From: Candidatus Nanoarchaeia archaeon
GTDB taxonomy: Archaea; Nanobdellota; Nanobdellia; Woesearchaeales; JANQNE01
Direction of reading: 5' to 3'
NCBI GenBank assembly: GCA_028279725.1
Contig: JANQNE010000011.1
Location: 25,872 to 89,871, forward strand
Length of the DNA: 64,000 nt
Shown here: positions 1-64,000 of the stretch, one piece after another
How the letters are laid out: each line of letters starts with the position of its first letter
Numbering within the stretch: the stretch's first letter is position 1
Made by a program: the position numbers and the translations under genes
Notes under the pieces: generated by a model
What the model was told of the DNA's origin: nothing
The model's input: the letters and a program-made list of their open reading frames with translations, nothing else
The model's database searches: none

Positions 1-253
1 TGTAAAGGAACAGATATCCCAGAAAATTAAGGAATGCCCCGAGTAATAATACGATAACAAAGACCTTTGTAAGAGCAATATCTTGGGGATAGAAAAAAGA
101 CCAAATAACCAAAGGAATCACTCCGATAATATAACTGTAAATAAAAGCTCTAAAAGCTCCAATCTTTTCAACAAGATTTTTTGCAAGAAAATCAGAAATT
201 CCCCAGGAAAACATGGTCAAGATCCCAAAGATAATACCTGTTGAAAGTACCAT
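1..253 (-). CDS. EamA/DMT-type transporter-like membrane protein, 5' fragment (gene continues past window start)
   Basis: Minus-strand ATG at 253, open to position 1. Translation MVLSTGIIFGILTMFSWGISDFLAKNLVEKIGAFRAFIYSYIIGVIPLVIWSFFY gives hydrophobic helices with an FSWG motif typical of EamA repeats. Not in the ORF track because it is truncated. Confidence 0.5.
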   Translation of the reverse strand, partial: MVLSTGIIFGILTMFSWGISDFLAKNLVEKIGAFRAFIYSYIIGVIPLVIWSFFYPQDIALTKVFVIVLLLGAFLNFLGYLFLY

Positions 254-418
254 TATTGTTTATATTTGGATTCTATTTATATATTTAACTGAATTTTATA
301 AATCAGAAATAAGTAATTATAAAGAACCCCTTTTTAATTAAATTTGATACTGTTTCATTAAATTTGTTGTCAATACTTAAGGACAAATCTTTTAAGTAAC
401 TTACTGATCCCAAAGGAT

Positions 419-733
419 ATGCCGGAATTAGAAAAAATAGCAAAAAAAGGATGTCCCAGGAAAGGGGATTGTAATTATTTAGATACTTTATCAGAACTAC
501 TCAGCAAAGCAGACCATGAAGCTAAGTATTGCAACAATGGACATCATCCAGAATGCGAAGGGAATCTGAAGAAGACTGAAAATCAAACTCTGAATTTGGC
601 TCCTTTACCTGAAGAACAAAGTCCTTTTCCCTACGAGAGAAGAAGGGAAGGATTAAGGAATTATATCTGGAGAGGCGTTCGTAATGCAGTGGATGAGTTT
701 CAAAGGTATGGAGCTTTTTTCTTTAGTAGATAG
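419..733 (+). CDS. hypothetical small Cys/His-containing protein
   Basis: 104-aa ORF with no competing ORF on the other strand. No recognisable motif. Confidence 0.3.
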   Translation: MPELEKIAKKGCPRKGDCNYLDTLSELLSKADHEAKYCNNGHHPECEGNLKKTENQTLNLAPLPEEQSPFPYERRREGLRNYIWRGVRNAVDEFQRYGAFFFSR

Positions 734-765
734 ATTTATATATAAATTTCTTCTATAGCCGTAAT

Positions 766-1881
766 ATGAAGAGGGTTACGCTTGATAAGAGGCTATTCAG
801 GGCAGTTATCATAATAGTTGTTATAGCTGGAATAATGCCTTTCTTTTTTAGAAGCTGGGATAACCTGTTTATCCTTGAAAATCTTACAAATGAGTCTGGA
901 TTAAAGAATATTTCTGCTGGGAACAATACGTGTGAGTTTGAATGCTGTGAAAGCGGTCCTGTTATAAAATATTGTAAGGGAAACATGAAGTGTGAAGGAA
1001 ATAAATGTGTAAAGAAGAAATGTCCTTTTGAATGCTGTCCTGGAACAGATTTTATCAGAAAAGACTGCAATAAAGGATTTGCATGCGTAAACAATGTATG
1101 CAGATATGCGAAAGAGCTTTGCGGCAATGGAGAATGTGATGAAGATCATCTTGAATGTGAGTATTGTAAAGATGAATGCATGTTTGACCATCCAGATGGG
1201 ACTTCTGCTGCATTGAACTATTATTGGAACGAGACAGGAACATGCAGGCCGTATATAAATCCTGAAAATGTAGAATGGTTTATAGACCCTGATGATAAAC
1301 TAGTTGAAGTTACTGTTGACAGCAATATATTGTCACTGCCAGGGCATATGTGGAGCTATTTTGAGCTTGCACAGCAATGGGTTATAGAGAATATCGAAGA
1401 TAATGAATCTGATGTTCCTTATCCTACTCCTACAGAAACATTGGTGAAAAGGAAAGGAGGAGATAGGGAAAGAGCATTTTTGATGACATCTATGTTTTTG
1501 GATATAGTGCAGAAGGCCGGATTATTCCAGTATGAGAACTCAACAAATACAACTTATGAGATAAAAGCGATTTCTTTTCCAACTGAGGATGGAGAGCATT
1601 ATTTTGTTGTTGTCCAGTTTGACGGATTCCAGAGCATATATGATACAAATGAAGTATTTACAAAGATGGCTTATACAAATCAAGAGGTTGTCGAAGTGTG
1701 GGATGAGCTATTTATGAAGTATGGTGTTATCTCTCCAAAAGCTGAGAAACAGATGAGCCATGATTATCTTGTCTATCAGAAGAGCTATGGCGGAAAGTAT
1801 ATGCTTCCTTTTATCTACATAGGAAATCCTGTAGATATCGAGCTTACACAGCAAAGAAATTCAACTGCTGAAGAAATTTAG
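766..1881 (+). CDS. membrane-anchored cysteine-rich extracellular protein
   Basis: TATA-like tttatatataaa lies about 25 nt upstream. N-terminal hydrophobic helix AVIIIVVIAGIMPFFF. Dense Cys modules (CEFECCESGP, CPFECCPG, CGNGECDEDHLECEYCKDEC) are followed by a ~230-aa globular domain. Confidence 0.6.
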   Translation: MKRVTLDKRLFRAVIIIVVIAGIMPFFFRSWDNLFILENLTNESGLKNISAGNNTCEFECCESGPVIKYCKGNMKCEGNKCVKKKCPFECCPGTDFIRKDCNKGFACVNNVCRYAKELCGNGECDEDHLECEYCKDECMFDHPDGTSAALNYYWNETGTCRPYINPENVEWFIDPDDKLVEVTVDSNILSLPGHMWSYFELAQQWVIENIEDNESDVPYPTPTETLVKRKGGDRERAFLMTSMFLDIVQKAGLFQYENSTNTTYEIKAISFPTEDGEHYFVVVQFDGFQSIYDTNEVFTKMAYTNQEVVEVWDELFMKYGVISPKAEKQMSHDYLVYQKSYGGKYMLPFIYIGNPVDIELTQQRNSTAEEI

Positions 1882-2336
1882 AAAATATAGTCTTTTTTTC
1901 TCTTTTTGTCCCCTTTAATCGATACATGGACATTAAGGCTTCTTTGTAGTGCGTCTTTAATGATCTTTTTTGACTCTCTGAACAGTTCTGCCCTGTGGGA
2001 TTTGCTTATATCTGAGAATTTCCTGCTTAGCTTGTCTTGCAGAGCTGCAAAATCTTTTTCAAATTCCTTTTTTACTAATTTTTGCTTTTCTGCAAAGTAT
2101 TTCTTGACTTCATCCATGATCTCTTTCTTTATCTTGGATAGGTTGGCTGTCTTTTTTATGACTTCAGCCTCTTTTTTCATTGCTCTTAGCATTATTGCAA
2201 GCTCTTTCTTTGTCTCTGAGAAATTTGTGTAGTGCTTTTCAACATCCTGGCTAACTTTTTCTGCTTTATCAAATACCTTATCAACCGTCTCTTTTGTCTT
2301 CCTTAATTTGGATTGTATGTATCCTTCCTCAGTCAT
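1878..2336 (-). CDS. hypothetical Lys/Glu-rich coiled-coil protein
   Basis: The track ORF runs to 2432 and would then overlap the dapF start head-to-head. The internal Met (MTEEGYIQSK) at 2336 sits about 27 nt from a minus-strand TATA (atttaaatac, 2361-2370), so the shorter leaderless form is preferred. Confidence 0.45.
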   Translation of the reverse strand: MTEEGYIQSKLRKTKETVDKVFDKAEKVSQDVEKHYTNFSETKKELAIMLRAMKKEAEVIKKTANLSKIKKEIMDEVKKYFAEKQKLVKKEFEKDFAALQDKLSRKFSDISKSHRAELFRESKKIIKDALQRSLNVHVSIKGDKKRKKDYIF

Positions 2337-2360
2337 TTTATGGTGTTTTAAGGCAGGATG

Positions 2361-2400
2361 GTATTTAAATGTTGGTTTTTGACAGCAATCTTTATAAATA
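2361..2400. promoter_or_regulatory. divergent TATA-box promoter pair (leaderless dapF operon and minus-strand coiled-coil gene)
   Basis: tttataaata at 2391-2400 is centred about 27 nt before the dapF ATG (2422). gtatttaaat at 2361-2370 is centred about 27-30 nt before the minus-strand ATG at 2336. Confidence 0.4.
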
Positions 2401-2421
2401 GCCAGTTTTTCTGCTCTAGCT

Positions 2422-3240
2422 ATGAAATTCACGAAGATGAATGCTCTGGGAAACGATATTATAGTGATAAATGGGATAGAAGAGAAGATTGAGAAGGATT
2501 ATTCTGAGCTAGCTATAGACCTCTGCAGAAGAAAATATGGGATAGGTGGAGATGGGATAGTGATAATAGAGAAAAGCGATAAGGCTGATGTCAAGATGAG
2601 AGTGTTTAATCCTGATGGTTCTGAAGGAGGGATAAGCATCAATGGAGCCAGGTGTGCTGCAAAATATGCTTTTGATCATGGGATGGCCAATAAGAAAGGC
2701 ATGACTATAGAGGCACAGAAAAGAGTTATGAATGCAGCACTGGAAGATGAGATGGTAGTTGATGTTGGAGAGCCTATATTAGATAGGAAAGAGATACCTA
2801 TGCTTGGAGAAGGAGAGAAAGTTGTTAATGAGCAGCTAGTTTTAAGTGACAGGATAGTAAGGATCACTGCATTATCCCTGGATAACCCTCATTGCGTTAT
2901 ATTTGTAGATGATCTGGCTGAATATGCTTTTGAAGAAGAGGGAAAGATCATAGAGAATCATGAGAGTTTTCCAAAGAGGACAAATGTTGAATTTGTTCAA
3001 GTGAATAATGAAGATGAGATCACTATACGAGTCTGGGAAAGAGGAGTTGGAACAACATTGAGCTGCGGAACCGGAGCTTGTGCATCAGTTGTTGCTGGTG
3101 TTTTGAATGAAAAGACAAATAGGAATGTTACAGTCCACATGGCTGGTGGGAATGTTAAGGTTGAATGGGATGAAAAGACAAACCATATAAAGATCACTGG
3201 CTCAGTTGAATATAATTTTGAAGGAGAAGTGAAAAGATAA
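2422..3240 (+). CDS. dapF: diaminopimelate epimerase family protein (first catalytic Cys replaced by Ser)
   Basis: NALGNDIIVI, FNPDGSEGGISINGARC and GVGTTLSCGTGACA match DapF signature regions. The canonical DGSE...CGNGxRC reads SINGARC here. Confidence 0.75.
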   Translation: MKFTKMNALGNDIIVINGIEEKIEKDYSELAIDLCRRKYGIGGDGIVIIEKSDKADVKMRVFNPDGSEGGISINGARCAAKYAFDHGMANKKGMTIEAQKRVMNAALEDEMVVDVGEPILDRKEIPMLGEGEKVVNEQLVLSDRIVRITALSLDNPHCVIFVDDLAEYAFEEEGKIIENHESFPKRTNVEFVQVNNEDEITIRVWERGVGTTLSCGTGACASVVAGVLNEKTNRNVTVHMAGGNVKVEWDEKTNHIKITGSVEYNFEGEVKR

Positions 3241-4889
3241 TGGCAGAAGAAAATATCCATTGGGCAGACCAGATCGCTAAGGAAGTTAAGGAAAGGGTTG
3301 AGAAAGATCCTGTTCTTAAGAAGATTGTTGAAGAGAAGGGATTTATCGTATATGATGAGAAGACGCCATCTGGCACGATACATATAGGGTCTGGAAGAGG
3401 ATGGATAATACATGATGTTATCGCTAAGGCTATGAGAGATTTGGGGTTGAAAGCTAAGTTTATATTGAGTTCAGATGATATTGATCCTTATGACAAGCCG
3501 AACAAAGAACTGCCTAAGAGTTATGATAAATATCTAGGGATGCCTTTTAGGAATATTCCTTCACCTTTTGAAGGATATAAGAGCTTTGCAGACTATTATT
3601 TTATGCAGGTTGTTGAGAAGTTTGAAGAGATAGGCATAGAATGTGAGATACAGAGCACTGGTGAGCAGTATGAAAAGGGAACTTTTAATGCAGCGATAAA
3701 GAAAGTTTTGGATAATTCTGATACAATAAAGGAGATTTTTGAGGAAACTTATAGTAAAGAGTATAATAAGATCCCTTTTAATGTGATATGTGAGAAATGC
3801 GGAAAGATAGCAACTACAAAAGCGACAAAATGGGATAAAGAGAATGAGCTTTTGACATATAAGTGTGAGAAGAATCTTGTTGACTGGGCTGAAGGATGCG
3901 GTCATGAAGGACAGATAAGCCCTTATGATGGAAACGGGAAGCTTCCCTGGAAAGTTGAGTGGGCTGCTAAATGGCCTTCAGTCGGTGTTGTATGTGAGTT
4001 TGCCGGCAAAGATCATTTTACTGCTGGAGGTTCAAGAACTATTTCTATAGCAATAGCTGATCAGGTGTTAGATTTTCCACCACCTTATCCATCTACAAGA
4101 GAGGAGACAGGAAAAGGTTATGAGTTCTTTAATGTTGGCGGAAAGAAGATGAGCACTTCTAAAGGAAAGGGTTTTGGATTTGCTGAGATGTTCAATTATA
4201 TTCCTGCGCAGATTATTAGATATTTGTTGGTTAAGACTAGGCCGCATGCTGTGCTTGATTTTGATCCTGAAGGAAGAAATGATATGATACTTCTTTATGA
4301 AAGGTTTGATAGGGCAGAGAGGATGTATTTTGGAGAAGAGACTGATGATAACAAGAATGAAGTTGCAAACCAGAAGAGAATATATGAGTTAGCGCATGTT
4401 GGGGATATTCCTGACAGGATGCCTAAGCAGATACCATTTACTTTAGCTGCAACAGTTATACAAGTTGGATTAAGTGAGGAGAAAGCCATAGAGATATTGA
4501 AGAAAACAGGACATGTTGATGAAAATATTGAAGGGATGGATCTTCATTATGTACTGCAGAGATTAAGGGATGCAAAGAGATGGATAGAAAGGTTTGCTCC
4601 AGAGCAATATAAGTTTCAGGTGCAGGATAAATTAGCTGAAGGTATTGAGATTGATGATAAAGAGAAAGAAGTTCTTAAGAAGGTTATTGCTGAGCTTGAT
4701 AATGAGCTGGGTGAGGAAGAATTGCATAATAAATTCTGGGAATTATGCCAGGAAAATGATGTTAAACCAAAGGATTTTTTTAAAGCAGCGTATCAAGTGC
4801 TTATCAATAAAGATAGGGGACCAAAGTTAGCAGGTTTTATGCTTTCTATTGACAAAGATAAGGTTAAGAAACTTATTGAGAGTTTGTAA
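3240..4889 (+). CDS. lysS: lysyl-tRNA synthetase, class I (archaeal type)
   Basis: PSGTIHIGSGRG (HIGH-like) and KMSTSKG (KMSKS-like), 549 aa, class I LysRS layout. The start overlaps the dapF stop (TAATG). Confidence 0.9.
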   Translation: MAEENIHWADQIAKEVKERVEKDPVLKKIVEEKGFIVYDEKTPSGTIHIGSGRGWIIHDVIAKAMRDLGLKAKFILSSDDIDPYDKPNKELPKSYDKYLGMPFRNIPSPFEGYKSFADYYFMQVVEKFEEIGIECEIQSTGEQYEKGTFNAAIKKVLDNSDTIKEIFEETYSKEYNKIPFNVICEKCGKIATTKATKWDKENELLTYKCEKNLVDWAEGCGHEGQISPYDGNGKLPWKVEWAAKWPSVGVVCEFAGKDHFTAGGSRTISIAIADQVLDFPPPYPSTREETGKGYEFFNVGGKKMSTSKGKGFGFAEMFNYIPAQIIRYLLVKTRPHAVLDFDPEGRNDMILLYERFDRAERMYFGEETDDNKNEVANQKRIYELAHVGDIPDRMPKQIPFTLAATVIQVGLSEEKAIEILKKTGHVDENIEGMDLHYVLQRLRDAKRWIERFAPEQYKFQVQDKLAEGIEIDDKEKEVLKKVIAELDNELGEEELHNKFWELCQENDVKPKDFFKAAYQVLINKDRGPKLAGFMLSIDKDKVKKLIESL

Positions 4890-5294
4890 ATGACTTCTGA
4901 ATTTAGTGCTTTAGGAAAGAAGGTTGATTATAAGTATGATAAGCCAGATGCTTCTTTATTGGAAAGTTTTGATAATAAGCATCCTGAGAATAATTATGTG
5001 GTTAAGTTAGAATGCAATGAATTTACAGCAATATGTCCTGTAACTGGACAGCCTGATTTTGCTAAGATCGATATTGAATATATTCCTGATTCTAAGTTAG
5101 TTGAGAGTAAGTCACTAAAATTGTATCTTTTTTCTTTCAGAAATCATGGAGAGTTCCATGAAGACTGTGTGAACAGGATCGCTAATGATATTTGGAGTTT
5201 ATTAGAGCCAAAATGGATAAAAGTTACAGGAAATTTCAATTCTAGAGGAGGAATCGCTATAGTTCCTGTTGTAGAAAAAGGAAAAAAAGATTAA
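4890..5294 (+). CDS. queF: NADPH-dependent 7-cyano-7-deazaguanine (preQ0) reductase, unimodular QueF type
   Basis: [10 protein letters not shown] (catalytic Cys) and the QueF motif [20 protein letters not shown]. Confidence 0.85.
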
Positions 5295-5647
5295 GGCCTG
5301 TCAAATCCGAAAGAATAATATTCTCCATCTTTGGTCCTTAATTTAACTCCACCTGAATTTATCTTATATCCTTCAAGATGTTTTTCAAGAGTTCCCTGGA
5401 TCACTATCTCTTTTCCTTTTGATTCTGATTCTTTCATATAACTCAGAGCAGATGTATCTCCAAACCAAAAATCTCTCTGGACTCTTATAGGTATCTGGTT
5501 TCCATTGTCATGTAAAACAGCATTATACCAGAAGAACTTATGCGGTGTTATGTCTTTAACAACTCCTGGAACTTCAACCCTGATATCTTTCCTTATCAGG
5601 TGATCTCCTAATTCATCTATTCTGCACTCATGATACTGTTTTTTCAT
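5291..5647 (-). CDS. hypothetical protein
   Basis: 118-aa ORF with compact spacing to serA. No recognisable motif. Confidence 0.5.
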
Positions 5648-5659
5648 TTGTATTCCCCC

Positions 5660-7354
5660 TTATCTGAAGCTTACATGTTTCTGTAAATATACCTGAATAC
5701 CTTTATGGTTTAGATCTTGTTTCATCTCTTTCATCGCTTCTTCCGACAGTGGTTTGTCTGTTGAGAATGTTGCAAGAGATATTGATTTATCTTGTCTTTC
5801 TGTAATGTTCATGAACCCTATATTTACACCATATTTTTCTATTATTTTACCAACTGTAGCAACCATTCCTGGTTTGTTATCATATTCTATCAAGAATTTG
5901 TCTCCTTCGGGGATAATGTTGACCCTACTATACCCATCTATCCTCTGTATTAATGAACCTTCGTCCCCAATTGTTCCTCTGACGCTGTGTTTTTTTCTTT
6001 GACCGCCTTCTTCTTCAGTTATTATGTCAACAGTTATTGCGTTGTAATCTTTTGATTCGTATGGTTTTCTTCCTTTTACATCAATTCCTTGTTCGTCAGC
6101 AATTTCCATTGCGTTGACAGTGCTTGTCTGAGGTACTCTTGTCCTTAGGACTCCTTTTGTTATAAAGTTTCCAAATAATTCTGTGTGTTTGTTAAGTTCA
6201 TTATAGCATGTATATTCAATCGCTACAACATGCTTGTTTCCTTCTTCAACCTGCGCTATATTTGCACACAAGTAACCGATCCTATCTGCAAGATCTAAAT
6301 ATCTCGCATCTATATCATCGGGAATCCTTGCAAAGTTAACAGCGTTTTTTAATCTTCCATTTACTAATAGTTCTGCGATATTAGATGCTGTCTCTTTTGC
6401 AACTCTTTCAGAAGCTCCAGGTGTTGATGCTCCTAGATGCGGAGATAATTTTAATCTATTTAAATATTTTTTCTGTAAAAATTTATATTTTCCTTCTTCA
6501 TAGTTCTCTTCAAACTTTTTCTCCCCTTTGAATACATCTAAACAAACCCTGCTTTTTGATTTATTATCTAAGAGATACCCTATAGCTCCTTCTTCAATTA
6601 TGTCTCCTCTTGAAGTATTTATCAATGTAAGATTATCTTTTGCTCTGGAAAGCACTTCTTTGTTTATGCTGTCTTTAGTCTTGTCTGTCAAAGGAGCGTG
6701 TATAGTCATATAATCTGATTTTTCTACTAATTCATTCAAAGAAACTAGCTTGACACCCATCTTTTCTGCCATCTCTTTGCTTGCAAATGGATCATATGCA
6801 AGTATTTCCATGCCAAATGCTTTTGCTCTTGTTGCAACACCTTTTCCGATATTGCCTAAACCATATATTCCCATTGTTTTTCCATAGACTTCCGTTGGCT
6901 TTGGCTTTTCCCCAATATCTTTGTCAGTCTTTTTAGCCCAAATTCCTAATTTTGATGTATTATCATAGAAATCTAGTTCAGCAGCTGAATTTAATGTGAA
7001 AGCCATAACTCTTTCAGCAACTGATATTATATTTGCTTCTGGTGTATTACATACTGCAACCCCATGTTTCTTTGCAGCTTCTAAATCTATATTATCAACA
7101 CCAACACCACCTCTGACTATAATTTCAAGATTTTTAGATGGAGCAGCTGCTTCTATTATATCAGCAGTCACTTTTGGATTAGAACGAACTGCAAGAGCGT
7201 TAGCTCCTTTTAATTTTGATATAAGATCTTCTTTGTCGATCTTTGGGTCAACTCTTTCTACAGAGTCTCTAGAAATTCCAAGAGCTTCAAGCTCCGATTC
7301 AAATGATTTGTTGAAATCGCTTGAGATGACAACTTTATAGTTTGTTTCCATCAA
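5660..7354 (-). CDS. serA: D-3-phosphoglycerate dehydrogenase, long form with C-terminal ACT domain
   Basis: GLGNIGKGVATRAKAFGMEILAYDP (NAD fold), SPHLGAST, C-terminal PGMVATVGKIIEKYGVNI (ACT-like). 564 aa. Confidence 0.85.
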   Translation of the reverse strand: MMETNYKVVISSDFNKSFESELEALGISRDSVERVDPKIDKEDLISKLKGANALAVRSNPKVTADIIEAAAPSKNLEIIVRGGVGVDNIDLEAAKKHGVAVCNTPEANIISVAERVMAFTLNSAAELDFYDNTSKLGIWAKKTDKDIGEKPKPTEVYGKTMGIYGLGNIGKGVATRAKAFGMEILAYDPFASKEMAEKMGVKLVSLNELVEKSDYMTIHAPLTDKTKDSINKEVLSRAKDNLTLINTSRGDIIEEGAIGYLLDNKSKSRVCLDVFKGEKKFEENYEEGKYKFLQKKYLNRLKLSPHLGASTPGASERVAKETASNIAELLVNGRLKNAVNFARIPDDIDARYLDLADRIGYLCANIAQVEEGNKHVVAIEYTCYNELNKHTELFGNFITKGVLRTRVPQTSTVNAMEIADEQGIDVKGRKPYESKDYNAITVDIITEEEGGQRKKHSVRGTIGDEGSLIQRIDGYSRVNIIPEGDKFLIEYDNKPGMVATVGKIIEKYGVNIGFMNITERQDKSISLATFSTDKPLSEEAMKEMKQDLNHKGIQVYLQKHVSFR

Positions 7355-7382
7355 AATCCCCCTTTATTCTCTGAGAAAGCCC

Positions 7383-7404
7383 AGAGGTGTGTCTTATCAC
7401 CTCT
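7383..7404 (-). promoter_or_regulatory. perfect 7-bp hairpin/palindrome in the serA 5' leader
   Basis: AGAGGTG (7383-7389) and CACCTCT (7398-7404) flank an 8-nt loop. It lies between a minus-strand TATA (tttatataa) and the serA ATG. Confidence 0.3.
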
Positions 7405-7446
7405 TTGTCTGGATATTTGATGAGGTATTATATAAACCTTACCAAT

Positions 7447-7722
7447 TTACTTAGAAAGCTTTGCTTTTATGCTGTCTCTTTCTGCTTCAATCTTTTTTAG
7501 TTCTGCTTTTTTCCCTTCCAGGTATTTTATCATCTCTTCTCTTCCTTCTCTTAGCTCCTGTATCTTTAATTGAGCCTGTTCAGCAGCATCTCTTGCATCA
7601 ATAAGGAGTTCAAGCTCACTTTTTGGAGCTTTTGTAGTATCAGCTTTTATCTGAGTGGAGTCTCCACCGTAAGTCATGGAGTAAATAAAATAAGGTATGA
7701 TCAATAGATATTTTCCGTACAT
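7447..7722 (-). CDS. small secreted/membrane-anchored coiled-coil protein
   Basis: N-terminal hydrophobic segment YLLIIPYFIYSM followed by a charged helical region. In line with the upstream operon. Confidence 0.4.
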   Translation of the reverse strand: MYGKYLLIIPYFIYSMTYGGDSTQIKADTTKAPKSELELLIDARDAAEQAQLKIQELREGREEMIKYLEGKKAELKKIEAERDSIKAKLSK

Positions 7723-7747
7723 GAAAGGTAGAAAGCAAGTAAAATAT

Positions 7748-8314
7748 TTAAATCTTTTTGAGGCTTTTTAAAACCTCGGAAGGAGATTTTTCCTCGAATT
7801 CTTTTGAATATTCTTTATATTCATCTGTCTCTTTTAGGAATTGGTTTATGAGATGGAGTGCCTGTGCACTTGTATAGTTAAGACAGTTTAGGATGTGTTT
7901 CATGCAGTTCTTTTCTGTGAATTTGCAGTATTTATCTTCTGGCTCTATGAAGATCTTCAGTTCTCCGTCAATCCTTCTGAAACCAATAGGAAAGATCTTG
8001 CATATCAGTGGTCTGACTGGATAGACAATGCATTTTTTGTCTTCTAAGAAGATGCATTCTTTGTTTTCTTTGCTTTTTAGCTGGAGGACTTTTCCATTGT
8101 CACAGTATTCAAAATAAGAATGGTCGCGGTCTTCCATAACTTCTTTCTGCTCTTCTGGATCCTGGCATATCGGGCCATAGAAACAGAATTCTTCTATCTT
8201 TTTTCCAGTATGCTTTGATATCCTGTCTGCATCTCTTAGTGTAAGAAATGTCCCGTAATCTCCAATACAGCAATGTTCTTTGCATGTCTCACAAGGATGC
8301 TTATTCTGGCTCAA
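7748..8314 (-). CDS. YkgJ/UPF0153-type cysteine-cluster (Fe-S or Zn) protein
   Basis: CETCKEHCC (CxxCxxxCC) plus CIFLEDKKCIVYPVRPLICKIFP, the signature of the CxxCxxCC family. Overlaps the upstream gene by 14 nt. Confidence 0.7.
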   Translation of the reverse strand: MSQNKHPCETCKEHCCIGDYGTFLTLRDADRISKHTGKKIEEFCFYGPICQDPEEQKEVMEDRDHSYFEYCDNGKVLQLKSKENKECIFLEDKKCIVYPVRPLICKIFPIGFRRIDGELKIFIEPEDKYCKFTEKNCMKHILNCLNYTSAQALHLINQFLKETDEYKEYSKEFEEKSPSEVLKSLKKI

Positions 8315-9194
8315 AGTTGATCCACTCCCATTGTTTTGTCTCTTCTAAATTCCAAAGTTTCTTCCAGCCTGAATCACCCGACATAAAATCAATCTTTTTT
8401 GCTTTTAATTTTATTGCATTCTTTATATGTTCTGCTATAAGAAGCTTTCCTAAGTTCTTGATATCTGTGTTTGTTCCTCCGTCAAGGACATAGTAGACGT
8501 TATTGTAGAATATGGCTATTTCAGCAGCTTCTGTCTTGTTGCTGATCTTTATCGATAACATGTGAAGCATATCTTTTTCTTTTGCTGTTTCAACAAGTTT
8601 TTTCATGCTTTCTTCAAATCCATCCTGAAGATAGTTTGAATCTTCCCTAAATCTTTGTTTGTTAAGCTCTACAAGTGTCTTAAAGTCGTCTATGTTGTTC
8701 CATACTGTGCTGTAGTTCAGCTCTTCAAGATGCCTTAGGTCATATTTTATGTTTTTTCTGTGTTTTTTGCTGAAAGATGCAAAATAAGAGTCTATATCTG
8801 GAAAGTCCTCTATATTTAGTGAGAAGGATACATCGCATTCTTTTGGATCAGGAAAATATTCTTTCTCAGAATCATCTATGTATTCTATATTCATGTCTTC
8901 TGGGAATGAGTTAAGGAAATCTTTGATATGTTCTTTGTTTTTTATGAAGAATCTCCTTCTTTCAGGATAGTTTCCACCAAAGAATGCATGGAAATCATTA
9001 TCTCCTTCGTACTGTAATGGGAGCAGACCTATCTCTTTTCCTTCCTGGTAACCTACTACGAAAAAGAACTGATTAATCTTTGGATTGAAGAAGCAATGGT
9101 TGAACTCCCAAAGATCCCATAGTATCTCTTTTGGGCTGTATTTATCCCAAAGCTTCTTACAGTCTTCAAGTTTTGTGAAGGATTTAAATTCCAT
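8301..9194 (-). CDS. GNAT-fold acyl/aminoacyl-transferase, FemAB/CelD-like (Acetyltransf_6-like)
   Basis: C-terminal AEIAIFYNNVYYVLDGGTN...GKLLIAEHIKNAIKLKAKKIDFMSGDSGWKKLW resembles the CelD/BioF2-like GNAT pattern (xDFxxGxxxYKxxW). Overlaps its neighbours at both ends. Confidence 0.55.
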   Translation of the reverse strand: MEFKSFTKLEDCKKLWDKYSPKEILWDLWEFNHCFFNPKINQFFFVVGYQEGKEIGLLPLQYEGDNDFHAFFGGNYPERRRFFIKNKEHIKDFLNSFPEDMNIEYIDDSEKEYFPDPKECDVSFSLNIEDFPDIDSYFASFSKKHRKNIKYDLRHLEELNYSTVWNNIDDFKTLVELNKQRFREDSNYLQDGFEESMKKLVETAKEKDMLHMLSIKISNKTEAAEIAIFYNNVYYVLDGGTNTDIKNLGKLLIAEHIKNAIKLKAKKIDFMSGDSGWKKLWNLEETKQWEWINFEPE

Positions 9195-10107
9195 CCTTGT
9201 TTTTCCTCATTATCGAGAAAGTATATGTGTTGTATGTGCTTACTGGTTTAAATTTGTTCTTAAATTCAAGCAGGTCATCATCTGAACCGCCGAAATTGGC
9301 TTTATCGAAGCCCATCTTCTTTATCTCTATGAGGTCATATAGGTTTGTTATCTCTCCGAGTCCTTCAAATTTGTAGTTAAGCACACCTATGCCTGAATAA
9401 TATGTATTTGTGTTTGGAACTCTCCATCCTGCTGTTATCGAGCATGGAATTCCATCAACTATCAGTGTTTTTGCCATGTCACAGCCTGCGAAATCTGAAT
9501 CAACCATCCTAAAATAGCATTCTTTATAGGCAAAATCTTCTGCTCCTCTTTTATCTATCCAGTCTGTGATGATTTTCTTTAGTTCTTCTTTTGGAAGATC
9601 CAATGAATCTATTAGTTCAACTTTATGTTCTTCAAGGAATCTGTTCTTTATATTTCTTATCTTCTTCCATTTCTTTCCTTCAAGCTTATCTCCATCCCAT
9701 GTTTTCATATCATACATCGGCCATTCAAGCCTAAAGTTAAGCTGTCCTGATCTGAAGTCTGTGTTTTCAAGTTTTTCTTTCAGTTCTTTCCTGAATTTCT
9801 TGTCAACTTCTATCTGAAGCCTGTTAGCTTCGTCTTTGTTGAAAACATGATCTACAAACTTCATGAATGTTTCAAATTTCTCTTCTTTTGGAGCAAGGAC
9901 TTCAGATATCATATACCAAAGCTTGCCTGTCTTTGATTTTTGTGCAAGAACACCTTTGCTGTTATCAAAGCCTACAAATATAGGCATCTTTGCGCTTGTT
10001 GTCTGGTTCATATAGTGATGATAGTTATGTTCAGCATCATGGCCATGTATTTCAACAGCTTTTATTGCTTTTTCTTCAAATTCTTTCTTATCTGTCAATA
10101 CTTCCAA
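9184..10107 (-). CDS. standalone DUF2156 protein (MprF C-terminal aminoacyl-transferase-like), paralog 2
   Basis: GKKWKKIRNIKNRF, ITAGWRVPNTNTYYSGIG, GLGE and FGGSDDDLLEFKNKFKP match the LPG-synthase C-terminal pattern (xxFKxKFxP). No membrane domain. Confidence 0.55.
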   Translation of the reverse strand: MEVLTDKKEFEEKAIKAVEIHGHDAEHNYHHYMNQTTSAKMPIFVGFDNSKGVLAQKSKTGKLWYMISEVLAPKEEKFETFMKFVDHVFNKDEANRLQIEVDKKFRKELKEKLENTDFRSGQLNFRLEWPMYDMKTWDGDKLEGKKWKKIRNIKNRFLEEHKVELIDSLDLPKEELKKIITDWIDKRGAEDFAYKECYFRMVDSDFAGCDMAKTLIVDGIPCSITAGWRVPNTNTYYSGIGVLNYKFEGLGEITNLYDLIEIKKMGFDKANFGGSDDDLLEFKNKFKPVSTYNTYTFSIMRKNKDGI

Positions 10108-10119
10108 ACAAAAACACCC

Positions 10120-11034
10120 CTATTTCTTTGAGATTTTGAAAAAATAATACTTTTCCATACTATGTGGATTAAATTTCAGCTTGAAATTTAATAAGTTTTT
10201 CTTTTCAGAGCCTCCAAAATCGACAAAATCATATTTTTTTTCTTTTAACTGCTTTAGATCATCCACGTAAGCAACTTCTCCAAGTCCTTTGTGTTTGTAA
10301 TTGTGGATTCCTATGGATGAATAGTATGTGTTTGTATTGGGAATTCTCCATCCTGCTGTTATTGCACATGGTTCATCATTAACATAGATTATTCTTGTCA
10401 TATCACATCCTTTGAAGTCGTTCTCTACAAAGTTGAGGAATGTAGGGGCCCATGCTTTTGCTACAGTGCTTTTTCTTGTCTTTTCCCAGTCTTCGATTAC
10501 TTTTTTTATCAGTTCTTTGTCTTCTTTTTTGTATTCTTTTATCTCTATTCTGTTTTCATTGAAGAATGTGTTTTTGATGTTTCTTATCTTCTTCCAGTCT
10601 TTTCCTGGCAAAGAAGAGTCAAAATCATTCATATTGAATACTGGAGAGTCAAAGATCCTTGAAGGTTTATGGATGTTGTACTTTTCCTGGCTGATCTTGT
10701 TAAGAAATTTTCTTCTGAACTCTTTTTCTAATGTTAGGAATATCTTGTCTGATGATCTTAATGAATGTTCTATGAAGTTCAGCAGAAGGTCTAATTGTTT
10801 TTCTTTTGGAGCTAAAACATCTGAGATGATCTCATATTCATTATCATCTTCATAGTAAAGGGCGAAGACTCCATATTTTTCTTCAAAGATGAAGAAAGTC
10901 GGTATAACTCCTTCTTCTTTCATGTTATAATAATACCAGAAATTGTGTTCAGACATATTACCATAGCTGGAGATAAGCTGTTCAATAAGTTCCTTGCTTT
11001 CTAATATATTATTTATGACCCTCACGTTGATCAA
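10120..11034 (-). CDS. standalone DUF2156 protein (MprF C-terminal aminoacyl-transferase-like), paralog 1
   Basis: Shares VLAPKE, DWKKIRNIKN, GCDM, ITAGWRIPNTNTYYSSIG, GLGE and FGGS...FKLKFNP with the adjacent paralog. Confidence 0.55.
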   Translation of the reverse strand: MINVRVINNILESKELIEQLISSYGNMSEHNFWYYYNMKEEGVIPTFFIFEEKYGVFALYYEDDNEYEIISDVLAPKEKQLDLLLNFIEHSLRSSDKIFLTLEKEFRRKFLNKISQEKYNIHKPSRIFDSPVFNMNDFDSSLPGKDWKKIRNIKNTFFNENRIEIKEYKKEDKELIKKVIEDWEKTRKSTVAKAWAPTFLNFVENDFKGCDMTRIIYVNDEPCAITAGWRIPNTNTYYSSIGIHNYKHKGLGEVAYVDDLKQLKEKKYDFVDFGGSEKKNLLNFKLKFNPHSMEKYYFFKISKK

Positions 11035-11070
11035 GAAGAAGTTGTTATATTTAAATTATTAGATTCTCAA

Positions 11071-11163
11071 TGTATAACACGCTACGTTCTATTCTGGAAT
11101 GGATCTGTTTCAGATTCTAGTATTTTTATAACTCTGTCCGAGAACTTCGCTTGGTGTTATGCA
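11071..11163. ncRNA. conserved ~95-nt hairpin element, copy A (candidate structured RNA)
   Basis: Homologous to 48762-48857 and 59004-59098. 10-bp closing helix TGTATAACAC:GTGTTATGCA, inner helix GTTCT:AGAAC, conserved blocks GCTACGT, TTTCAGATTCTAGT and GAGAACTTCGCTTG. Confidence 0.6.
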
Positions 11164-11171
11164 CTTTAGGA

Positions 11172-12215
11172 TTAAGAATAACTGGTTTCTTCAGCTTTCT
11201 GCTGAGCTTCTATCAAAGGACCAAGTTTTTCTCTTAGGTTATGTCTTTCTATTGCACAATCAAGGATCTTCTGTATCATCTCATGATATTCTAATCCTAT
11301 TGACTGGGCTGCCATCGGTGTTGAGCAATCACAAGAGATTCCTGGATTTGGATTCATCTCTAAAACATAAGGGATGTTGTTTTCGCTTAATCTTATGTCA
11401 ACTCTTCCGTAATCCCTTACATCTAATAACCTGTATAGTTCTGCTGCAACTCTTTTGATCTTTGATTCTACATATTTAGGGATATCATCTGGCTGCCTGT
11501 AGTCTGCATTCTTGTATAATTCACTTTTTTCATCCCATTTAGCTTCATAAGAGAAGATTCTCATAGGGTCTGGAGTTAAGTTCTTGAAAGAAACTTCCAT
11601 AATTGGCAAGCTTATGAGGTTGCTTCCATTTCCAAGGACTCCAACATCAAGATCTCTTCCTCTGATATATTCTTCAACCAATGCAGGCTGATTGTATACT
11701 CTGTTTATGAATCCAACTCTTGACTGCAGCTCTTTTTCATTTCTTACTATTGCATCTGAGCTGATACCTATGCTGTTGTCCATCCTTGATGGCTTTACTA
11801 TCAAAGGAAAATGCAGATCAGGATCAAGTTTCTTGTTTCTTGAGTAAAATATCTGCCATTTTGGTGTTGGAATGCCATGATGCATCATTATCTCTTTTAC
11901 CCTAGCCTTATTCATACAAAGAGCCAGGCTTAAAGGACCAGAACCAGTATATGGTATATCTAACAGTTCAAGCATAGCTGCAACATGAGGCTCATGGAAC
12001 GAGTTTCCGTTGAATCTTTCGCAAACATTGAAAGCTATGTCAACATTTGCTCTTGACAGCTTACCAAATGTCTGTTCATTGACATCAAAGAACTCAACAT
12101 CATGGTTATTCTTCTTCAATGCTTCATGAACAAGGTTTCCAACCTTGAAAAGATCATTCTCAACTTCCTTATTTGAATATTCTTTAAAGATGTTAGAAAG
12201 AACAGCTACTTTCAT
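11172..12215 (-). CDS. D-alanine--D-alanine ligase family ATP-grasp enzyme
   Basis: N-terminal Rossmann-like MKVAVLSN, HEPHVAAMLELLDIPYTGSGPLSLALCMNKARVKEIM, FPLIVKPSRMDNSIGIS, EEYIRGRDLDVGVLGN, GRVDIRL...YVLEMNPNPG. Ddl-type ATP-grasp order. Confidence 0.7.
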   Translation of the reverse strand: MKVAVLSNIFKEYSNKEVENDLFKVGNLVHEALKKNNHDVEFFDVNEQTFGKLSRANVDIAFNVCERFNGNSFHEPHVAAMLELLDIPYTGSGPLSLALCMNKARVKEIMMHHGIPTPKWQIFYSRNKKLDPDLHFPLIVKPSRMDNSIGISSDAIVRNEKELQSRVGFINRVYNQPALVEEYIRGRDLDVGVLGNGSNLISLPIMEVSFKNLTPDPMRIFSYEAKWDEKSELYKNADYRQPDDIPKYVESKIKRVAAELYRLLDVRDYGRVDIRLSENNIPYVLEMNPNPGISCDCSTPMAAQSIGLEYHEMIQKILDCAIERHNLREKLGPLIEAQQKAEETSYS

Positions 12216-12428
12216 TTAGCACTGCACCCCTGTAGAAAACAACAACACACCATCTTTTTTTTGTTTTAGGTAAAAAAACATTCGGTTTATCACCAGTTTT
12301 TTATTTTTTTTATTTGTTAATGCAATTATATACTTTTTTATTTATAAATGTTATGTTTTTTGTTATTTTTTTAGAAATTTTTCTATAAAAAAGTTTTTTT
12401 AGTCTTATTCTTTTGTTTTTTATTTTGT

Positions 12429-12441
12429 TTTTTATCGTCGA
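12429..12441. promoter_or_regulatory. TTTTTATCGTCGA motif, copy 1
   Basis: One of two identical 13-mers; they are the only G/C islands in the T-rich tract. Confidence 0.3.
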
Positions 12442-12566
12442 GAAAATAACTTTTTTATGTTTTTGCTTTATTTTTTTACTTAATCTTGTTTTTTTGTTAG
12501 TTTTTGTAAAAAATTGCAAAAAAAGAAATTTTTAGTTTACTTTTTTTGGTAAAAATTTTTGTTTTA

Positions 12567-12581
12567 TTTTTATCGTCGATA
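12567..12581. promoter_or_regulatory. TTTTTATCGTCGA motif, copy 2 (perfect palindrome TATCG-T-CGATA)
   Basis: Identical 13-mer, 138 bp from copy 1. TATCGTCGATA (12571-12581) has 5-bp inverted arms. Confidence 0.3.
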
Positions 12582-12866
12582 AAAAGTTTAGGAATTTTTT
12601 AGAAAAAATTTATTTTTTTAATTTTTGTTTAATTTTTTAGATTTTGTGATTATTTTTTCATCTTTTATTTTCTTTTTATTTTTTTCAAAGAATAGTTTGA
12701 TTTTACTTATTGGATGTTGTTTTTTTGTTTGATTTCTGATGATTAGAAAACATTGGGTTTTCTAGCGTTTATTTGCTAAACTTTCAGAAAAAATTATACA
12801 TTATCAGAAAAGTTTATAAAGAGATTTAGGATATATTTCGCTATAAAACCAAAAAGGGGTATTACT

Positions 12867-13211
12867 ATGGCTGCAAAACAAAAAATAATAGGGCTTACTG
12901 AAAAAGTACTGGTCTATGGCCAGAATAAAAAGAAAAATGTTGTCGCTAGGATAGATACTGGAGCGACAAAGTCTTCTATCGATGTAAAATTAGCTGCTGA
13001 GCTGCAGTTAGGTCCTATATACAGGACTAAATTAGTCAAGTCTACCCATGGTAATACATTAAGGCCTGTTGTTGAGATGAACATAAGACTTTCTGGGGTG
13101 GAATTAAGGTCAGATTTTACGATAGCTGACAGAACTGATATGAAATATCAGATATTGGTCGGCCAGAATATATTGAAAGAGGGAAATTTTTTGGTTAATC
13201 CTAAAAAATGA
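12867..13211 (+). CDS. retropepsin-like aspartic protease domain protein (RimK-associated, DUF785/Zn_protease-like)
   Basis: ARIDTGATKSSID (D-T-G-A active-site signature). 114 aa. Overlaps the rimK-like start by 4 nt. Confidence 0.6.
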   Translation: MAAKQKIIGLTEKVLVYGQNKKKNVVARIDTGATKSSIDVKLAAELQLGPIYRTKLVKSTHGNTLRPVVEMNIRLSGVELRSDFTIADRTDMKYQILVGQNILKEGNFLVNPKK

Positions 13212-14311
13212 AAGCTGCATTAATCAGTCTAGGAAGCAAGAGCTCTCAATTTACAGCTGAAGCTATGAAGAATTACTTTGATGAAGTTGATGATCTTGAT
13301 ATAAAGAATATAGAAGTTAATTTTGGTGTTAAGGAGCTTGAACTATTATATAATGGAGAGCCTTTGAAGGATTATGACTGTGTCTATGCAAAAGGATCTT
13401 TCAGATATTCACCTTTGCTTGCGTCAATAACATCTGTATTGGCTAAGAAAGATATATATCTGCCGATAAGCGCAGATTCTTTTACTATAAGCCATGATAA
13501 GCTGCTTACACAGATAGAGCTTCAGAAGAACAAGATACCTATGCCTAAAACATATCTTTCTTCTACACCTGAAGCTGCAAGGGAGCTGTTAGAGAAGGTC
13601 AATTATCCTATAATCATGAAGTTTCCGCAGGGAACACAAGGGAAAGGGGTGATGGTCGCTGATTCTTTTGCTTCAGCATCTTCAATGCTTGATGCTTTGT
13701 CAGCTTTGAGACAGCCTTTTTTGATACAGGAATATATAGAGACAGGCGGAATCGATATAAGAGCGATAGTTGTGGGAAAGAAAGTTGTTGCAGCGATGAA
13801 AAGAAAGGCAGAAGGGGAAGAGAAGAGAGCAAATATACATGCAGGCGGTAAAGCAGAGCCTTGCCAGCTGGATGCTCACACTAAAAAGATCGCTATAGAT
13901 ACTGCAAAGGCAGTTGGTGCAGAGATATGCGGTGTTGATATATTAGAAAGTGCTAAGGGTCCTGTTGTCATTGAGGTGAATATATCTCCTGGGCTGCAGG
14001 GAATAATGGCTGCAACTAAGGTTAATGTTGCTGACAAGATAGCAAAATATCTTTATGAAGTTTCCAAGAAGAGATCTGAAGGGGATAAAAAAGAGTCAGC
14101 ATCAAAGATACTGAGCGATCTTGGTGTTGAAGAGGCAACAAAGACATCAAAAGATATAATGACGACCCTTGATTTCAGAGGAAAGAGGGTGTTGCTGCCT
14201 GAAGTTGTAACCAATCTTACTAAGTTTGATGATACGCAGGATGTTGTGATAAGTGCTGACAAAGGAAAGCTTGAGATAAAGAAGCTTATCATCGGCGCTA
14301 AGAAGAAATAA
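13208..14311 (+). CDS. rimK: RimK-family alpha-L-glutamate ligase (ATP-grasp) with a C-terminal extension of roughly 80 aa
   Basis: YPIIMKFPQGTQGKGVMV, FLIQEYIETGGIDIRAIVVG, RANIHAGG and CGVDILES..GPVVIEVNISPG follow the RimK/LysX pattern. Confidence 0.75.
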   Translation: MKAALISLGSKSSQFTAEAMKNYFDEVDDLDIKNIEVNFGVKELELLYNGEPLKDYDCVYAKGSFRYSPLLASITSVLAKKDIYLPISADSFTISHDKLLTQIELQKNKIPMPKTYLSSTPEAARELLEKVNYPIIMKFPQGTQGKGVMVADSFASASSMLDALSALRQPFLIQEYIETGGIDIRAIVVGKKVVAAMKRKAEGEEKRANIHAGGKAEPCQLDAHTKKIAIDTAKAVGAEICGVDILESAKGPVVIEVNISPGLQGIMAATKVNVADKIAKYLYEVSKKRSEGDKKESASKILSDLGVEEATKTSKDIMTTLDFRGKRVLLPEVVTNLTKFDDTQDVVISADKGKLEIKKLIIGAKKK

Positions 14312-14342
14312 CTTTTTAAATAGAGAGTTCTTGTTTTGTCCT

Positions 14343-16424
14343 ATGTGTGGGATTATAGGGATATTTAACCATAAGGATGCTAAGAAGCTAGCTAAGAAGG
14401 GGCTGTCTAAGATATTATACAGGGGAAAGGACAGTAATGGCCTCTTTAGTTCTGAGAATTGCTGTATCGGACATTGCCTGCATTCTGTAGTTAATTTTGT
14501 TGAACAGCCTTTCAAAGGAAAAGGTGTGCTGATCGTAAATTGCGAGCTGTATAATTGGGAAGAGCTTAACGATAAATATAAGTTTAAGGCAAGGAATGAT
14601 TCTGAATTACTTTTTATGTTGTTGGAGAAGAAAGGAGTTTCAAAGATCAAAGAGATATTAGATGAGCTGGATGGTGTTTATTCTTTCTGCTATTGGATTG
14701 ATGATAAAGTTTATGTTGCGAGAGATATAATCGGTGTAAAGCCATTATGGTTCTCTAAGTATGAGCATCTTGGTTTTGCTTCTGAGAAAAAGGCATTGAA
14801 AGAGATAGGAATGTTTGATGCTGAGGAACTAAATCCCAGGAAGATATTAGTTTATGATGTGAAGAAGAATAAGGTTGAATTTATCGAGAGGGATTTTTTA
14901 AAGATAACACCTGAATTGAAGTGTAAATATGAAAAGATAAAGAAAGAGCTGACTGGGCTTGTTGTTAATTCTATCTCTAAAAGGATACCTGATCAGAAGT
15001 TTGGGATATTGTTTTCCGGAGGGATTGACTCTGGTCTGATCGCACATGCATGTAAAGAATTAGGTGTTGATTTTACATGCTATACTGCTGCTTTGAAAGA
15101 AAAAGGGATGGGAGAAGCAGAAGATATGGTCTATGCTAAGAAAGTTGCTGATAAATTAGGATTCAGGCTAAAGACAAAGACAATTTCTCTTAAAGAAACT
15201 GAAAAGTATCTGAAAAAAGTAGTTCCTTTGATAGAAGATTCCAATGTTGTTAAAGTTGGAGTGGGATTGACTTTCTATGTTGCATGTGAGATGGCTAAGA
15301 AAGATGGGATCAAAGTTATATTTTCCGGACTTGGATCTGAGGAGCTGTTTGCCGGCTATGAAAGGCATAGGAAAAGTGATCTGATAAACAAAGAATGCCT
15401 TTCTGGAGTCATTAAGATATATGAAAGGGATCTTTATAGGGATGATGTTATTGCGATGGCAAACAATCTTGAGCTTAGGCTTCCTTTTCTGGATAAGAAG
15501 CTTACTAGTTATGCACTGAAGATTCCTGCTAAATACAAGATAAAAGATGGGTTGACTAAAGTTGTTCTCCGTGATGTTGCTGTTGGTCTTGGTTATGATA
15601 AAGAATTTGCATCTAGAAGGAAGAAAGCTGCGCAGTATGGAAGCAAGTTTGACAGAGCGATAGCTAAACTTGCTAAGAGAAAAGGATTTAACCTTAAATC
15701 AGAATATTTGAGGACCTTTTATCCGGAAGTTAATCTTAAGCTAGGTGTGTTGTTCAGTTCTGGGAAAGACAGCTGCTATGCGATGCATGTTATGAAAAGA
15801 CAGAATTATGAGATAAGCTGCCTGATAACATTAAAGAGCAAAAATAAAGATTCTTATATGTTTCATACGCCTGCTATCGAGCTTGCTGAAGTGCAGGCGA
15901 AGGCGATGGAATTACCTATAATAGAACAGGAGACTGCAGGTGTTAAGGAAAAAGAGCTTGCTGATCTGAAGAAGGCATTAGCTGCTGCAAAGAAAGAGCA
16001 TAAGATAGAAGGTGTTGTGACCGGAGCATTATTTTCTAAATATCAGCGTGAAAGGATAGAGAAGGTTGCTGATAGTCTTGGGTTAAAGATATTTTCTCCT
16101 TTGTGGCATATGGATCAGGAGACTGAGCTTAAAAGTTTGGTGAGAGAAGGATTTGATGTTATTATCAGCTCTATAGCTGGTTATGGCATGGAAACAAAAG
16201 ATATAGGAAAGAGGATTGATGATAAGATGATCTCGAAATTGAGAAGGTTAAAAGATAAGATCGGGTTTAATGTAGCTGGAGAAGGCGGAGAGTTTGAGAG
16301 CTTTGTCCTTGATGGGCCTATGTTTAAGAAGAGATTGGAGATTGTTGATAGCCAGAGAGCTATAGAGAATGAATGTACTGGCAGGATGCTGATCAAGAAG
16401 ATTAAATTAGTCGACAAGAAATAG
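14343..16424 (+). CDS. fusion protein: glutamine-hydrolysing asparagine synthase-like (N) + diphthine-ammonia ligase Dph6/MJ0570-like PP-loop domain (C)
   Basis: Start set at MCGIIG (Ntn Cys2), with TATA ctttttaaata about 25 nt upstream. AsnB PP-loop ILFSGGIDSG. C-terminal LGVLFSSGKDSCYAM and VAGEGGEFESFVLDGPMF are Dph6 signatures. Confidence 0.75.
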   Translation: MCGIIGIFNHKDAKKLAKKGLSKILYRGKDSNGLFSSENCCIGHCLHSVVNFVEQPFKGKGVLIVNCELYNWEELNDKYKFKARNDSELLFMLLEKKGVSKIKEILDELDGVYSFCYWIDDKVYVARDIIGVKPLWFSKYEHLGFASEKKALKEIGMFDAEELNPRKILVYDVKKNKVEFIERDFLKITPELKCKYEKIKKELTGLVVNSISKRIPDQKFGILFSGGIDSGLIAHACKELGVDFTCYTAALKEKGMGEAEDMVYAKKVADKLGFRLKTKTISLKETEKYLKKVVPLIEDSNVVKVGVGLTFYVACEMAKKDGIKVIFSGLGSEELFAGYERHRKSDLINKECLSGVIKIYERDLYRDDVIAMANNLELRLPFLDKKLTSYALKIPAKYKIKDGLTKVVLRDVAVGLGYDKEFASRRKKAAQYGSKFDRAIAKLAKRKGFNLKSEYLRTFYPEVNLKLGVLFSSGKDSCYAMHVMKRQNYEISCLITLKSKNKDSYMFHTPAIELAEVQAKAMELPIIEQETAGVKEKELADLKKALAAAKKEHKIEGVVTGALFSKYQRERIEKVADSLGLKIFSPLWHMDQETELKSLVREGFDVIISSIAGYGMETKDIGKRIDDKMISKLRRLKDKIGFNVAGEGGEFESFVLDGPMFKKRLEIVDSQRAIENECTGRMLIKKIKLVDKK

Positions 16425-16539
16425 TTACCAACTCGAGACGAAGTATACATTTCCTAGATATTATACAACAGAAACATATTTAAATAACTTGCAATTTTGT
16501 TTTTTATGGTATACATGCTAAATTTTGAGGGGGTTTTGA

Positions 16540-18120
16540 ATGGCAAAAGAGATAATCAATGATCCTTCTAGGACTTTTATGGAGTATAGATTCCTGCCAG
16601 GAGAGACTCCTCGGGATTGTACACCTGATAAGATCTCTTTAAGAACTCCACTGACAAAGTTTACTAAAGAGAGCGGTATGGAGAGTGCTAAAATCATACT
16701 TAATCTTCCTTTTATGTCTGCTGCTATGCAGTCTGTGACAGGGTCTGGACTTGCGATCGCTTTGGCCCAGAACGGTGGCATTGGTGTGCATTATTGCTCA
16801 CAGCCTGTTGAAGATGAAGCAAGAAAGGTTGCTGAAGTTAAGGGTGCTAAGGCTGGATTTGTAAAGCCAAAGACATTGTCTCCTAATGATACTGTTGAAG
16901 ATGCTTTTGAAAAAGCTGTCAAGGAAGGGTATTCGATATATCCTGTAATAGATGAGAATGGAGTATTGTTGGGTTCTGTAAATGTTAATTATCTTAAGAA
17001 CAGGATGGGAGATGAAAAGATATCTGATGTTATGAGGAAATTTATCCCGAAGGGCCTTGATGAGATAACATCTGAGATGAAAGCTAATAATGCGACAGAT
17101 GAAGAGATAATAAAGACAATAAGAGAATATATCACATTTGCTAAAGTGGGTATTGATTTAGAGGAAGCAAACAGGATCGTGGAGGAGAATAACTCTAAGT
17201 TTATCGCTATTGTCGGAGAGGATAATAAATTACATTCTTTAGTATTCAGAAAAGATATCTATAAGCATATAAGCCATCCTAAGGAGCTTATTGATGCTAA
17301 TAAGAGATATATCTGTGCAGCTGCTATCAATACACATGATTACAAAGAAAGAGTTCCTGCTTTAGTGAAAGCTGGAGTTGATATGATAGTTGTAGATTCG
17401 TCAGACGGCTATACTGAGTGGCAGAAAGAGGCTGTCCAGTTCTGCAAAGGAGAGTATCCGACAATACCTGTTATGGGAGGCAATATAATAACTGCTGAAG
17501 GATTCAGATATCTTGCAGATGCAGGTGTTGATGCTGTAAAGGTTGGAATGGGTGGCGGTTCTATATGTATAACTCAAGAACAAAAGGGGACTGGAAGAGG
17601 ACAGGCTGATGTTGTTGAAGAAGTCTGTGCTGAGAGAGATAAATATTATGAAGAAACAGGTGTTTATATTCCAATTATTTCTGATGGAGGCCATAGTTTT
17701 GCGAAAGATATGACTATGGCTTTGGCTTTTGGTGCTGATGCAATAATGTGCGGAAGGATGTTTGTTGGATGTGAGGAAAGCAATGCTCCGTTCCATCCAG
17801 AAGACAGGAAGTTCAAGCAGTATTGGGGAGAAGGACATTCAAGAGCTAAGGCCTGGAGACAGCAAAGATATGGCCAGGTAAGTTTTGATGAAGGGGTTGA
17901 TGGATTTGTTCCTTTTGTCGGAAAACTTAAGGAAAATGTTCTCGATGATATCACAAAGAAGATGATATCAACGATGGTTACGTGCGGATGCAAGAATCTG
18001 GATGAGCTTCATAAGAAAGCAAGAGTTAAGCTTATCTCTGAGCTTTCTATGAGAGAAGGCAAGCCGCATGATATCATATTACCAGAGAACATGACATATA
18101 AAGCCAGAAGGTGGGGTTGA
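16540..18120 (+). CDS. guaB: IMP dehydrogenase with CBS pair
   Basis: PFMSAAMQSVTG, VVDSSDGY, GMGGGSICITQEQKGTGRGQ (catalytic Cys loop), ISDGG. SD GAGGGGGT upstream. Confidence 0.9.
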   Translation: MAKEIINDPSRTFMEYRFLPGETPRDCTPDKISLRTPLTKFTKESGMESAKIILNLPFMSAAMQSVTGSGLAIALAQNGGIGVHYCSQPVEDEARKVAEVKGAKAGFVKPKTLSPNDTVEDAFEKAVKEGYSIYPVIDENGVLLGSVNVNYLKNRMGDEKISDVMRKFIPKGLDEITSEMKANNATDEEIIKTIREYITFAKVGIDLEEANRIVEENNSKFIAIVGEDNKLHSLVFRKDIYKHISHPKELIDANKRYICAAAINTHDYKERVPALVKAGVDMIVVDSSDGYTEWQKEAVQFCKGEYPTIPVMGGNIITAEGFRYLADAGVDAVKVGMGGGSICITQEQKGTGRGQADVVEEVCAERDKYYEETGVYIPIISDGGHSFAKDMTMALAFGADAIMCGRMFVGCEESNAPFHPEDRKFKQYWGEGHSRAKAWRQQRYGQVSFDEGVDGFVPFVGKLKENVLDDITKKMISTMVTCGCKNLDELHKKARVKLISELSMREGKPHDIILPENMTYKARRWG

Positions 18121-18124
18121 TCTT

Positions 18125-19855
18125 ATGATAACCAAAGAAGCACACCAACATATGAAGGATATCGGTGTTATTGAAGGATTAAATCGTGATATTTCTCAAG
18201 AATATGAGGTAACTTCTTTTGATGAGGCCTTGCTTCCTCTGATAGACAAGAATGATGTTTTGGTTGTAGCAGGCGGTTTTTTTGGTGATGAAGGGAAGGG
18301 AAAGATAACAGATGCTGTTGCTAATCACTCAAAGATCAAACTGATAATGAGATCAAATTCAGGAGAAAATGCAGGCCATACAGTCTATCATGATGGAGTA
18401 AAATATGTTTTCCATGTAGTTCCTTCAGGAATATTAGTTCCAGGCAAGTTAAATCTTATCGGTTCTGAGTGTGTTGTGGATCCTGTAAATCTTATGGGGG
18501 AGCTTTCCCAGCTTACTGAAAGAAATATAGATTACTCTGAAAAACTTTTTATAGCAAATCCACATATTGTCGCTCCATATCATAAGCTGATGGATCTTAT
18601 CCAGACTGCTTCAAATTCCTCCACATTAAGAGGCATATCTCCTATACATGCTTCAAAGGCGAAGAAAAGAGGGTTGAGGCTTGATGACATATACATGCCG
18701 GAAGAACATCAGAAGAAGATCATTGAGAAAGATATGGGAGATTATATCGGATTGATGGAAGTATTGGGAAAAAATCAAGAACAACTGCTGAAGTTTTGTG
18801 AAGAAGTGAATTCTGATGATAATGTTGTCATTCCGGAGCATGTAGTTGGTTTTCTTAAAGCAGATGATAAAGTAAGATATATTGTTGATCTTTTCAGAAA
18901 GACTGTTGTAGAAAATAAGCTCTTTCCTGAAAGGACGAAGAATATGGATCTAGTTGACGATACTTTGGAGAAGGGAGATAAGATGCTTGTTGAAGCAGCA
19001 CAAAGTTTTTTTCTTTCAAATAAGATAAAGACTCATTTCAGATCTGCTACTTCAGCTGATACAAGCGCAAGCGGGACTATCTCTGCAGCTAATTATAATA
19101 TTGCCAAATACAATACAGCAGTCATAAATGTAATCAAATTTGTATCTTCAAGAGTTGGCAGAGGAGAGAATCCTGTCGGTTTTGTGCCGCAGACCTTCTT
19201 TTCAGATCAGGGGATAACCACGTTAAATGAACTGAAAGGTGTGTGTGAAGATTTTGATGAGATACAAAAGCAGTTTATGGATTCTGTTGGAGAGAACGGA
19301 ATCTTGGATCCTACAACCTACAAAGATAAGGATGGAAAAGAGTATCCTATAGTTGTTGCTATGGCTATCGCTTCTTCAAAACACTATGGGGAAAGAGGAG
19401 CTACTACTAAAAAACCAAGGATTACTGGATTTATAGATTGTGTTGCTCATCACCTTGTCAATAAGAAGCAAGGTCCATATCTTTCTATATCTGCTATGGA
19501 TAGAGGAGATGACCTTGATAAAGTGGGATTGGTTATCGCTTATGTTATCTATGTTCCAGAAGGGAAGAGTAATCCTGAGTCTGAAGGAAAAGAATATAAG
19601 ACAGGAGATTTGATAAAAACAGGAGATCCTATGCCTAATGAACAGGTCTTGAAGTATGCTATCCCTATAATAAAAGTTATGAATGGGTGGAAGGACAGCC
19701 CTATTGCTGTTGATAAAAGAAGTGTGGATGACCCATTACCTAAATCAGTCCAGGATTATATTGCTGCATTAGAGCATTTTACTGGAGCTGAAGTTATATC
19801 TATTGGGAATGGAGCTGACACAAAGAACCTGATATACTTGAAAAAGAAAGCTTAA
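18125..19855 (+). CDS. purA: adenylosuccinate synthetase family protein, long and divergent (576 aa)
   Basis: GDEGKGKITD, GENAGHT, GATTKKPRITGFID and MNGWKD align to AdSS motifs. The GTYPxVTSS and TTGRxRR blocks are substituted and large insertions are present. Confidence 0.65.
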   Translation: MITKEAHQHMKDIGVIEGLNRDISQEYEVTSFDEALLPLIDKNDVLVVAGGFFGDEGKGKITDAVANHSKIKLIMRSNSGENAGHTVYHDGVKYVFHVVPSGILVPGKLNLIGSECVVDPVNLMGELSQLTERNIDYSEKLFIANPHIVAPYHKLMDLIQTASNSSTLRGISPIHASKAKKRGLRLDDIYMPEEHQKKIIEKDMGDYIGLMEVLGKNQEQLLKFCEEVNSDDNVVIPEHVVGFLKADDKVRYIVDLFRKTVVENKLFPERTKNMDLVDDTLEKGDKMLVEAAQSFFLSNKIKTHFRSATSADTSASGTISAANYNIAKYNTAVINVIKFVSSRVGRGENPVGFVPQTFFSDQGITTLNELKGVCEDFDEIQKQFMDSVGENGILDPTTYKDKDGKEYPIVVAMAIASSKHYGERGATTKKPRITGFIDCVAHHLVNKKQGPYLSISAMDRGDDLDKVGLVIAYVIYVPEGKSNPESEGKEYKTGDLIKTGDPMPNEQVLKYAIPIIKVMNGWKDSPIAVDKRSVDDPLPKSVQDYIAALEHFTGAEVISIGNGADTKNLIYLKKKA

Positions 19856-19865
19856 TGGTGAAAAG

Positions 19866-21701
19866 ATGAGTGCTGAAAAGATCCTTGTTTTAGATTTTGG
19901 AGGACAGTACACTCAGCTTATTGCCAAGATTGTGAGGCAGTGCAATGTTTTTTCTGAGATAAAGCCTCATGATTATCATTCTGAAGATATTGTAGGAGAT
20001 AATCCTAAAGGAATTATCTTATCTGGTGGGCCTGACAGTGTTTATGGTGATGGAGCTCCACAAATTGATAGGGAAATTCTTGAGTTAGGTATTCCTGTGC
20101 TAGGAATATGCTATGGCATGCAATTGATCAACTATACTCTGGGTGGTGGGATGATAAGAGGTGGAGATTCTATCAAAGAGTATGGGGAAAGTAGTGTGAT
20201 GGTGGAGAATGAGCATGATCTTTATTCTGGACTTAAAGAAAAGATAACTACCTGGATGAGCCATGGAGACAGTGTTGACGGAGGAGATCTTGCAAAAGGT
20301 TTTAGAGTTATAGGAAGGACTGACAATCATGTAGCTTCTATAGCGAATGATGATAAGAAGATTTATGGTGTACAGTTCCATCCTGAAGTTACTCATACTG
20401 TAAATGGAAAGGATATTGTCTCTAATTTTGTTCATAATATCTGCGGCTGTGGTGATGACTGGAATATGGGGAACTATATCGAGCAGTGCAAGAAATATGT
20501 CCAGAAAACAGTGGGGAAGAATGATGTAATCAATTTTGTAAGTGGTGGAGTTGATTCTACTTTTGTTGCTGCTGTTCTTTCTAAGACTGAGAACATCGGG
20601 AATGTGTATAATGTTTATATCGGAGCTTTGATGAGAAAGAATGAGAATAAAGAAGTTGTTAAAAGTATGGAGAAGGCTGGTGTGAAGAATCTTATTTTTA
20701 AAGAGTGTGAAGACAGGTTTATAGAAGCTGTCAGTAAGATGAGCGATCCTGAAGAGAAAAGGAAAGCTATAGGTGATCTTTTTGGGAAGATAATGCAGGA
20801 AGTGTGTGAAGAACTGAAATTAGATGCTGATAAGACTTTCTTAGGACAGGGGACATTGTATACAGATCAGATAGAAAGTGGCAAAGGTGTTGGTGATAAG
20901 GCTGATAATATCAAGTCTCATCATAATGTGGGATGTCCTTTTATAGAAGATATGAAGAAAAAGGGAAGGCTAGTTGAGCCGAATAATATGATATTCAAGG
21001 ATGAAGTTAGGAAGGCAGCAAAAGAGATAGGATTGCCTGAGTCGATATATGCAAGACAGCCATTTCCTGGTCCTGGAATAGGAATAAGGATTGTTGATGG
21101 TGTTGAGAATGTTGATCTGAGTGAAGTTAATGATAAAGTTAATGAAATTGCTAAGCAAGAGGGGTTGATCGGAGGAGTTGTTCCTGTGAAGACTGTTGGT
21201 GTACAGGGAGATGGAAGAACCTATACTTATCTTGCTGTCTTGAGGGGGGAGAGAAACTGGGATAAGATAAGGAAAGCTGCTAAAAGAATACCTCAGGAAG
21301 TAAGAGAAGTTAACAGGATTGTCTATGACCTGGGTAAGGAAGGAGATATTGATTTCAAAAGTACAGTTTCTACTAAAGTTAGCAGAGAGACTGTCGATCT
21401 GCTTAAGGATGTTGATCTTGAAGGAAGAAAGATAATTGATGAAAATGGTTTTAAGGATATAAGCCAGACAATATTTGTGTTGTTTGGATCTGACATGAAT
21501 AGTAAAGGGAAAAGAAGTGTTGCGTTGAGGGCTGTATCAACAGATGATTTTATGACAGTCAGACCAGTAAAAGTGGGTGATGGGTTCTTATCATGGGAAT
21601 GTCTTCAGCAGATCCATGATGTTCTATTGGATAAGTATAATGTCGGAGCGTTTGTCTATGATGTTACAGACAAGCCTCCTGCAACAACATGCTGGGAGTG
21701 A
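19866..21701 (+). CDS. guaA: GMP synthase (glutamine-hydrolysing), single fused polypeptide, 611 aa
   Basis: GATase LGICYGMQ and VQFHPEV. PP-loop FVSGGVDST. C-terminal PPATTCWE, matching the canonical PPATIEWE end. Confidence 0.9.
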   Translation: MSAEKILVLDFGGQYTQLIAKIVRQCNVFSEIKPHDYHSEDIVGDNPKGIILSGGPDSVYGDGAPQIDREILELGIPVLGICYGMQLINYTLGGGMIRGGDSIKEYGESSVMVENEHDLYSGLKEKITTWMSHGDSVDGGDLAKGFRVIGRTDNHVASIANDDKKIYGVQFHPEVTHTVNGKDIVSNFVHNICGCGDDWNMGNYIEQCKKYVQKTVGKNDVINFVSGGVDSTFVAAVLSKTENIGNVYNVYIGALMRKNENKEVVKSMEKAGVKNLIFKECEDRFIEAVSKMSDPEEKRKAIGDLFGKIMQEVCEELKLDADKTFLGQGTLYTDQIESGKGVGDKADNIKSHHNVGCPFIEDMKKKGRLVEPNNMIFKDEVRKAAKEIGLPESIYARQPFPGPGIGIRIVDGVENVDLSEVNDKVNEIAKQEGLIGGVVPVKTVGVQGDGRTYTYLAVLRGERNWDKIRKAAKRIPQEVREVNRIVYDLGKEGDIDFKSTVSTKVSRETVDLLKDVDLEGRKIIDENGFKDISQTIFVLFGSDMNSKGKRSVALRAVSTDDFMTVRPVKVGDGFLSWECLQQIHDVLLDKYNVGAFVYDVTDKPPATTCWE

Positions 21702-21703
21702 AA

Positions 21704-22183
21704 ATGGGAAAGAAAAAACTAGAATCTATGGTTAAGAGTAGTGTTAAGTATCTGATAGAAGGGGCAGTCTTGGCTGCGAAAGAAAGATATGACGGTGCGT
21801 TAGAACATAGGGCAGCTGAATATGCTGTTGAGAGAGAAGGAAAGCTGACAAAGGACCAATATGAATTCTTATTTCATTGCATACATTGGTTTCTATATTC
21901 AAGCCCTGGAGAATATGGACAAAAGAAGAGGCTTGATCGTACAGATGCAAGGAGAAGTGGTGATAAGCAGTATTGGAAATTGTTGAATCCACGTGAGTTC
22001 TTCAATAATGGCGATGGTCCTAGGAAGGATTTTGATAGGACAATGAACAGATTAGCTGAATGTGCGTATAGGCAGGAGAAAGACTGGTTTGACGGAAGAT
22101 ATGCCAGTTATATGGATAAAGGCGGAGAAATCAACAGAACAGAAAGAGTTAAATTGTTAAAATCACTCGATATCAAAGAGTAG
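21704..22183 (+). CDS. hypothetical protein embedded in the purine cluster
   Basis: Start moved to MGKKKLES, which has SD GGGAGTGA and follows the guaA stop by 2 nt. No recognisable motif. Its 3' end overlaps the convergent purM by 21 nt. Confidence 0.5.
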   Translation: MGKKKLESMVKSSVKYLIEGAVLAAKERYDGALEHRAAEYAVEREGKLTKDQYEFLFHCIHWFLYSSPGEYGQKKRLDRTDARRSGDKQYWKLLNPREFFNNGDGPRKDFDRTMNRLAECAYRQEKDWFDGRYASYMDKGGEINRTERVKLLKSLDIKE

Positions 22184-23281
22184 ATCTTCTTTATCTTTTC
22201 CTTTACTTTTTATTTTTATTTTGTTTTCTTCGATGACTTTGCCTGCAATCTGGGCTTTTATGTTGAACTTTGCTGCTTCCTGGATAACTTTTTCTGGCTC
22301 TGGTGTTATTATTGCTAAGCCTTGGCCCATGTTCCATGTCCTGTATGCTTCTTTGTCTGCTATGTTTCCTAGTTCCTGGCAATATTGCATAGCTTTGCAT
22401 GGTTCGAAAAGATTGTCTAGTTCAGCTCCATAACCTGATGGTTTTAGGACTCTGCCAAGTTTTCCTGGCAATCCGCCTCCTGTGATATGAGAGACACCAT
22501 GGATCTTACAGCATCCTTCTGTCTTGAAACCACCATGCATATGAATAACAGCTTTTGAATATATTGTTGAAGGTATGAGGACTAAATTTCCTAATTTTTC
22601 TCCTTCAAATTCAAAATTGTGCCATTCTGGACCATGTTTTTGTTCAAAAACCTTTCTTGTAAGAGATAATCCGTTTGATCTGAAGCCTTTTTCTTCAAGA
22701 ACAACAACAGAATCTCCTAGCTGAACTTCTTTTCCTGTGAAAAGCTTGTTTTTGTTTGCAAACCATGCTATGCTGGAGCACCAATTGTACTTGAACTTTC
22801 CATAACCACCAACACCATCTCCAAGTTCAGCTAATTCTCCGTTGATTACTGCAACATTTGCTGCATCAGCAGCTTTTACATAGCCTTCTGCAAGTTGTTT
22901 TAGCTGTTCTATGTGTGATTCGTTTTCTTTTCCTAAAGAATTAACGTCAAGAACACTTCCGATAAGGACTGGTTCTGCTCCTCTTACTATTGCATCATCA
23001 CAGACCATTGCAAAAAGATCAAAGGCTATTGTCTTATGGTTGTTCATCCTCTGTGCAATCTCTACTTTTGTTCCGACTCCGTCAAAACCTATGCACATAA
23101 GGCTTCCTTCAGGAAGATTTCCGATGTTAATGGCTCTGACTCCTGAGAAATCATCAAATGGAACGATGATCTCTCCGATATTGCCTTTTCTGTTATCAAA
23201 GGTAAGCTTTGCAGCTTTGTACAATATCTTTGATGCATCATCTCCAAGTTCGATGTTAACTCCTGAGTCTTTATAGTCCAT
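22163..23281 (-). CDS. purM: phosphoribosylformylglycinamidine cyclo-ligase (AIR synthetase)
   Basis: DYKDSGVNIELGD, GFDGVGTKVEIA and HITGGG match the PurM pattern. Confidence 0.9.
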   Translation of the reverse strand: MDYKDSGVNIELGDDASKILYKAAKLTFDNRKGNIGEIIVPFDDFSGVRAINIGNLPEGSLMCIGFDGVGTKVEIAQRMNNHKTIAFDLFAMVCDDAIVRGAEPVLIGSVLDVNSLGKENESHIEQLKQLAEGYVKAADAANVAVINGELAELGDGVGGYGKFKYNWCSSIAWFANKNKLFTGKEVQLGDSVVVLEEKGFRSNGLSLTRKVFEQKHGPEWHNFEFEGEKLGNLVLIPSTIYSKAVIHMHGGFKTEGCCKIHGVSHITGGGLPGKLGRVLKPSGYGAELDNLFEPCKAMQYCQELGNIADKEAYRTWNMGQGLAIITPEPEKVIQEAAKFNIKAQIAGKVIEENKIKIKSKGKDKEDLLFDIE

Positions 23282-23282
23282 A

Positions 23283-24782
23283 TTAACCTCTGTCAGCTTT
23301 CTCCAGCTTTTCTATCTTTTCTTTGTTTTTCTTTTTTATCGCTTTCTGGATCTTCTCATTTGAGAGTCCTAAGATCTGTGCTGCATGTCTTGCTGCATTA
23401 GCAGGTCTTAAGATCAATGAGTTAGAGCTTCCTGGTGGATTCTCTAAGCAAGAAAAGCAATCATCTGCATCAGGAGGACAGCTGATCACTGGGTGAACGC
23501 TGTGGAATGATACAACTCCTGAAAGAGCATCTGTTCCTCCTGCAACAGAGATAAATACAACTGGTTCTTCAGACTGGTTGTATTTGTTTATGATCTCTTC
23601 ACATCTTCTTGGTTGTTTGTGTGCTGAGCAGATTCTTATGACTGATGCCAGTCCGTATTTGTTCAACTCTTCCTGGATCTTTTTCAGATGAGGCATGTCA
23701 CTGTCTGATCCTGCTATGATAACTACTAAGCCACCTTTGATGTATCCTTCTTTTCTTAGCTTTTGGATCATATCTGTGCTTACATCTGACTGAGGGAAAT
23801 TGAACTTATTTCCTGTCAGGCTTTCATATAAACTGATATATCTGTAAGCAACTTCTATTACATCTTTGTCTTCAAGTTCTGGCGGCTTTTCTGTTGATCC
23901 GTAAGCACCATATCCTTTTTCAACAAGAACATCTCTAACGAACTGTTTTGACAGCTCTTTTATCTTTAGCTGTGGTTTTTTCTTAAGAAGTTCTGTTACA
24001 TCTTTGTATCTTCCTGTATCCATCTCTTTCTTTATTCCTGTGTATTTGTTGTATTCTTCTATTGTACAGTATCTTGATGAATCTGGTGTGTTTGCTTCGT
24101 CAATCAGGTTGATCTTTCCTTTTTCGTCGATACCAAACTCATACTTTGTGTCAATGAAGATAAATCCTTTCTGTTCTGCCAGTTTTGATGCACGCTTAAA
24201 TAGTCTTATTGAGATATCTCTGAGCTGTGTTGCCAGTTTTTTTCCAAGCTTATCTGCCATGTATTCAAAGCTTACATTAACATCATGATCTCCATCTTCT
24301 GCTTTTGTAGCTGGAGTAAATAATGGTTCTCTAAGCTTTTGGTATCTTAGCAATGAATCTGAAAGCTTTATTCCGCAGAACTCTCTTTTTCCATCTTCGT
24401 AGTCTGCAGCCATGCTTCCCCAAACATATCCTCTTACAACGAATTCGAATGCAATCTTATTCATCTTTTTCTGGACAATAACATTTCCATGAGGGCTTCT
24501 TATGACAGCGTTTGGAACAATATCTGTTGTGTTGTCAAATGCCCATTGTGCGAAGAGGTTTAATGTTAATCCTTTGAAAGGGATCTGCCTGCTAAGTACA
24601 TGGTCAAAGCAAGATATCCTATCTGATGCCACCATCACTATAGGTTTTCCAACTTTTGGTGATGTAAAATGTACTTCTCTTACTTTTCCTGATTTATGTG
24701 TTCCAAGTTCTGGGATGTATCCTGAGAACAGGGTATTGTCTAAGTTTTCTTTGATTATTTTTTTGTATTTTTGTTCTTCCAT
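23283..24782 (-). CDS. purC-purE: bifunctional SAICAR synthetase (N) + class II-like AIR carboxylase PurE (C), PAICS-like order
   Basis: N: GKVREVH...VASDRISCFD...IPFKG. C: IIAGSDSDMPH, CSAHKQP, VAGGTDALSGVV...HPVISCPP, AAQILGLSN (animal PAICS-like strings). Confidence 0.85.
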   Translation of the reverse strand: MEEQKYKKIIKENLDNTLFSGYIPELGTHKSGKVREVHFTSPKVGKPIVMVASDRISCFDHVLSRQIPFKGLTLNLFAQWAFDNTTDIVPNAVIRSPHGNVIVQKKMNKIAFEFVVRGYVWGSMAADYEDGKREFCGIKLSDSLLRYQKLREPLFTPATKAEDGDHDVNVSFEYMADKLGKKLATQLRDISIRLFKRASKLAEQKGFIFIDTKYEFGIDEKGKINLIDEANTPDSSRYCTIEEYNKYTGIKKEMDTGRYKDVTELLKKKPQLKIKELSKQFVRDVLVEKGYGAYGSTEKPPELEDKDVIEVAYRYISLYESLTGNKFNFPQSDVSTDMIQKLRKEGYIKGGLVVIIAGSDSDMPHLKKIQEELNKYGLASVIRICSAHKQPRRCEEIINKYNQSEEPVVFISVAGGTDALSGVVSFHSVHPVISCPPDADDCFSCLENPPGSSNSLILRPANAARHAAQILGLSNEKIQKAIKKKNKEKIEKLEKADRG

Positions 24783-24806
24783 TTTTTCCTCCCCTATCCC
24801 TCTTTT

Positions 24807-25421
24807 TTATTTTTTGACTATAACTTTTCTTCCTTCAACCTTTATCTTTCCTTCTCCAAAAAGCTGTATAGCTTTAGGGTAAAGCTCTTTTTCTAATGTC
24901 TGGACCTTTTCTTTCAATGAATCTACTGTCTCGTCGTTCTCTATGTCTACTGTTCCCTGCATTATTATAGGTCCTGTGTCCATTCCTTCGTCAACAAAGT
25001 GGATTGTGCATCCGCTGACCTTACATCCATAGTTAAGGATGTCTTCATGTACTGACCTGTCCATTCCTGGGAATGAAGGCAGTAGTGAAGGATGAATGTT
25101 CATTATCCTGTCTTTATATTTGTTTGCAAACCATGGGCTAAAAAGACGCATATAGCCTACAAGGACTAAAAGTTCTACTTCTTCCTGGTCTAAGATCTCT
25201 GCAACTCTTTTGTCGTAGCTTTCTCTTGTGTCTTCATCTTTTTTGTACAATTCTATTCTTGTCTTGAATCCCTGGTTTTGTGCTCTTTCGATAGCATAGC
25301 ATTCTTTGTTTGCTAGGACAATCTTTAATTCTGCATCAAGCTCTTTGTTCTTTATAGCATCCATTATAGCCTGAAGATCTGTTCCGTTTGTTGATGCCAT
25401 TACAGCTATTTTTATCGTCAT
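24807..25421 (-). CDS. purN: phosphoribosylglycinamide formyltransferase (folate-dependent)
   Basis: [53 protein letters not shown]. Confidence 0.9.
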
Positions 25422-26287
25422 TTTAGATTATTTTGCATCTTGTATGCAGTTAATGTGTTTTCTAGTAATGATGCTATTGTCATAGGGCCAACTCCACCTG
25501 GAACAGGTGTTATGTGTGAGCATTTGCCTTTTACGTTTTCAAAGTCAACATCGCCTTCAAGATGATATCCTTTTTCTGAGTCATCATCAACTCTGTTAAC
25601 TCCTACATCAATTACTACTGCTCCTTCTTTTACCATATCTGCTGTTACTAGTTTTGGTCTTCCTACTGCTGCAACTAATATATCTGCTGTCTTGCAGATC
25701 TCTGCCATATTTTGTGTTCTTGAATGGCAGATGGTTACTGTTGCGTTTTTTTGGAGTAGTAATGTCGATACTGGTTTTCCTACGATATTGCTTCTTCCTA
25801 TCACAACAGCATGTTTTCCGCTTATGTCTGTTCCAGTTGATTCTATAAGTGTTATTATCCCTTTTGGTGTGCATGAGACAAGGCTATTGTTTCCTGTGAA
25901 TAGATTTCCCATATTTACAGGATGAAATCCATCAACATCTTTCTCTGGGATTATTGTGTTTATGACTTTAGTGTCTGAGATCTGTTTTGGAACAGGCATC
26001 TGGACTAAAATTCCATTGACTGTTTCGTCGTTGTTAAGCTTTTCTATGAGTTTTAGCAGCTCTTCTTCTGGAATGTCTTTATCTAATTCATATTTGAATG
26101 ACTGAATGCCTACTTCTCTGCATTTCACTTCTTTCATGTTGACATATACTTTTGAAGCTGGATTTTCCCCTACTAAAACAACTGCTAATCCTGGCTTTTT
26201 TTCCAGTTGTGAAACTTCTTCTTTGATCTTTTCTCTTATCTCAGCTGAGATCTTGTTTCCGTCTATCAATTCCATTTTATCTATCAC
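25418..26287 (-). CDS. folD: bifunctional methylenetetrahydrofolate dehydrogenase/methenyl-THF cyclohydrolase
   Basis: [42 protein letters not shown]. Confidence 0.9.
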
Positions 26288-27445
26288 CTAAAAATGTGCA
26301 AAGCATCTTTCTGTAGTATAGACCATTGCCATATCATGATCATTTGCTGCTTCAACAACCTCTAGGTCTTTTACAGAACCTCCTGGCTGTATTATTGCAG
26401 TTATACCTTGATTTGCTATAAGGTCAACTGAATCTCTGAAAGGAAAGAATCCATCTGATGAGATGACTGCTCCTTTTAGGGGATTTTCTGACAGTTTTTC
26501 TTTTGATGCTATGACATTTAATGAATCATATTCAATATTTTCCCTATCCATTGCTTTTTGGTATGCTTTTAGGATAGCCTGCTCAACAGCTCCAACTCTT
26601 TCTTGCTGTCCTGAGCCTATTGATAGGGAAACACCATTCTTAACAATAACAACACCATTACTTCTTACACCTAGGTTGATGTACCATGATGTTAGCAGGT
26701 CTTGGAGTTCCTGTATTGAAGGCTCTCTTTTTACTGAAACTTCTTTTTCATCTGTGTTTATTGTCGGATGTGTTATAAGATCTGATGGATCTTTTATCTT
26801 GCATAAGTAAGGTTTTTGGATGATTAATCTTCCTGCACCCATTATTTTGACGTCGAAGAGTCCTGTTGTGTCATCTCCAGCAAATTTTGGAACTTTGTCT
26901 AGGTTTTCGAATGTGAGCAGTCTCATGTTTTTCTTTTCGCTCAGGATATCTTCTGCTTCTTTCTGGAATCCAGGAGCTGCAACAGCTTCAACATAGCTTG
27001 TCATTATCTCTTCTGCTGTTTCTTTGTCAACTTCTCTGTTGAAAACTACTACTGAGCCGAATGCACTTCTTGCATCAGCATCTCTTGCATTTTTGTAGAT
27101 GTCTTTCAATGAGTTGTCCTGATATTGAGTTGCAAACCCCGAAGGTATTATGTGTTTCATAACGCAAACTGAAGGATGATTGAAGAACTTCAGTATTTCC
27201 ATAGCTCTTATTACATCCATTACATTTGTTGCTGATAATCCACCTTTTCCTGATTTTAGAAGCTGAATATTTGTAAGGTCAGCTATTGTTGATCCTTTGA
27301 ACTTGTATTCTGCTCCTGGCTGATTTGGATTTTCTCCATATCTTAGATCCATCTCTTTGACTAATTCTAACGGCAGTTCATCCGGATAGTCTCCAGCATT
27401 TACTGTCTTGTACATATTTTTTAGGTCGCTTAAGTTTTCTCCCAT
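26288..27445 (-). CDS. purH: AICAR formyltransferase domain protein (C-terminal half of PurH as a separate gene)
   Basis: LRYGENPNQPG, the GSGQQERV-type block (IGSGQQERVGAV) and C-terminal ERCFAHF. Confidence 0.85.
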   Translation of the reverse strand: MGENLSDLKNMYKTVNAGDYPDELPLELVKEMDLRYGENPNQPGAEYKFKGSTIADLTNIQLLKSGKGGLSATNVMDVIRAMEILKFFNHPSVCVMKHIIPSGFATQYQDNSLKDIYKNARDADARSAFGSVVVFNREVDKETAEEIMTSYVEAVAAPGFQKEAEDILSEKKNMRLLTFENLDKVPKFAGDDTTGLFDVKIMGAGRLIIQKPYLCKIKDPSDLITHPTINTDEKEVSVKREPSIQELQDLLTSWYINLGVRSNGVVIVKNGVSLSIGSGQQERVGAVEQAILKAYQKAMDRENIEYDSLNVIASKEKLSENPLKGAVISSDGFFPFRDSVDLIANQGITAIIQPGGSVKDLEVVEAANDHDMAMVYTTERCFAHF

Positions 27446-27446
27446 T

Positions 27447-28169
27447 CTAATCCCTCTTTATTTCATAGCATTTCTCAAGATCTGCTATCTCTGTTTTTTG
27501 TATCAGCTTATTGACTGATGCCATATAATCTGTTATCATGCTTGATGCTTTTTTTGCCAAGTTAAGGCGAGTTGCAAGTGAGATCGCTCCGTTGTTTGTG
27601 TCTAGTTCTTCAATTAGTGTTTTGTATTCTGACGGATCTGTTATCAATGCAGTGCTTACTAATGCTTTTCTTGCATTATGACTCATGCTTGGCCCTCCTA
27701 CGTCTATATTTTGCCTTAGGATCTCAAAAGTTGAGTCAGGCTTTGCCATCATCTCATCCAATGGATAAAAGTTGACTATTAATGCATTGATGTAGTTGAT
27801 GTTATGTTCTTTCATGAATTCATCGTCTGATTCTGTATGATTGTGTGCTAAAAGTCCTGCATGTATAACTGGATGTAGTGATTTAACTAATCCTGTCTTC
27901 ATCTCAGGGTATTTTGTAACTTCTGAGACTTCTACAACATTAAGCCCTGCTTCTTTTACTATCTTGTATGTTCCTCCTGTTGATATGAACTGGACATCTG
28001 GGTTTTTTTCTGCTATAAAACCTAAAAGTCCGTTTTCTGGAATTCCTTCTATTATTGGTCCATCTTTTCTTTTGTTGGAAACTAATCCTTCTTTGTTTGT
28101 ACAGCTGACCAATACATGCTTTAGCTGTATAAGGTCATCAACTTTTTTTACAAATTCAATTTCAGCCAT
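27447..28169 (-). CDS. purH: IMP cyclohydrolase, MGS-like domain protein (N-terminal half of PurH as a separate gene)
   Basis: VLVSCTNKEG, FISTGGTYK, GLVKSLHPVIHAGLL, VNFYPL, NIDVGGPSM. The TAG stop is followed after 1 nt by the ATG of the AICARFT gene, in another frame. Confidence 0.8.
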   Translation of the reverse strand: MAEIEFVKKVDDLIQLKHVLVSCTNKEGLVSNKRKDGPIIEGIPENGLLGFIAEKNPDVQFISTGGTYKIVKEAGLNVVEVSEVTKYPEMKTGLVKSLHPVIHAGLLAHNHTESDDEFMKEHNINYINALIVNFYPLDEMMAKPDSTFEILRQNIDVGGPSMSHNARKALVSTALITDPSEYKTLIEELDTNNGAISLATRLNLAKKASSMITDYMASVNKLIQKTEIADLEKCYEIKRD

Positions 28170-28738
28170 TATTTACACCTTATCACTCTTTTTTCGGTAA
28201 TTATCATATCCATCGGGATGTCATAATCTTCTGTTGGTATATTTTTTGTTATCTGTTCTTCAAATGCAAGCCCTATTTTTAGGGAGTTTCTGTCTTTCAG
28301 GAATCTGTCGTAAAAACCTTTTCCGAATCCTATCCTTGCTCCGCTTTGGTCAAAAGCGATGCCTGGGACGAGGACGATGTCCAGGTTTTCTTTGTATTCC
28401 TCTTTTTTGATTGGTTCGAGTACTCCGAAGTTCCCTTCTTTTAGGTCATTGAAGTCAGATAATTTTGATATCTTTATGTTGTTTTCTTCGACAAATGGGA
28501 TGATTACTGTCTTTTGCTGCAGTTGTTCTTTGATTAATTCTATTGTGTTTACCTCACTTTTTAGTGAAAGGTAAGACATCACTATGTTTGCTTTTTTGAA
28601 CTCATCCAGATCTTTTAGATGTTGGATGATTGTCTTGCTTTTTTCTGAGATCTGTTCTTCCGGTATGTTATCTCTTATGGACCTTATGGTGTTTCTGATC
28701 TCTTGTTTGTTTATTCTGTTCATAGTGCGATTCTTCAC
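28169..28738 (-). CDS. 5-formyltetrahydrofolate cyclo-ligase
   Basis: LVPGIAFDQSGARIGFGKGFYDRFL is the MTHFS signature. Confidence 0.8.
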   Translation of the reverse strand: MKNRTMNRINKQEIRNTIRSIRDNIPEEQISEKSKTIIQHLKDLDEFKKANIVMSYLSLKSEVNTIELIKEQLQQKTVIIPFVEENNIKISKLSDFNDLKEGNFGVLEPIKKEEYKENLDIVLVPGIAFDQSGARIGFGKGFYDRFLKDRNSLKIGLAFEEQITKNIPTEDYDIPMDMIITEKRVIRCK

Positions 28739-31404
28739 TTTTGCCTATCAAGCTCTTTTTTTGCAATATCTTTTCTAAAAAACATGCCGTCGAAGTTTAT
28801 GTCATTTATTTTTGTGTATGCTGTATCGACGGCATCTTTAAGGGTTGATCCTAATGTGATTACATTTAATACTCTTCCTCCATTTGTGAGGATCTTTCCG
28901 TTATCTTTCTTTGTTCCAGCGTGAATCACCTGTGCTCCACTTATGTTATCTAAACCTTTTATCTCTTTTCCCTTTTCATATGAACCAGGATAACCTCCTG
29001 ATGCTAGTACTATGCTTACGCAGTGTTTTTCAGACCAGTCTAGTTTCATAGCTCCTAGTTTCTTGTCTATTACTGCGTTCATTACGTCAAGTATATCATT
29101 GTTTAATCTTGGAAGGATAACCTGTGTTTCCGGATCTCCAAATCTGCAGTTGAATTCTAAGATCTTTAGGCCGTCTTTTGTTTTCATAAGTCCGACGTAG
29201 AGGACTCCTTTGTATTCTATGCCTTCTGCTTTTGTTCCAGCTATGAATGGCTTAATTATCTTTTCTTCCATCTCTTTTTCAAGTCCGTCTAATATTGGTG
29301 CTGGTGAGTAAGCTCCCATCCCTCCTGTATTAGGGCCTTTGTCTCCTTCATAGATTGGTTTGTGATCCTGTGAATATACCATTGGCTTGAATGTTTCTGA
29401 GTCTACGAAGACTAAGTAGGACCCTTCTTCACCTACAAGACATTCTTCTACAACTATTGATGAAGATGCATCTCCGAATTTGTTTGCTTTTAGGCATTCT
29501 TCTGCAAACTTTACTGCTTCTTCTACTGTGTTTGCGACAAGAACTCCTTTTCCAGCAGCTAGTCCGTCTGCTTTTACGACAATTGGTGCTCCCTGCTTTT
29601 CGATGTATGCTTTTGCTTTTTCAAAATCAGTGAATTCATCAAATTCAACTGTTGGAAGATTATATTTTTTCATGAATCTTCTTGCAAATGCTTTTGATCC
29701 TTCAAACTGTGATGCTTTTTTGTTAGGGCCGAAGACTCTTATCCCTGCTTTTTCAAGTTCGTCAGCTGCTCCGTTAACTAGCGGAGCTTCTGGACCTATG
29801 ATTGCAAGATCTATCTTCTTTTCTTTTGCAAACTTGACTAAAGCTTCATTATCATTTTGGTCGATATCATGACAGCAAGCTACCTGGCCAATACCTGGAT
29901 TTCCCGGGACTGCGTATAGTTTGTTTAATCTGTCAGATTCTGTGACTTTTAATGCAATAGCATGCTCTCTTCCGCCTGAACCAACTATCATTACGTTAAG
30001 TTTGGTGTCTAATGTTGTCTGCTCTTCTGTTCTCTGGCAACCAAGGCATTGCTGCTGTGATTCTGATACTGGTTCTGGGTATTCTCCTGTTAAACATGCC
30101 ATACATACATCCCTCCTTGTAGCATTCTTGATATTATCAACTGTTGCATATACTAAATTATCTGCTTCAAGATATTCTCTTATCTGTTCTATTGATTTAT
30201 CTGAAGCTATAAGCTCTTTTTTTGTCGCCATGTCTATCCCATAGAAGCATGGGAATTTTATAGGAGGACAAGCAGAAACAAATGTAACTTTTCTAACTCC
30301 TCCATCTTTTAATGTTCTTACTATCCTTTTTGATGTTGTTCCCCTTACAATGCTGTCATCAACTACAGCAACACTCTTGTTTTCAAGTATACTTATTACA
30401 GGCCTTAGTTTTCTTCTTACTGAGTCATGCCTTGTCTTTTGTGATGACATTATGAATGTTCTTTGTATATATTTATCTTTGATCAGACCTTCCCTATATT
30501 TTACAGCAAGATCTTCACTTAATTTTATAGCAGCTGTCCTTCCTGAATCTGGAACTGGGACTACAACATCGATGTCTTTTTGGTCCATCTGCTCGCTCAT
30601 CAGTTTTCCAAGAGCTAATCTTGTCTTGTATACTGATCTGTTCTCTATCATGCTGTTCGGGCTTGCAAAATATATCCATTCAAACATACAATGAGCTTTT
30701 TTCTCCTGTTTTAGGATCTTGCTTTCTATAACCAAGTCTTTTGAGATAAAAACAGCTTCTCCTGGCTCTATATCTCTGACATAATCATGATCAATAACCT
30801 GAAATGCTACAGTTTCTGAAGCAAATATGTATGAATCTCCTCTCTTTCCGAGAACTAAAGGCCTTATGCCTCTTGGATCTCTTATCGCGAATATACCTTT
30901 GTCTGCTATCATTCCAACAATTGAGTAAGCTCCTCTTACCTTATCCATGAAGTGCTTTGCAGCTGCAAAGAAATCTCCATGCTGTTCGTAATGCTCTGCG
31001 AATATTCTTAGAAGAACTTCACCGTCAACAGAGGTTTCAAGATGTTTTCCTTTTTTTTGGAATTCTTCTTTTAGGTCGAAGTAGTTTATTGTGTTTCCGT
31101 TCTGAGCCATAGCAACTTTTGGGTTGATCTTTGTTGTAAGAGGTTGTGCGTCGCACAACATTCCTTTTCCCTGTGTTGCATATCTTGTGTGGCCGATGCC
31201 CATCTTCCCTTGTAATAGGTTTGCGTCTCTTGCCTTGAATACTCTGTGAACAGCATCCATCTCTTTTTTTGTGAAGAATTCGTCTTTTACGTTTGTTACT
31301 ATGCCGCATGCATCCTGGCCTCTATGCTGCAATGACATCAAGCTAGTTACTGCATCCTCAAAAACTTCATCATCTTTTGAAACAATACCAATAATTCCGC
31401 ACAT
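28735..31404 (-). CDS. purF-purD: fusion protein: amidophosphoribosyltransferase PurF (N) + phosphoribosylamine-glycine ligase PurD (C), 889 aa
   Basis: N: MCGIIGIV, HTRYATQG, VDDSIVRGTT, CMACLTGEYP. C: VMIVGSGGREHAIA, VVKADGLAAGKGV, EFNCRFGDPE, TNGGRVL. Confidence 0.9.
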   Translation of the reverse strand: MCGIIGIVSKDDEVFEDAVTSLMSLQHRGQDACGIVTNVKDEFFTKKEMDAVHRVFKARDANLLQGKMGIGHTRYATQGKGMLCDAQPLTTKINPKVAMAQNGNTINYFDLKEEFQKKGKHLETSVDGEVLLRIFAEHYEQHGDFFAAAKHFMDKVRGAYSIVGMIADKGIFAIRDPRGIRPLVLGKRGDSYIFASETVAFQVIDHDYVRDIEPGEAVFISKDLVIESKILKQEKKAHCMFEWIYFASPNSMIENRSVYKTRLALGKLMSEQMDQKDIDVVVPVPDSGRTAAIKLSEDLAVKYREGLIKDKYIQRTFIMSSQKTRHDSVRRKLRPVISILENKSVAVVDDSIVRGTTSKRIVRTLKDGGVRKVTFVSACPPIKFPCFYGIDMATKKELIASDKSIEQIREYLEADNLVYATVDNIKNATRRDVCMACLTGEYPEPVSESQQQCLGCQRTEEQTTLDTKLNVMIVGSGGREHAIALKVTESDRLNKLYAVPGNPGIGQVACCHDIDQNDNEALVKFAKEKKIDLAIIGPEAPLVNGAADELEKAGIRVFGPNKKASQFEGSKAFARRFMKKYNLPTVEFDEFTDFEKAKAYIEKQGAPIVVKADGLAAGKGVLVANTVEEAVKFAEECLKANKFGDASSSIVVEECLVGEEGSYLVFVDSETFKPMVYSQDHKPIYEGDKGPNTGGMGAYSPAPILDGLEKEMEEKIIKPFIAGTKAEGIEYKGVLYVGLMKTKDGLKILEFNCRFGDPETQVILPRLNNDILDVMNAVIDKKLGAMKLDWSEKHCVSIVLASGGYPGSYEKGKEIKGLDNISGAQVIHAGTKKDNGKILTNGGRVLNVITLGSTLKDAVDTAYTKINDINFDGMFFRKDIAKKELDRQK

Positions 31405-31406
31405 TT

Positions 31407-32231
31407 TTATCTATCCTTAAAATAGTCAACAGCATTCTGGAAAATCCTGAAGTTTGAGCTAATTAAATCAGGGATCTCTTTGTTTTCTCTTTTAGCGATC
31501 TCTTTTTTCAGATGGAATTCCGGCTCGCTGATTGAGTATATTGCTCTTTCTGGATGAGGCATCATTCCCATTAGCCTTCCAGTCTTGTCGCAGATAGCTG
31601 CTATATCATTTAAAGCTCCATTAGGGTTGATAGGGTAAACATTTTCTGCATCATCTCCTGCTTCATTGCAGTACGTGAAAACTATCTGGTTGTTCTTTTT
31701 TAATTCTTCAAGTGTGTTTTTATCGCATGTGAATCTTCCTTCTCCATGAGCTATAGGGAGATGTGTCTGTTCTATTCCTTTTGTGAATATACAATTAGAA
31801 TTGTTGTTTTTTATGTTTACCCATAAGCATTCATATCTGTTGCTTGTGTTTGATTCTAATGAGCTGATTCTTTTTCCGTAGTCTCCATCTGTAGCGAATA
31901 ATCCTAAATGGGTCATGACCTGGAATCCGTTGCAGACTCCGAGTATCAATTTTCCTGAGTTTATGAACTCTAAAAGATCTTCCCAAAGGTTGTTTTTTAT
32001 CTTGTTTGCAAAAGCATTTCCTGAACCTGTGTCATCTCCATACGAGAATCCTCCTGGAAACATAATTATATTGTAGTCAGACATCTTTTTCTTTTTTGAG
32101 ATAAGGTCGTTTATGTGGACAATTTCGCATTCAGCTCCTGCTTTTTCAAAAGCATGAGCACTTTCTTTCTCGCAGTTGATCCCATATCCTGACATAATCA
32201 ATACTTTTGGTATCATATTAATAGTCCTCAA
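31407..32231 (-). CDS. purQ: phosphoribosylformylglycinamidine synthase, glutaminase subunit
   Basis: FPGGFSYGDD, GVCNGFQ (catalytic Cys), MMPHPER. Confidence 0.9.
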   Translation of the reverse strand: MRTINMIPKVLIMSGYGINCEKESAHAFEKAGAECEIVHINDLISKKKKMSDYNIIMFPGGFSYGDDTGSGNAFANKIKNNLWEDLLEFINSGKLILGVCNGFQVMTHLGLFATDGDYGKRISSLESNTSNRYECLWVNIKNNNSNCIFTKGIEQTHLPIAHGEGRFTCDKNTLEELKKNNQIVFTYCNEAGDDAENVYPINPNGALNDIAAICDKTGRLMGMMPHPERAIYSISEPEFHLKKEIAKRENKEIPDLISSNFRIFQNAVDYFKDR

Positions 32232-35178
32232 ACCTTTTTTTGTATATTTTTTCTAATTTTTCAATGTCTGTCTTGATTACTTGTTCTTCTTTGTTGTTTA
32301 TTATGAACTCATTGTCTTCTTTTACTGTTCCTATCTTTGCTATGTCGAAGTCGCTCATTGCTTTTACAAATTCATCCTGGTCTTTAGGGTTGATCGTTAC
32401 GATGAATCTGGACTGTGATTCTGAATAGAATATCTTTTCTATTGGCAGGTTATCGTTTGGTGCTTTGCTTAAGTCTGTTTCCGCTCCAAGCTGTCCTGCG
32501 ATTGCCATCTTTGCTAATGTGATCAGTAGTCCGCCTTGATTGACTGGAGCACATGCACTGAACATTCCTTTTTTGTTTAACTGGAACATTGTTTCGTAAA
32601 GTTTTCTTGCTTTTTGTGCATCTACTTTTGGTGACTTTGCTCCGAACTTATCGAATGCTCTATAGAACTCGCTTCCACCACATTCGTCTTTCGTCATTCC
32701 TATGGTGTATATCAGATCTCCCGGAAGCTTGAAGTCCATCGTTATTGTATCTTTTGCATTGTCGATTATGCTTATGCTTGAGATCATCAATGTTGGAAGT
32801 ACTGAAATCTTTATTGAGTTATCTTTTTCGTCAAATCCTTTGAAATCGTTGAACATGCTGTCTTTTCCTGAGATAAATGGTGTTTTGTAGATGGTTGCAT
32901 AATCATAGCATGCTTGTGCTGCGTCTTTTAGCTGGCCCATACGTTCTGGCTCGTTTGAACTGCACCAGCAGAAGTTGTCCATGAGTGCAAGATGGTCTAT
33001 GTTTCCGCCGACAGCAACACAGTTTCTTATTGAAGTGTCTATAGCACATGCTGCCATATCATAGCAGTTTATCTCGCTTAGTCTTGGATAAAGGCATTGT
33101 GACATAACAGCTGCTTTATTGCTGCTGAACAAAGGCTTTACAACTGAAGCTGCTCCGTTGACTCTGCCTTTTCCCTGTAATGGTTTTATGACTGAGTTAT
33201 TCTGAACTTCATGATCATACTGTTTTGATATAAATTCAAAGCTGCAGTTGTTGTGATTTCCCAGGATCTTTTCGAACAGTGCTTTTTGGTTGTCTATTGT
33301 TATTTTTGGCTCTTCTGTCCTGTAAGGATAAGGTTTTGTGATAAGTTTTCTTTTTGGAAGTCCGTCATGTAAGAATTCCATGTCTAAGTTGAATATTTCT
33401 TTTCCGTTGAAATTCACTATAGCTTTTTTTGTGTCGTTGAAATTTCCAATTACTGTTGATTCAACTCCTCTGCTTTCCATAAGGTCCATGAATTCTTTTA
33501 GCTTGTTGTCTGGAACTGATAATGTCATACGTTCCTGTGATTCTGAAATCCATGTTTCCCAAGGCGGAAGTCCTGGATATTTTAGAGGAACTTTTTCTAA
33601 GTCTACTATGAAACCACCACATTCTCTTGCCATCTCTGCAACTGAACAGGATAATCCTCCTGCTCCATTGTCTGTTATGCTATTGTAAAGTTCTTTATCT
33701 CTTGCTTCTTTTACAATTGCATCCGAGAGTTTCTTTTGAGTGATCGGATCTCCTATCTGAACAGCTGTTGCTGGTGAGCCTTCATCCATCTCTTCTGATG
33801 AGAATGTTGCTCCGTGAATACCATCTTTTCCAACTCTTCCGCCGATCATGACAATGTTGTCTCCTGGCTGAGCCTGTTTGTCCTGGCTTGGATTTCCGTT
33901 AGGAAGTTTTCTTGGTAAAAGTCCTACAGTTCCTACGAATATGAGAGGTTTTCCCTTGTAGCAATCGTCGAAGTATACAAATCCTGTTGGTGTTGGAATA
34001 CCTGAGCAGTTTCCTCCTACATTTACTCCATGTATTACTCCATCCATGATCTTTCTTGGTGTTAAAGCTGGGTTTGTCTTGTTCTTTCCTCTGTAAATGA
34101 ATGTCTTGTCTTCTGGTCTTCCTAAGCAGAAGCCGTATTTGTTAACTATTGGAAGTGCGCCCATACCGAAGCCGATAGTGTCTCTGTTAACTCCTACAAT
34201 TCCAGTTATAGCTCCTCCAAATGGATCTAATGCTGAAGGACTATTATGTGTTTCAGCTTTGTCTGTGATCATCCAGTCGTCATTGAATATTATTCCTCCT
34301 GAATTGTCTTTGAATACTGATAAGCAGAAATCTTTATCTCCTAAGTCTTCTCTTACTTTTATTGTCGCTGCTTTGATGAACTTTTTGTATATTCCTTCTT
34401 TTATGTCATCTATCTCTCCTGCAAATAAAGTGTGTTTGCAGTGTTCTGACCATGTTTGTGCGATTGATTCCAGCTCAATATCAGTTGCTTTTCTTCCTTC
34501 TTTTTTGTAATAAGCCTGTATTGCGTGTAAGTAGTCTAAGTCTAAAGCTAAAGGGCCTCTTCTTGTGTTTGTTACAGGATCAGGAATTCCTTTTTTTCCA
34601 AGTTCTGTAAGAATTTCATCACTGACATTCAGATCAATTGCAATTACGTTTTGTTCTTCTTTTATGTTTACTTTTGGAACAATATAATCCATGCCGTTGT
34701 CTTCAGTGTATTGTTCTGCTGATTTGATGTGGAAACGTTCTATTAAAGTGTTGATTAGTTCTTTTGCAATTATTTCTATGTCTTCTTTCTTTAGGTTGTC
34801 TGATTTTATTAAGATCAGTTTAGAAGTGAATACTTTGTTTCTTCCAATGTTGATCTTGAATAGGTCGTTTATGATTTCTGTAGTTGTGTTTGCTACATTG
34901 TCTGTAACTCCTGGCAAGAATCCCAGTTCTAATGCCCAGCTAAACTCTTTTTTTGATGGTGAGTTGATCCTTGGAGTTTCTACGATAGGATTGTGTAATG
35001 CGTTAGCTATTGCTGTTATTTGTTCTGCTGAGAAATCATACTGGATAGTGTATACTTTGCTTACTTCAATAGAGGTTTCGAAGCCCAGCGAGAACAGCTT
35101 TTTCTCTAATATTTTGGCTTCAGAGCCCTTCTCCTTGGAATCTATAGAAATCCTAAATATCTGTCCATTTTCTTGCAT
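32218..35178 (-). CDS. purL: phosphoribosylformylglycinamidine synthase II with an N-terminal PurS-like extension (no glutaminase domain)
   Basis: Start placed at MQENGQIF, with SD AGGGGGTTGATC just upstream; the track ORF extends to 35214. ETHNSPSALDPFGGA, PurL PurM-like repeats, and an extra N-terminal domain of roughly 200 aa. Confidence 0.85.
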   Translation of the reverse strand: MQENGQIFRISIDSKEKGSEAKILEKKLFSLGFETSIEVSKVYTIQYDFSAEQITAIANALHNPIVETPRINSPSKKEFSWALELGFLPGVTDNVANTTTEIINDLFKINIGRNKVFTSKLILIKSDNLKKEDIEIIAKELINTLIERFHIKSAEQYTEDNGMDYIVPKVNIKEEQNVIAIDLNVSDEILTELGKKGIPDPVTNTRRGPLALDLDYLHAIQAYYKKEGRKATDIELESIAQTWSEHCKHTLFAGEIDDIKEGIYKKFIKAATIKVREDLGDKDFCLSVFKDNSGGIIFNDDWMITDKAETHNSPSALDPFGGAITGIVGVNRDTIGFGMGALPIVNKYGFCLGRPEDKTFIYRGKNKTNPALTPRKIMDGVIHGVNVGGNCSGIPTPTGFVYFDDCYKGKPLIFVGTVGLLPRKLPNGNPSQDKQAQPGDNIVMIGGRVGKDGIHGATFSSEEMDEGSPATAVQIGDPITQKKLSDAIVKEARDKELYNSITDNGAGGLSCSVAEMARECGGFIVDLEKVPLKYPGLPPWETWISESQERMTLSVPDNKLKEFMDLMESRGVESTVIGNFNDTKKAIVNFNGKEIFNLDMEFLHDGLPKRKLITKPYPYRTEEPKITIDNQKALFEKILGNHNNCSFEFISKQYDHEVQNNSVIKPLQGKGRVNGAASVVKPLFSSNKAAVMSQCLYPRLSEINCYDMAACAIDTSIRNCVAVGGNIDHLALMDNFCWCSSNEPERMGQLKDAAQACYDYATIYKTPFISGKDSMFNDFKGFDEKDNSIKISVLPTLMISSISIIDNAKDTITMDFKLPGDLIYTIGMTKDECGGSEFYRAFDKFGAKSPKVDAQKARKLYETMFQLNKKGMFSACAPVNQGGLLITLAKMAIAGQLGAETDLSKAPNDNLPIEKIFYSESQSRFIVTINPKDQDEFVKAMSDFDIAKIGTVKEDNEFIINNKEEQVIKTDIEKLEKIYKKRFEDY

Positions 35179-35269
35179 GATCAACCCCCTATAGTTAGCT
35201 GAAAAATGACTCATATATAAATATTATGGCTACCAGCCAGTACTAAAGATATACTCAAGAATATAGTTT

Positions 35270-35704
35270 TTACCCTCTAAGTGAAGGATGTAATGGGTAA
35301 GAAGGTGTTATGTATGTGTCTCCTCTTGATTCTACTTTTATCAATGTGTTATCAGCTACCCTAAAATCTAACGGGTCTTTGATTGCATTATCCCTGGCTT
35401 CGAATTTTCCAAGATAACATTCTTGAACTGCTTGTTTTAAGTGCGGTTCACAAGCAAAGATTTCAGCATAAGGTGTTGCTTCCATGATTGCCTTTGCAAC
35501 ATCAAGACTTGAGCTTCCTTCTTTTACAATGTTTGCCAGATCAACCATATCATAGAGCTTAATTGTTCCTGCTGGTTCTTTTTCACACTTCTTACATTCT
35601 CCATAAGGAAGATGCATAGTCTCGGTCAACCTATTTCTATCCATCGCTTTTCTAAGTGGAATGGATTTTTCCAAACCTTTTATGAATTCTCCTAAATCTG
35701 ACAT
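35270..35704 (-). CDS. hypothetical protein between purL and purB
   Basis: 144-aa ORF with CKKC and several Cys. No recognisable family. Confidence 0.5.
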   Translation of the reverse strand: MSDLGEFIKGLEKSIPLRKAMDRNRLTETMHLPYGECKKCEKEPAGTIKLYDMVDLANIVKEGSSSLDVAKAIMEATPYAEIFACEPHLKQAVQECYLGKFEARDNAIKDPLDFRVADNTLIKVESRGDTYITPSYPLHPSLRG

Positions 35705-35787
35705 AGAACAAAAGGATTACTAAGTTGTATATAAATATTATTGTTTTTGAGTATTCTAGAATGGTAACGTTACGTTAATCGTAAGAA

Positions 35788-37227
35788 CTAAACATTAATT
35801 GATGTGTTTGATTTTCCGACCAATTCTTTGTATTTTTCCAGAACTGGTTTGACTTCTTTCTGGATGAATTCTTCTGTCTGTTCTTTTGCTGCTCCTGTGA
35901 ACCTTACTGGGTTGTCTAATAGTGAGTTTAGGTAGTTTTCATCTACTGGTATTGACTGGTCTTCTGCTAATCTTTTGAATAAGTCATTCGGTTTTCCTTC
36001 TAGTTTTACTGATTTTGCTGCATCTACTGAATGTTTCTTTATTATTTCGTGCATCTCTTGTCTGTCATGTCCTTGTTTTGCCAATTCCATCAGTATAACT
36101 TCTGTTGACATGAACGGCAGTTCTGCATCAAGATGTTTTTTGATCTGAGCTGGATAGACAACCATGCCGTCTGTTATGTTTTGATATAGTTTTAAGATTG
36201 CGTTTGCTAGAAGGAAAGACTGAGGTATACTGATCCTTCTTATGGATGAATCATCTAGTGTTCTTTCAAACCACTGGTTAGCGTGAATATGTGAGAAATC
36301 TATTTGAAGATTGATGAGTTTTCTTGCCAATGCAGTCATACGTTCAGAACGCATTGGGTTCCTTTTGTATGCCATAGCTGAAGATCCTGTCTGTGATTTT
36401 GCAAATGGCTCTTCCATTATCTTAAGATTTGACATAAGTCTCATGTCAACTGCGAATTTATGCGCTGATTCTGCGATTCCTGACAGAATTTTTGCAACTA
36501 TAGTGTCGAATTTTCTTGTGTAAGTCTGTCCTGTAGTTGGATATGATTCTTCAAAACCTAATTTTTTGCTTACTAAGCTGTCTAATTGCTTAACTTTTTC
36601 ATAATTGTCGTTGAAAAGTTCTGTGTATGATGCCTGAGTTCCTACTGTTCCTTTTGCTCCTCTTGCTTTTAATTCTATCTGTTCTAATTGTTTTAGGTCT
36701 AGTAAAAGATCTTGAATGTAAAGTGTGATTCTTTTTCCTATGGTTGTCGGCTGTGCTGGCTGGTAATGTGTGTATCCTAGTGTTGCTAATGATTTGTTTT
36801 CTTCAGCAAATTTGGATAAGTTGTTTATTGTGTTTATTAATCCTGCTTTTATGATCTTCAGTGCTTCTCTTATTTGGATTAGATCTGTGTTGCAGCAGAC
36901 GAACTGAGAAGTTGCTCCTAAATGGATTATTCCTTTTGCTTTTGGGCAGTGTGTTCCGTATTCAAACACATGAGCCATGACGTCGTGTCTGATTTCTTTT
37001 TCTTTTTCTTTTGCGATGTCATAGTTGATTGTGTTCTGAGCAGCTTTTAGCTCTTCGATCATCTCTGGAGTGATCTGGGAGAGTCCTAGTTCCATCTGAG
37101 ATTCAGCTAAAGCTATCCAGCACTTTCTCCATGTTGAGAACTTGAAATTATCTGAGAATATCTGCTGCATCTCTTTGTCAGTATATCTTCCTACTAACGG
37201 ATCCTGGTAAACTTCGTGATTGCTCAT
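35788..37227 (-). CDS. purB: adenylosuccinate lyase
   Basis: GATSQFV, TGSSAMAYKRNPMRSE (fumarate-lyase signature). 479 aa. Confidence 0.9.
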   Translation of the reverse strand: MSNHEVYQDPLVGRYTDKEMQQIFSDNFKFSTWRKCWIALAESQMELGLSQITPEMIEELKAAQNTINYDIAKEKEKEIRHDVMAHVFEYGTHCPKAKGIIHLGATSQFVCCNTDLIQIREALKIIKAGLINTINNLSKFAEENKSLATLGYTHYQPAQPTTIGKRITLYIQDLLLDLKQLEQIELKARGAKGTVGTQASYTELFNDNYEKVKQLDSLVSKKLGFEESYPTTGQTYTRKFDTIVAKILSGIAESAHKFAVDMRLMSNLKIMEEPFAKSQTGSSAMAYKRNPMRSERMTALARKLINLQIDFSHIHANQWFERTLDDSSIRRISIPQSFLLANAILKLYQNITDGMVVYPAQIKKHLDAELPFMSTEVILMELAKQGHDRQEMHEIIKKHSVDAAKSVKLEGKPNDLFKRLAEDQSIPVDENYLNSLLDNPVRFTGAAKEQTEEFIQKEVKPVLEKYKELVGKSNTSINV

Positions 37228-37287
37228 TTTACCCCCTATGTCTGAAGAGTAGATGGTTGATATTTAAATGTTTTGAGAAAAATAAGG

Positions 37288-38244
37288 CTATGACACCTTA
37301 AATCTATTCTTAGTAATAGAAGTTATGTCTTCTCCAACTGCCTTATTTACAATATCTCTTAGAAAGTTTATTGACTCATCTTCCCCAATATCTTTTAATT
37401 CATTTAATATGACTCTAATCTTATTTTTTCCATATGTTTCTTCAATATATTTCCAAAAACAATATCCTGTGTAATACCAGTAAATACGTGGATTTTCAGG
37501 AGCTTTTGATAAATCTGAATAATCATGTACTCTTTTTATTTGAGGATCCCCAAAGTCTGATCCATACCACCCATCACTTCTACACTCAATTCCTATGGCT
37601 CTTCTTTCCTGCTCATCTATATAAGTTGCTATCCCTTCGTTCGCCCACCCAGGAATAATGGTATCTGAAACAAATACATGGGTCATTTCATGTAAGTTTA
37701 AACAAACTTGTTCTTCATAGATTTTCTCTTTAAAATAACCCTCATTATCAACTCGTCTTTTATAAGCTTCCATATTAAGAAAAGTCGTTACCCCACTAGA
37801 TGTAGCTCCTGAGAATGTGTTCTCATCATCTCCGACCAAAACTAGATAATAAATAAATTCAGACTTTGTAGAATTGGGCAAATCAATTCCTAATTCTTTC
37901 TTCAGGAATTTGATACAAGTTAAAGAATCTTGCAAATAATCTTCAGCTAACCACTTACCAAATTCCTTGTTGTAAACTATAGTTACATTCTCTCTAGAGA
38001 TTATATCTTCATCTTCACCAGGAACCCCTTCGCAATCTATATAACATCTTTGCCAAGTCTCTTTACCATTGCATATTCCATCACCACAAAAAGGAGGTCT
38101 TTCTTCTTTGACTTTCTCATACTCATTAATAACAGCTGGTGCTTCTTCCTCAATAATTATGATGGGGGTGTCTTTCTCCTTAGTTTCCTGATAAGCACAA
38201 CCAGTAATCAATAAAACAAAAACTATGAAAACGACTTTTATCAT
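37288..38244 (-). CDS. secreted lipoprotein, putative zinc metallopeptidase
   Basis: Lipobox LLITGC, the Cys module CGDGICNGKETWQRCYIDCEG and HExxH as LHEMTHVF. Confidence 0.6.
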   Translation of the reverse strand: MIKVVFIVFVLLITGCAYQETKEKDTPIIIIEEEAPAVINEYEKVKEERPPFCGDGICNGKETWQRCYIDCEGVPGEDEDIISRENVTIVYNKEFGKWLAEDYLQDSLTCIKFLKKELGIDLPNSTKSEFIYYLVLVGDDENTFSGATSSGVTTFLNMEAYKRRVDNEGYFKEKIYEEQVCLNLHEMTHVFVSDTIIPGWANEGIATYIDEQERRAIGIECRSDGWYGSDFGDPQIKRVHDYSDLSKAPENPRIYWYYTGYCFWKYIEETYGKNKIRVILNELKDIGEDESINFLRDIVNKAVGEDITSITKNRFKVS

Positions 38245-38317
38245 AGAGGTGGTAAAACAACTACATTATTTATATTTTTTGATAAAAAAATGAAAAAATA
38301 AAAATAAAGAACTAAGC

Positions 38318-38755
38318 TTATTCCTGTTTTGGCTCTTCCTCTGCAGGTTCTTCTGCAACTTGCTCTTCAGCTGGAGCTTCTTCTTCACCGAAGTCTTCTG
38401 TGTCTTCTGGTGCAGGTTCGTCTGCAACTGGTTCTGGCTGAACCTCAGGTTCTGCTTGTGGAGCAGGAGCTGGTGAGTCTTCGATTGGTCCTTGTGCATC
38501 GCCGATCTTGTCTGCGAATCCAACTTTCTTAAGGACTCTAGTTACTTTTACTCTGCATTCTTCTCCTTCCTTTACGCCAGGAACAAAAAGAACAAATCCT
38601 TTTACCTTTGCTATACCGTCGCCTTTTTCTCCGACAGCCTCTATCCTTACATCTATCTCTTCATCTACTTTAACTGGAGCAAAACTTCTTCTTCCGCCGA
38701 AGCCTCCTCCGCCAAATCCGCCACGGCCTCTGCCGCCGCCTTCGCCATATGTCAT
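38318..38755 (-). CDS. TRAM (OB-fold) domain protein with an N-terminal RGG/Gly-Arg box and an acidic Pro/Glu-rich tail
   Basis: GGGRGRGGFGGGGFGGRR; TRAM core GDGIAKVKGFVLFVPGVKEGEECRVKVTRV; tail PAPAPQAEPEVQPEPVADEPAPE...EEEPKQE. Confidence 0.75.
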   Translation of the reverse strand: MTYGEGGGRGRGGFGGGGFGGRRSFAPVKVDEEIDVRIEAVGEKGDGIAKVKGFVLFVPGVKEGEECRVKVTRVLKKVGFADKIGDAQGPIEDSPAPAPQAEPEVQPEPVADEPAPEDTEDFGEEEAPAEEQVAEEPAEEEPKQE

Positions 38756-38885
38756 ATTTATTTCACCTATGTACTTTATCTAAATCTTGCAGCGAGCTGC
38801 AATAACCTGCTATTTAAGAAGTTAGTATTTAAATATTGCGGAAAAAGTGCGTAGATTTATATAGGGAGCGCTTTTCTGGGATTTG

Positions 38886-40670
38886 ATGGCAAAATCTAAA
38901 AATATACTGTTTGTTTATCCAAAAACTCCTGAAACTACATACTGGAGCTATGAATATGCTATGCCATTCATAGATAAGAAAGCCACTATTTCTCCTTTAG
39001 GACCAATAACTGTTGCAGCTATGCTTCCAAAAGAGTATTCTGTCAAGCTTATCGATATGAATATTGAGGACCTTAAGGATGAAGATATAAAGAAGGCAGA
39101 TGCTGTCTTCACTTCAACTATGGTTGTTCAGAAGGATTCACTGGAAGAAGTTGTCAATCAGGTAAGAAGATTTGAAAAACCGATTGTTGCAGGAGGGCCT
39201 TTTCCCACACAATTCTATGATAAGATAGAAGGTATTGACCATTTTGTATTAGGGGAAGCGGAATCAGGAGCACTTGATGCTTTTATAAGAGATTTTGAGA
39301 ACGGCAATGCCAAGAAAGCGTATGCCAGGTTTGCTTTTAGAAAAAAAGGTGATGAAAAGGAGGCAGATGAAAGAGAATTTGAAGCACTGAAGAAATTTTT
39401 TGGAGAGAATTCAGATATACAAAAAGTAAGTTCAAGACCAGATATATCAAACAATCCTGTTCCCAGATTTGATCTTCTTAAAATGGATGAGTATGTCTCT
39501 ATTGCGATACAGTATTCCAGAGGATGTCCACATAGCTGTGATTTTTGCAGCGAATCTACATTATATGGTCATAAGATGAGATTAAAAGGATCAAAGAAGA
39601 TAATAAGTGAACTGAAAAAGATATATGATCTGGGATTTAGGGGATCTATATTTGTTGTAGATGATGATTTTATAGGCAATAAAAAACAGGTCAAGGAAGA
39701 TCTTGTAGATATAAAAAAGTTTCAGGAAGACAGAAGATATCCTTTTCCACTTTATACTGAAGCGACCATACTGCTTGCCAAAGATAAAGAACTGATGAGA
39801 AGGATGAGAGATGCTGGCTTCAATATGGTGTTTGTGGGTATAGAAACTCCGGATAAGGAAGTGTTGAAAGACATGGGCAAATCCCAGAATGTTAAGTCTG
39901 ATCTTCTGGAAGATGTTAAGGCTATCCAAAGATATGGTATGGAGGTCAGCGGAGGTTTTATCGTAGGAAATGATAATGATCCTCCTGACATATGTGATAA
40001 GGTCTTTGAGTTCTGTCAGGAAGCAGGGATCCCTACTGCAATGGTCGGATTATTAACTGCATTTAAGGGTTCTCCCCTATTGGACAGGCTGAAAGCAGAA
40101 GGAAGATTACGGAAGGATTCTGAAGGTGATAATACTCATTCTTTTGAACTTAATTTTAAGCCAGTTGAAGGAAAAAATGAAGCAAAGATAATCGGTGATT
40201 ACAAGACTCTTCTGAATAAACTTTATGACAGAACCGGGAAGAACTATTATGCAAGATGTTCTACATTATTAAATAACCTGGGATATAATCCAAAAGGTGC
40301 AAGAGATGTTAATGCCAATGAATTAAGGGCCCTTTTTAGATCAGCCAGAAGAAGTATGTTCAACCCAAACTATTCTAAGTTCATGGCTCATGCTCTTGTA
40401 AGGCATACAAGTGTTTTTCCTGAAGCTGTCAGGATGGCAATAATGGGATATCATCTAAGAAAGATCACTAAACTTTCCTTAAAGGCTGATGAGATAAGCG
40501 GAGTTCTAAAGATGTATGATAATATTGTTCATGAAGGCGGAGAGGTTATAGATTCTATAGGTAAAGTTTTATCTAAGATGAAAAGGAAGATTCAAAGGCT
40601 CCCTGAAGCTTACAGATCAAAGCCTAATGAAATTTACGGAAGAATAATGGAAAAAAATTCAAAAAGATAG
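38886..40670 (+). CDS. B12-binding-domain radical SAM protein
   Basis: N-terminal Rossmann-like B12 domain (ILFVYPK...). Radical SAM SRGCPHSCDFCSE (CxxxCxxC). ATG at 38886 preferred over the TTG at 38883. Confidence 0.75.
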   Translation: MAKSKNILFVYPKTPETTYWSYEYAMPFIDKKATISPLGPITVAAMLPKEYSVKLIDMNIEDLKDEDIKKADAVFTSTMVVQKDSLEEVVNQVRRFEKPIVAGGPFPTQFYDKIEGIDHFVLGEAESGALDAFIRDFENGNAKKAYARFAFRKKGDEKEADEREFEALKKFFGENSDIQKVSSRPDISNNPVPRFDLLKMDEYVSIAIQYSRGCPHSCDFCSESTLYGHKMRLKGSKKIISELKKIYDLGFRGSIFVVDDDFIGNKKQVKEDLVDIKKFQEDRRYPFPLYTEATILLAKDKELMRRMRDAGFNMVFVGIETPDKEVLKDMGKSQNVKSDLLEDVKAIQRYGMEVSGGFIVGNDNDPPDICDKVFEFCQEAGIPTAMVGLLTAFKGSPLLDRLKAEGRLRKDSEGDNTHSFELNFKPVEGKNEAKIIGDYKTLLNKLYDRTGKNYYARCSTLLNNLGYNPKGARDVNANELRALFRSARRSMFNPNYSKFMAHALVRHTSVFPEAVRMAIMGYHLRKITKLSLKADEISGVLKMYDNIVHEGGEVIDSIGKVLSKMKRKIQRLPEAYRSKPNEIYGRIMEKNSKR

Positions 40671-40702
40671 TTTTATATACAACCTGCTTACTAATTTTTG
40701 TC

Positions 40703-41737
40703 ATGGAAAAGAGGGATAAGCTGAGGAAATTAGTCGAGGGGAAGAAGGTTTTTCTTGCAACACACTGGGATGCTGATGGTGTTACATCTGGAGCGTTAGT
40801 GTATCATCTGATAAAGCCATTTGCAAAAGAGATCGAAACTGTCTCTAAAGGAGAGACTTTTTTGGTGAACAAAGAAGATGTTAAAGGAGATCCTGATGTT
40901 ATAATCTGTACAGATATAAAGCCTGGAGATATAGACCATAAGAAGACGATATATATCGATCATCACCCATGGGATAAAGATGGAGTTGAGGAGAACGAAT
41001 ATCTTTATTGCATCTTTGACAAAGATATGCAGTCATGCTCTTTGCTGATATGGCATGAGCTATTGCAGGACACTACAAATCCATATTACATTTTTCTGAC
41101 ATTAGTCGGTTATTTTGGAGATGGAGGAAACAGAGAAGAGATCCCTGTTGAGCTGCAGATGCTGGCTGATAAATATCTTAAGCATCAGACAAGTGTAGGT
41201 GTTCATGATCTAATGGAGAAGAAAAATTCAAGATTCAGTGAAGGCTATTATTATGAGATAGAAAGATATGTATCTGCACTAAATACAGGAAAGAGGATGC
41301 ACTGGAGCGGAGATATTCCGTTTGAGCTTCTGAAAAATATCAGCAGCTATAAGCCATATATCTATAAGATGCATCCGATAGCTCAGCAGCTTAATGATTA
41401 CAGATATCAATTAAGAAATCATTATGATATGCAGATAAAACTCTTTGATAAGAAGAAGATACAGTATGCGATGATAGAGTCTGATAAAAATATACAAGGA
41501 GTTCTTTGTGCAAGATATCTCAAAGATAAGCCGATAATTGTCCTGAACAAAAGGAATGGAAGTATCATAGCTAGCATGAGAGTTCCTGATGATGTTGAAT
41601 TTGATGCTGGAGAATTTCTTGGACAGCTTAACGGAAAGATACCTTCTTTAGTTGGAGGAGGTCATGAGAAGGCTGCTGGTGTCACATTAAAAGAAGAAGA
41701 TCTGGATAAATTCTTGGATTTTTTAGATAATAGCTGA
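40703..41737 (+). CDS. DHH/DHHA1 family phosphoesterase (NrnA/RecJ-like)
   Basis: THWDADGVTSG, YIDHHPWD (DHH motif), GGGHEKAAGV (DHHA1 GGGH). Confidence 0.7.
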   Translation: MEKRDKLRKLVEGKKVFLATHWDADGVTSGALVYHLIKPFAKEIETVSKGETFLVNKEDVKGDPDVIICTDIKPGDIDHKKTIYIDHHPWDKDGVEENEYLYCIFDKDMQSCSLLIWHELLQDTTNPYYIFLTLVGYFGDGGNREEIPVELQMLADKYLKHQTSVGVHDLMEKKNSRFSEGYYYEIERYVSALNTGKRMHWSGDIPFELLKNISSYKPYIYKMHPIAQQLNDYRYQLRNHYDMQIKLFDKKKIQYAMIESDKNIQGVLCARYLKDKPIIVLNKRNGSIIASMRVPDDVEFDAGEFLGQLNGKIPSLVGGGHEKAAGVTLKEEDLDKFLDFLDNS

Positions 41738-41909
41738 TCAAGATATTGGGTTAATCATTTCTAAGTATACAACATATTGTATTATGCAATTCTGGATTTT
41801 ATATAAATTATATATAAACTACTCAGGAGTAGCAATAAAAACGAAACTTTTATAAATGGTTGGAGCCTTATAGAGCTTGATTTAGCTAGTTTGGGGTATA
41901 AACTGAAAA

Positions 41910-44900
41910 ATGAAGGATTTAAGCAGATATCTAGATAAATTTAGAGGCGATTCTGTTAGGTTAGATAGACCTAGCCTTGATGATGATATCCGGACTATAG
42001 TATTCAATTATGAGCCTTTTGTTCTTGATTGGAAAAATTTTAGGAAACTGGAAAGAGATACTGAAAGAGAAGCAGAAGAAGTCTATAAGCAAAGAGCTCT
42101 GAATGGAGACACCTATACTGATATTGAAAAACAGTTTAAAGATGACCCAAAAGGAAGATATGATGCTACGAAAGATAGAGACTGGGTTGAAGGAAAGGTA
42201 AAAGCGTTCAGGCCGGAGATAAAAAGAGCTCTTGAGAGCAAATCAATAATAGGTATTAGACCTGACCAGGAAGATCTTGAGTCTATCTGTATGGATAGGA
42301 ACATCACTTTAGTTGGAAAAGAAGTTGTAGGTATTAATTCTGAATTTATGGTGGGAAATGACATCATACTTTTGGAGACCGAAGTATATGAAAAGGTCTG
42401 TGAGAGGCTAAAAGAAAGCGATGATAAATCAAAAGAGAATGCAGTAGCTACAATCAAGGAAGTTATTGAAGAAGAACTTACTAAAGAGAAACCAAAACTG
42501 CTGATAGTTGATAATGAAATGGGAGAAAGATTGAGGATGACTGAAATAGCTCTAAAATGCGGGTTTAGCACTCGAATAGCTGAAAATCCAGAACAGGCAT
42601 TTCAGATGCTTGAAAAAGAAAAAGACATTGGTACGATAATAACAGGTGATATATTTCCTGGAACTAATGGGCTTGATTTCATAATGGAGCTTAGAAAGAG
42701 AGGAGGAGAACAGCATGCAATACTTGTATCAGATGAGCAGTTCATAGAAAAGGAATATGAAGGAAAAAACCATAAAGAACTGCTTCAGGCAAATGTGAGA
42801 GTTATTGAGAAAGGAGGAAATACAGATCCAGAGATAAGAAGTGAATTTCTTAATGCTAAAGGTAAGATGGATCTTATGGCTGAGAAGACAGATGTACGTA
42901 TAGAGGAGAAAGATTCAAAGATACCAACCTTTGCAGATTTTGAGAATAAGATAAGAGATTACAACAGCAATTCTGGAAAGCTTATAATGCTTGATTCGAA
43001 TGATATCAATGAAGTTATTACATCATTCAAGAGCAAGTTTAAAACACCCGAAGATTATATCACACTTTCAACTTTGAATAATGAAGATATGAAATACATA
43101 TTGACTGTTCCACGTATACTTAAGATTGAAGAGAATGGTGTGGAAGATAAAGCTATCGACCATATGATGGATGTTTTGGATCCTGAGGAAAGAAATCTAG
43201 GAAATGTTCTTGGAAAATTCTATGAAAAGATAAAAGAAGGATGGACTGGAGAAGATGTACAGGAGCTGCTTCGTTCAATCCTACGAAAAGAAGATGTAGG
43301 AGAATCTATCAAGAGTATTTACAGAAATAGAAAGGGTATGGATGATGAAGTAGTCATTGAAAGGAATATGAGAGAAGGTTCTGATTTTAGAACTTCTATA
43401 TTTTTCAGCTATAAGAATGCAGGAAGAGTGGCTGAAAGATACAATCATTATAGTGAGGATAAAAGGATAAAGTATAATCTTGGAATTACAACAGAAAGAG
43501 TAAGCTGGGTTGCAAAGAACAATGCACTGCTTGCCAGGTATCTTGAGATGTTTGGTGCTGCAAAAGGGAAAGTTGAACATGACAGTCTTGTCAATATAAT
43601 AAATCAGGACAGAAAGGATGATGTTGTGAGCATCAAGGAATCAAAGATTACAGTAGATTCAAAATATCATGTTTACGAAGTTACATCAACTTATGGAGAA
43701 AATGAAAAAAGACACAGCATAGTAAAATTCATAACTAATCCAGATTCATTTGAAAGGGAAGTCTATAACTATAATTATTTCAAGAGATTTGACGGAATAA
43801 ATGATGCGAATAGTCTGGTAACTACAACAGTGGAGGATGAAGAAGGAAACAAGAATTATGTTGTTGTACTTAATTTTAAGGAAGGAGTGGAGCCTAGACA
43901 GAATCTTATGACTACTTTTGAAAATATAAGAGAGAGTATCAAGACAGGAGGAGATGATGTTAAGAAAGAGCTTAATGATAAGGCAAATAAAGTAGGGATA
44001 CAGGCTATGTCTGATGTAGGAAGAGTACATGGTGTTGCTCCTGAACTAAAAGGAGATACATACACTTCATTCTATGGTGATTTTAAAAAATACCTTCATT
44101 TCAGGATAGGAGAGTTCCAAGATAATCTTACTGACCTTGTAAAACAGCTTGCTACTGAATTTAAAGATCATATACAAAAGAACTCATCAAGAGTTAAATC
44201 AAACTCTTATTCACTTGTTGAATATCTAGCAAGCATGGATACAACTTTCTATAAGGATACTGTAACAAAGAACATGACTCCTATGGGGGAGGAAGGAGGG
44301 AAGAACTCAGGCAGGTTTGCATCAGTTGATTATGGAGAAGTCAGAAAACTTCCACTGACTTTTGATGTTGCAAATGCAGTACATACTATGTACATACCTG
44401 ATATCAGGGTTGCTGAGGAAGATGGAACAATAGATCAGATGCTGATATCCTATCTTAGTGGATATTGTGAAGGAAGAACATCGTACAATAATGAAGTTAT
44501 GAAGAAGAAAAATGTAAAAAAATATCTTGTAGATAATCTTGAAAGGATGAGAAAAGGGACAGGAAATGAAAGTGTAAGGGAGAATCTATCTGATCTTCTT
44601 AAGATAATAAAGAAGGAAGAGCCAAAACATAAGAGCAGGAAAAAGAAGATGGCATTTTATAAGGATATCATGTCTGGATTTGCTGAGTCAAGCGGATCAG
44701 ATGAGTTAAAAAGAGTTGTAGCGAATGAGATCAAATATTTTGATGAAATAGAAGATAAACCTGACCCATATTTTGGGAAGCTTAAGATCAGGACAAGCAC
44801 TGCGAAAGGAAGAAGAAACAAAAGATATGAGATCATAAGCGATAAATTAAAAGGACCAAGAGATAGGTGGTCAACTAAATTGAATGATGCGTTCGAAAGA

Positions 44901-45212
44901 TTCAAAGCAGATTTCTATGTAAGTATGGCATACAGAGGACAGGTTATAGCAAATACTGTTCCAGTCTATATATTATCAGATCATAATATCAACAAGCAGA
45001 GGAGGGATTATTTTTCATCTGTTATGGGAAATACTACTCAAGCATTAGAGATACTTAGTGAGAAATATATCGGAAAAGAAAAAGGAATGTACTTAAGGAG
45101 AGAGCTAGATGGCGATAAGCTTAATGAAGTTAAGAATGCACTTTCAGATATCAGGAATATATTTGAAAAGATAGATCCGGGGGCTGTTAAGAATGCCGAA
45201 TACAAAGCTTGA
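41910..45212 (+). CDS. 1100-aa multidomain protein: unknown N-terminus, receiver (REC) domain, possible protein-kinase-like/APH-like domain, unknown C-terminus
   Basis: REC: KLLIVDNEMGER...IGTIITGDIFPGTNGLDFIMELRK...HAILVSD. Kinase-like: HSIVKFITNPDSFEREVYNY, VVVLNFKEG, FYKDTVTKN (HxDxxxxN-like), ASVDYGE (DFG-like). Confidence 0.6.
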   Translation: MKDLSRYLDKFRGDSVRLDRPSLDDDIRTIVFNYEPFVLDWKNFRKLERDTEREAEEVYKQRALNGDTYTDIEKQFKDDPKGRYDATKDRDWVEGKVKAFRPEIKRALESKSIIGIRPDQEDLESICMDRNITLVGKEVVGINSEFMVGNDIILLETEVYEKVCERLKESDDKSKENAVATIKEVIEEELTKEKPKLLIVDNEMGERLRMTEIALKCGFSTRIAENPEQAFQMLEKEKDIGTIITGDIFPGTNGLDFIMELRKRGGEQHAILVSDEQFIEKEYEGKNHKELLQANVRVIEKGGNTDPEIRSEFLNAKGKMDLMAEKTDVRIEEKDSKIPTFADFENKIRDYNSNSGKLIMLDSNDINEVITSFKSKFKTPEDYITLSTLNNEDMKYILTVPRILKIEENGVEDKAIDHMMDVLDPEERNLGNVLGKFYEKIKEGWTGEDVQELLRSILRKEDVGESIKSIYRNRKGMDDEVVIERNMREGSDFRTSIFFSYKNAGRVAERYNHYSEDKRIKYNLGITTERVSWVAKNNALLARYLEMFGAAKGKVEHDSLVNIINQDRKDDVVSIKESKITVDSKYHVYEVTSTYGENEKRHSIVKFITNPDSFEREVYNYNYFKRFDGINDANSLVTTTVEDEEGNKNYVVVLNFKEGVEPRQNLMTTFENIRESIKTGGDDVKKELNDKANKVGIQAMSDVGRVHGVAPELKGDTYTSFYGDFKKYLHFRIGEFQDNLTDLVKQLATEFKDHIQKNSSRVKSNSYSLVEYLASMDTTFYKDTVTKNMTPMGEEGGKNSGRFASVDYGEVRKLPLTFDVANAVHTMYIPDIRVAEEDGTIDQMLISYLSGYCEGRTSYNNEVMKKKNVKKYLVDNLERMRKGTGNESVRENLSDLLKIIKKEEPKHKSRKKKMAFYKDIMSGFAESSGSDELKRVVANEIKYFDEIEDKPDPYFGKLKIRTSTAKGRRNKRYEIISDKLKGPRDRWSTKLNDAFERFKADFYVSMAYRGQVIANTVPVYILSDHNINKQRRDYFSSVMGNTTQALEILSEKYIGKEKGMYLRRELDGDKLNEVKNALSDIRNIFEKIDPGAVKNAEYKA

Positions 45213-46617
45213 TAGTCCCAGTATAGATCTTCACCTGCACAGCGGTTTTTCTGTCGATAATGAAAATATCTCTCCTGAGGAATGGGCTGAATTTATCTAT
45301 AAAGTAAAGGAGAGCAGGCTTCCTGGACTGAAAGGGATAGCCTTGACTGACCATAACAACATGGTAGGAGTTGAGCCTAATCTTGATGCACTTAGAAAGC
45401 TAGAGAGAAGGAAAGGAGTTGAGCCTTTAGAGTTTATCCCCGGTGTTGAATGCGCTCTTGAGCATGAGAATGTTTCTGCACATATAATTGCTTATTTTGT
45501 ACCTGGCGAAAATGAGAAGATAGAAGATGCACTGCACAGGGCAACGCAGATAAATCCGCTTCTTGAGATAATCAATACTGAATTTACGAGAAGAAAATAC
45601 GGAGTTCTTGCTCTGGAGACAGCTAATGCACATATGAGAAATAAGCTAGGAGATGCTTTTGAACACCCTATCACTATAAAAGAGATGGATGCTGTGATGA
45701 GAGAAGAGCTTCCTGTTTATGAGCTTGACAACTGGATATTCAAGCCAACCTATGAAGATGGAAGTATGACAAAGAACAGGATAACTGAGCTTAACCACAG
45801 GCAGCTTGAGAAGCTTCTTTGCGGGAATCATGAATCAGGAGATATAAAAAGGAATTGGGTAGATCCAAAAGAGGCTGAGATATTGGTAAAAAGAGGAGGA
45901 GTACTCTATCCTGAAAATTTTCCAGGCTACAGTGTACTCAAAGGGATAGAGCAGATACATGAAGCAGGAGCTTTTGCAAGCTTTGCGCATCCTCAGCTTA
46001 CAATAAGGAGCCTTTGTGAAAAAAAATTAGGAAATAAGATAAAAGATGAAGGAGTTAAAGGTGGTTTGAAGCTTGATAGGGTAAAAGATATACAGATTAA
46101 GTATTCAGCTCTGGATGAGACTCTTGTAGAGTTCCAGGATTTTTTAGAGAAAGAGATGATACCAAGAGGGCTGAATGCTATCGAGCTGACAAACCATTAT
46201 TCATATCTTATGGCTGAGTTTGCATATATGACTATAAGTCTTTTGATGTTTGTTGATAATTATAACAGAAGAAATCCTAACAACAGGCTGTATGTAACTG
46301 GAGGATCTGATTTTCATAAGCCGGTAGGAAACAGAAACATAGGAACAGTAAACACAATGTGTGAGAAAGGTGTCCAGCAGCTTATCGAGATATACAGCAA
46401 GATGGACAGCGGCAGCAGGCCAAGATTTGATGAAGGGACAATAAAACAGCTTCATGAGATAATCATGACAGGAACAAGAGATATCTATACAACAGATAAC
46501 AGTGCAAATGAGTTCACCAGAGTCATACCTTACTATCAGCTAACAAGGATGAAAGAGGCAGAAAAAGATCCAAAATCAGGACTTTATCTGCTTCCAGGTT
46601 CAGTCAAGAGTGAGTGA
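45193..46617 (+). CDS. PHP-domain metal-dependent phosphoesterase with large insertions
   Basis: IDLHLHSGFS, ALTDHNNM, ECALEH...AHIIAYF, SFAHPQ, ELTNHY, TGGSDFHK. Overlaps the upstream gene by 20 nt. Confidence 0.7.
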   Translation: MPNTKLDSPSIDLHLHSGFSVDNENISPEEWAEFIYKVKESRLPGLKGIALTDHNNMVGVEPNLDALRKLERRKGVEPLEFIPGVECALEHENVSAHIIAYFVPGENEKIEDALHRATQINPLLEIINTEFTRRKYGVLALETANAHMRNKLGDAFEHPITIKEMDAVMREELPVYELDNWIFKPTYEDGSMTKNRITELNHRQLEKLLCGNHESGDIKRNWVDPKEAEILVKRGGVLYPENFPGYSVLKGIEQIHEAGAFASFAHPQLTIRSLCEKKLGNKIKDEGVKGGLKLDRVKDIQIKYSALDETLVEFQDFLEKEMIPRGLNAIELTNHYSYLMAEFAYMTISLLMFVDNYNRRNPNNRLYVTGGSDFHKPVGNRNIGTVNTMCEKGVQQLIEIYSKMDSGSRPRFDEGTIKQLHEIIMTGTRDIYTTDNSANEFTRVIPYYQLTRMKEAEKDPKSGLYLLPGSVKSE

Positions 46618-47523
46618 GATCGTCGATCCCAGCACATCATTTATCCTTTGGGCGATATTTCCAAGATATTCAAGAAGGACTATCTCTTTATCGTTCTTGT
46701 TCTTGTACAGGTCTCTTATCTTTTTTTCTACTTTCTGCCTTACTTCATTTATAGCGACTAACTTATCTTTGTCTCCGCTGTAGAATGCTTTGTAGAATTC
46801 AGAGAACATTCCGTTAACATCATTGTATAGAGTAACTGCTTCTTTGCTTATCTTTGTCTTTGCATCTGCATTTTTTGACAAGAATTCTGCAAGATGGTAG
46901 TATTCATCTCCTATACTTTCGATAGACCAGACGATCACATACATGAATGTTGTCTTCTTATAATCTTTGAAGCCTTTTGTGTTAAGGATCCTTTCACAGA
47001 AGTTTGTAAGCTTGTTAACTGTTACCTCTAAAACTTTTATATCTTTTAGTTTTTCAAAATTATTATTTTTTATAGCTTCAAAGCTGCTTTCAGCCATAGA
47101 CTGTATGACCAAAAATACTCTTCTTAATGTAGGGTCAAATTCGCTTTCAAGATCCTGTGATAAGTTTCTGACTAGGCATCTGTTTCCAGACTGCTCTATG
47201 ATCGCATAGCCCATAAGACCTTCCTGGATAGTTGACTGGATTATCTCCAATATCTTAGGATCTGTGAATTTTATCTCAACTTCGTCGTAGCCGCTTTTAT
47301 GGACAGCGAACAATGACCATCTTACTAAGTGAGGATTTAGGTTAGAAACATCTAATGAGATCTTTTTCATCTCGATCCCTTTTGGAGTTGTGATAGTAAG
47401 ATTACTTCCTTCTTCCTTTATATCTAGCTCATCTCCTTTCTTTATGTTGTGTTTTTGAGCCCATTTTCTAGGCAAGGATACTAGCTGTGTACTGTCTGCG
47501 ATCTGTATAACTTTTCTTTTCAT
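46600..47523 (-). CDS. AbrB/SpoVT-domain + PhoU-domain regulator (archaeal phosphate-uptake-regulator type)
   Basis: N-terminal IQIADSTQLVSLPRKWAQKHNIKKGDELDI (AbrB swapped-hairpin) followed by a helical PhoU-like repeat region. Confidence 0.65.
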   Translation of the reverse strand: MKRKVIQIADSTQLVSLPRKWAQKHNIKKGDELDIKEEGSNLTITTPKGIEMKKISLDVSNLNPHLVRWSLFAVHKSGYDEVEIKFTDPKILEIIQSTIQEGLMGYAIIEQSGNRCLVRNLSQDLESEFDPTLRRVFLVIQSMAESSFEAIKNNNFEKLKDIKVLEVTVNKLTNFCERILNTKGFKDYKKTTFMYVIVWSIESIGDEYYHLAEFLSKNADAKTKISKEAVTLYNDVNGMFSEFYKAFYSGDKDKLVAINEVRQKVEKKIRDLYKNKNDKEIVLLEYLGNIAQRINDVLGSTISLTLD

Positions 47524-47676
47524 TTTAAAGCACCCCTCTGTTTTTGATAATTTATATGGAGGTTTTGCTACATTTATAAGTCTTTCGGTTTTATATAAAT
47601 TTTATATATTATAAGAATTAATTATAAATAGCACGGAATAACTCCAACGTTTATAAAACCTTTAAGGAGGGATAAA

Positions 47677-47826
47677 ATGGAGATACCTGATGACTGGAAT
47701 GAAGAAAATGAAGATACCATCTATTCAGAGGATGGAAGAGAAAGTTTAGTAGATAGTGAAGCTATGACACCAGAAGAAGCTGCATTTATGCAGGGTTATA
47801 GTGAAGCTGAAGAAGAGCTTGAATAA
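47677..47826 (+). CDS. small acidic protein, paralog 1 (49 aa)
   Basis: TATA tttataaaa and SD AGGAGGG upstream. MEIPDDWNEENEDTIYSEDGRESLVDSEAMTPEEAAFMQGYSEAEEELE. Below the ORF-track cutoff. Confidence 0.6.
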   Translation: MEIPDDWNEENEDTIYSEDGRESLVDSEAMTPEEAAFMQGYSEAEEELE

Positions 47827-47942
47827 GTGTTTTTTTATATAATTCTTATACGTTTTATAAAATTTAATGGGTAATTATATATATTTGCTTCTATTACTAC
47901 CTCTTATCCAAGGTTAAAATACTATAAATGGGGTGGGGTTGA

Positions 47943-48092
47943 ATGAAAATAATAAAATCAAATTGGATAGATGAGTTAGAGGGTGAGAACTTAAGCGTTT
48001 ATTCTGAAGACGGCAGAGATATGCTTGTAGACGATGATGAGATGACATTAGAGGAAGCTGGCTTTATGCAAGGCTGGGATGAAGCAGGTTAA
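47943..48092 (+). CDS. small acidic protein, paralog 2 (49 aa)
   Basis: SD GGGGTGGGG upstream. MKIIKSNWIDELEGENLSVYSEDGRDMLVDDDEMTLEEAGFMQGWDEAG. Confidence 0.6.
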   Translation: MKIIKSNWIDELEGENLSVYSEDGRDMLVDDDEMTLEEAGFMQGWDEAG

Positions 48093-48105
48093 GGGGGTGA
48101 GTGAG

Positions 48106-48225
48106 ATGAGAATAATAGATGATTGGGATGAAGAGCTTAAGGGAGCATTTTTCAAGGAGAAAGGGCTTCATGTAGATGATGAAGATGTGTGGTTTGAGGA
48201 TCTTTTTCCAGAAAAAGCTAGCTGA
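48106..48225 (+). CDS. small acidic protein, truncated/diverged paralog 3 (39 aa)
   Basis: SD GGGGGTGAGTGA upstream. MRIIDDWDEELKGAFFKEKGLHVDDEDVWFEDLFPEKAS shares the IxDDWxEE N-terminus with paralog 1. Confidence 0.4.
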   Translation: MRIIDDWDEELKGAFFKEKGLHVDDEDVWFEDLFPEKAS

Positions 48226-48270
48226 CAGCGCTTAACAAATTTTTTATAGTTTAAAATTTACTAGTTCTAG

Positions 48271-48510
48271 ATGGATAAAGAGGAAAATATGGATATTTCT
48301 GAGCATAAGAGGGTAAAGAGGTATTTTGAGGAAGAGCTGAAGAGAAGGGATAAGATAATCGATAGATTAAAGGAAGAAAAACGTGTTATTCTAGATTCTT
48401 CGTTCAAAAAAGAAGAGGAAAGGGCTAAACTTAGAGAACAGCTGGATAAACTGCATAAAAGCCATCAAAACCTCTTGAATAGGGTAAAGAAGGATAAAGA
48501 AAGGAGATAG
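48271..48510 (+). CDS. small basic coiled-coil protein
   Basis: 79 aa, K/R/E-rich heptad-like sequence (EEELKRRDKIIDRLKEEKR...). Sits inside the acidic-protein island. Confidence 0.45.
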   Translation: MDKEENMDISEHKRVKRYFEEELKRRDKIIDRLKEEKRVILDSSFKKEEERAKLREQLDKLHKSHQNLLNRVKKDKERR

Positions 48511-48585
48511 AATTCTATTTTGTTTTTGGTAAAAAGAAAGACTTAAAAATAATATAATCTTTATCGGTGCTCAGAGGGTGAAATA

Positions 48586-48759
48586 ATGAGAGATGATTAT
48601 AAGGAAGAGATTGAGGAAGAGAATGTATATAGTGAAGGCGGTAGAGAGAGCAATCTAGATGATGATGAGATATCGGGCAGTGAAGAAGCATTTATGCGTG
48701 GATATGATGATGCTGAAGAGTATGATGACGGAGATTACTCTGAAAGCGAAGAAGAATAA
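48586..48759 (+). CDS. small acidic protein, paralog 4 (57 aa)
   Basis: SD AGAGGGTGA upstream. MRDDYKEEIEEENVYSEGGRESNLDDDEISGSEEAFMRGYDDAEEYDDGDYSESEEE. Confidence 0.6.
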   Translation: MRDDYKEEIEEENVYSEGGRESNLDDDEISGSEEAFMRGYDDAEEYDDGDYSESEEE

Positions 48760-48761
48760 GA

Positions 48762-48857
48762 GTGCATATTGCGCTACGTACTAATTCTGTTTTTTGACTG
48801 ATTTCAGATTCCAGTGTCATAGATATTTACCTGAGTACTTCGCTTGCCAATATGCAC
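48762..48857. ncRNA. conserved ~95-nt hairpin element, copy B (candidate structured RNA)
   Basis: 10-bp closing helix GTGCATATTG:CAATATGCAC, inner helix GTACT:AGTAC, blocks GCTACGT, TTTCAGATTCCAGT and GAGTACTTCGCTTG. Begins 3 nt after a stop codon. Confidence 0.6.
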
Positions 48858-48904
48858 CAGAATAAACAAAAGATTTATTAAATAAATAACTAATTCTTTT
48901 AAAT

Positions 48905-49603
48905 ATGAAAATTAATATTCAAAAAGAGGTATTTGATAAGTTAGATGGATTTAGTGTAGGTGTTGTTGTTTCTAAAGGTGTTGACAATAAGGTTGAAGAG
49001 AAAAGGATCGCTAAGCTTGTTTCTGAAGTTGAGAATATGATCAGGATGGATTTTATACCTGAGGAAGTTGCTAAGCATCAGCTGATATCCCCATGGAAAG
49101 CAGCATATTTTGATTTTGATGAAAGACCGAAAGGAATGCATAGCTCTGTTGAGAAGCTTATGAAAGCTGTTCTTGATGGAAAGAATATATTAGTTGTGAA
49201 TAAGCTTAAGGATATTGCAAATTATCTTTCTCTTAAACATATCATACCTGTAAGTATCCATGATTCAAGGATGTTCAACGGAGATATTGCTATTAAGAAA
49301 GCTGCTGCAAGAGAGCATTTCAAAGTTATAGGAAAGGATGTGAAGCATCCTGCTAAAGGAGAGATTATCATCAAAGATAAACTAGAAGTCTTGTGCAGGA
49401 AGTTCGGGCTTGAGAAAGCAGAGAAGACCAGATTGAGAAAAGATACAAAAGATGTTGTTGTATTTGTGTTTGGACTTAAGCCAATATCTGGAAAGAAATT
49501 AGTTGAAGTGTGCAAGGATATGTCTGGAATGCTTGATTCATTTTGTGGTGGAGAGAGCAAGTATTACATATTGAACAAAAATAATTCTGAAGTTGATGTT
49601 TAA
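48905..49603 (+). CDS. standalone B3/B4 (PheRS-beta-like tRNA-binding) domain protein
   Basis: ISPWKAAYFDF, HSSVEKLMKAVLDGK...VVNKLKDIANYLSLKHIIPVSIHD, PAKGEIIIKD, VLCRKF. Matches the COG3382-type pattern. Confidence 0.55.
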   Translation: MKINIQKEVFDKLDGFSVGVVVSKGVDNKVEEKRIAKLVSEVENMIRMDFIPEEVAKHQLISPWKAAYFDFDERPKGMHSSVEKLMKAVLDGKNILVVNKLKDIANYLSLKHIIPVSIHDSRMFNGDIAIKKAAAREHFKVIGKDVKHPAKGEIIIKDKLEVLCRKFGLEKAEKTRLRKDTKDVVVFVFGLKPISGKKLVEVCKDMSGMLDSFCGGESKYYILNKNNSEVDV

Positions 49604-49604
49604 A

Positions 49605-51299
49605 ATGGACAAATATGAGAAAGAAGTGCTGGATCTTCTTAAGAAAGAGCTGAAAAAGGAGGTTAGTCTATCTAGACCGCCTGACAGCGCTATGGGAGAT
49701 TATGCTTTTCCGTGCTTTGTTCTTGCTAAAGACATGAAGAAAGCTCCTAATGTAATTGCTGAAGAGCTTGCTGGAAAGCTTAAAGTTTCTGGGAATATAG
49801 AGAGGATAGAATCTAAAGGGCCTTATCTGAATTTTTTTATGAAGAAAGGAAGTGTTGCTTCTGATGCATTGAAGAAGATCTTTAAAGATGGAGCAGAGTT
49901 TGGAAGAGTTTCTGGAAAGAAAAAGGTTGTTATAGAATATCCCGGACCTAATACAAATAAGCCATTGCACTTAGGGCATGTAAGGAATATGGCTTTGGGT
50001 TATTCTATGAGCAGGATACTTTCTGCTGCAGGAAATAATGTTATTACTGTGAATATCAATAATGACAGAGGGATACATATATGTAAATCTATGCTTGCTT
50101 ACAAAAAATGGGGAAAGAATGATTCTCCTGAAAAATCAAAGATGAAGAGTGATTTTTTTGTTGGAAAGTATTATGTCAAGTTTGCTGAAGAGCTTAAGAA
50201 GAATCCTGATCTTGAGAATGAAGCTTTAGAGATGCTGGAGAAGTGGGAGCAAGGTGATAAAGAAGTTGTTGCTCTCTGGAAAAAGATGAACAAATGGGCT
50301 TTTGATGGATTCAAAAAGACGTATAAAACATTTGATGTTAAGTTTGAGAAAGAATATTTTGAAAGCGAGACATATAAGAAAGGAAAAGATATTGTCATGG
50401 ATGGATTGAAGAAAGGAATCTTTGAGAAAGATGAGGATGGAGCTGTTGTAGCTGATCTTGAGAAAGAAGGGTTTGGAAAGAAAGTTTTGTTAAGGGCTAA
50501 TGGAACAACTGTTTATGTTACGCAAGATCTTTTTTTAGCTAAGCAGAAATTTGATGATTTTAAGTATGATAAGTCTATATATGTTGTTGCAACAGAGCAG
50601 AACTATCATTTTAAAGTTCTGTTTACTTTATTGAAGAAGCTTAATTTTCCTTTTGCTGATAAATGCCATCATTTTGCTTATGGAATGGTCAATCTGACTA
50701 CAGGAAAGATGAAGTCCAGAGAGGGAACAGTTGTTGATGCTGATAATCTTGTCGATGAGATGGTTGCAATTGCAAAAGAAGAGACTAAGAAAAGGCATAA
50801 GGATATTTCTGAGAAGGAGTTAGATAAGAGAGCTAAGCAGATCGCTATGGCAGCTATAAGATTTTATTTGCTTAAGAGTGATTCTATCAAAGATATACTG
50901 TTTGACCCTAAGGAATCTATATCTTTTGAAGGAGAGACTGGGCCTTATGTTCAGTATGTTCATGCAAGATGTTGTAGTGTTTTGAAGAAAGCTAAACTGG
51001 AAGTTGATGCTAAGGTTGATTTTGAGCTGTTGAAAGAAAAGCAGGAGCAAGAACTGGTCAGTATGCTGAATGAATTTCCATCAGTTGTTGCAAACAGTGC
51101 AAAGAATTATAAACCTTCATTGATTACAAGATATTTATTGGATCTTTGCCAGTCATTCAACAATTTTTATCATTGTTTTCCTGTGATACAGGATGATAAG
51201 AAATTAGAGAAAGCAAGATTACTGCTTGTTGATTGCGTAAGGTCTGTTGTTGAGAACGGCTTGGATCTTCTGGGGATAGAAGCTCCGAGAACTATGTAA
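49605..51299 (+). CDS. argS: arginyl-tRNA synthetase
   Basis: Start at MDKYEKEV, directly after the upstream stop. EYPGPNTNKPLHLGHVRN (HIGH region), the anticodon-binding C-terminus and terminal RTM. Confidence 0.9.
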   Translation: MDKYEKEVLDLLKKELKKEVSLSRPPDSAMGDYAFPCFVLAKDMKKAPNVIAEELAGKLKVSGNIERIESKGPYLNFFMKKGSVASDALKKIFKDGAEFGRVSGKKKVVIEYPGPNTNKPLHLGHVRNMALGYSMSRILSAAGNNVITVNINNDRGIHICKSMLAYKKWGKNDSPEKSKMKSDFFVGKYYVKFAEELKKNPDLENEALEMLEKWEQGDKEVVALWKKMNKWAFDGFKKTYKTFDVKFEKEYFESETYKKGKDIVMDGLKKGIFEKDEDGAVVADLEKEGFGKKVLLRANGTTVYVTQDLFLAKQKFDDFKYDKSIYVVATEQNYHFKVLFTLLKKLNFPFADKCHHFAYGMVNLTTGKMKSREGTVVDADNLVDEMVAIAKEETKKRHKDISEKELDKRAKQIAMAAIRFYLLKSDSIKDILFDPKESISFEGETGPYVQYVHARCCSVLKKAKLEVDAKVDFELLKEKQEQELVSMLNEFPSVVANSAKNYKPSLITRYLLDLCQSFNNFYHCFPVIQDDKKLEKARLLLVDCVRSVVENGLDLLGIEAPRTM

Positions 51300-51312
51300 A
51301 AAGAGGTGTAAG

Positions 51313-52539
51313 ATGTTTGATCAGATAATAGTATTGGTTATATTGATCTTACTTTCTGGATTCTTTTCTGGAGTAGAGATAGCCCTGTTTTCATTGAGTA
51401 AACTGAAGCTTAGGCATATGGTAGAGAAGAAAGTTATGAATGCGCATATCATCCAGAAGCTTAAAGATAACCCTCAGAGGTTGTTGATCACTATACTTAT
51501 AGGGAATAATGTTGTGAATATATTAGCAAGCGTTTATGCGACAACTGTTGCTATCAGCATGTCTGAAAGCAATGTAGTCGGTATTGTTACTGGAGTTATG
51601 ACTTTCCTGATATTGGTGTTTGGAGAGATAATACCAAAGAGTGTTGCAACAACACACTCACAGATAATATCGCAGATTGTTGCAAAGCCTATTTTATGGA
51701 TGCAATATCTTTTGTTTCCTCTGATAATCGTGTTTGAAGTGATCGCTAAGCTTGGAACTTTGGTTTTTGGGAAGAAGGATATCCCAATTGTTACTGAAGA
51801 AGAGGTTAAGAGCATAATTGCAGCTGGTGAAGAGGAAGGAGAGATCAAGGAAGCAGAGAAAGAGATGATAGAGAGGGTTTTTAAGTTTGATGATGTCAGT
51901 GCAGATGAGATAATGACTCCAAGGAATGATATGATTGTTGTCAGCAGGAAGGCAAGCTTAAGTGAAGCTGTGAAGAAGATGATGAGGAGCGGATTTTCAA
52001 GGCTGCCAGTATATGAAAAGACAAGAGATAAAATCGTAGGAATCGTCCATCTTAAGGATGTTGTTGATGTTATGAAGAACAAGAAGAAAAAGGTTGAGAC
52101 TATAATGAAAGAACCTGATTTTGTCCCTGAATCAAAGAAGACGGATAATCTTTTGAAGCATTTTCAGAGGAAAAAATCACATATGTCGCTTGTTGTTGAT
52201 GAGCATGGTATTGTCCAGGGGTTAGTCACTCTTGAAGATGTTTTGGAAGAGATTGTCGGTGAGATACTGGATGAAAGAGATAAGGTTGAGCCTGATCTTA
52301 CCAAGATAAAAAGGAATGAATGGCTTGTTATGGGGAAGATGGATGTTGATGATTTCTTCAAGAAGTTCAAGATAAGGAAAGTTAAAGAGCCGGATTATGA
52401 GACAGCAGGCGGTTATGTTATAAGCAGGCTTGGATTTATACCTGAGAAAGGGGATGTTTTAGACCTTAAGAATTTCAGGATAACTGTAGAAGAGATGAAG
52501 GCTCAGAGGCTGTGCAGCTTTAAGATTGTGAAGAAGTAG
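51313..52539 (+). CDS. CNNM/HlyC-CorC family membrane protein (DUF21 + CBS pair + CorC_HlyC)
   Basis: N-terminal TM helices with GEIIPKS, a CBS pair (MTPRNDMIVV...; RLPVYE...IVGIVHLKD), and HMSLVVDEHGIVQGLVTLEDVLEEIVGEI. Confidence 0.85.
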   Translation: MFDQIIVLVILILLSGFFSGVEIALFSLSKLKLRHMVEKKVMNAHIIQKLKDNPQRLLITILIGNNVVNILASVYATTVAISMSESNVVGIVTGVMTFLILVFGEIIPKSVATTHSQIISQIVAKPILWMQYLLFPLIIVFEVIAKLGTLVFGKKDIPIVTEEEVKSIIAAGEEEGEIKEAEKEMIERVFKFDDVSADEIMTPRNDMIVVSRKASLSEAVKKMMRSGFSRLPVYEKTRDKIVGIVHLKDVVDVMKNKKKKVETIMKEPDFVPESKKTDNLLKHFQRKKSHMSLVVDEHGIVQGLVTLEDVLEEIVGEILDERDKVEPDLTKIKRNEWLVMGKMDVDDFFKKFKIRKVKEPDYETAGGYVISRLGFIPEKGDVLDLKNFRITVEEMKAQRLCSFKIVKK

Positions 52540-53023
52540 CAAAACAAAGCAAAGCATAGAACCCTTCCTTGTTCTGCAATAATATATTCTCAGTTGATTG
52601 TCTTGTTGATTTTTCTCTTTTTATCTCTCTGAAATGTTTTTCCGCTATCTTTGATAGATCGTTAAATGTCTTTAGGCTTCCACTCCTTTTCTTAAAGAGC
52701 AATGCATTGGTAAGATCGTCAGGGCTGTTAAAGTCCTTTATAGTTGGACTGTTGTATTCTTCAGAGTGTATGAATTTCATATAAGGATATTCTGGGTTGG
52801 AGATGTTCGGGGTTATTCTGTTGCCTATCTTTGTAGTATGGACAAAATGCCCGTCCTTCCTGGATAAAGTCCTTATGCAGAGGTTGTTTCCTGAATCAAC
52901 CATATAAGCACAGGAGATCATACCTTCACATAATGCAGTTGCATGCGATTCAGAAGAAGAATATATGTGGAAGTGATCTGTCCTTCTATCCCTCGCCGGA
53001 AGCTTAAGTAATCTGTATCTCAT
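52520..53023 (-). CDS. hypothetical protein
   Basis: 167-aa ORF whose 3' end overlaps the convergent gene by 20 nt. No recognisable motif. Confidence 0.4.
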   Translation of the reverse strand: MRYRLLKLPARDRRTDHFHIYSSSESHATALCEGMISCAYMVDSGNNLCIRTLSRKDGHFVHTTKIGNRITPNISNPEYPYMKFIHSEEYNSPTIKDFNSPDDLTNALLFKKRSGSLKTFNDLSKIAEKHFREIKREKSTRQSTENILLQNKEGFYALLCFATSSQS

Positions 53024-53075
53024 CTTTGCTTTTAGTGTGTTTTTCTTTAAAAAAGTAACTATTTTAAAATGCTAA

Positions 53076-54496
<1,421 letters not shown>

Positions 54497-54503
54497 TTCT
54501 TGT

Positions 54504-55823
54504 TTATATAATATTTAATTGTAATCTTCTTTCTATCTCTTTACCAATCAACCTGTAATATTCTTTTAATGTAATTTCTCCATAATCTTTTCTTGCAGCC
54601 CTGTCGATGTAATAACACAGAGTGGTATTTAAGTAGTGATCATACATTCCTGTTGTTCCTAACAGGCTATCAAGTTTTCTAACACCTATATCAATCACTT
54701 CGATATAACGCGGAATTGGCATCTTATTATGCCTTACTAAGATGCTAGGGTCCTTACCATAGATATATTTCTTCATTTTCTTTGCATAAAAATCAAGCAG
54801 TTCTCTTCTGTCAACCGGAACTTTAACATTCAGATGGTGGGATTTAACACATATGCATCTTTCTTCTAATCTTTGCCCAGTCCTGTAATCATAAACATGT
54901 TTTAATGCGATAACTTCATAGTTTTTTTCTCTTTTTCTGATTGCAGCAAGTTCATCATCTGTTAGTTTTATAGCAACAGCATTAAATTTATGACCTATGG
55001 AAGCAGAAATGTTCAGTACAGCAACTCTATTTGCCTTAATATCTTCATCTGTTTCCCATTTCTTTCTGGTGGCGATCTTGTTAAATACTCTTTTATAACC
55101 TACCACCCACACAGGTGTTAATCTGGCTTTGAATTCTGCAGCTAAATCCTTTATAGGAGTTCCTGCTTTTTCTAAAGTTGATCTTAGTTCATCTATAGTT
55201 TCATCTGCATTCATCAGGCTGCCATAGCCAACCAAAGAATATGTGAAATTTCTTGGGTATTCTTCTTCAATATTTTTGGTCTCTTCTTTAGCAATCTCTG
55301 CTAATTCCTTTTCTTTTCCCAGGATTATCCCTTCTTGTCTGATGAGGGTCTCAAATTCATGAAAGTTCTTGATGAAAGAAGGGGGATTATCTAGGTGTTT
55401 TTTTAACCACCCCATCTGTTTTTGTAATACTGAAACCAGATTCCTTAGACTTTCGTGAAGGATATTAAGATCTGAATATTCCCGAAGAGTTAATTTAAAC
55501 AACTTCCTATTAGTTTTCCATCTAACCAGCAGGTCCTTTAAGATGTTTAATGCCTTACTTGAATATTTTTCCTCTGTTTTCTCATAATTTTCTTCAAGCC
55601 CAATAACCCGTAGAAGTTTCCTTGTTTCATTAAAGATGGCCTTTCCACCAAATGCAGTGATTTTACCTTTTTTCTGCTCGTCTCTACATCTTTTGATAAA
55701 AGCCAGTTTTCTCCTGTACCTGTCTTCCAAAGAATAAAATACCTTTAGCATGTCCTTTAAATTATCATCCAGTTTGTTTAACATATTAGAACTTTTTTTT
55801 GAGATGAATATGTCAAATATCAT
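54504..55823 (-). CDS. protein with a C-terminal ChaC/gamma-glutamylcyclotransferase-like domain and a helical N-terminal extension of roughly 200 aa
   Basis: LVGYGSLMN, VVGYKRVFN and IRKREKNYEV resemble ChaC blocks (YGSLxW, GxxRxF, RExxxY). Start placed at MIFDIF, 25 nt downstream of TATA ttttatata; the track ORF uses a TTG at 55877. Confidence 0.45.
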   Translation of the reverse strand: MIFDIFISKKSSNMLNKLDDNLKDMLKVFYSLEDRYRRKLAFIKRCRDEQKKGKITAFGGKAIFNETRKLLRVIGLEENYEKTEEKYSSKALNILKDLLVRWKTNRKLFKLTLREYSDLNILHESLRNLVSVLQKQMGWLKKHLDNPPSFIKNFHEFETLIRQEGIILGKEKELAEIAKEETKNIEEEYPRNFTYSLVGYGSLMNADETIDELRSTLEKAGTPIKDLAAEFKARLTPVWVVGYKRVFNKIATRKKWETDEDIKANRVAVLNISASIGHKFNAVAIKLTDDELAAIRKREKNYEVIALKHVYDYRTGQRLEERCICVKSHHLNVKVPVDRRELLDFYAKKMKKYIYGKDPSILVRHNKMPIPRYIEVIDIGVRKLDSLLGTTGMYDHYLNTTLCYYIDRAARKDYGEITLKEYYRLIGKEIERRLQLNII

Positions 55824-55917
55824 ATAGGTGGGAAATATGTGGGTGAGGTATATAAAATTTTCTACTCGTCTGATCAAAAGAAAAAATATTTAAACCCCTG
55901 TTACTTTAGCCTTATAA

Positions 55918-56928
55918 ATGGAAAAACGAAAAAGAGGAAGGAAAGACAAAAAGCTAGTTCTGTTCAGGAAGTTGAAAAAGATAGAGAGTGAGGTATTTAA
56001 TGACGGGTTTACATACCTGGTAAGCTTATTGAGATATCCAAATCACAGGAGTTTCCAGTACGGGACTTTAGAGCATATATACAAGAAAAGGAATGAGGGT
56101 TCTTTCAAGAATTTCTTTTTTGATAAGAAGTTGTATCAGCTTGTTAAGAAGGAGATTGAAATTCTTTATCCAAAATATAAAAGGATAAGGATAATCATAA
56201 CAAGGTATGGTATAATGGTGTGTGATAATTATAGGCCTAATAACTTTAATGTGTTGCTTCTGACTATCCATGCCGGAAGGTGGGCTCCTGAGAATATCGA
56301 AAAGAAGATGAGATTGACCAGGACAGGAAGGTTTAGGGAGGAAGATATCGACTCTGACAGGATATATTCTAATATTGTTCTTGAGAGAGGAGGTATATGG
56401 ATCAACTCTAAACTTTCAAGATATGTCTGTGACCTTAACAGGCCACAGAACAGGTGCATATATTTCAAGAAAGATGAGAAATGGATAGATAACGATATCT
56501 GGGATGATGATCTTACAAATAAAGAGATAACACAGATAAACAGGTGGCATCAGGATTTTTATGTTACACTACATAAAGTGTTGGAGACGTATAAGTTCAA
56601 TATAATATTTGACGGGCATACTATGAAAGACAGGCCTGGAAGACCAACGATAAGTTTTGGTACAAAGCATATATCTCCATTCTATATGCCTGTTGTGAGA
56701 GCGATGAAAAACAGGCTTAAGAAAGTGGGGTATAAAGATACTTTTTTCAACAGGCCTTATGGCGGTGGTTTCATTTTGAAATGGCTGAAGACCAAATTCC
56801 AGGATAAGTTTATATTCTCTATGGAGATAAACAAGAAAGAATATATGAATAAAGACAGGACTAAGACAAAGAAGGATAAGGTTGAAAGGTTAAGCCATGA
56901 GATAACACAGATATTTGATATAAAATGA
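55918..56928 (+). CDS. N-formylglutamate amidohydrolase (FGase) family protein
   Basis: LLLTIHAGRWAP, YVCDLNRPQN and NIIFDGHTM correspond to the HAG / DxNR / DxH(S/T) metal-site blocks of the FGase family. Confidence 0.55.
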   Translation: MEKRKRGRKDKKLVLFRKLKKIESEVFNDGFTYLVSLLRYPNHRSFQYGTLEHIYKKRNEGSFKNFFFDKKLYQLVKKEIEILYPKYKRIRIIITRYGIMVCDNYRPNNFNVLLLTIHAGRWAPENIEKKMRLTRTGRFREEDIDSDRIYSNIVLERGGIWINSKLSRYVCDLNRPQNRCIYFKKDEKWIDNDIWDDDLTNKEITQINRWHQDFYVTLHKVLETYKFNIIFDGHTMKDRPGRPTISFGTKHISPFYMPVVRAMKNRLKKVGYKDTFFNRPYGGGFILKWLKTKFQDKFIFSMEINKKEYMNKDRTKTKKDKVERLSHEITQIFDIK

Positions 56929-58325
56929 AGATAATAAACACGACAAAGAAGCAGAGCAATAAAAGGCCTTTGAAAAAGGCAAAGACCGGGCTGGAAGTAG
57001 AGATGTTTGTCATAGATAAAAAAGGAGATATGACACAGAAAGGATATTCTCTTGTGAAAAATGTCAAGAAAATAGAGGGAGAAGTTGAGATTGTAAAAGA
57101 AGTCGGAATGAATATGATCGAGTTCGGGTGTTATCCTAGTGTTAATACATACAACCCCGCGTTGGAACTGATCGAGTCTATAGAGAAGACAATAAAGATT
57201 GCAAAGAAAGATGGATTATTGCTATATCCTTTTGGAACTTATCCTGGAACCTCTGAATCAAAGCTTACTCCAGACACAAGAGGGCACTATAAGATCAAGA
57301 AGAAGATATTTGGAGATAAGAAATTTCCATTAGCAACAAAAGCGATAGGATTTCATCATCACTATGCTCTTCCTAAAGGGGTGTTTAATTACGAGAAGAA
57401 GGAATTAAAATTATTGATTGACAGTAAGTTGAAGAGAAGTTTGTTGAATTGCTATAATTTTGAGATCGCTATAGATCCTATATTGACGTTATTGACGCAA
57501 TCATCTCCATTTTTTGAAGGAGAACAGCTTGCTAAGGATTCGAGGATGCTGATATATAGGGGAGGAAAGAAACTAAAGTATAAGAAAGGGCTGTATCATA
57601 AGTTCCAGATATTAGGTGGGCTTCCTCCATATAAGCAGACTGAGACTGACCTGATAAGAAGTATCAAGAGGAGACAGCAGAAATGGAAGAGGCTTATAAG
57701 AAAGGCTGACAAGACTGTGAAGTTCAGGAAGATGTATCCGTTCAAGATGGATATAGGATGGAATCCTATAAAGATCAACAAGCATGGAACTTTGGAGGAA
57801 AGAGGGATGGACATGAACTACATGTCTATACTTCTTGGAGTCTCTGCTTTGATCAAGTTCTGTCTTAAGAAGATACAGAGAGATTTTATCGAGGTCATAC
57901 CTTCTGATATCGGGATAAAGGAGCCTTTCAAGATAAGGAAAGGTGTGATGTTTATCCCGCCGCATACACATATCAGGGAAAACTTACAGAAAGCCAGCGC
58001 TTATGAAGGATTTGATAATGATGAGCTTTACGAATATACAAAAGCATTCTATAAGCTTGCAAAGAGCTTGTCAAGAAAGATCTATTATCCTTTGTTTGAA
58101 AGGATCGAAGGGATGATAGAGAAAAGAAAGTCTGTCTCTGATGAGATCATCGATTATGCTAAGAGGAAGAAATTAATCAATGGTGATGGAAAGATATCAA
58201 ACAAGAATGCAAAAGTTCTTGCATTGTATCTGTCTAAGAAGTTTGAGAGGGACCTTAAGGAGACAAAGAAGATAGTAAAGGAGATAATGACGAAGCATAA
58301 AAGACAGATCAAGACTAAAAGATGA
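56925..58325 (+). CDS. carboxylate-amine ligase, glutamate-cysteine ligase family 2 (GCS2/YbdK-like)
   Basis: TGLEVEMFVIDKKGD, GFHHHYALP, ERGMD. Overlaps both neighbours by 4 nt. Confidence 0.6.
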   Translation: MKIINTTKKQSNKRPLKKAKTGLEVEMFVIDKKGDMTQKGYSLVKNVKKIEGEVEIVKEVGMNMIEFGCYPSVNTYNPALELIESIEKTIKIAKKDGLLLYPFGTYPGTSESKLTPDTRGHYKIKKKIFGDKKFPLATKAIGFHHHYALPKGVFNYEKKELKLLIDSKLKRSLLNCYNFEIAIDPILTLLTQSSPFFEGEQLAKDSRMLIYRGGKKLKYKKGLYHKFQILGGLPPYKQTETDLIRSIKRRQQKWKRLIRKADKTVKFRKMYPFKMDIGWNPIKINKHGTLEERGMDMNYMSILLGVSALIKFCLKKIQRDFIEVIPSDIGIKEPFKIRKGVMFIPPHTHIRENLQKASAYEGFDNDELYEYTKAFYKLAKSLSRKIYYPLFERIEGMIEKRKSVSDEIIDYAKRKKLINGDGKISNKNAKVLALYLSKKFERDLKETKKIVKEIMTKHKRQIKTKR

Positions 58326-58969
58326 TAAAGGCTATCGTATTTGATATGGACGGAGTAATAGTTGATTCTGAGAAGTTGCACTTTCAGGCCTGGAAAATTC
58401 TTTTTAAGCAGGAGAAAGGTATTGAGATCGATGAAAAATATTTTAAGAAGATGGTCGGAACTACAGATCTTTTTACAGTCAGACATTTTTTCAGGAAATA
58501 TAAGATAAGGGGAAATATCCAGGAATGGAGGATGAAGAAGAAAAGAATCATACTCAAGATGTTTAGGGAGAAAGGGAAGATCTTTCCAGGGGTTAAACAT
58601 ATTATCAGGAAGCTGAGCGCTAAGTATAAGATGGGATTAGCTACAGGAGCCTGGAGAGCATCAGCTAATGTTGTGATGAAGAAGTTTGATCTTAAGCAGT
58701 ATATCTCTAAGATGGTCACGAAAGAAGATGTCAGGAATCATAAGCCGCATCCTCAGGCTTATCAGAAGATGGCAAATCTTTTAGGGGTTGATGAGAAAGA
58801 GTGTGTTGTATTTGAGGATTCTGTGCCTGGAATATTGGCTGCAAAAAGAGCTAAATGCAAATGTATCGCTGTTACAAACAGCCATCCTGCAGCAAAGCTG
58901 AAGAAAGCTGACCTGGTTGTGAAGGATCTTAGGGATAAGAGGATAGGAAAGTTTATTAGTTCTTTATAG
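58322..58969 (+). CDS. HAD-IA hydrolase (beta-phosphoglucomutase-like phosphatase)
   Basis: IVFDMDGVIVDSE, GLATGA, HKPHPQAY, VFEDSVPGILAAKRAK. Confidence 0.8.
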   Translation: MIKAIVFDMDGVIVDSEKLHFQAWKILFKQEKGIEIDEKYFKKMVGTTDLFTVRHFFRKYKIRGNIQEWRMKKKRIILKMFREKGKIFPGVKHIIRKLSAKYKMGLATGAWRASANVVMKKFDLKQYISKMVTKEDVRNHKPHPQAYQKMANLLGVDEKECVVFEDSVPGILAAKRAKCKCIAVTNSHPAAKLKKADLVVKDLRDKRIGKFISSL

Positions 58970-59003
58970 TATACTGGTATACGTTTTTGTATATTATGTT
59001 GAT

Positions 59004-59098
59004 GGTATAGCACGCTTTGTCTGCTTCTGAAATGGCTGGAGAAGCAGATTTTAGTCAATACAGAAGCTGTATCTGAAGACTGCGCTTGGTGCTATACT
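59004..59098. ncRNA. conserved ~95-nt hairpin element, copy C (candidate structured RNA)
   Basis: Closing helix GGTATAGCAC:GTGCTATACT, inner helix GTCT:AGAC, internal hairpins TCTGCTTC:GAAGCAGA and TACAG:CTGTA, blocks CAGATTTTAGT and GAAGACTGCGCTTG. Confidence 0.6.
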
Positions 59099-59163
59099 TT
59101 ATATCCGAAATATTTAAATAAAGAATCGAGATTTCTATCGCTACAAATAACAAGAGTGATAAC

Positions 59164-59355
59164 ATGGGAAGAATAAAAACAAAACTGGTAAAAAGAATAA
59201 CAAACGAACTGATAAAACAGTACGGAGAAAACTTCAAGAAGGAGTTTGAAGAGAACAAGAAATTAGTAGAGAAATATTCCAGTGTTCCATCTGTAAAGAT
59301 GAGGAACATTATAGCTGGATATGTAACAAGACAGATGAAGAATAACGAAGAGTGA
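59164..59355 (+). CDS. rps17e: 30S ribosomal protein S17e
   Basis: MGRIKTKLVKRITNELIKQYGENF...MRNIIAGYVTR is the S17e pattern. Confidence 0.9.
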   Translation: MGRIKTKLVKRITNELIKQYGENFKKEFEENKKLVEKYSSVPSVKMRNIIAGYVTRQMKNNEE

Positions 59356-59367
59356 GGTTGAGAGAAA

Positions 59368-59649
59368 ATGGCAGAAGACAATTCAATATTTGTGGGCGGA
59401 AAGCCGTTCATGAACTATGTGACAGCAGTGGTTATGCAGTTTACGACAAAGAATGCAGACGAAGTTTTGATAAAAGCAAGAGGAAAGTTTATTTCAAGAG
59501 CTGTAGATGTAGCGGAAGTCGCTGCAAAGAGATTCTTAGACGGGCAGATCGAGCCTAAAGAGATCAGAGTAGACAGTGAAGAGTTCCAGAATAAGGAAGG
59601 AAAACAGGTCAGAGTCTCTACAATCGAAATAATACTAGGAAGGAAGTGA
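59368..59649 (+). CDS. albA: Alba DNA/RNA-binding protein
   Basis: NSIFVGGKPFMNYVTAVVMQF...VLIKARGKFISRAVDVAEV. Confidence 0.9.
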   Translation: MAEDNSIFVGGKPFMNYVTAVVMQFTTKNADEVLIKARGKFISRAVDVAEVAAKRFLDGQIEPKEIRVDSEEFQNKEGKQVRVSTIEIILGRK

Positions 59650-59654
59650 TCTAA

Positions 59655-59798
59655 TTGATAGGGATAATTTTTATTTTATTACTTTTGGCAGTCTGTACAG
59701 CTGCACCGATATATTACTATAAGAAGAAAAATGAAAAGCCGGCTGTATATGTCTGGGTTGGCGAAGGAAAGAATCCTTTGGATGAGATTTCTGAATAA
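59655..59798 (+). CDS. possible 47-aa single-pass membrane protein (TTG start)
   Basis: SD-like GGAAGTGAT 5 nt upstream of the TTG. (M)IGIIFILLLLAVCTAAPIYYYKKKNEKPAVYVWVGEGKNPLDEISE. Below the track cutoff. Confidence 0.3.
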   Translation: MIGIIFILLLLAVCTAAPIYYYKKKNEKPAVYVWVGEGKNPLDEISE

Positions 59799-59834
59799 GT
59801 AGTTTTTTATATGATTAATTTAATTCTTGTAGTT

Positions 59835-59936
59835 GGGCCTATAGTCTAATGGATAGAACAACCGGCTTCGGTAAGTGGGGTCAAAAGCTTCGCTTGTGGG
59901 TACCGGTTAGTGGGGGTTCGAATCCTCCTAGGCCCA
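59835..59936 (+). tRNA. tRNA-Arg (anticodon TCG) with a 30-nt intron at the canonical 37/38 position; no encoded CCA
   Basis: Acceptor GGGCCTA:TAGGCCC (7 bp), anticodon stem ACCGG:CCGGT, loop C-T-TCG-G-[intron 59872-59901]-A, T arm GGGGG-TTCGAAT-CCTCC, discriminator A. The mature length is 72 nt. The D stem has one mismatch. Confidence 0.8.
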
Positions 59937-60023
59937 TATTTTCTTCATTCTCCTTGTTGGGTGGATAAACCGTAAACTTTATATACTACACTTATAAAGA
60001 TTAGGTTAAAAGAGGTGATTTCA

Positions 60024-60275
60024 GTGGCTAAGAAAGCTATCAAAAAGATCAAAGAAATCTCTGAGGAAAGTTTCTTCAAAAAACACATCAGAAGATTTGG
60101 TATGGGTATTCTTGTTCTTTGTCAAGCTCTTGCATTCGGTATTGTAGGAGGAATAATATATTATGCGCTTGTATTTTACAGACTCATATTTCCAGCAGTC
60201 ATATTTGTACTGATCCTGATATATTTCGCAGGAGCATATGAGGAACTGAAGAGAGAAAAGTTGTATAAGAAATGA
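60024..60275 (+). CDS. small two-helix membrane protein
   Basis: SD AGAGGTGAT lies before the GTG at 60024. Hydrophobic GILVLCQALAFGIVGGIIYYALVFY and FPAVIFVLILIYFAG. Confidence 0.45.
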   Translation: MAKKAIKKIKEISEESFFKKHIRRFGMGILVLCQALAFGIVGGIIYYALVFYRLIFPAVIFVLILIYFAGAYEELKREKLYKK

Positions 60276-60505
60276 TCGAAGAGATAACAACAACAATCGG
60301 CTTTCAGGAGCTGAGTAAGGAAATTTTTGTTTACCAGCAAGCAACTTTGTTATTTTGCTTGCTAATCTCTGTTTCTATCTACCTGTTATTGCCTAAAAGA
60401 GTTGAGAACAGCAGAAGGATCGCTGCATCAGCATTGATCTTTATGGGCTTGTTCGGATTGTTCTCTATATTATTGAAAACATTAGTGAGAATCTTCACAA
60501 GATAA
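60272..60505 (+). CDS. small two-helix membrane protein
   Basis: Overlaps the upstream stop by 4 nt. Hydrophobic ATLLFCLLISVSIYLLL and ALIFMGLFGLFSILL. Confidence 0.45.
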   Translation: MIEEITTTIGFQELSKEIFVYQQATLLFCLLISVSIYLLLPKRVENSRRIAASALIFMGLFGLFSILLKTLVRIFTR

Positions 60506-60507
60506 GA

Positions 60508-61404
60508 TCATATCTTCTTCAATAATTCCTTGAATTGCTGATCAGATCCTGATAGGTTTCTTGGATCATTTAAAATCTCATGTAGCTGTATCTGAGCGTC
60601 AGTCCAGTCTTTAATCACCTGTCTGTCTTTTAACAGGGTTTTAGGCTCAGATTTTTTCAATCTCTCCATGCCATTCATGCTGACCACTCCTAATCCATCT
60701 ACTTTGATACTGTATCTTATCCCATTCCCATCTAATACTCTGGAGAAATAATTTATGGCACTTCCTGCAGAACCATCAGGGATAGAGAATAATCCTCCAC
60801 TAGACTGAGCATTCTTTATCAAAAGATAAGACAATGCTGGTGCTGATGAGTTAACCTCTTCAACGATCTTCTTAGTGTCAGCTCCAGTACCAGACAGATG
60901 GTTTATCCTGTTGGCTATATTGATTATCCTTTTAGTGGAAAAGCTCTCAAAATTATAAGGACTGTATCCTTCTGGAAGATCTACACTTCCATAAACTTTT
61001 ATCAATGTGTCTAAACCTTCTTTGAATGTTTCTGCTGCTTCTTTTGCGATCCCAGCACCATATTTTCCAAATGTAAGATTTGAAGCAAGACCTATGTACT
61101 TGTGGGCGTTTTCTATATCCTGTGCCTTATCAAATTTCTCTACAAAGAAATCCATATCTTTTATCCTGTCATGCATCCCTGCCCTGTATGCATAATCCAT
61201 CCCAAGAGATATGCAGCCTTCATAAGAAGGAGACTTGTCTACCTTATGCTGATAGTGTTCTGGAATACTGAAATTGCCCAACAATGAGGTATGGACTACA
61301 GAACGTAATGCTTCGTTAAATAATAGAGCTTTAGCTGATGGATCATGCTTTGCAAAACTCTCTACTGTGCTGAAATAAAGGTTATTTATTTCTCTTTCCT
61401 TCAT
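60508..61404 (-). CDS. hypothetical protein
   Basis: 298-aa ORF with normal composition. No recognisable motif. Confidence 0.55.
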   Translation of the reverse strand: MKEREINNLYFSTVESFAKHDPSAKALLFNEALRSVVHTSLLGNFSIPEHYQHKVDKSPSYEGCISLGMDYAYRAGMHDRIKDMDFFVEKFDKAQDIENAHKYIGLASNLTFGKYGAGIAKEAAETFKEGLDTLIKVYGSVDLPEGYSPYNFESFSTKRIINIANRINHLSGTGADTKKIVEEVNSSAPALSYLLIKNAQSSGGLFSIPDGSAGSAINYFSRVLDGNGIRYSIKVDGLGVVSMNGMERLKKSEPKTLLKDRQVIKDWTDAQIQLHEILNDPRNLSGSDQQFKELLKKI

Positions 61405-61515
61405 AAACTACACCCTAGAAGTAGTGAGATTTACTGATATATAAATGTTTCGTTTTTTTACCACTAATAGGGAGTAACAGCAAGGTTTATATAGAACTCG
61501 AAATTTCCAGAAAAG

Positions 61516-61839
61516 ATGAATAGAAGCTATATGCAAGAATACAAACTAGAACTGTTTGGAGATGAAGGTTATCAGTTCAGGAAGAGAGCTGAAGACAGAG
61601 GGCTTCCTGATGGTAATGTTGGAGAGGATGGATTCTATCTTCAAGGTGTTAAGAAAACCTCACTCAGAAAATTGTGGAACTATCTTAAGGATCATAACAC
61701 TAAGATAAGAGTATATGTGGGAGACGGAGTTATTGAAAGAGTCGAGAAAGCGAAGAATGGAAGCACTATAGCAAAAAATCAGGTGTTAGGTTATCTTGCT
61801 ATGTATGCTGCTATAGCTCCTGACAAGGAAAAGGTTTAA
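61516..61839 (+). CDS. hypothetical protein
   Basis: 107-aa ORF. No recognisable motif. Confidence 0.45.
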   Translation: MNRSYMQEYKLELFGDEGYQFRKRAEDRGLPDGNVGEDGFYLQGVKKTSLRKLWNYLKDHNTKIRVYVGDGVIERVEKAKNGSTIAKNQVLGYLAMYAAIAPDKEKV

Positions 61840-61844
61840 ATATA
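61835..61844 (+). promoter_or_regulatory. TATA box for leaderless proS
   Basis: tttaaatata is centred about 26 nt before the ATG at 61865. No SD in between. Confidence 0.4.
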
Positions 61845-61864
61845 GCTGTTAAATGGTGTTTTGT

Positions 61865-63301
61865 ATGGCTGAGAAAGAGGAGAACATCGGTATAACTGTG
61901 AAAAAAGAGGATGATATGCCAGAATGGTATTCTCAAGTCTGCCAGAAAGCTGAACTGGCTGATACTTCTTCGATAAAAGGATTTATGGTCATAAGGCCAA
62001 ATGGTTATGGCATATGGGAAAATATCCAGGATTATTTTAACAAAGTGATAAGAGAGAGAAAAGTAAGGAATGCTTATTTTCCACTTCTTATTCCTGAGAG
62101 TTTTTTTAAGAAAGAGGCAGAACATGCAGAAGGGTTTGCTCCTGAGCTTGCCTGGGTTGGCGGAGCTGCTGAGGAAGGAGAAGAAAGATTAGCTATAAGG
62201 CCTACATCTGAAACTATAATGTATGATTCTTATTCAAAGTGGATCAGATCATATAGGGACCTTCCTTTGAGGATAAACCAATGGTGTAATGTTCTTAGAT
62301 GGGAAGTTAAGCAGACTAAAGTTTTTTTGAGAACAAGAGAGTTTTTGTGGCAGGAAGGGCATTGTGTATATGAAACAGAGGAAGAATGTGATAAGGAAGT
62401 TTATATGTTCTTAGATGAATATAAGAGATTAGCTGAGGAGCAGCTAGCTGTTCCTGTGCTTACTGGAAAGAAAACTGAGAAAGAGAAGTTTGCTGGTGCG
62501 AAATATACTACTACAATAGAAGCTTTTATGCCGGACGGAAAAGCATTGCAGTGTGGAACTTCACATAATCTTGGGCAAGGGTTTGCTGAAGGTTTTGGAA
62601 TCAGATATATAGGAAAGGATGAGAAAGAACACATACCTTGGCAGAACAGCTGGGGATTTTCTACAAGACTGATCGGAGCTATAATCATGACCCATGGAGA
62701 TAATAAGGGAATGGTCATGCCTCCTAGAATTGCAAAAGATAAGATCGTAATTGTTCCTATATTGTTTGATAAGACAAAGAAAGAAGTTTTGAAAAAGGCT
62801 GATGAGCTTGAGAAGAAATTATCAGAGTATGGAGTTATTGTTGATGACAGAGAAGGATACAGCCCTGGATGGAAGTATAATGAATGGGAGATGAAAGGAG
62901 TTCCTTTGAGATTAGAGGTCGGCCCTAAGGATATCGAGAAAAAGCATGTAGTTGTTGTAAGAAGAGATAATGGAAAGAAGGAATTTGTGAAAGAAGCTGA
63001 TCTTATAAAGAGGATACCTAAGATAATTGATGAGATGCATGGTGATATGTTCGCTAAAGCGAAGAAACATCTTGATGAAAGTATTGTAGAAGTTAAGAGC
63101 TGGGAAGAGTTTGAAAAAGTAGTAAAGGAAAATAAGATCGCTAAAGCACCTTTCTGCGGAGAGGGGGAATGTGAAGACTGGATAAAGGATAAGTCAGGCG
63201 GAATCACTTCAAGATGTGTTGCTGAAGGCAAGCCAAAAGATAAGTGTGTCCAGTGCGGAAAGAAAGCTGAAGAGTTTGTGTATTTCTCAAAGAGTTACTG
63301 A
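61865..63301 (+). CDS. proS: prolyl-tRNA synthetase, archaeal/eukaryotic type
   Basis: WYSQVCQKAELAD, AIRPTSET, RWEVK.TKVFLRTREFLWQEGH, TSHNLGQ, and a C-terminal Zn-binding domain ending in Y. Confidence 0.9.
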   Translation: MAEKEENIGITVKKEDDMPEWYSQVCQKAELADTSSIKGFMVIRPNGYGIWENIQDYFNKVIRERKVRNAYFPLLIPESFFKKEAEHAEGFAPELAWVGGAAEEGEERLAIRPTSETIMYDSYSKWIRSYRDLPLRINQWCNVLRWEVKQTKVFLRTREFLWQEGHCVYETEEECDKEVYMFLDEYKRLAEEQLAVPVLTGKKTEKEKFAGAKYTTTIEAFMPDGKALQCGTSHNLGQGFAEGFGIRYIGKDEKEHIPWQNSWGFSTRLIGAIIMTHGDNKGMVMPPRIAKDKIVIVPILFDKTKKEVLKKADELEKKLSEYGVIVDDREGYSPGWKYNEWEMKGVPLRLEVGPKDIEKKHVVVVRRDNGKKEFVKEADLIKRIPKIIDEMHGDMFAKAKKHLDESIVEVKSWEEFEKVVKENKIAKAPFCGEGECEDWIKDKSGGITSRCVAEGKPKDKCVQCGKKAEEFVYFSKSY

Positions 63302-63981
63302 ATCAGTTTTTTTGTTTTTTTTCTATAGTCCAGAGTGATATGGTCTCCGTTATATAAGTTCTCTTCTGAAATGTATACTTTATTATCTTTGATCTTTACG
63401 TCTGTAAATTTTTCTCTGCGACATGCATCTATCCTTTTCGCTGTAAACTCATAATTTCTTAAGTCAAAAGGAAACTCAAAAACGCCGTCATATTTATTTG
63501 TCAGTTCAATAAATTTGTGCTCAAAATAATCCTCTTTTATTGTTCCGTGATTTAAGTCACTCATACATGTAGGATGTACAGATAATATCTCAACTTTGTA
63601 TTTTTTCCCCTGTTTTAGCTTGTATTTTATGATGTACTGCACTCTCTTGTCTTCCTCTTCATGGCTTGTTATATCCCTTCCAAATTTCAATAAATAACCA
63701 TCCAGCCTAACTTCTATCTTGTAGTTGCTATTTTCTCCTGTGGGTGTTCCTCTAAAAAAATGATAATGGATATTGTCCTCTAAAGCCTTGATATAAACAG
63801 TGGTTCTTTCTACCACATACATATTGTATTGTTTATCTTTTTTATTCGAGTCATAAACCATCTTGCTTAAGGTGGTCATCCCAAGCACATGATAAGGGTG
63901 CGGCCTCTGTAGATGAATAAGCTGTGAGAGCAGAGTATTCTCTGAGTCCTCTATGCCTAATATCCTTCTGAAACCATTCAT
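63295..63981 (-). CDS. hypothetical protein
   Basis: 228-aa ORF whose 3' end overlaps the convergent proS by 7 nt. No recognisable motif. Confidence 0.5.
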   Translation of the reverse strand: MNGFRRILGIEDSENTLLSQLIHLQRPHPYHVLGMTTLSKMVYDSNKKDKQYNMYVVERTTVYIKALEDNIHYHFFRGTPTGENSNYKIEVRLDGYLLKFGRDITSHEEEDKRVQYIIKYKLKQGKKYKVEILSVHPTCMSDLNHGTIKEDYFEHKFIELTNKYDGVFEFPFDLRNYEFTAKRIDACRREKFTDVKIKDNKVYISEENLYNGDHITLDYRKKTKKLIQ

Positions 63982-64000
63982 TATCTGTTCTTTAAGCAGC

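What the first reader, a model, noticed from the sequence alone, without database searches (positions are those of the whole stretch)
41910..46617. Giant receiver-domain protein with a kinase-like region, translationally coupled to a PHP phosphoesterase: possible non-canonical signalling module
The 1100-aa ORF has a plausible REC domain in the middle, with an acidic pocket VDNE and phospho-acceptor context IITGDIFPGTNGLDF. No histidine kinase or output domain is recognisable. A downstream region has the ordered hallmarks of a protein-kinase-like/APH fold: a Lys-containing strand, hinge VVLNFKEG, YKDTVTKN with the HxDxxxxN spacing, and VDYGE in place of DFG. About 500 aa are unassigned. Its last 20 nt overlap the start of a 474-aa PHP-domain protein with all His/Asp metal motifs and large insertions. 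An AbrB-PhoU regulator converges on the pair. I do not know of a described REC-PKL plus PHP pairing.
Basis: partly seen in the sequence, partly recalled or inferred. Interest (0 to 1): 0.68.

Follow-up and report, generated by a model that had tools for sequence, protein, structure and literature searches.

The report
Hidden archaeal kinase–PHP phosphoesterase–PhoU gene trio
The 1100-residue protein contains a kinase domain too divergent for sequence databases to recognise, and in every related archaeal contig found it sits in the same three-gene set with a metal-dependent PHP phosphoesterase and an AbrB-PhoU regulator; the receiver domain is a degenerate add-on seen only in this genome.

Summary
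ORFs 41910-45212 (1100 aa) and 45193-46617 (474 aa) overlap by 20 nt. A 307-aa AbrB-PhoU gene converges on them with an 18-nt overlap.

The family is tiny: 7 non-REC relatives among 1.84 billion cluster representatives, two traced to Methanosarcinales MAGs. Wherever contigs reach far enough, the kinase is followed within -4 to +2 nt by a PHP enzyme (7 of 7 loci) and a convergent AbrB-PhoU gene (6 of 6).

The PHP enzyme is a TrpH-like variant that keeps all nine metal ligands and shares family-specific insertions.

The receiver domain is a real homologue but degenerate: DD is DN, Gly sits at the canonical acceptor column, and Asp is one residue later. No relative carries it, and no histidine kinase lies in the window.

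The conserved unit is therefore kinase + PHP + AbrB-PhoU, not REC-kinase + PHP. Substrate and function remain inferred. I judge it a new, rare family and module within known superfamilies.

The parts
41795..41862 (+). AT-rich intergenic stretch with TATA-box-like elements (TTTATATAAATTATATATAA; CTTTTATAAAT) 50-110 nt upstream of the giant ORF. Candidate archaeal promoter of the two-gene operon.
   Evidence: Read directly from the sequence. Not tested; the sigma-70 scan does not apply to archaea.
41910..45212 (+). Giant ORF, 1100 aa: orphan N-terminus + degenerate REC + family-specific helical domain + APH/ChoK-fold kinase core + conserved C-terminal helical domain.
   Evidence: ORF. Self-only hit in the word-based search. 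7 non-REC relatives in the exhaustive search.
41910..42485 (+). Residues 1-192: orphan N-terminal region with no detectable homologue or domain.
   Evidence: No hit. Unrelated to the small upstream ORF of other loci.
42486..42854 (+). Residues 193-315: receiver (CheY-like) domain, degenerate. D201-N202; Gly246 at the acceptor column with Asp247 at +1; Ser274 at the Thr position; Lys301 probably the conserved Lys.
   Evidence: Pfam Response_reg E 3.4e-5, 24.4 bits, below the 30.2 threshold. Spo0F/HupR in PDB at E 2e-4. 31 REC proteins at E<=1e-3. Alignment with CheY. Codons checked.
42855..43094 (+). Residues 316-395: unassigned linker.
   Evidence: Only a sub-threshold PAS_10 hit (E 0.003, 18.6 bits vs cutoff 22.1). 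No homologues.
43095..43619 (+). Residues 396-570: helical N-terminal domain shared by the whole family (GWxGxD motif at 444-449).
   Evidence: Alignments. AF2 model helices, pLDDT 50-87.
43620..44519 (+). Residues 571-870: protein-kinase-like core of the APH/choline-kinase type. Lys606 (43725-43727), Glu617 (43758-43760), His707, Asp783 (44256-44258), Asn788 (44271-44273), Asp807 (44328-44330), FDVAN 818-822.
44520..45212 (+). Residues 871-1100: C-terminal helical domain, the best-conserved part of the family (ADxYVSMxYR(A/G)xxIANTVPxY, 1000-1020).
   Evidence: Alignments. pLDDT 82-93 in most of the domain, with dips at residues ~951-980 and the last five. No informative fold match.
45193..45212 (+). 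20-nt overlap between the end of the giant ORF (TGA 45210-45212) and the start of the PHP ORF (ATG 45193); GGGGG at 45180-45184.
   Evidence: Spacing in the other loci is -4 to +2 nt.
45193..46617 (+). PHP phosphoesterase, 474 aa, TrpH-like variant with shared insertions and a C-terminal GLYLLP tail. Metal ligands H14 H16 D53 H54 E86 H97 H266 D373 H375.
   Evidence: Pfam PHP 32.1 bits, above the 26.4 threshold. NCBIfam weak hits to TrlF PHP, nucleoside bisphosphate phosphatase and RNase RNM. Alignments. Codons checked.
46600..47523 (-). AbrB/SpoVT(MazE)-PhoU regulator, 307 aa, convergent; its 3' end overlaps the PHP gene by 18 nt.
   Evidence: Pfam MazE_antitoxin 35.6 bits and PhoU 30.5 bits, both above threshold. 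48-72% identical orthologues at the same position in L001, L005, L009 and L011, plus a 97-aa 3' fragment in L012 at 28% over 85 aa.

Best explanation
This is a conserved three-gene archaeal module. Gene 1 encodes a large cytoplasmic phosphotransferase. Its core (residues ~571-870) has the bilobal fold of aminoglycoside-phosphotransferase/choline-kinase-type small-molecule kinases, with all catalytic residues retained. The core is flanked by two family-specific helical domains that most likely form the substrate or partner site. Gene 2 is translationally coupled to gene 1. It encodes a TrpH-like PHP metal-dependent phosphoesterase with a complete trinuclear metal site. Gene 3, convergent, is an AbrB-PhoU DNA-binding regulator.

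Most likely mechanism (inferred). The kinase uses ATP or GTP to phosphorylate a hydroxyl group on a small, probably nucleotide-like, molecule. The co-translated PHP enzyme hydrolyses a phosphoester on the same molecule or its product, so the pair sets its phosphorylation state. The AbrB-PhoU protein links expression to phosphate or metal status.

In this genome only, the kinase has gained a 375-residue N-terminal extension with a degenerate receiver domain. That domain probably acts as a phosphorylation-independent or atypical regulatory or interaction domain rather than as a canonical two-component receiver.

Shown: gene structure, fold, conserved catalytic residues, synteny. Inferred: catalysis, a shared substrate, the regulator's role and the role of the REC domain.
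For: - Catalytic set: K606, E617, D783, N788 and D807, plus the FDxAN motif, are conserved in all 6-8 members, with the D-to-N spacing of the kinase catalytic loop.
- PHP: Pfam hit above threshold. All nine metal ligands are kept in the window and, bar one Asp-to-Glu change in L008, in the partner enzymes, which share their insertions. Nearest named families are nucleotide-acting TrpH types.
- Synteny: a PHP gene follows the kinase in 7 of 7 loci and a convergent AbrB-PhoU gene in 6 of 6 loci with enough sequence, while the outer flanks differ.
- Specificity: two canonical TrpH-type PHP genes checked have neither neighbour.
- Native gene: G+C is like the rest of the window and the neighbours are housekeeping genes.
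- REC: homologous but degenerate, absent from all relatives, and no other REC or histidine-kinase region was found in the 64 kb.
Against: - No sequence method links the core to kinases. Pfam and PDB profile searches found nothing, and hhalign against three APH sequences gave 0.3% probability. The fold assignment therefore rests on one AF2 model from a shallow alignment.
- Asp807 and the 788-809 loop are modelled with pLDDT below 50, so the active-site geometry is not verified.
- The catalytic-loop His is Tyr or Phe.
- Nothing identifies the substrate.
- A kinase and a phosphoesterase acting on one molecule would form a futile cycle unless regulated.
- The REC fusion and the transcription-factor neighbour would fit protein signalling equally well.
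- Only about 8 family members exist, so synteny could partly reflect shared ancestry, although kinase identity falls to 20-25%.
Confidence: 0.55

Rival explanations
1. Protein-phosphorylation switch. The kinase phosphorylates a protein, for example the neighbouring AbrB-PhoU regulator, and the PHP enzyme acts as the cognate protein phosphatase. This resembles the PHP-type phosphatases CpsB/YwqE paired with BY-kinases in Gram-positive bacteria (my knowledge). The REC domain supplies an input.
Against: The top structural neighbours are small-molecule kinases, not eukaryote-type protein kinases. The PHP aligns with TrpH-type enzymes, including their insertion domain, rather than with the short CpsB type. 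No phosphosite evidence exists.
Confidence: 0.2
2. RNA-end processing pair. The kinase phosphorylates 5'-OH RNA or oligonucleotides, and the PHP enzyme, like E. coli RNase AM, then degrades or trims 5'-monophosphate RNA 5' to 3'. This is analogous to eukaryotic Grc3-Rat1 (my knowledge).
For: The PHP's closest named families include RNase RNM and 3',5'-nucleoside bisphosphate phosphatase. RNase AM is a TrpH-family 5'-3' exoribonuclease (PMC7261194, listed). In this window a DHH/DHHA1 RecJ/NrnA-like gene lies immediately upstream.
Against: To my knowledge, known polynucleotide kinases are P-loop enzymes, not APH-fold. The NCBIfam scores are far below their thresholds (40.7 vs 350, 33.2 vs 400, 30.5 vs 375). 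The DHH gene is not conserved in the other loci.
Confidence: 0.07
3. Canonical two-component output. An unlinked histidine kinase phosphorylates the REC domain on Asp247, and this switches the kinase domain on or off.
For: REC homology is significant (E down to 1.9e-8). Ser274 and a probable Lys301 are retained, and an Asp lies next to the acceptor column.
Against: The second pocket Asp is Asn202. The acceptor column is Gly246, and Asp247 lies one residue closer to the conserved Pro250 than the acceptor Asp does in the aligned receivers. A similar REC (P0028) has no Asp there at all. No histidine kinase was found in the window. The REC is absent from all relatives.
Confidence: 0.1
4. Catalytically dead scaffold (pseudokinase), or a different chemistry such as AMPylation, on a kinase fold.
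For: The catalytic-loop His is replaced, there is no glycine-rich loop, and the segment holding Asp807 is poorly modelled.
Against: The Lys, Glu, Asp, Asn and Asp are all conserved across members that are only 20-25% identical. That pattern is typical of active enzymes.
Confidence: 0.06
5. Toxin-antitoxin or defence module: a HipA-like kinase toxin with an AbrB/MazE-type antitoxin.
For: The MazE_antitoxin Pfam domain matches the regulator, and HipA toxins are kinase-fold proteins (my knowledge).
Confidence: 0.02

Closest known systems
APH / choline-kinase / homoserine-kinase-II type phosphotransferases (Pfam APH PF01636 and relatives), e.g. corramycin phosphotransferase 8agy
   Different: No detectable sequence similarity. 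The HxD His is replaced by Tyr or Phe. Lys sits at D+4. The loop between the catalytic Asn and the Mg Asp varies from about 15 to 80 residues. There are extra helical domains of about 175 aa (N-terminal) and about 230 aa (C-terminal). Total size is 690-810 aa, or 1100 aa here.
TrpH/YciV (RNase AM) and 3',5'-nucleoside bisphosphate phosphatase PHP enzymes
   Same: PHP barrel motifs with all nine metal ligands and the TrpH-type insertion domain. RNase AM is described in PMC7261194.
   Different: Three extra insertions and a 60-90 aa C-terminal extension ending in GLYLLP. NCBIfam scores are about a tenth of the family thresholds. The two canonical TrpH genes checked are not linked to a kinase or to AbrB-PhoU.
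CpsB/YwqE PHP-type protein-tyrosine phosphatase with BY-kinase (Gram-positive bacteria; my knowledge)
   Same: A PHP phosphoesterase encoded next to, and working against, a kinase.
   Different: There the kinase is a Walker-motif BY-kinase and the PHP is the short CpsB type. Here the kinase has an APH fold and the PHP is TrpH-like. The organisms are archaea.
Response-regulator receiver domains, including pseudo-receivers and atypical receivers
   Same: Sequence homology over beta1-alpha5, with the Ser/Thr and probable Lys positions kept.
   Different: DD is DN, and the acceptor Asp column is Gly with Asp at +1. The Pfam score is below threshold. No partner histidine kinase is nearby.
Archaeal AbrB(SpoVT)-PhoU transcription regulators
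   Same: Both domains score above Pfam thresholds. PhoU-family regulators are reported as one of the larger transcription-factor families in Pyrococcus furiosus (PMC6316755).
   Different: This orthologue group is fixed in convergent, 3'-overlapping position next to the kinase-PHP pair.

Membership tests
Protein-kinase-like superfamily, APH/ChoK branch | Bilobal kinase fold: N-lobe beta sheet with alphaC, and a helical C-lobe | tested here: met
Protein-kinase-like superfamily, APH/ChoK branch | ATP-anchoring Lys in beta3 and its Glu partner in alphaC | tested here: met
   K606 and E617 are invariant in all full-length members and fall in the predicted strand and helix. Their salt bridge could not be inspected.
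Protein-kinase-like superfamily, APH/ChoK branch | Catalytic loop HxDxxxxN (Brenner motif) | tested here: inconclusive
   D783 and N788 are invariant with the correct spacing, but His is replaced by Tyr or Phe (Y-K/Y-D-x-x-x-K/R-N).
Protein-kinase-like superfamily, APH/ChoK branch | Mg-binding Asp (DFG / IDxE equivalent) placed next to the catalytic loop | tested here: inconclusive
   D807 is conserved in the L-INS-i alignment. It lies in a segment with pLDDT below 50 and is not an invariant column in the MAFFT alignment A9.
Protein-kinase-like superfamily, APH/ChoK branch | Significant match to a family profile (Pfam APH, Choline_kinase and similar) | tested here: not met
   No Pfam hit at E<=10 for six core sequences. 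The PDB profile search found no kinase. hhalign probability was 0.3%.
Protein-kinase-like superfamily, APH/ChoK branch | Phosphotransfer activity | not testable with these tools
   Needs biochemistry.
Response-regulator receiver (REC, PF00072) | Homology to the CheY-like (beta-alpha)5 domain | tested here: met
   31 REC proteins at E<=1e-3, best 1.9e-8. Spo0F and HupR at E 2e-4. However, Pfam gives 24.4 bits, below the 30.2 threshold.
Response-regulator receiver (REC, PF00072) | Acidic pocket (two Asp/Glu after beta1) | tested here: not met
   D201-N202 aligned to CheY D12-D13.
Response-regulator receiver (REC, PF00072) | Phospho-acceptor Asp at the end of beta3, four residues before the conserved Pro | tested here: not met
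   Gly246 occupies the column and Asp247 is at +1, three residues before Pro250.
Response-regulator receiver (REC, PF00072) | Conserved Thr/Ser (beta4) and Lys (beta5) | tested here: inconclusive
   Ser274 aligns with CheY T87. Lys301 (IEKGG) is a plausible equivalent of K109, but the alignment is gapped there.
Two-component system | Cognate histidine kinase | tested here: not met
   tblastn of 18 REC-containing proteins, several of histidine-kinase length (domain content not checked), hit only the REC region itself in the 64-kb window. A distant partner cannot be excluded.
PHP phosphoesterase (PF02811) | Profile match above threshold | tested here: met
   32.1 bits against a 26.4 threshold.
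PHP phosphoesterase (PF02811) | Nine His/Asp/Glu ligands of the trinuclear metal site | tested here: met
   H14 H16 D53 H54 E86 H97 H266 D373 H375 are invariant with canonical TrpH-type enzymes and all partner PHPs. L008 has Glu in place of D53.
TrpH / RNase AM / pAp-phosphatase subfamily | Equivalog-level profile score | tested here: not met
   NCBIfam 33.2 vs 400 (nucleoside bisphosphate phosphatase) and 30.5 vs 375 (RNase RNM).
TrpH / RNase AM / pAp-phosphatase subfamily | Helical insertion domain between motifs III and IV | tested here: met
   The insertion aligns with those of P0004, P0006, P0007 and P0012, with extra inserts.
AbrB-PhoU regulator | N-terminal AbrB/SpoVT swapped-hairpin domain plus PhoU domain | tested here: met
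   MazE_antitoxin 35.6 bits (threshold 24.7) and PhoU 30.5 bits (threshold 23.5).

The most novel reading that the evidence does not exclude
The trio is a self-contained archaeal phospho-signalling device of a new kind. An APH-fold kinase and a PHP phosphatase reversibly phosphorylate a protein target, most plausibly the always-adjacent AbrB-PhoU regulator, and so control transcription. In this lineage the device has additionally been wired to an upstream input through a fused, atypical receiver domain.
Probability: 0.15. Interest if true: 0.78.

Novelty: new variant of a known kind. Interest (0 to 1): 0.55.

Why it matters
- It adds a kinase-fold family that the Pfam, NCBIfam and PDB sequence-profile searches run here all miss. 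Only a structure model revealed it, which shows how much enzymatic content sequence annotation still misses in archaeal MAGs.
- I know of no described kinase + TrpH-like PHP + AbrB-PhoU operon. Its strict conservation across proteins only 20-25% identical argues for a shared function, which gives a concrete handle on two poorly understood archaeal protein groups: AbrB-PhoU regulators and archaeal PHP enzymes.
- The REC fusion gives one natural example of how such a module can be joined to a signalling domain.
- Limits: the family is very rare (about 8 members), known only from uncultured organisms, and its substrate is unknown.

Tried and rejected
1. Word-indexed homologue search with the giant protein, and later with a family alignment, returned only the protein itself.
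2. Exact look-up of the giant protein's contig: not on record.
3. Single-sequence AF2 of all 1100 residues gave pLDDT 34 and was unusable. The REC and N-terminal parts therefore have no usable model.
4. A combined alignment of the full-length protein with REC proteins was misaligned and was dropped.
5. Pfam, NCBIfam and PADLOC scans found no kinase or defence family in the giant protein, and Pfam found no family in its relatives or core segments.
6. PDB profile searches with A2 and A9 found no kinase.
The alphaE 'LH' and HGD/YKD loops did fall in register.
8. Foldseek against afdb50 was not available. The BFVD viral library gave nothing meaningful.
9. I tested whether the small ORF upstream of the kinase in other loci corresponds to the window's N-terminal extension. 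BLAST and hhalign were both negative.
10. L002's apparently short 350-aa version is an assembly chimera with a Nextera adapter.
11. Literature searches found no description of the module.
It is an archaeon: intron-containing tRNA, class I LysRS and diphthamide synthase.


Full report
**1. The observation**

ORF listing confirms a 1100-aa ORF at 41910..45212 (+) and a 474-aa ORF at 45193..46617 (+). A 307-aa ORF lies at 46600..47523 (-).
- The first two ORFs overlap by 20 nt. The ATG at 45193 is the only start codon ahead of the PHP HxH motif, and a GGGGG run lies 9-13 nt before it.
- The PHP and AbrB-PhoU genes converge, and their 3' ends overlap by 18 nt.
- An AT-rich, TATA-like stretch precedes the giant ORF, so the pair probably has its own promoter.
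- G+C of the three genes (0.35-0.40) matches the window average of 0.366.
- The neighbourhood is archaeal housekeeping: purine biosynthesis, class I LysRS, diphthamide synthase, ArgRS-like genes and an intron-containing tRNA.

**2. Domains detectable by sequence**

- Pfam finds only a sub-threshold receiver domain in the giant protein (residues 198-276, 24.4 bits against a threshold of 30.2).
- Pfam finds a PHP domain above threshold in the second protein, and AbrB/MazE plus PhoU domains above threshold in the third.
- NCBIfam places the PHP nearest to the TrlF PHP domain, 3',5'-nucleoside bisphosphate phosphatase and RNase RNM, all far below equivalog thresholds.
- PADLOC finds nothing.

**3. 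The receiver domain**

REC homology is real. PDB Spo0F and HupR match at E about 2e-4, and 31 REC proteins match residues ~170-306 (mostly 190-290) in the exhaustive search, the best at E 1.9e-8.

Alignment with CheY and the nearest standalone receivers (codons) gives these equivalences:

| CheY residue | Window residue |
|---|---|
| D12, D13 | D201, N202 |
| D57 (acceptor) | G246, with D247 one position later |
| T87 | S274 |
| K109 | probably K301 |

- Asp247 is three residues before the conserved Pro, where the acceptor Asp of the aligned receivers (CheY, Spo0F and the standalone REC hits) is four before it.
- Two of the three alignments place Gly at the acceptor column, and none places Asp247 there.
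- One of the most similar receivers, P0028, has no Asp at all at this site.
- No other REC or histidine-kinase-like region was found in the 64 kb.

The REC is therefore degenerate or atypical.

**4. Relatives of the giant protein**

- The word-indexed search finds only the protein itself.
- The exhaustive search of 1.84 billion cluster representatives finds just seven proteins that match outside the REC: P0016-P0019 and P0021-P0023.
- All seven match residues ~396-1100. None carries the first 375 residues or a REC domain, and none has a Pfam domain.
- The window protein is thus a lineage-specific fusion of an orphan N-terminus and a REC domain onto a 690-810-aa family protein. REC and core lie in one uninterrupted frame.

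**5. Fold of the core**

- Single-sequence AF2 failed (pLDDT 34).
- With the 8-sequence family alignment, residues 376-1100 gave pLDDT 74.6 and pTM 0.73. The topology is three strands, a helix and two strands, then helices, a short strand carrying FYKD, a low-confidence loop, and a very confident C-terminal helical domain.
- Foldseek E-values are weak, the best being 4.7e-3. Even so, all but one of the 50 listed hits are kinase-fold proteins.

**6. Catalytic residues**

In an L-INS-i alignment of all members, the following are conserved in every sequence that covers them:
- Lys606 (IVKF).
- Glu617 (ExEV).
- His707, which is Tyr in one member.
- Asp783 and Asn788 ([FY]-x-D-x-x-x-[KR]-N).
- Asp807 ([VI]-D-[YRL]).
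- The following FDxAN motif, where Asn822 is invariant.

Three caveats apply:
- The catalytic-loop His is Tyr or Phe.
- Asp807 lies in a segment with pLDDT below 50.
- Profile methods see no kinase at all.

I conclude that this is a new, highly divergent family of the kinase-like superfamily, closest in shape to small-molecule kinases and probably active.

**7. The PHP partner**

- All nine metal ligands (H14, H16, D53, H54, E86, H97, H266, D373, H375) align with canonical TrpH-type enzymes. They are kept in all partner PHPs, with one Asp-to-Glu change in L008.
- The kinase-linked PHPs of the window, L001, L005, L008 and L012 share three insertions and a C-terminal extension ending in GLYLLP. 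They form their own subgroup.

**8. Synteny**

| Locus | Source | Kinase-like gene | PHP gene | AbrB-PhoU gene |
|---|---|---|---|---|
| L001/L002 | Logan assemblies | fragment, 42% identity | 49% identity, 1-nt gap | convergent, 72% identity |
| L005 | Methanosarcinales MAG | 753 aa | 427 aa, 4-nt overlap | 305 aa, convergent |
| L008/L009 | JGI | 811 aa | 459 aa | 305 aa, convergent |
| L011 | JGI | 776 aa | 421 aa, 4-nt overlap | 306 aa, convergent |
| L012 | JGI | 686 aa | 456 aa | convergent fragment |
| L013 | ENA | fragment | PHP start follows | contig ends |

- Counting the window itself, PHP follows the kinase in 7 of 7 loci, and AbrB-PhoU follows in 6 of 6 loci with enough sequence.
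- Outer flanks differ between loci: eIF2-gamma, LeuA-like, DHH and small ORFs.
- The regulator is much better conserved (48-72% identity to the window copy) than the kinase (20-42%) or the PHP (23-49%).
- Two canonical bacterial TrpH-type genes sit in unrelated contexts.
- A further PHP variant (P0005, locus L003) lies next to a divergent AbrB-PhoU homologue with no kinase on the part of the contig that was recovered. This hints that PHP plus AbrB-PhoU may be the older pair.

**9. How it most likely works**

Shown:
- An operon of a kinase-fold protein and a PHP phosphoesterase, tightly coupled.
- A constant convergent AbrB-PhoU regulator.
- Catalytic residues intact in both enzymes.

Inferred:
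- The kinase transfers phosphate from a nucleotide to a hydroxyl group on a substrate held between its C-lobe and the conserved C-terminal helical domain.
- The PHP enzyme hydrolyses a phosphoester on the same molecule or on its product.
- The regulator ties expression to phosphate or metal status.

Why I favour a small, nucleotide-like substrate:
- The structural neighbours are small-molecule kinases.
- The PHP is of the nucleotide-acting TrpH type.

Rival readings are not excluded:
- A protein-phosphorylation switch acting on the regulator.
- A 5'-kinase plus 5'-3' exonuclease pair.
- In either case, the REC domain in this genome is most likely a phosphorylation-independent or atypical regulatory add-on.

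**10. Comparison with the known, and verdict**

- Fold and chemistry belong to known superfamilies: PKL, PHP, REC and AbrB-PhoU.
- What is new is the kinase family itself, which has no profile in Pfam or NCBIfam, together with its fixed partnership with a variant PHP enzyme and an AbrB-PhoU regulator.
- I found no description of this module in the literature searches.
- The nearest conceptual precedent is the PHP phosphatase CpsB/YwqE with BY-kinases (my knowledge). It differs in both protein families.
Its emphasis on the REC domain as a defining part, and on signalling, is not supported.
- I rate this a new variant of a known kind, of moderate interest, limited by rarity and an unknown substrate.

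Noticed in passing
window 47677-47826, 47943-48092, 48586-48759 (+): Three small paralogous acidic ORFs (49, 49 and 57 aa) share the motif YSE(D/G)GR..(L)(V)DD.E(M/I)(T/S).EEA.FM(Q/R)G(Y/W). They lie in a 1.4-kb stretch that has no ORF of 80 aa or more, between the AbrB-PhoU gene and the next gene. A 48-aa ORF and a 79-aa coiled-coil ORF lie among them. There is no Pfam hit, and the motif was not found in any related locus.
   Followed up: partly
window 59835-59936 (+): A 102-nt tRNA found by Rfam (51.6 bits) was missed by ARAGORN. Its length suggests an intron, which fits an archaeal genome.
   Followed up: no
window 40703-41737 (+): A DHH/DHHA1 (RecJ/NrnA-like) 344-aa gene ends 172 nt upstream of the giant ORF. 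This family includes nanoRNases and pAp phosphatases, which overlaps functionally with TrpH-type PHP enzymes. The neighbour is not conserved in the other loci.
   Followed up: partly
L005 7349-7912; L006 2348-2833; L008 195-644; L012 424-867: A small conserved ORF (147-187 aa; motif EW..LS..ERAFAVLR..GEL.YDP) lies just upstream of the kinase gene in the four loci listed (two are Methanosarcinales MAGs). It may be a fourth module gene. It is absent from the window and from L011, has no Pfam hit, and is unrelated to the window's N-terminal extension.
   Followed up: partly
L002 1-110: The 5' end of this Logan contig carries a Nextera transposase adapter sequence (CTCGGAGATGTGTATAAGAGACAG) joined to unrelated DNA. 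This creates a false short 350-aa version of the kinase gene (P0016).
   Followed up: yes
L006 2953-5256; L012 973-3199: The kinase-family gene appears split in two MAG or metagenome contigs (216 + 481 aa in L006; 61 + 686 aa in L012). The cause could be frameshifts, assembly errors or pseudogenes.
   Followed up: no
L003 897-3849: A 502-aa PHP variant (P0005), with an N-terminal extension and its own insertions, lies next to a divergent AbrB-PhoU homologue (28% identity to the window's). No kinase gene is present on the part of the contig recovered. The PHP/AbrB-PhoU link may therefore be older than the kinase.
   Followed up: partly
window 45193-46617, residues ~460-470; the same tail in L005, L008 and L012: The kinase-linked PHP enzymes end in a conserved (G/D)LY(L/P)(L/T) tail (GLYLLP in the window) after a variable extension. 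It could be a docking peptide.
   Followed up: no
window 28735-31404 (-), 14331-16424 (+): Unusual fused housekeeping genes. One is an 889-aa amidophosphoribosyltransferase-like (GATase + PRTase) plus GAR synthetase fusion. The other is a 697-aa asparagine-synthase-like plus diphthamide-synthase (Diphthami_syn_2) fusion.
   Followed up: no

Follow-up and report, generated by a model that had tools for sequence, protein, structure and literature searches.

A probable MITE-like mobile repeat of Woesearchaeota with covarying arms and a conserved structured core

The window and its three copies

The 64-kb stretch of DNA analyzed here (the window, taken at its full length) comes from a Woesearchaeote, one of the DPANN archaea, as judged by its ArgRS, whose next best matches are proteins of 'Candidatus Woesearchaeota archaeon' at no more than 74% identity. 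The gene content of the window is of the housekeeping kind and includes a cluster for purine biosynthesis. Among these genes lie three copies, A, B and C, of a short imperfect palindrome (Table 1). Copy A is 8 nt from the stop codon (11172-74) of a minus-strand gene, and is placed between two minus-strand genes (LPG_synthase_C-like and D-Ala-D-Ala ligase-like by Pfam) and antisense to both. Copy B begins 2 nt past a stop codon (48757-59), with coding sequence directly upstream and no TATA sequence. Copy C begins 35 nt past a stop codon (58967-69), between a HAD hydrolase gene and the S17e/Alba genes, all of which are on the plus strand. An earlier note on this DNA had described all three copies as intergenic and within about 40 nt of a stop codon, and the distances of 2-35 nt agree with this.

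Table 1. Coordinates of the three copies in the window and of the parts of copy B
Feature	Position	Strand	Remarks
Copy A, core	11071-11163	+	covariance-model match 11064..11170; cmsearch 88.3 bits
Copy B, core hairpin	48762-48857	+	whole model match 48756..48863; cmsearch 82.4 bits, E 6e-22
Copy C, core	59004-59098	+	model match 58997..59105; cmsearch 77.8 bits
Copy B, outer-helix 5' arm GTGCATATTG	48762..48771	+	100% complementary to 48848-48857; covaries across 17 copies
Copy B, outer-helix 3' arm CAATATGCAC	48848..48857	+	pairs with 48762-48771
Copy B, 5' conserved block CGCTACGT	48772..48779	+	
Copy B, central box CAGATTCCAGT	48805..48815	+	mid-point of otherwise unconserved interior of about 55 nt
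Copy B, 3' conserved block GAGTACTTCGCTTGC	48833..48847	+	
Copy B, left direct repeat AGAATAA	48753..48759	.	includes TAA stop of upstream gene
Copy B, right direct repeat AGAATAA	48859..48865	.	

The homology of the three copies, also proposed in the earlier note, is borne out by three common islands of sequence and by a closing helix that is kept by compensatory changes. Over the three copies the islands read CGCT[AT][CT]GT, CAGATT[CT][CT]AGT and GA[GA][ATG]ACT[TG]CGCTTG. The first island is CGCTACGT in copies A (11080-87) and B (48772-79) and CGCTTTGT in copy C (59013-20), while the central island lies at 11111-21, 48805-15 and 59045-55 in A, B and C. The third takes the form GAG[AT]ACTTCGCTTG in copies A (11140-53) and B (48833-46); the shared blocks first described were thus all recovered, the third being present in copy C only as the diverged GAAGACTGCGCTTG (59075-88). 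The 10-bp closing helix exists in every copy with a different sequence, just as had been quoted, and the inner helix shows the substitutions reported for it (GTTCT:AGAAC in A, GTACT:AGTAC in B and GTCT:AGAC in C).

Double changes were found at 6 of 22 pairs when the three copies were analyzed together with RNAalifold. Single blocks are not rare within the window, and it is their combination that is. In copy B, CGCTACGT supplies the closing C, the GC of a 2-bp clamp, the 3-nt loop strand TAC and the GT with which the inner helix starts, and GAGTACTTCGCTTGC supplies the inner-helix AC, the loop strand TTC, the clamp GC and a 3-nt bulge, TTG. All three copies are intact, with cmsearch scores of 78-88 bits against a maximum of 93, and the whole element folds with z-scores of -2.3 to -3.5.

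The earlier note could not match the element to tRNA, C/D, H/ACA, SRP or RNase P architecture, and the database comparisons agree: none of the copies matched an Rfam 15 family, self-cleaving ribozymes and riboswitches included, whether at the gathering score or with the cut-off relaxed to E<=10 and the search space reduced to as little as 221 nt, and ARAGORN reported nothing on the copies. Inspection led to the rejection of several further candidates. There are no boxes and no ACA that would mark a tRNA, a split tRNA, or a C/D or H/ACA sRNA. A kink-turn is excluded by inspection of the alignment, in which two Watson-Crick pairs follow the bulge and then a 3x3 loop rather than tandem G·A pairs. 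The BHB motif fails on two counts, in that the second unpaired stretch is a symmetric internal loop and not a bulge, and that the central helix is only 2 bp long. The hammerhead and other ribozymes were rejected from the sequence. The template and variable repeats of DGRs do not apply, the differences between copies not being A-specific. A small ORF was also dismissed, as the frame is not kept; the central box falls into different frames in copies A and C, and there is no conserved reading frame. Finally, integron attC sites were set aside on the grounds that the ends are variable and have no GTTRRRY, and that the copies lie 10-37 kb apart amid housekeeping genes.

A wider family and its covariation

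A strict version of the three-block pattern gave a single chance match in GTDB genomes, in Granulicella and with no flanking helix, and pattern scans of IMG/VR gave only chance matches that were rejected by the covariance model; BLAST against plasmids and phages found no match. A looser three-block pattern was then scanned over metagenomes, and the 12 nt on each side of every match were scored for pairing. Eight of the 54 matches had 9-12 of the 12 flanking bases paired, and the other 46 had at most 6. The eight paired loci are on low-GC contigs, and their arms show no sequence relationship to the arms in the window. With a covariance model trained on 11 copies and run on the window and the eight loci, the family grew to 17 distinct copies, which represent five or more populations: the three of the window and those of L018, L027, L040, L041, L042, L050, L053 and L055. 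Both L027 copies recur in L068, a longer contig of the same organism.

Across the 17 copies, 91.6% of helix cells are paired, compared with 67.7% in shuffles and 26-47% when the 3' partners are slid, and double changes occur on 14 of 17 pairs. The maintenance of pairing rather than of sequence, which had been proposed from three copies, is thereby confirmed well beyond them by the covariance-model check. The arms differ even between copies of one genome, both in the window (A, B and C) and between the two copies of L068. The part of the structure adjoining the arms behaves differently: the GC:GC clamp is invariant save for one compensated change (GC:GC to GU:AC in L018+), and the GU:AC pairs that start the inner helix are likewise invariant apart from one compensated change at the second pair (U:A to C:G in L027b). 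The helices contain 10 G:U pairs and 10 A·C mismatches. Selection on RNA would be expected to favor G:U strongly, and this equality counts against an RNA gene.

Carriers hold the element at a density of three copies per 64 kb, two per 6 kb and two per 8 kb. Several contigs stop within a few hundred nt of a copy, as assemblies do at repeats. The ArgRS loci of related Woesearchaeota, which amount to about 70 kb once redundancy is removed, contain none.

Anatomy of the unit

The consensus unit is an imperfect palindrome of 93-110 nt. An outer helix of 10-18 bp carries, just inside it, a 3-nt bulge (NNG) on the 3' strand, which is followed by the 2-bp GC:GC clamp, a 3x3 internal loop (UNY opposite UNC) and an inner helix of 3-5 bp that starts with G:C and U:A. 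The size of about 95 nt given in the earlier note holds for the window but is somewhat short for the family, whose unit measures about 100-110 nt and whose outer helix reaches 12-18 bp in other copies. The interior of about 55 nt has a constant length and constant spacer lengths, with a 10-nt box at its center. Its identity between copies is 35-50%, near saturation, as against 72-100% for the blocks and box together and 73-100% for the box. The interior folds no better than shuffles (mean z -0.3 for the sense and -0.7 for the antisense strand), and RNAalifold gave no consensus fold for it. An alternative hairpin around the 3' block, such as CCGAG/CUUGG in copy A, was considered and dropped, since it is not kept across copies.

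Read on the complementary strand, the internal loop is GNA opposite RNA and the bulge is CNN. This would be a loop of the sheared G·A type, which is also stable in DNA, and for that reason the strand first taken as sense may not be the relevant one.

Copies of the family sit 0-35 nt from stop codons in compact intergenic regions, and their orientation relative to the adjoining gene is mixed: B, C and L040b are sense and A and L068a antisense. Neither a consistent promoter nor a common terminator was found among the copies, and the 3' flanks are heterogeneous.

Insertion at new sites

Evidence for mobility comes from L068, whose organism is also a Woesearchaeote and which carries copies at 14357-14466 (L068a, the first site) and at 8358-8466 (L068b, the second site). 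Relatives of this organism have the same gene order, with a ThyA-like protein that is 82-85% identical, and their orthologous intergenic regions are only 52-66 nt long (L071, L072 and L073 at the first site; L071, L072 and L074 at the second). The covariance model, run with filters off, detected no copy in those relatives. For the first site a pairwise alignment with cheap gap extension was used, because MAFFT misaligned a flank that resembles the 5' part of the element. The comparison of L068a with the empty site gives a single clean gap of 100 nt flanked by TTAC/TTAT (...AAATTAC[GGTTTAAC...CTAAACC TTAT]GATAT... versus ...AAATTACGAGAT...), so that the insert matches the hairpin exactly, with the addition of an imperfect repeat of 4-5 nt, TTAC(G)/TTAT(G), by which the neighboring gene retains its stop codon. 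L068b lies between a shared bidirectional TATA box and the start of TYW1, and it is the most decayed copy, scoring 36.7 bits. Insertion of units into new intergenic sites, typically at the very ends of genes, is thereby shown, and the element is not conserved at syntenic loci.

The intergenic region in which L068b resides is itself of a compact design. TYW1 and a gene of 163 aa are divergent, and a single palindromic TATA box, GTTTAAAAAG, is common to the two, at about 23 nt from either start codon; the region measures 52-53 nt in L071 (9139-9193), L072 (9127-9180) and L074 (2897-2951), and in L068 (8340-8520) the element has entered on the TYW1 side of the box, ahead of the start codon.

Doublets, terminal repeats and target duplications

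In four loci (L018, L042, L050 and L055) two elements abut head to head with a spacer of 1-2 nt, and a truncated doublet occupies the start of L040, so that inverted doublets are present in four or five of the eight metagenomic loci. The doublets sit within units of 254-268 bp that have terminal inverted repeats (TIRs) of their own, 12-14 nt long, with the sequences AAGGCRCAGTCARC and AGCTCTGCTGAAGCCC. Perfect 5-bp direct repeats surround the doublet units of L018 (GATTT/GATTT) and L042 (TCAGC/TCAGC); the flanks of the L050 unit, TTTTT/TTTTC, match at 4 of 5 positions, and no target duplication is detectable at the L055 doublet. The flanks of three doublet units from one sample, Ga0105093, are not homologous to each other.

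Among the singles, copy B has the exact 7-nt repeat AGAATAA, 2 nt and 1 nt from the ends of its helix, for which random placements give P of about 0.005 per copy. No target duplication could be detected at A, C, L041, L053 or L068b, and the six singles other than B and L068a have no exact flanking repeat of at least 4 nt. The duplications differ in length (5 bp for the doublet units, 7 nt for copy B and an imperfect 3-5 nt for L068a), and no tetranucleotide is common to all flanks across the copies. Target-site duplications had been named in the earlier note as a sign that would speak for a MITE, and they appear in part, as the 5-bp repeats of L018 and L042 and the 7-nt repeat of copy B, without being uniform.

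Two further repeats were seen next to copies. In L040, an exact second copy of the final 27 nt of L040b (ATTGAAAACTTCGCAAGGCGCTATTGC) stands directly upstream of the 5' arm of that same element (3388-3414 and 3481-3507). The repeat makes an 18-nt perfect palindrome at the junction, and the arrangement resembles a tail-to-head junction or a partial tandem duplication. In L041, read on the minus strand, the 7-nt direct repeat CTAGAAA occurs 16 nt upstream (1042-1048) and 14 nt downstream (905-911) of the single hairpin; it could delimit a larger inserted unit of about 130 nt, or could be a chance occurrence in AT-rich DNA.

Comparison with known repeats

A real and previously uncatalogued family of repeats with a conserved structured core is present in these archaea, and its closest resemblance is to MITEs. 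In a census of prokaryotic MITEs, a Woesearchaea genome had 105 MITEs per Mb, among the highest densities in archaea (PMC11602168). Like MITEs, the element is small, a single measuring about 100 nt and a doublet unit about 260 bp; it is a multicopy repeat of intergenic DNA that codes for no protein and has no transposase of its own. It has terminal inverted repeats of at least 10 bp (arms of 10-18 nt and doublet TIRs of 12-14 nt), flanking direct repeats at several copies, and a presence/absence polymorphism between related genomes. Unlike MITEs, its arms differ between copies in one genome and covary, and the constant part is a subterminal asymmetric junction together with a central box, kept across divergent genomes. 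The target duplications are not uniform, and there is no known cognate insertion sequence. Most of the defining features of a MITE are therefore present, the exceptions being a uniform target duplication and a known autonomous partner.

The ERIC/IRU and Correia (NEMIS) elements of bacteria are imperfect palindromes of about 100-150 bp that are intergenic, often co-transcribed and found in both orientations. Their copy number is patchy between related genomes, an RNA hairpin forms on transcription, and Correia elements have a central site for a host factor; these are the points of likeness to the archaeal element. It has no sequence similarity to them, however, and they keep the sequence of their terminal repeats, where in the archaeal element the arms vary around a junction that is kept. 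Correia elements also have a TA duplication. REPs and REPINs, the bacterial repeats mobilized by RAYT, are similar in being extragenic palindromes with compensated stems that often form inverted doublets and occur in either orientation; recognition of a folded single strand has been proposed for them as well. REPs, however, are 20-40 nt long with a conserved 5' GTAG, whereas the present hairpins measure about 100 nt and have a large loop. The doublets described here differ from REPINs in abutting head to head inside a unit bounded by TIRs and target-site duplications (TSDs), and the hosts are archaeal, with no RAYT gene seen in the DNA examined. In the compensation of its stems and in its inverted doublets the element works like the REP/REPIN and ERIC-type palindromic repeats, but it belongs to neither group.

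A further likeness is to the attC sites of integrons, which also lie just past stop codons and have variable terminal structures, and whose folded single strand is recognized not by its sequence but by extrahelical bases and an unpaired spacer. The element differs in that its ends have no R''/R' core sites (RYYYAAC/GTTRRRY), in that there are no cassette arrays of one orientation, and in its housekeeping neighbors, inverted doublets and duplications.

Nature of the element

We consider it probable, at roughly 0.6, that the element is a non-coding, non-autonomous mobile repeat of Woesearchaeota, a MITE-like foldback of about 100 nt. The conserved junction blocks and central box would be cis-acting sites for a mobilizing machinery that is encoded elsewhere, and the arms would need only to match each other. 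Their match may be kept because only foldback-competent copies propagate, with the folded single strand as substrate; alternatively, templated correction between the arms of the quasi-palindrome could keep them complementary without selection. Either process would let the arms covary freely while the junction stays fixed, and templated correction without selection would also leave no wobble bias. An RNA hairpin that results from co-transcription with a neighboring gene would be a by-product or a secondary effect. Since the arms differ within a genome while the junction and box are kept across genomes, the arms are probably not read by sequence, and the survival of the bulge and loop in the face of a tendency toward perfecting of the palindrome argues that these are under selection.

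The enzymology suggested by the flanks is of two kinds. For the doublet units, the 5-bp duplications speak for an enzyme of the staggered-cut (DDE) type, and for the singles, the insertion next to TTAC, taken together with arms that matter only for their shape, speaks for one of the HUH type. A sequence-specific transposase that reads the terminal inverted repeats would not tolerate arms that differ within one genome, and the covariation of the arms, which is not expected in a classical DDE-type MITE, speaks against that form of the explanation. Pfam searches of essentially all ORFs of the window and of the called genes of the fetched loci, about 200 kb in all, revealed no transposase domain. 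Furthermore, the junction and box are kept across genomes with ArgRS proteins no more than 74% identical, a degree of conservation that a purely selfish and decaying repeat would not usually show. There is a modest chance that the conserved core marks something mechanistically new. We regard it as doubtful that the core is either the recognition module of a so far undescribed, structure-guided mobilization in DPANN archaea or a host-recruited RNA or DNA module that hitch-hikes on a MITE. The structure-guided version could be an archaeal counterpart of the folded-strand recognition of REPIN-RAYT and attC, in which shape and a few bases are read and the sequence of the arms is free; the parts read could be the bulge, the GC clamp, the 3x3 loop and the central box, at a fixed spacing of about three helical turns.

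The more specific proposal that an HUH (Y1) transposase acts in trans on a folded single-stranded DNA hairpin and reads its shape, as in REPIN/RAYT or IS200/IS605 systems, seems unlikely. It would account for the covariation of the arms around an invariant asymmetric junction and for the lack of strand bias in the wobble pairs, and the complementary-strand GNA/RNA loop would suit it, as a sheared G·A-type loop is stable in DNA too. The inverted doublets of four or five of the eight metagenomic loci would then be the replicative unit, like REPINs in bacteria. The target of IS608 is TTAC, and L068a, which lies directly 3' of TTAC and ends in TTAT, fits insertion adjacent to a tetranucleotide without a true duplication, a reading that requires no substitution. 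Against this stand the perfect 5-bp duplications of unrelated sequence and the TIRs around doublets, which are a signature of staggered-cut integration, as well as the variety of the flanking tetranucleotides, the length of the hairpins (about 100 nt versus 20-40 nt for REPs) and the result that no RAYT/Y1 transposase gene was found by Pfam in the window or the fetched loci.

A role for the host also has to be weighed. The element might have spread as a repeat and now be kept as a cis-acting RNA hairpin, in the capacity of a UTR stabilizer, a terminator or insulator, or a protein-binding site, much as has been proposed for the bacterial ERIC, REP and Correia elements. The proximity to stop codons (0-35 nt), the intactness of the window copies, their whole-element folding scores, the conservation of junction and box across divergent genomes, and the fact that a doublet offers one sense hairpin whichever strand is transcribed are all in keeping with such a role. 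However, antisense singles (A and L068a) are about as many as sense singles (B, C and L040b), so that an RNA motif read by its sequence could be active in only some of them; G:U pairs do not outnumber A·C mismatches; related genomes manage without the element at the same loci; and L068b, between a promoter and a start codon, is the most decayed of the copies. On balance we think this role improbable, to much the same degree as the HUH transposase. Still less can be said for the interpretation originally offered, that the copies are independently transcribed, trans-acting small RNAs of a new class. Strong covariation without an Rfam match would be expected of such RNAs, copy A and L027a each have a TATA-like sequence about 25 nt upstream, and short T-runs follow several copies. 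Copy B, however, starts 2 nt past a stop codon with coding sequence and no TATA upstream, and the 1-2 nt between the partners of a doublet leave no room for upstream promoters. The interior is unstructured, there is neither a common terminator nor a strand bias in the wobble pairs, and the empty orthologous sites of relatives and the TIR and TSD architecture of doublet units belong to mobile DNA. We judge small RNAs of this kind to be very unlikely.

The interpretation in the earlier note is thus only partly supported, because the element behaves as mobile DNA. Its claim of an RNA gene runs into the mixed orientation, the missing promoter and terminator, the equality of G:U and A·C, and the empty sites in relatives, and its claim that the element is not a MITE runs into the filled and empty sites, the TIRs and 5-bp duplications of doublets and the 7-nt repeat at copy B. 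Its alternative wording, hairpin DNA, is still viable.

Mobile elements of DPANN archaea are poorly described. The genomes of these organisms are small and compact, yet the census ranks a Woesearchaeal one with the archaea richest in MITEs. The present family supplies an actual example that can be aligned, a covariance model able to detect copies in different populations, and two dated insertions with empty orthologous sites. It also carries a warning for RNA-discovery pipelines, in that helix covariation alone cannot tell a structured RNA gene from a foldback repeat; the signs that separate them here are orientation, wobble-pair asymmetry, empty sites and flanking repeats. If it is true that the junction is read as a folded strand, structure-guided transposition would be extended to archaea.

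Other features of the window

Several features of the window are of interest apart from the repeat. The purine biosynthesis cluster (14331-37227) is a near-complete de novo pathway, which is unusual for DPANN archaea, and contains PurA, GuaA, GuaB, PurM-like, PurN, FolD, PurH, PurQ, PurL and PurB domains. It also includes fused genes for PurF-PurD (28735-31404, 889 aa), PurC-PurE (23283-24782) and asparagine synthase-diphthamide synthase (14331-16424). The region around copy A (8301-14311) is a cluster of the peptide-ligase type, with genes for a GNAT/FemAB-like protein, two LPG_synthase_C-like paralogues, a D-Ala-D-Ala ligase-like ATP-grasp protein, a retropepsin-like protease and a RimK-like ligase. 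Further along (41910-46617), an ORF of 1100 aa, to which Pfam gives only a weak receiver-domain match, is followed by an overlapping gene for a PHP-domain protein of 474 aa.

Just upstream of copy B, on the plus strand (47677-48759), are three tandem, small and very acidic paralogous ORFs of 49, 49 and 57 aa with the common motif YSE[DG]GR[ED]..(L)[VD]D.[DE].. EEA.FM.G[YW]; a fourth acidic ORF is located at 48079-48225. The sole Rfam match in the window (51.6 bits) is a plus-strand tRNA-Arg with the anticodon UCG (59835-59936), which was missed by ARAGORN and has an intron of about 30 nt after position 37. The intron holds GCTTCGCTTG, a 9/10 match to the 3' block ACTTCGCTTG of the element, and this is probably due to chance, as about four such matches are expected per window by our estimate.

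Follow-up and report, generated by a model that had tools for sequence, protein, structure and literature searches.

What is made, or taken apart, by a compact cluster of genes for amide-bond chemistry in a member of the DPANN archaea? The cluster lies on contig JANQNE010000011.1 of a Candidatus Nanoarchaeia archaeon, within a 64-kb stretch (hereafter the window, the whole of the DNA that was analysed). It comprises a gene for a two-domain protein, which we call A, and three genes on the opposite strand that encode an FGase-family amidohydrolase, a GCS2/YbdK-type ligase and a HAD phosphatase (Table 1). The four open reading frames lie where a preliminary description of this DNA had placed them. 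Both 4-nt overlaps that it reported were found, as ATGA at 56925–56928 (FGase stop and ligase start) and at 58322–58325 (ligase stop and HAD start), in keeping with translational coupling of the ligase to the genes on either side. Other genes near the locus encode ArgRS, a CNNM transporter, PyrB/PyrI and Alba, and no tRNA genes were found in the 64-kb window. PADLOC models had no meaningful match to any of the four proteins, and a reading of the locus as a defense system was dropped.

Table 1. Features of the locus, numbered by position in the window.
Feature	Position	Strand	Basis
Gene A, two-domain protein, 439 aa	54504..55823	-	ORF call and conserved start
C-terminal GGCT-fold domain of A (about residues 190–439)	54504..55256	-	
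N-terminal helical-bundle domain of A (about residues 1–178)	55290..55823	-	
Divergent intergenic region, 94 nt, two TATA-like elements	55824..55917		Sequence read directly
FGase-family (PF05013) metallo-amidohydrolase, 336 aa	55918..56928	+	Pfam FGase
Divergent GCS2/YbdK-type ATP-dependent carboxylate-amine ligase, 466 aa	56925..58325	+	Pfam GCS2, fold
HAD-IA phosphatase (beta-phosphoglucomutase family), 215 aa	58322..58969	+	Pfam HAD_2

Gene A and the FGase gene diverge from a shared spacer, as the preliminary description held, although its length is 94 nt and not 95. Gene A begins with an ATG at 55823 (MIFDIF...). All full-length homologues keep this start and the public gene call of 439 aa uses it, and it fixes the spacer length given here. 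A TATA-like element, TTTATATA, on the minus strand at 55856–55849, ends 25 nt ahead of the A ATG, and a second, TATTTAAA, at 55887–55894, ends 23 nt ahead of the FGase ATG. From the archaeal TATA consensus and this spacing, we predict both to be promoters.

The ligase is a remote member of a known family. Its match to Pfam GCS2 (PF04107) is slight (22.3 bits against a cut-off of 21) and covers residues 22–131 alone; unlike YbdK or GshA, the protein is recognized by sequence profiles only in its N-terminal third. The best NCBIfam model, TIGR02050, reaches 23.3 bits against a cut-off of 176.4, and the others 14–19 bits against 332–437. Many ligase homologues carry a precomputed PF04107 match. 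A ligase profile searched against the PDB retrieved E. coli YbdK (1r8g, E 5e-6), with the GxExE, E..E, HxH and GTxExRxxD motifs aligned, and none of E24, E26, E59, E66, H144, H146, E291 and R293 varies across 45 sequences. The AlphaFold2 model (pLDDT 94) is closest in Foldseek to YbdK (1r8g, E 1e-12, TMt 0.73–0.79) and to plant glutamate-cysteine ligase (GCL; 2gwc, 8e-12); PafA and Dop match more weakly, at about 1e-4, and a 1-naphthylamine glutamine synthetase (GS) was also matched. With YbdK and haloarchaeal GshA the protein has in common a GS/GCL-type fold and a set of conserved metal/ATP motifs (acidic, His and GTxExR), and it is a putative amide-forming enzyme. It differs from them in having an FGase partner and some 100 additional residues, including a helical extension at the C terminus. 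At 13–14% identity to characterized enzymes, the ligase does not group with the characterized YbdK enzymes, a possibility that the preliminary description had raised against its own reading; it forms a separate clade whose members, apart from a few in CPR bacteria, are all from DPANN archaea.

The upstream hydrolase matches the Pfam FGase profile along its full length (72.4 bits, E 7.6e-20, cut-off 28.9, profile positions 2–219 of 219), and its HSGT, RxxxDxNR, HSM and PYKG motifs align with the FGase structure 2q7s. H118, D143, R168, D172, N174, R175, H234 and E303 are invariant in 30 relatives. It shares these active-site motifs with HutG but differs from it in other respects: it scores 24 bits against the HutG equivalog TIGR02017, far below the cut-off of 278.75, has some 110 aa added at its N terminus, and has the ligase as its constant partner. 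No Hut genes lie near it in the window or among the recurrent neighbor clusters of the ligase loci. Characterized enzymes of the FGase family cleave N-formylglutamate or N-acyl-glutamate bonds and are not known to cleave gamma-glutamyl bonds.

Gene neighborhoods at 82 ligase loci show which of these associations recur. An FGase gene lies within two genes of the ligase at 36 of the 82; where ligase identity is 47% or more, the proportion is 26 of 31. Six arrangements occur, and adjacency holds down to about 40% ligase identity. The pair occurs in Woesearchaeota, Nanoarchaeota, Aenigmarchaeota, Iainarchaeota and Nanohaloarchaeota. FGase and ligase are a real conserved core, contrary to the lack of conserved synteny that the preliminary description had named as a point against its reading. 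The HAD phosphatase behaves otherwise. Its family call stands (Pfam HAD_2, PF13419, 133.9 bits, E 9e-39; beta-PGM subfamily model TIGR02009, 142 bits, below the cut-off of 153), but it adjoins the ligase at 1 of the 82 loci, this window, and is missing beside the ligase even in the loci of the closest relatives (L091–L093). We therefore reject it as a member of the system and regard it as a probable passenger.

Protein A, described at first as ChaC-like, is harder to place. Neither the whole protein nor its C-terminal domain alone has a Pfam or NCBIfam match at E <= 1, the families tested including PF04752, PF06094 and PF13772 (ChaC/GGCT-like), and PDB sequences gave no match. Direct profile searches thus failed to bear out the call. 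It survives by an indirect route. The C-terminal half is predicted to adopt the GGCT fold and matches GGCT, AIG2-like proteins and ChaC2 in Foldseek, with borderline E-values of 1e-3 to 5e-2 from a model of moderate confidence (AlphaFold2, mean pLDDT 66; C-terminal domain 70–89). A profile of this domain retrieves small proteins of 150–210 aa, and among 30 distant relatives scanned, 8 match Pfam ChaC (best 1.6e-11), 3 GGACT and 1 AIG2_2. Y200-G201-S202, R245, F247, N281, R298-E299 and Y302 are near-invariant in the domain, the YGS and R-E..Y motifs being invariant or near-invariant in alignments of both 15 and 30 sequences. By motif resemblance and motif alignment, E299 may correspond to the catalytic Glu of the ChaC "RE" motif. 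An hhalign comparison of the A-family profile with a human GGACT sequence aligned the YG[ST]L loop alone and is not used here in support. The ChaC-like assignment therefore holds only indirectly, by predicted fold and transitive homology.

In other respects A departs from the enzymes it resembles. No profile links it directly to ChaC, GGCT, GGACT or AIG2-like proteins (2I5T, 3CRY, 6KY1, 2JQV) or to butirosin BtrG, and it is roughly twice as large as ChaC/GGCT-type enzymes, owing to C-terminal additions and a conserved, all-helical N-terminal domain of about 180 residues. It is also extremely rare, with only 10 homologues among 5.8 billion clusters and 38 relatives among 1.84 billion representatives, and it is linked to a GCS2-like ligase. 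Within nine independent lineages, A adjoins the ligase in four (the window, L004, L053/L089 and L002), in four different gene orders and at 29–63% identity between A proteins; it stands alone in the other five (L001, L005, L006, L088, L090). An ORF at 8354–9589 of L001, considered as a hidden ligase, showed no similarity and was rejected. Most ligase loci lack A, which is an occasional accessory rather than a fixed member. Of the cluster as first described, then, the FGase–ligase pair recurs widely, the ChaC-like protein in some lineages, and the HAD gene in this window only. Linkage exceeds chance for FGase with ligase and for A, and does not for HAD.

Other lineages give the ligase other partners. 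A glutathionylspermidine-synthetase-like (GspS/YgiC-like) ATP-grasp ligase lies within three genes at 10 of the 82 loci, and elsewhere an Amidohydro_2 hydrolase or an ArgE/DapE M20 deacylase is found; such deacylase-type partners occupy the position of FGase beside the ligase. At L067 and L080, the 3′ end of the ligase gene overlaps that of a gene for a class-I FAD disulfide reductase (CLNRGC, HPALPE; Lpd/mycothione-reductase-like), with no E1/E2 genes close to the reductase; this link is restricted to one lineage. The "reductase" matches at L073 belong to flavoproteins of another, shorter kind, and we do not group them with these. In the 64-kb window, a six-frame HMM scan found no partner of the ATP-grasp, Amidohydro_2, M20 or reductase type. 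The M20, Amidohydro_2 and ATP-grasp partners are functionally analogous to those in the window, and are the kinds of enzyme that one would look for in a pathway handling small peptides or amides. A 2009 survey by Iyer, Abhiman, Burroughs and Aravind reportedly tied GCS2/COG2170 ligases to neighbors of the peptidase/amidohydrolase and ATP-grasp kinds, from which novel peptides or tags were predicted. It is from the present data that we describe the DPANN clade, its GGCT-fold partner and the swapping of partners, and literature searches found neither a link between FGase and a carboxylate-amine ligase nor an FGase in DPANN.

Taken together, we propose that the locus is a module for making and turning over a gamma-glutamyl-type amide, composed of the ligase, the FGase-like zinc amidohydrolase and A, with HAD as a passenger; our confidence in this proposal is evenly divided. 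What we observe are the identities and folds of the domains, the conserved catalytic motifs, the structure of the operon and the repeated linkage of the genes; the substrates, the way the flux runs and what each hydrolase does we infer as follows. By analogy with glutamate–cysteine ligases and YbdK, the ligase would spend ATP on converting a carboxylate to an acyl-phosphate, the mechanism to be expected of a YbdK/GshA-like enzyme. The carboxylate would most likely be the gamma-carboxylate of glutamate. Coupled to an amine, whether that of cysteine, of a different amino acid or of a polyamine, it would give a small molecule bearing a gamma-glutamyl-type amide. For its part, the FGase-like enzyme may hydrolyze an N-acyl-amino-acid-type amide in the same pathway, freeing or recycling one ligase substrate instead of plainly reversing the ligase reaction; the tight coupling of a 5′ hydrolase to a 3′ ligase suggests such a sequential step. 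Through its ChaC/GGCT-fold domain, A could convert the gamma-glutamyl amide to 5-oxoproline and the free amine, in turnover or deprotection. The earlier picture of enzymes that make and break gamma-glutamyl bonds is a reasonable hypothesis. Points against the proposal are the 13–14% identity of the ligase to characterized enzymes and the short reach of its Pfam match, the action of characterized FGase enzymes on N-formylglutamate, the many ligase loci that lack A, and the moderate model and borderline Foldseek E-values of A.

This proposal invites comparison with the gamma-glutamyl cycle and glutathione metabolism. Pooled across loci, the same kinds of component appear: a GCL-like ligase, a GspS/GSH-synthetase-like ATP-grasp, a ChaC/GGCT-fold protein, metallo-amidohydrolases and a class-I disulfide reductase. 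However, no single locus holds the full set, the window having only the ligase, FGase and the ChaC-like protein, and neither gamma-glutamyltranspeptidase nor 5-oxoprolinase was seen. An FGase-family hydrolase, present here, sets the module further apart from the canonical cycle.

The likeness raises the question of whether the product is a low-molecular-weight thiol, be it the gamma-glutamylcysteine of haloarchaea or a derivative resembling glutathione or a glutathionyl-polyamine. The ligase would then be a GshA analogue, the ATP-grasp enzyme, where present, a second ligase, A a ChaC-type degrader, and the flavoprotein disulfide reductase the recycler of the disulfide. The nearest folds of the ligase, YbdK and plant GCL, agree with this, as do the nearby GspS/YgiC-like enzymes, the reductase that overlaps the ligase without E1/E2 genes, and the matches of A relatives to ChaC, a glutathione-specific family. 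A parallel exists in haloarchaea, where the gamma-glutamylcysteine reductase is also an E3/DHD-like protein, and GshA-family matches have been noted in DPANN (PMC7278568). On the other side, the thiol-specific partners are all missing from the window, and the reductase link belongs to one lineage. Moreover, we know of no place for FGase in known thiol pathways. On balance we think a thiol product doubtful.

Clearly unlikely, in our estimation, is that the ligase gamma-glutamylates an imported amine, for catabolism or as a protecting group (compare Puu and butirosin BtrJ/BtrG), the glutamyl group being later removed by hydrolysis (FGase-like, M20, Amidohydro_2) or cyclotransfer (A). The exchange of FGase for other deacylases in the same position fits such a scheme, and the GGCT-fold enzymes BtrG and GGACT, which take gamma-glutamyl groups off amines, provide a textbook precedent. 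Gamma-glutamylating GS-like ligases also have the same fold, as the Foldseek match to 1-naphthylamine GS illustrates, but the structure of the ligase is nearer to GCL/YbdK than to GS-type amine ligases, and the ligase and hydrolase genes have no conserved gene between them for an oxidase, an aminotransferase or any other modifying enzyme.

Pup-like tagging of proteins or peptides is very unlikely. Here the ligase would join a peptide or protein carboxylate to lysines, or glutamylate proteins; the FGase-like enzyme would take the tag off, and A would resolve epsilon-(gamma-glutamyl)lysine isopeptides with its helical domain as a docking domain. PafA and Dop do share the ligase fold, the extra conserved helical domain of A could make contacts with proteins, and GGACT, whose substrate is gamma-glutamyl-epsilon-lysine, is a textbook precedent. 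Against this, the ligase is much nearer to YbdK/GCL (1e-12) than to PafA (1e-4), no proteasome or ATPase linkage was found, and no conserved small ORF fit for a tag was seen beside the ligase at the 82 loci, the small conserved neighbors being LSM and S8e-type housekeeping genes.

That all four genes are neighbors with unrelated functions is extremely improbable: compact DPANN genomes hold many overlapping unrelated genes, A is solitary in five lineages and the HAD–ligase link is not conserved, but FGase–ligase pairing persists through its six arrangements and the fall in ligase identity, A–ligase adjacency recurs in four lineages in differing orders, and with roughly 1000 genes to a genome, adjacency by chance would come to well under 1% for each lineage, so that this explanation is disfavored for FGase–ligase and for A, and likely for HAD alone.

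With their minimal genomes, DPANN archaea are generally considered to be without most biosynthetic pathways. An operon that would form and cleave amides, retained across several DPANN groups despite such genomes, probably serves an important function. We speculate, while thinking it unlikely to hold, that DPANN and some CPR bacteria synthesize an undescribed gamma-glutamyl compound, a glutathione- or glutathionylspermidine-like thiol or an osmolyte, served by a private, highly divergent ligase, an FGase-type processor and a ChaC-like degrader whose additional domain would be a new one for regulation or docking. Certain lineages would also have a disulfide reductase of their own. If true, this would be an unrecognized redox- or stress-protection system in ultra-small symbionts. 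The product of the proposed module, once identified, would add a metabolite (a thiol, an osmolyte or a modified amine) to DPANN physiology and give functions to the GCS2-like ligase clade, the N-extended FGase-like clade and the two-domain GGCT-fold family.

The locus encodes a minus-strand protein with a C-terminal GGCT/ChaC-like domain (protein A, from gene A) and, on the opposite strand, an FGase-family amidohydrolase (FGase), a GCS2/YbdK-type ligase and a HAD phosphatase. Our reading of the ORFs bore out the four-gene layout across 54504-58969 given in the preliminary description, as well as the 4-nt overlaps it placed on both sides of the ligase gene. The shared divergent region that it reported (95 nt) is also present; with gene A beginning at the ATG at 55823, it measures 94 nt. 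This start follows from alignment with homologues, and the public gene call of the source contig agrees. By archaeal promoter geometry, the spacer is predicted to hold two back-to-back promoters yielding leaderless or very-short-leader mRNAs. Housekeeping genes surround the cluster (ArgRS, a CNNM/CorC transporter, PyrB, PyrI, Alba and ProRS), the GC content of the window is ~36%, and the closest homologues carry Woesearchaeota or Nanoarchaeota labels; the source is an archaeon of DPANN type.

Features of the divergent locus and of other genes in the window
Feature	Position	Strand	Description
Gene A	54504-55823	-	439 aa, starting MIFDIF; maximal ORF 54504-55877
Divergent spacer	55824-55917		94 nt
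TATA-like element TTTATATA	55856-55849	-	element end 25 nt upstream of gene A ATG
TATA-like A/T-rich element TATTTAAA	55887-55894		end 23 nt upstream of FGase ATG
FGase	55918-56928	+	336-aa ORF
FGase/ligase overlap	56925-56928	+	ATGA
Ligase	56925-58325	+	466-aa ORF
Ligase/HAD overlap	58322-58325	+	ATGA
HAD	58322-58969	+	215-aa ORF
697-aa ORF	14331-16424	+	AsnB-like glutamine amidotransferase/asparagine synthase fused to Diphthami_syn_2 (diphthamide-synthase-type ATP pyrophosphatase)
889-aa ORF	28735-31404	-	GATase_6/7 65-201, Pribosyltran 267-379, GARS_N/A/C 470-883
1100-aa ORF	41910-45212	+	no Pfam match at E <= 1e-5
Nucleotide synthesis genes	16540-35214 and 53124-54496		de novo purine: PurL, PurF-PurD, GuaB, PurA, GuaA; pyrimidine: PyrB, PyrI

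The GCS2/YbdK-type assignment of the ligase was confirmed by sequence and structure. Its Pfam GCS2 match scored 22.3 bits against a threshold of 21 and was confined to residues 22-131, and a profile of 45 ligase sequences picked up E. coli YbdK at E 5e-6, matching up the acidic and His motifs and GTxExRxxD. Among solved structures, the AlphaFold model (pLDDT 94) came closest to YbdK (E 1e-12, TMt 0.73-0.79), followed by plant glutamate-cysteine ligase (8e-12); identity to these is 13-14%. Far more distant (~1e-4) were PafA/Dop and glutamine synthetases. The ligase genuinely belongs to the GCL/YbdK superfamily, within a separate, very divergent clade. Some relatives with 39-41% identity lie on contigs labelled CPR bacteria (loci L070, L083, L084, L048, L078, L081 and L082), where an FGase neighbour is absent. 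At L084 and L070 the flanking genes include some of bacterial type (the NAD-dependent DNA ligase LigA, MgsA/RarA), and the clade therefore seems common to DPANN archaea and CPR bacteria.

The FGase-family assignment likewise held. The protein matched PF05013 across the entire model (E 7.6e-20) and fell far short of the HutG equivalog cut-off (24 bits against 278.75). Residues H118, D143, R168, D172, N174, R175, H234 and E303 are invariant among 30 relatives, and the motifs HSGT, RxxxDxNR, HSM and PYKG line up with the solved FGase structure 2q7s. By these sequence criteria, the protein is a predicted intact FGase-family metallo-amidohydrolase and not a HutG orthologue. It bears an additional N-terminal region of ~110 residues.

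To place the locus in context, ORFs were called in 80 fetched loci with ligase relatives from species-representative genomes, clustered, and scanned with HMMs built for this analysis. FGase directly adjoined the ligase in 31 of 82 ligase loci and lay within two genes of it in 36. FGase was this close in 26/31 loci where ligase identity to the window's reaches 47% or more, and in 8/48 loci with more distant ligases. The pairs show six distinct arrangements of position and orientation, the window's order (FGase directly upstream, same strand) accounting for 21 of the 36. In the two closest relatives (75% and 70% identity), which otherwise share nothing with the window, FGase again precedes the ligase. 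Because of these adjacency counts and this shared order, we regard FGase and ligase as the conserved core.

Protein A contexts were obtained for nine independent lineages. In the window, gene A diverges from the FGase-ligase pair. In L004 (protein A 63% identical to the window's), it follows FGase and ligase on the same strand; in L053/L089 (29%), it lies between a co-oriented FGase and a divergent ligase; and in L002/L003 (35%), it lies between a divergent Amidohydro_2 gene and a co-oriented ligase. In L001, L005, L006, L088 and L090, it sits amid unrelated genes. Adjacency that recurs in changing order, at protein A identities of 29-63%, points to a functional tie with the ligase. With four lineages placing it next to the ligase and five placing it apart, protein A is an accessory rather than a fixed component. 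In L004, gene A is followed on the same strand by genes for a C45/NTN-type acyltransferase-hydrolase (AAT family) and a MarC/LysE-type membrane protein (11317-12701), which may supply one more hydrolase and a means of exporting the product. The HAD phosphatase is an unambiguous HAD_2 protein, as proposed (E 9e-39; beta-phosphoglucomutase-type subfamily). It adjoins the ligase in the window only, among the 82 ligase loci compared, and we therefore treat it as a passenger, its 4-nt overlap notwithstanding; chance adjacency is likely. Of the four-gene cluster first described, the FGase-ligase pair and, in 4/9 lineages, protein A thus remain, and the HAD gene drops out.

The ChaC-like call on protein A was upheld by fold and remote homology and not by a direct profile match, there being none in Pfam, NCBIfam or PDB sequences. 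A search of 5.8 billion protein clusters found only 10 homologues, each from a DPANN-type source. The AlphaFold model, of moderate overall confidence (pLDDT 66; 70-89 in the C-terminal domain), comprises a helical N-terminal domain of ~180 residues followed by a C-terminal domain of mixed alpha/beta type. Its best eight Foldseek matches, ChaC2 (6ky1) among them, were all of GGCT fold, with probabilities of 0.97-1.0 and borderline E-values (1e-3 to 5e-2). A profile of the C-terminal domain recovered only 38 proteins in 1.84 billion representatives, the distant relatives being small (150-210 aa); among 30 scanned, Pfam ChaC matched 8 (best 1.6e-11), GGACT 3 and AIG2_2 1. Across the same 30 sequences, YGS (200-202), R245, F247, N281, R298-E299 and Y302 (protein A numbering) are invariant or nearly so. 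ChaC and GGCT active sites are typified by a YGSL loop and an 'RE' motif, to which, by motif likeness, YGS and R298-E299 may correspond. Protein A belongs to a new, rare two-domain subfamily, ChaC-like by fold and distant homology. The L006 homologue is broken into three consecutive ORFs of 75, 99 and 236 aa (8092-9334), which suggests either a pseudogene with frameshifts or misassembly.

Elsewhere, the ligase keeps other company. In lineages lacking FGase, it sits beside a 445-aa ATP-grasp protein of the glutathionylspermidine-synthetase/YgiC/circularly-permuted type (Pfam GSP_synth, CP_ATPgrasp_2 and GSH_synth_ATP; PDB 3n6x, 6.5e-11, and GspS 2io7, 1.7e-6), which usually precedes an Amidohydro_2 hydrolase. 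Within three genes of the ligase, ATP-grasp occurs in 10 loci and Amidohydro_2 in 12; FGase, ATP-grasp and ligase occur together in L020, L021 and L032. An ArgE/DapE-type M20 deacylase directly adjoins the ligase in L058 and L063. In L067 (7992-10666) and L080 (1990-4661), the ligase gene converges with a gene for a class-I FAD disulfide reductase, the two sharing 4 nt at their tails. The reductase bears CLNRGC and HPALPE motifs, and its best NCBIfam matches, dihydrolipoyl dehydrogenase and mycothione reductase, are each below the equivalog cut-off; no 2-oxoacid dehydrogenase (E1/E2) genes were found near it. None of these partners lies within the 64-kb window. Overall, the ligase neighbourhoods bring together acid-amine ligases of two types, amidohydrolases of three types, a protein of gamma-glutamylcyclotransferase fold and a disulfide reductase, the set of enzymes used in metabolising small gamma-glutamyl peptides or amides. 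Ion and osmotic-stress functions also recur close to ligase and protein A genes (L004, L005, L006, L043, L046-L049, L055, L062, L081, L082, L086): MscS channels, exchangers for Na+/H+ and Na+/Ca2+, and a P-type cation ATPase. In L005, protein A precedes inositol-1-phosphate synthase and genes resembling those of CDP-inositol/di-myo-inositol-phosphate synthesis. Such neighbours could be a sign of an osmolyte function or simply of local synteny.

Of the readings considered, a three-part one is best supported, and we give it about even odds. By analogy with GCL and YbdK, the ligase would convert a small molecule into a gamma-glutamyl-type amide via an acyl-phosphate intermediate, as its conserved metal/ATP motifs support; the FGase-like enzyme, acting in that pathway, would split a bond of the N-acyl-amino-acid type; and protein A would degrade or deprotect a gamma-glutamyl compound, releasing 5-oxoproline and an amine. 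Co-translation of hydrolase and ligase in fixed 5'-to-3' order suggests that the two act in sequence, not as a futile make-and-break pair. That M20 or Amidohydro_2 hydrolases take the place of FGase in other lineages favours a role as a generic deacylase.

As for the product, a thiol (gamma-Glu-Cys or glutathione-like) is a rather unlikely candidate, to which the linked ATP-grasp and reductase genes of other loci lend weight; the reductase pairing of L067 and L080, where L080 also has a peroxiredoxin a few genes away, is a lead in that direction. Haloarchaea offer a precedent, with a GCS2-type GshA and an E3-like reductase (PMC7278568). A gamma-glutamylated amine or polyamine, serving as intermediate or protecting group, is unlikely. 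A protein or peptide tag is very unlikely: no conserved small ORF was seen next to the ligase across the 82 loci, and PafA/Dop are much more distant from the ligase than YbdK/GCL. That FGase and ligase, or protein A, are neighbours by pure chance is most unlikely.

Beyond this locus, the 889-aa ORF joins a PurF-type amidophosphoribosyltransferase to a complete PurD, an apparent PurF-PurD fusion of which we know no example in characterised organisms. By the usual description, DPANN genomes lack nucleotide biosynthesis, and the many purine and pyrimidine genes in the window are notable for a DPANN-type genome.

The component families of the locus are all known already. A 2009 amidoligase survey may have predicted links between FGase and carboxylate-amine ligases; our literature search found no paper that ties FGase to a carboxylate-amine ligase or to DPANN. 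DPANN hits to the GshA family have been counted in a review and analysed no further (PMC7278568). What appears new is a DPANN/CPR-specific ligase clade whose fixed partner is FGase, the exchange of hydrolase and ligase partners from lineage to lineage, and a rare two-domain GGCT-fold protein linked with this clade.

Follow-up and report, generated by a model that had tools for sequence, protein, structure and literature searches.

Structured mobile repeats that occupy the spacers between genes are known as a kind from bacteria, and among them bcr1 of the Bacillus cereus group, for which the studies of Okstad (2004) and Klevan (2007) are reportedly the source, would be the closest analogue of the element described here. 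It is mobile, is bordered by short direct repeats, varies in distribution among strains and is transcribed, and the branched structure of its RNA is preserved by compensatory changes (PMC3184786). The present element resembles bcr1 in being a small non-coding intergenic repeat, patchily distributed in close relatives, with short direct repeats flanking two of the copies and a covarying stem-loop. It differs in that bcr1 is bacterial, about 155 bp long and bordered by direct repeats of 5 bp, with no sequence similarity between the two; in addition, copies of bcr1 in one genome resemble each other far more closely, and their transcription has been demonstrated, whereas our element is known from sequence alone.

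Two other groups of repeats are of relevance. MITEs, such as the Correia/NEMIS elements of Neisseria and those of Sulfolobus and haloarchaea, are likewise around 100 bp long, non-coding and intergenic, with inverted termini, proximity to promoters and presence/absence polymorphism. The repeat analysed here is small, non-coding and multi-copy, and is present or absent at orthologous sites (two relatives lack the element at the site of copy A and two at that of copy C, and the region of copy B is empty in contig L035). However, the terminal inverted repeats of MITEs are conserved in sequence and match those of a parent IS, whereas here inverted termini exist with unrelated sequences, complementarity alone being kept, and no parent IS was found in the 64 kb analysed. 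ERIC/IRU (RU-1) and REP/REPIN sequences are also imperfect palindromes located in spacers in either orientation, which fold in transcripts, and REPINs in their hairpin form are the target of a dedicated HUH enzyme. Our element has an archaeal host, is not GC-rich, shows no simple hairpin in its interior and has no RAYT-like gene in sight. A REP/REPIN-RAYT system (a GC-rich palindrome of 20-40 nt with a GTAG head, plus the RAYT) was rejected on account of the absence of that head, the 35-41% G+C content of the copies and the lack of a HUH domain in the window, i.e. the whole stretch of 64,000 nucleotides of a Woesearchaeota (DPANN) genome that was analysed in this work. The assignment of the window to Woesearchaeota comes from homologues of its Alba protein.

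The genomes of DPANN archaea are tiny and tightly packed, and to our knowledge almost nothing has been reported on their non-coding or mobile DNA. Literature searches returned no account of such an element in DPANN, and the repeat is not previously described; what is new here is its archaeal host, its presence in a DPANN genome, its sequence-free termini and its conserved junction.

Copies of the repeat and their surroundings

The family is represented here by six copies, three in the window (A, B and C, Table 1) and three (L044a, L044b and L045) on two JGI metagenome contigs. Relaxed BLAST and an nhmmer profile identified the two window copies beyond C, and an unfiltered covariance model (CM) returned exactly these three, with nothing else in the window above 13 bits. 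Among JGI metagenome contigs, a pattern derived from the invariant blocks detected two copies, in L044 and L045 (101 and 107 bits with the covariance model); the model then gave L044b, which is more diverged (48 bits) and lies head to head against L044a at a distance of 1 nt. E-values of the covariance model were 1e-18 to 1e-23. The element measures 93-106 bp in the six copies, holds no conserved ORF and has a G+C content of 35-41%, the genome average being 36.6%. Within this genome the copies are only 65-70% identical to each other.

The two head-to-head elements of L044 lie inside a larger palindrome (98-353), in which CTGAAGCCCTTT at 98-109 pairs with AAAGGGCTTCAG at 342-353. This may mean that L044a landed in a pre-existing hairpin, or that an inverted duplication included the flanks.

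A previous sequence-only reading had considered 59004-59098 to be a copy of a repeated hairpin element between a HAD phosphatase gene and the promoter region of the S17e-Alba genes. Both statements were confirmed, the first by the other copies in the window and the metagenome contigs and the second by Pfam, which identified the neighbours as a HAD hydrolase (58322-58969), S17e (59164-59355) and Alba (59368-59649); the BRE/TATA-like promoter of the latter two starts 7 nt downstream of copy C and is conserved in two relatives.

Table 1. Positions in the window of the three copies, of the parts of copy C and of adjoining features.
Feature	Positions	Strand	Remarks
Copy A	11071-11164	+	CM 102 bits; between two minus-strand genes
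Left direct repeat of copy B, AGAATAA	48753-48759	.	7/7 identical to 48859-48865
Copy B	48760-48858	+	CM 91.6 bits; first found by nhmmer; begins where a small acidic ORF ends, next to its stop codon
Right direct repeat of copy B, AGAATAA	48859-48865	.	7/7 match in 0.6-1.6% of null flank pairs
Small hairpin GTATAC-N6-GTATAT	58977-58994	+	Outside the element; conserved in relatives without the element
Copy C	59004-59098	+	CM R1 86.9 bits, E 3e-18
P1, 5' arm, GGTATAGCAC	59004-59013	+	Partner 59089-59098
5' junction block, CGCTTTGT	59013-59020	+	CGCTWYGT in the 5 well-conserved copies
P2, 5' strand, GTCT	59019-59022	+	Partner AGAC, 59077-59080
Copy-specific hairpin 1, TCTGCTTC:GAAGCAGA	59020-59048	+	Present in copy C; overlaps P2
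Middle block, CAGATTTTAGT	59045-59055	+	CAGATTYYAGT in 5 copies; degenerate in L044b
Copy-specific hairpin 2, AGTC..TACAG-aag-CTGTA..GACT	59053-59081	+	Inner 5 bp 60% paired in the family; outer AGT/ACT invariant but in competition with P2
3' junction block, ACTGCGCTTG	59079-59088	+	ACTKCGCTTG in 5 copies; ACTTCACTTG in L044b
P1, 3' arm, GTGCTATACT (= GTGCTATAC(T))	59089-59098	+	Partner of 59004-59013
S17e-Alba promoter, BRE/TATA-like, CCGAAAT.TTTAAATA	59105-59120	+	Conserved in L035, L040 and L052

Wider searches returned no further members. A two-block pattern run against 185,579 species genomes gave 31 matches, none a genuine copy and all of them chance matches in bacteria that extended over nothing but the pattern. 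Pattern scans of viral contigs gave no genuine copy, BLAST against phage and plasmid sequences gave no match, and about 136 kb of other Woesearchaeota loci contained no copy. With Rfam at gathering thresholds, the sole match in the whole window was a tRNA (59835-59936), while the permissive filters of Rfam 15 applied to copies A and C produced nothing credible, only junk snoRNA-like matches on C (E 2.7-6.1, 12-16 bits versus gathering cut-offs of 45-55). ARAGORN found nothing.

Conserved anatomy and the fold of copy C

Three helices are kept by compensatory changes in the six copies: a closing stem of 10-16 bp (P1), an adjacent 2-bp helix and the short inner P2. In the six-copy alignment 88% of the cells are paired and 14 of the 20 pairs have changed on both sides, with a covariation score of 0.667 versus 0.237 for shuffles, a value that 0 of 500 shuffles reached; when pairing partners were slid by 1-3 columns, pairing fell to 30-51%. 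The closing stem is 10 bp long in the window copies and 16, 14 and 13 bp long in L044a, L044b and L045, respectively. Its sequences are unrelated between copies (the terminal sequences are TGTATAACAC, GTGCATATTG, GGTATAGCAC, ACTAATTTAATGCCAC, AGGGATAATACTGC and GTGACAACACTGC) yet perfectly paired: considering both arms, 98% of the cells are paired across copies, and double compensatory changes are found in 8 of 10 pairs.

At the foot of this stem there is a junction which, from the outside inward, is made up of the last C-G pair of the stem, a 3-nt UUG bulge (TTG at 59086-59088 in copy C, within the 3' junction block), a G-C and a C-G pair, a 3x3 pyrimidine-rich loop and P2. The two pairs of the short helix are formed in copy C by G59014 and C59015 with G59084 and C59085, and a C-G to U-A exchange in L044b confirms the helix. 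As for P2, its strands read GTTCT/AGAAC in A, GTACT/AGTAC in B and GTCT/AGAC in C, these being compensatory changes, and one of its positions is U-A, A-U or C-G depending on the copy. Three sequence blocks (Table 1) are shared by the five well-conserved copies, and all three are degenerate in L044b; the spacing between them is nearly constant (23-25 and 21-23 nt) and the sequence in between is variable. The stability of the hairpins ranges from -21 to -36 kcal/mol across copies.

These data bear on the explanation that palindromes arose by chance in the AT-rich spacers. Sequence such as that of a 36.6% G+C genome often contains short hairpins; nonetheless, the conserved blocks are common to contigs of an unrelated organism, and the E-values of the covariance model (1e-18 to 1e-23), together with a covariation above that of 500 out of 500 shuffles, refute this explanation, to which we assign a negligible probability.

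The main rival of the interpretation that we favour below, although a doubtful one, is a family of independently expressed small ncRNA genes. Their product would serve as an RNP scaffold or as a guide-type RNA, with the conserved blocks binding protein, the two variable segments of 21-25 nt giving specificity, and a fast turnover of genes; the gene copies of archaeal C/D box sRNAs do turn over quickly. The strong covariation of all three helices, the ruler-like spacing of the blocks with variable sequence between them and the fact that diverged copies are still paired would all be expected of it. On the other hand, assignment of a strand by G.U pairs gave no strand signal (2 G.T versus 4 A.C cells in the helices), there is no conserved C/D, H/ACA or K-turn signature, and no Rfam family was matched.

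Several known RNA classes were compared by eye with the six aligned copies and rejected. The boxes of archaeal C/D box sRNAs (C RUGAUGA, D CUGA, C'/D', K-turn) are not conserved in A, B and L045. H/ACA sRNAs carry an ACA on the 3' side of their lower stem, an upper stem with a K-turn or K-loop, and a guide pocket that varies; here no ACA follows P1, there are no tandem G.A pairs, and the junction is conserved rather than variable. A bulge-helix-bulge motif has two 3-nt bulges on opposite strands around a 4-bp helix, as opposed to the 2-bp helix, 3-nt bulge on one strand and 3x3 loop found here. A K-turn and hammerhead-like cores were rejected in the same way, an intrinsic terminator was rejected for lack of a U-run, and none of the Rfam 15 families (riboswitches, ribozymes, omega/HEARO RNAs and archaeal sRNAs included) scored at gathering threshold.

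With respect to copy C itself, its plus strand folds at -33.2 kcal/mol (z = -3.1; this was matched by 2 of 200 shuffles) and its minus strand at -30.4 kcal/mol (z = -4.4, 0 of 200). The closing helix and the two inner hairpins that had been pointed out in it are all literally present. Hairpin 1, with arms TCTGCTTC (59020-59027) and GAAGCAGA (59041-59048), actually extends to 9 bp (TCTGCTTCT/AGAAGCAGA), and hairpin 2 is composed of AGTC (59053-56), TACAG (59059-63), aag, CTGTA (59067-71) and GACT (59078-81). The three-way-junction-like fold deduced from them did not hold as the fold of the family: the RNAalifold consensus keeps the closing helix, the 2-bp helix and P2 only. On the plus strand the optimum is an extended hairpin that retains the closing helix, the three-way junction being 7 kcal/mol worse (-25.9 versus -33.2 kcal/mol) and the optimum on the minus strand only. 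Evaluated on the family alignment, hairpins 1 and 2 are 57.5% and 60% paired, compared with 98% for the closing helix, and their outer pairs need 59020-22 and 59078-80, which are also required by P2 (59019-22/59077-80). A perfect stem of 9 bp as that in the interior of C is infrequent, stems of at least 8 bp appearing in 1.6% of shuffles of this interior, while the longest perfect interior stems of the other copies are of an ordinary 5-6 bp; when a common inner fold was sought in the single-sequence optima of the six copies, each interior folded differently. Because the hairpins are poorly paired family-wide and compete with P2, and the other interiors disagree, we ascribe the three-helix fold to copy C and not to the repeat family. 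The description of this copy as having the best-defined three-helix fold is therefore right for its own sequence and wrong for the family, where the hairpins are not conserved in register. The alignment-based fold, for which failure to improve on shuffled controls had been proposed as the refuting outcome, held for the element as a whole, with 0 of 500 shuffles as good. What evolution has kept paired is the closing stem, and the interior of copy C is not common to the other copies.

Occupied and empty sites

The site of copy C is empty in L035/L040 and in L052, where the flanks are conserved and the spacer measures 89-100 bp versus 194 bp in the window. In L035 and its sister contigs (Alba 91% identical) the HAD-S17e spacer has 89 bp, and the alignment leaves a clean gap of around 100 bases; in L052, Alba is 92% identical. 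In these relatives the hairpin that follows the HAD gene and the BRE/TATA element CCGAAAT.TTTAAATA are conserved on either side of the gap. Regarding copy A, its site is empty in L054 and L057, with 25-36 bp between the Ddl-like ATP-grasp gene and the next TATA box versus 137 bp in the window. Identities of the Ddl-like protein (84% for window-L057, 77% for window-L054 and 80% for L057-L054) make the window and L057 nearest neighbours, so that a single gain is more parsimonious than two losses. In the case of copy B, L035 is without the element upstream of the B3_4 gene. At the empty sites of the relatives the next promoter follows the stop codon almost at once. These comparisons show that the element was gained at three loci, and it accounts for three lineage-specific spacers. 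That P1 could have been a pre-existing host hairpin hit by insertion of the core was rejected, the empty site A of the relatives having no hairpin.

Two relatives without the element have also kept the hairpin just mentioned, which is of 6 bp, is located directly after the HAD stop codon (58977-58994) and may serve to signal 3' ends or as a palindromic site for binding. Its GTATA is similar to the outer part of P1 in the window copies.

A tie of copy C to S17e/Alba expression, as implied by the sequence-only reading, is unlikely, because two close relatives keep the same promoter with the spacer empty. As a caution, regulation of the operon for the ribosomal protein and Alba should not be read into copy C. 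Another possibility, in which the repeat would be a cis-acting RNA of the flanking messages (a 3'-end stabiliser, a terminator aid or an insulator between gene and promoter) kept by the host, seems improbable to us as well. It would be in line with the location of all copies between a stop codon and the next promoter, with the stable hairpins (-21 to -36 kcal/mol) and with a P1 that can form from either strand. However, the conserved core is polar and non-palindromic and appears in both orientations with respect to transcription, the element is missing from relatives whose genes and promoters are the same, the stem is not followed by a U-run, and the conserved interior blocks would be left unexplained.

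Orientation with respect to neighbouring genes is indeed mixed: A and L044a are opposite to them, and B, C, L045 and L044b have the same direction. Copy A is antisense to both neighbours, since both are on the minus strand. Orientation in either sense would also suit free-standing ncRNA genes; against these stand the absence of a consistent TATA/BRE at a fixed distance upstream across copies, the start of copy B directly after a stop codon and the head-to-head arrangement of L044a and L044b, 1 nt apart, along with the empty state of all three sites in close relatives and the lack of copies in about 136 kb of other Woesearchaeota DNA.

The flanks of the copies were compared for direct repeats, and the seven positions on each side match in full in copy B (Table 1). 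In L044b, ATTAGTA/ATTAGTT match in 6 of 7 positions and abut its 14-bp inverted termini exactly. The repeats at the exact ends of B (7/7) and L044b (6/7) are candidates for the target-site duplications of fixed length that are typical of MITEs. The other four copies show matches of 4-5/7, which are not above chance: among null flank pairs, the best match was 7/7 in 0.6-1.6%, 6/7 or better in 8-16% and 5/7 or better in 37-59%. None of the sizeable ORFs of the 64-kb window encodes a domain of a transposase, an integrase or a reverse transcriptase.

We consider that the best explanation, with a probability of about one half, is that the element is a non-autonomous structured repeat, MITE- or bcr1-like, recognised as a folded single strand. 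It would represent a non-coding repeat family of a Woesearchaeota (DPANN) genome in which the sequence of the stem drifts while its pairing is maintained. It may have spread by being inserted into the AT-rich DNA that separates a stop codon from the BRE/TATA that follows, an event in which about 7 bp of the target were probably duplicated. The form recognised would be the folded strand, either ssDNA during mobilisation or read-through RNA, as suggested by conservation of the junction but not of the stem sequence. After insertion, the element would behave as a passenger that puts a stable hairpin at the end of the upstream transcript, and not as a specific regulator of S17e-Alba.

Some observations do not sit well with a mobile repeat. 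Classical recognition of inverted terminal repeats by a transposase does not fit termini without common sequence, direct repeats are convincing in only 2 of the 6 copies, the 65-70% identity within the genome gives no sign of a recent burst, and old copies that have stayed paired for long would be more usual for a functional RNA than for selfish DNA in decay. The element misfits the textbook MITE and points to a structure-reading mobilisation enzyme or an unrecognised small RNA. The lack of common sequence at the termini, along with conservation of the junction at the foot of the stem, suggests recognition of shape rather than of a terminal repeat. It is conceivable, if rather unlikely, that a partner which mobilises or binds the element reads this shape, the asymmetric junction being conserved below a stem whose sequence is free; this would make the element an archaeal counterpart of hairpin-recognising systems (REPIN-RAYT, IS200/IS605, attC-integrase) or a mobile family of small-RNA genes. 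We know of no shape-reading mobilisation or binding system described for DPANN archaea. The family analysis covers six copies only.

Reading of folded ssDNA is also the basis of a different possibility, that of a DNA recombination site such as integron attC or the substrates of REP/REPIN-RAYT systems, which we regard as highly improbable. The likeness to attC lies in a similar size range and a conserved fold with free stem sequence, bases bulged out of the helix, a central spacer that stays unpaired and an apical part that varies. Unlike attC sites, the copies show no R''/R' core (RYYYAAC/GTTRRRY) in their termini and do not form cassette arrays, lying 10-37 kb apart among syntenic housekeeping genes; no GTAG head is present either, and there is no integrase or HUH gene within the window. 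Integron attC, also compared by eye with the aligned copies, was rejected for the absence of the core and this distance between copies.

Other features of the window

Upstream of copy B there is a tandem of paralogous acidic ORFs of 49-57 aa on the plus strand (47677-47826, 47943-48092 and 48586-48759) with the motif YSEDGRE.L.DDDEM..EEA.FMQGY. Copy B directly follows the stop codon of the last one, and the corresponding place in L035 holds just two small ORFs. On the other side of the HAD gene from copy C, FGase-like and GCS2-like genes (55918-58325) lie between it and a gene at 54504-55877, which has no Pfam match and occupies the same place as a beta-CASP nuclease gene in a relative. L035 has a 121-aa ORF instead of the FGase-like and GCS2-like genes, which indicates a lineage-specific gene replacement next to copy C.

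DPANN archaea are usually described as lacking nucleotide synthesis, and in this regard the near-complete de novo purine pathway encoded at 16540-37227 (a PurF-PurD fusion, PurQ, PurL, PurM, PurC/E, PurN, FolD, PurH, PurB, PurA, GuaA and GuaB) is notable. The tRNA gene at 59835-59936, on the plus strand, has a 33-nt insertion (intron) in the anticodon arm and was detected with RF00005 (51.6 bits) and missed by ARAGORN. In a plus-strand ORF of 1100 aa (41910-45212) the sole Pfam signal was that of a response-regulator receiver domain, which was weak and did not reach the curated cut-off. Finally, a small retropepsin-like aspartyl protease of the RimB/Zn_protease family (12867-13211, plus strand) adjoins a RimK-like ATP-grasp gene, and this arrangement is conserved in a relative (L057, 586-933).
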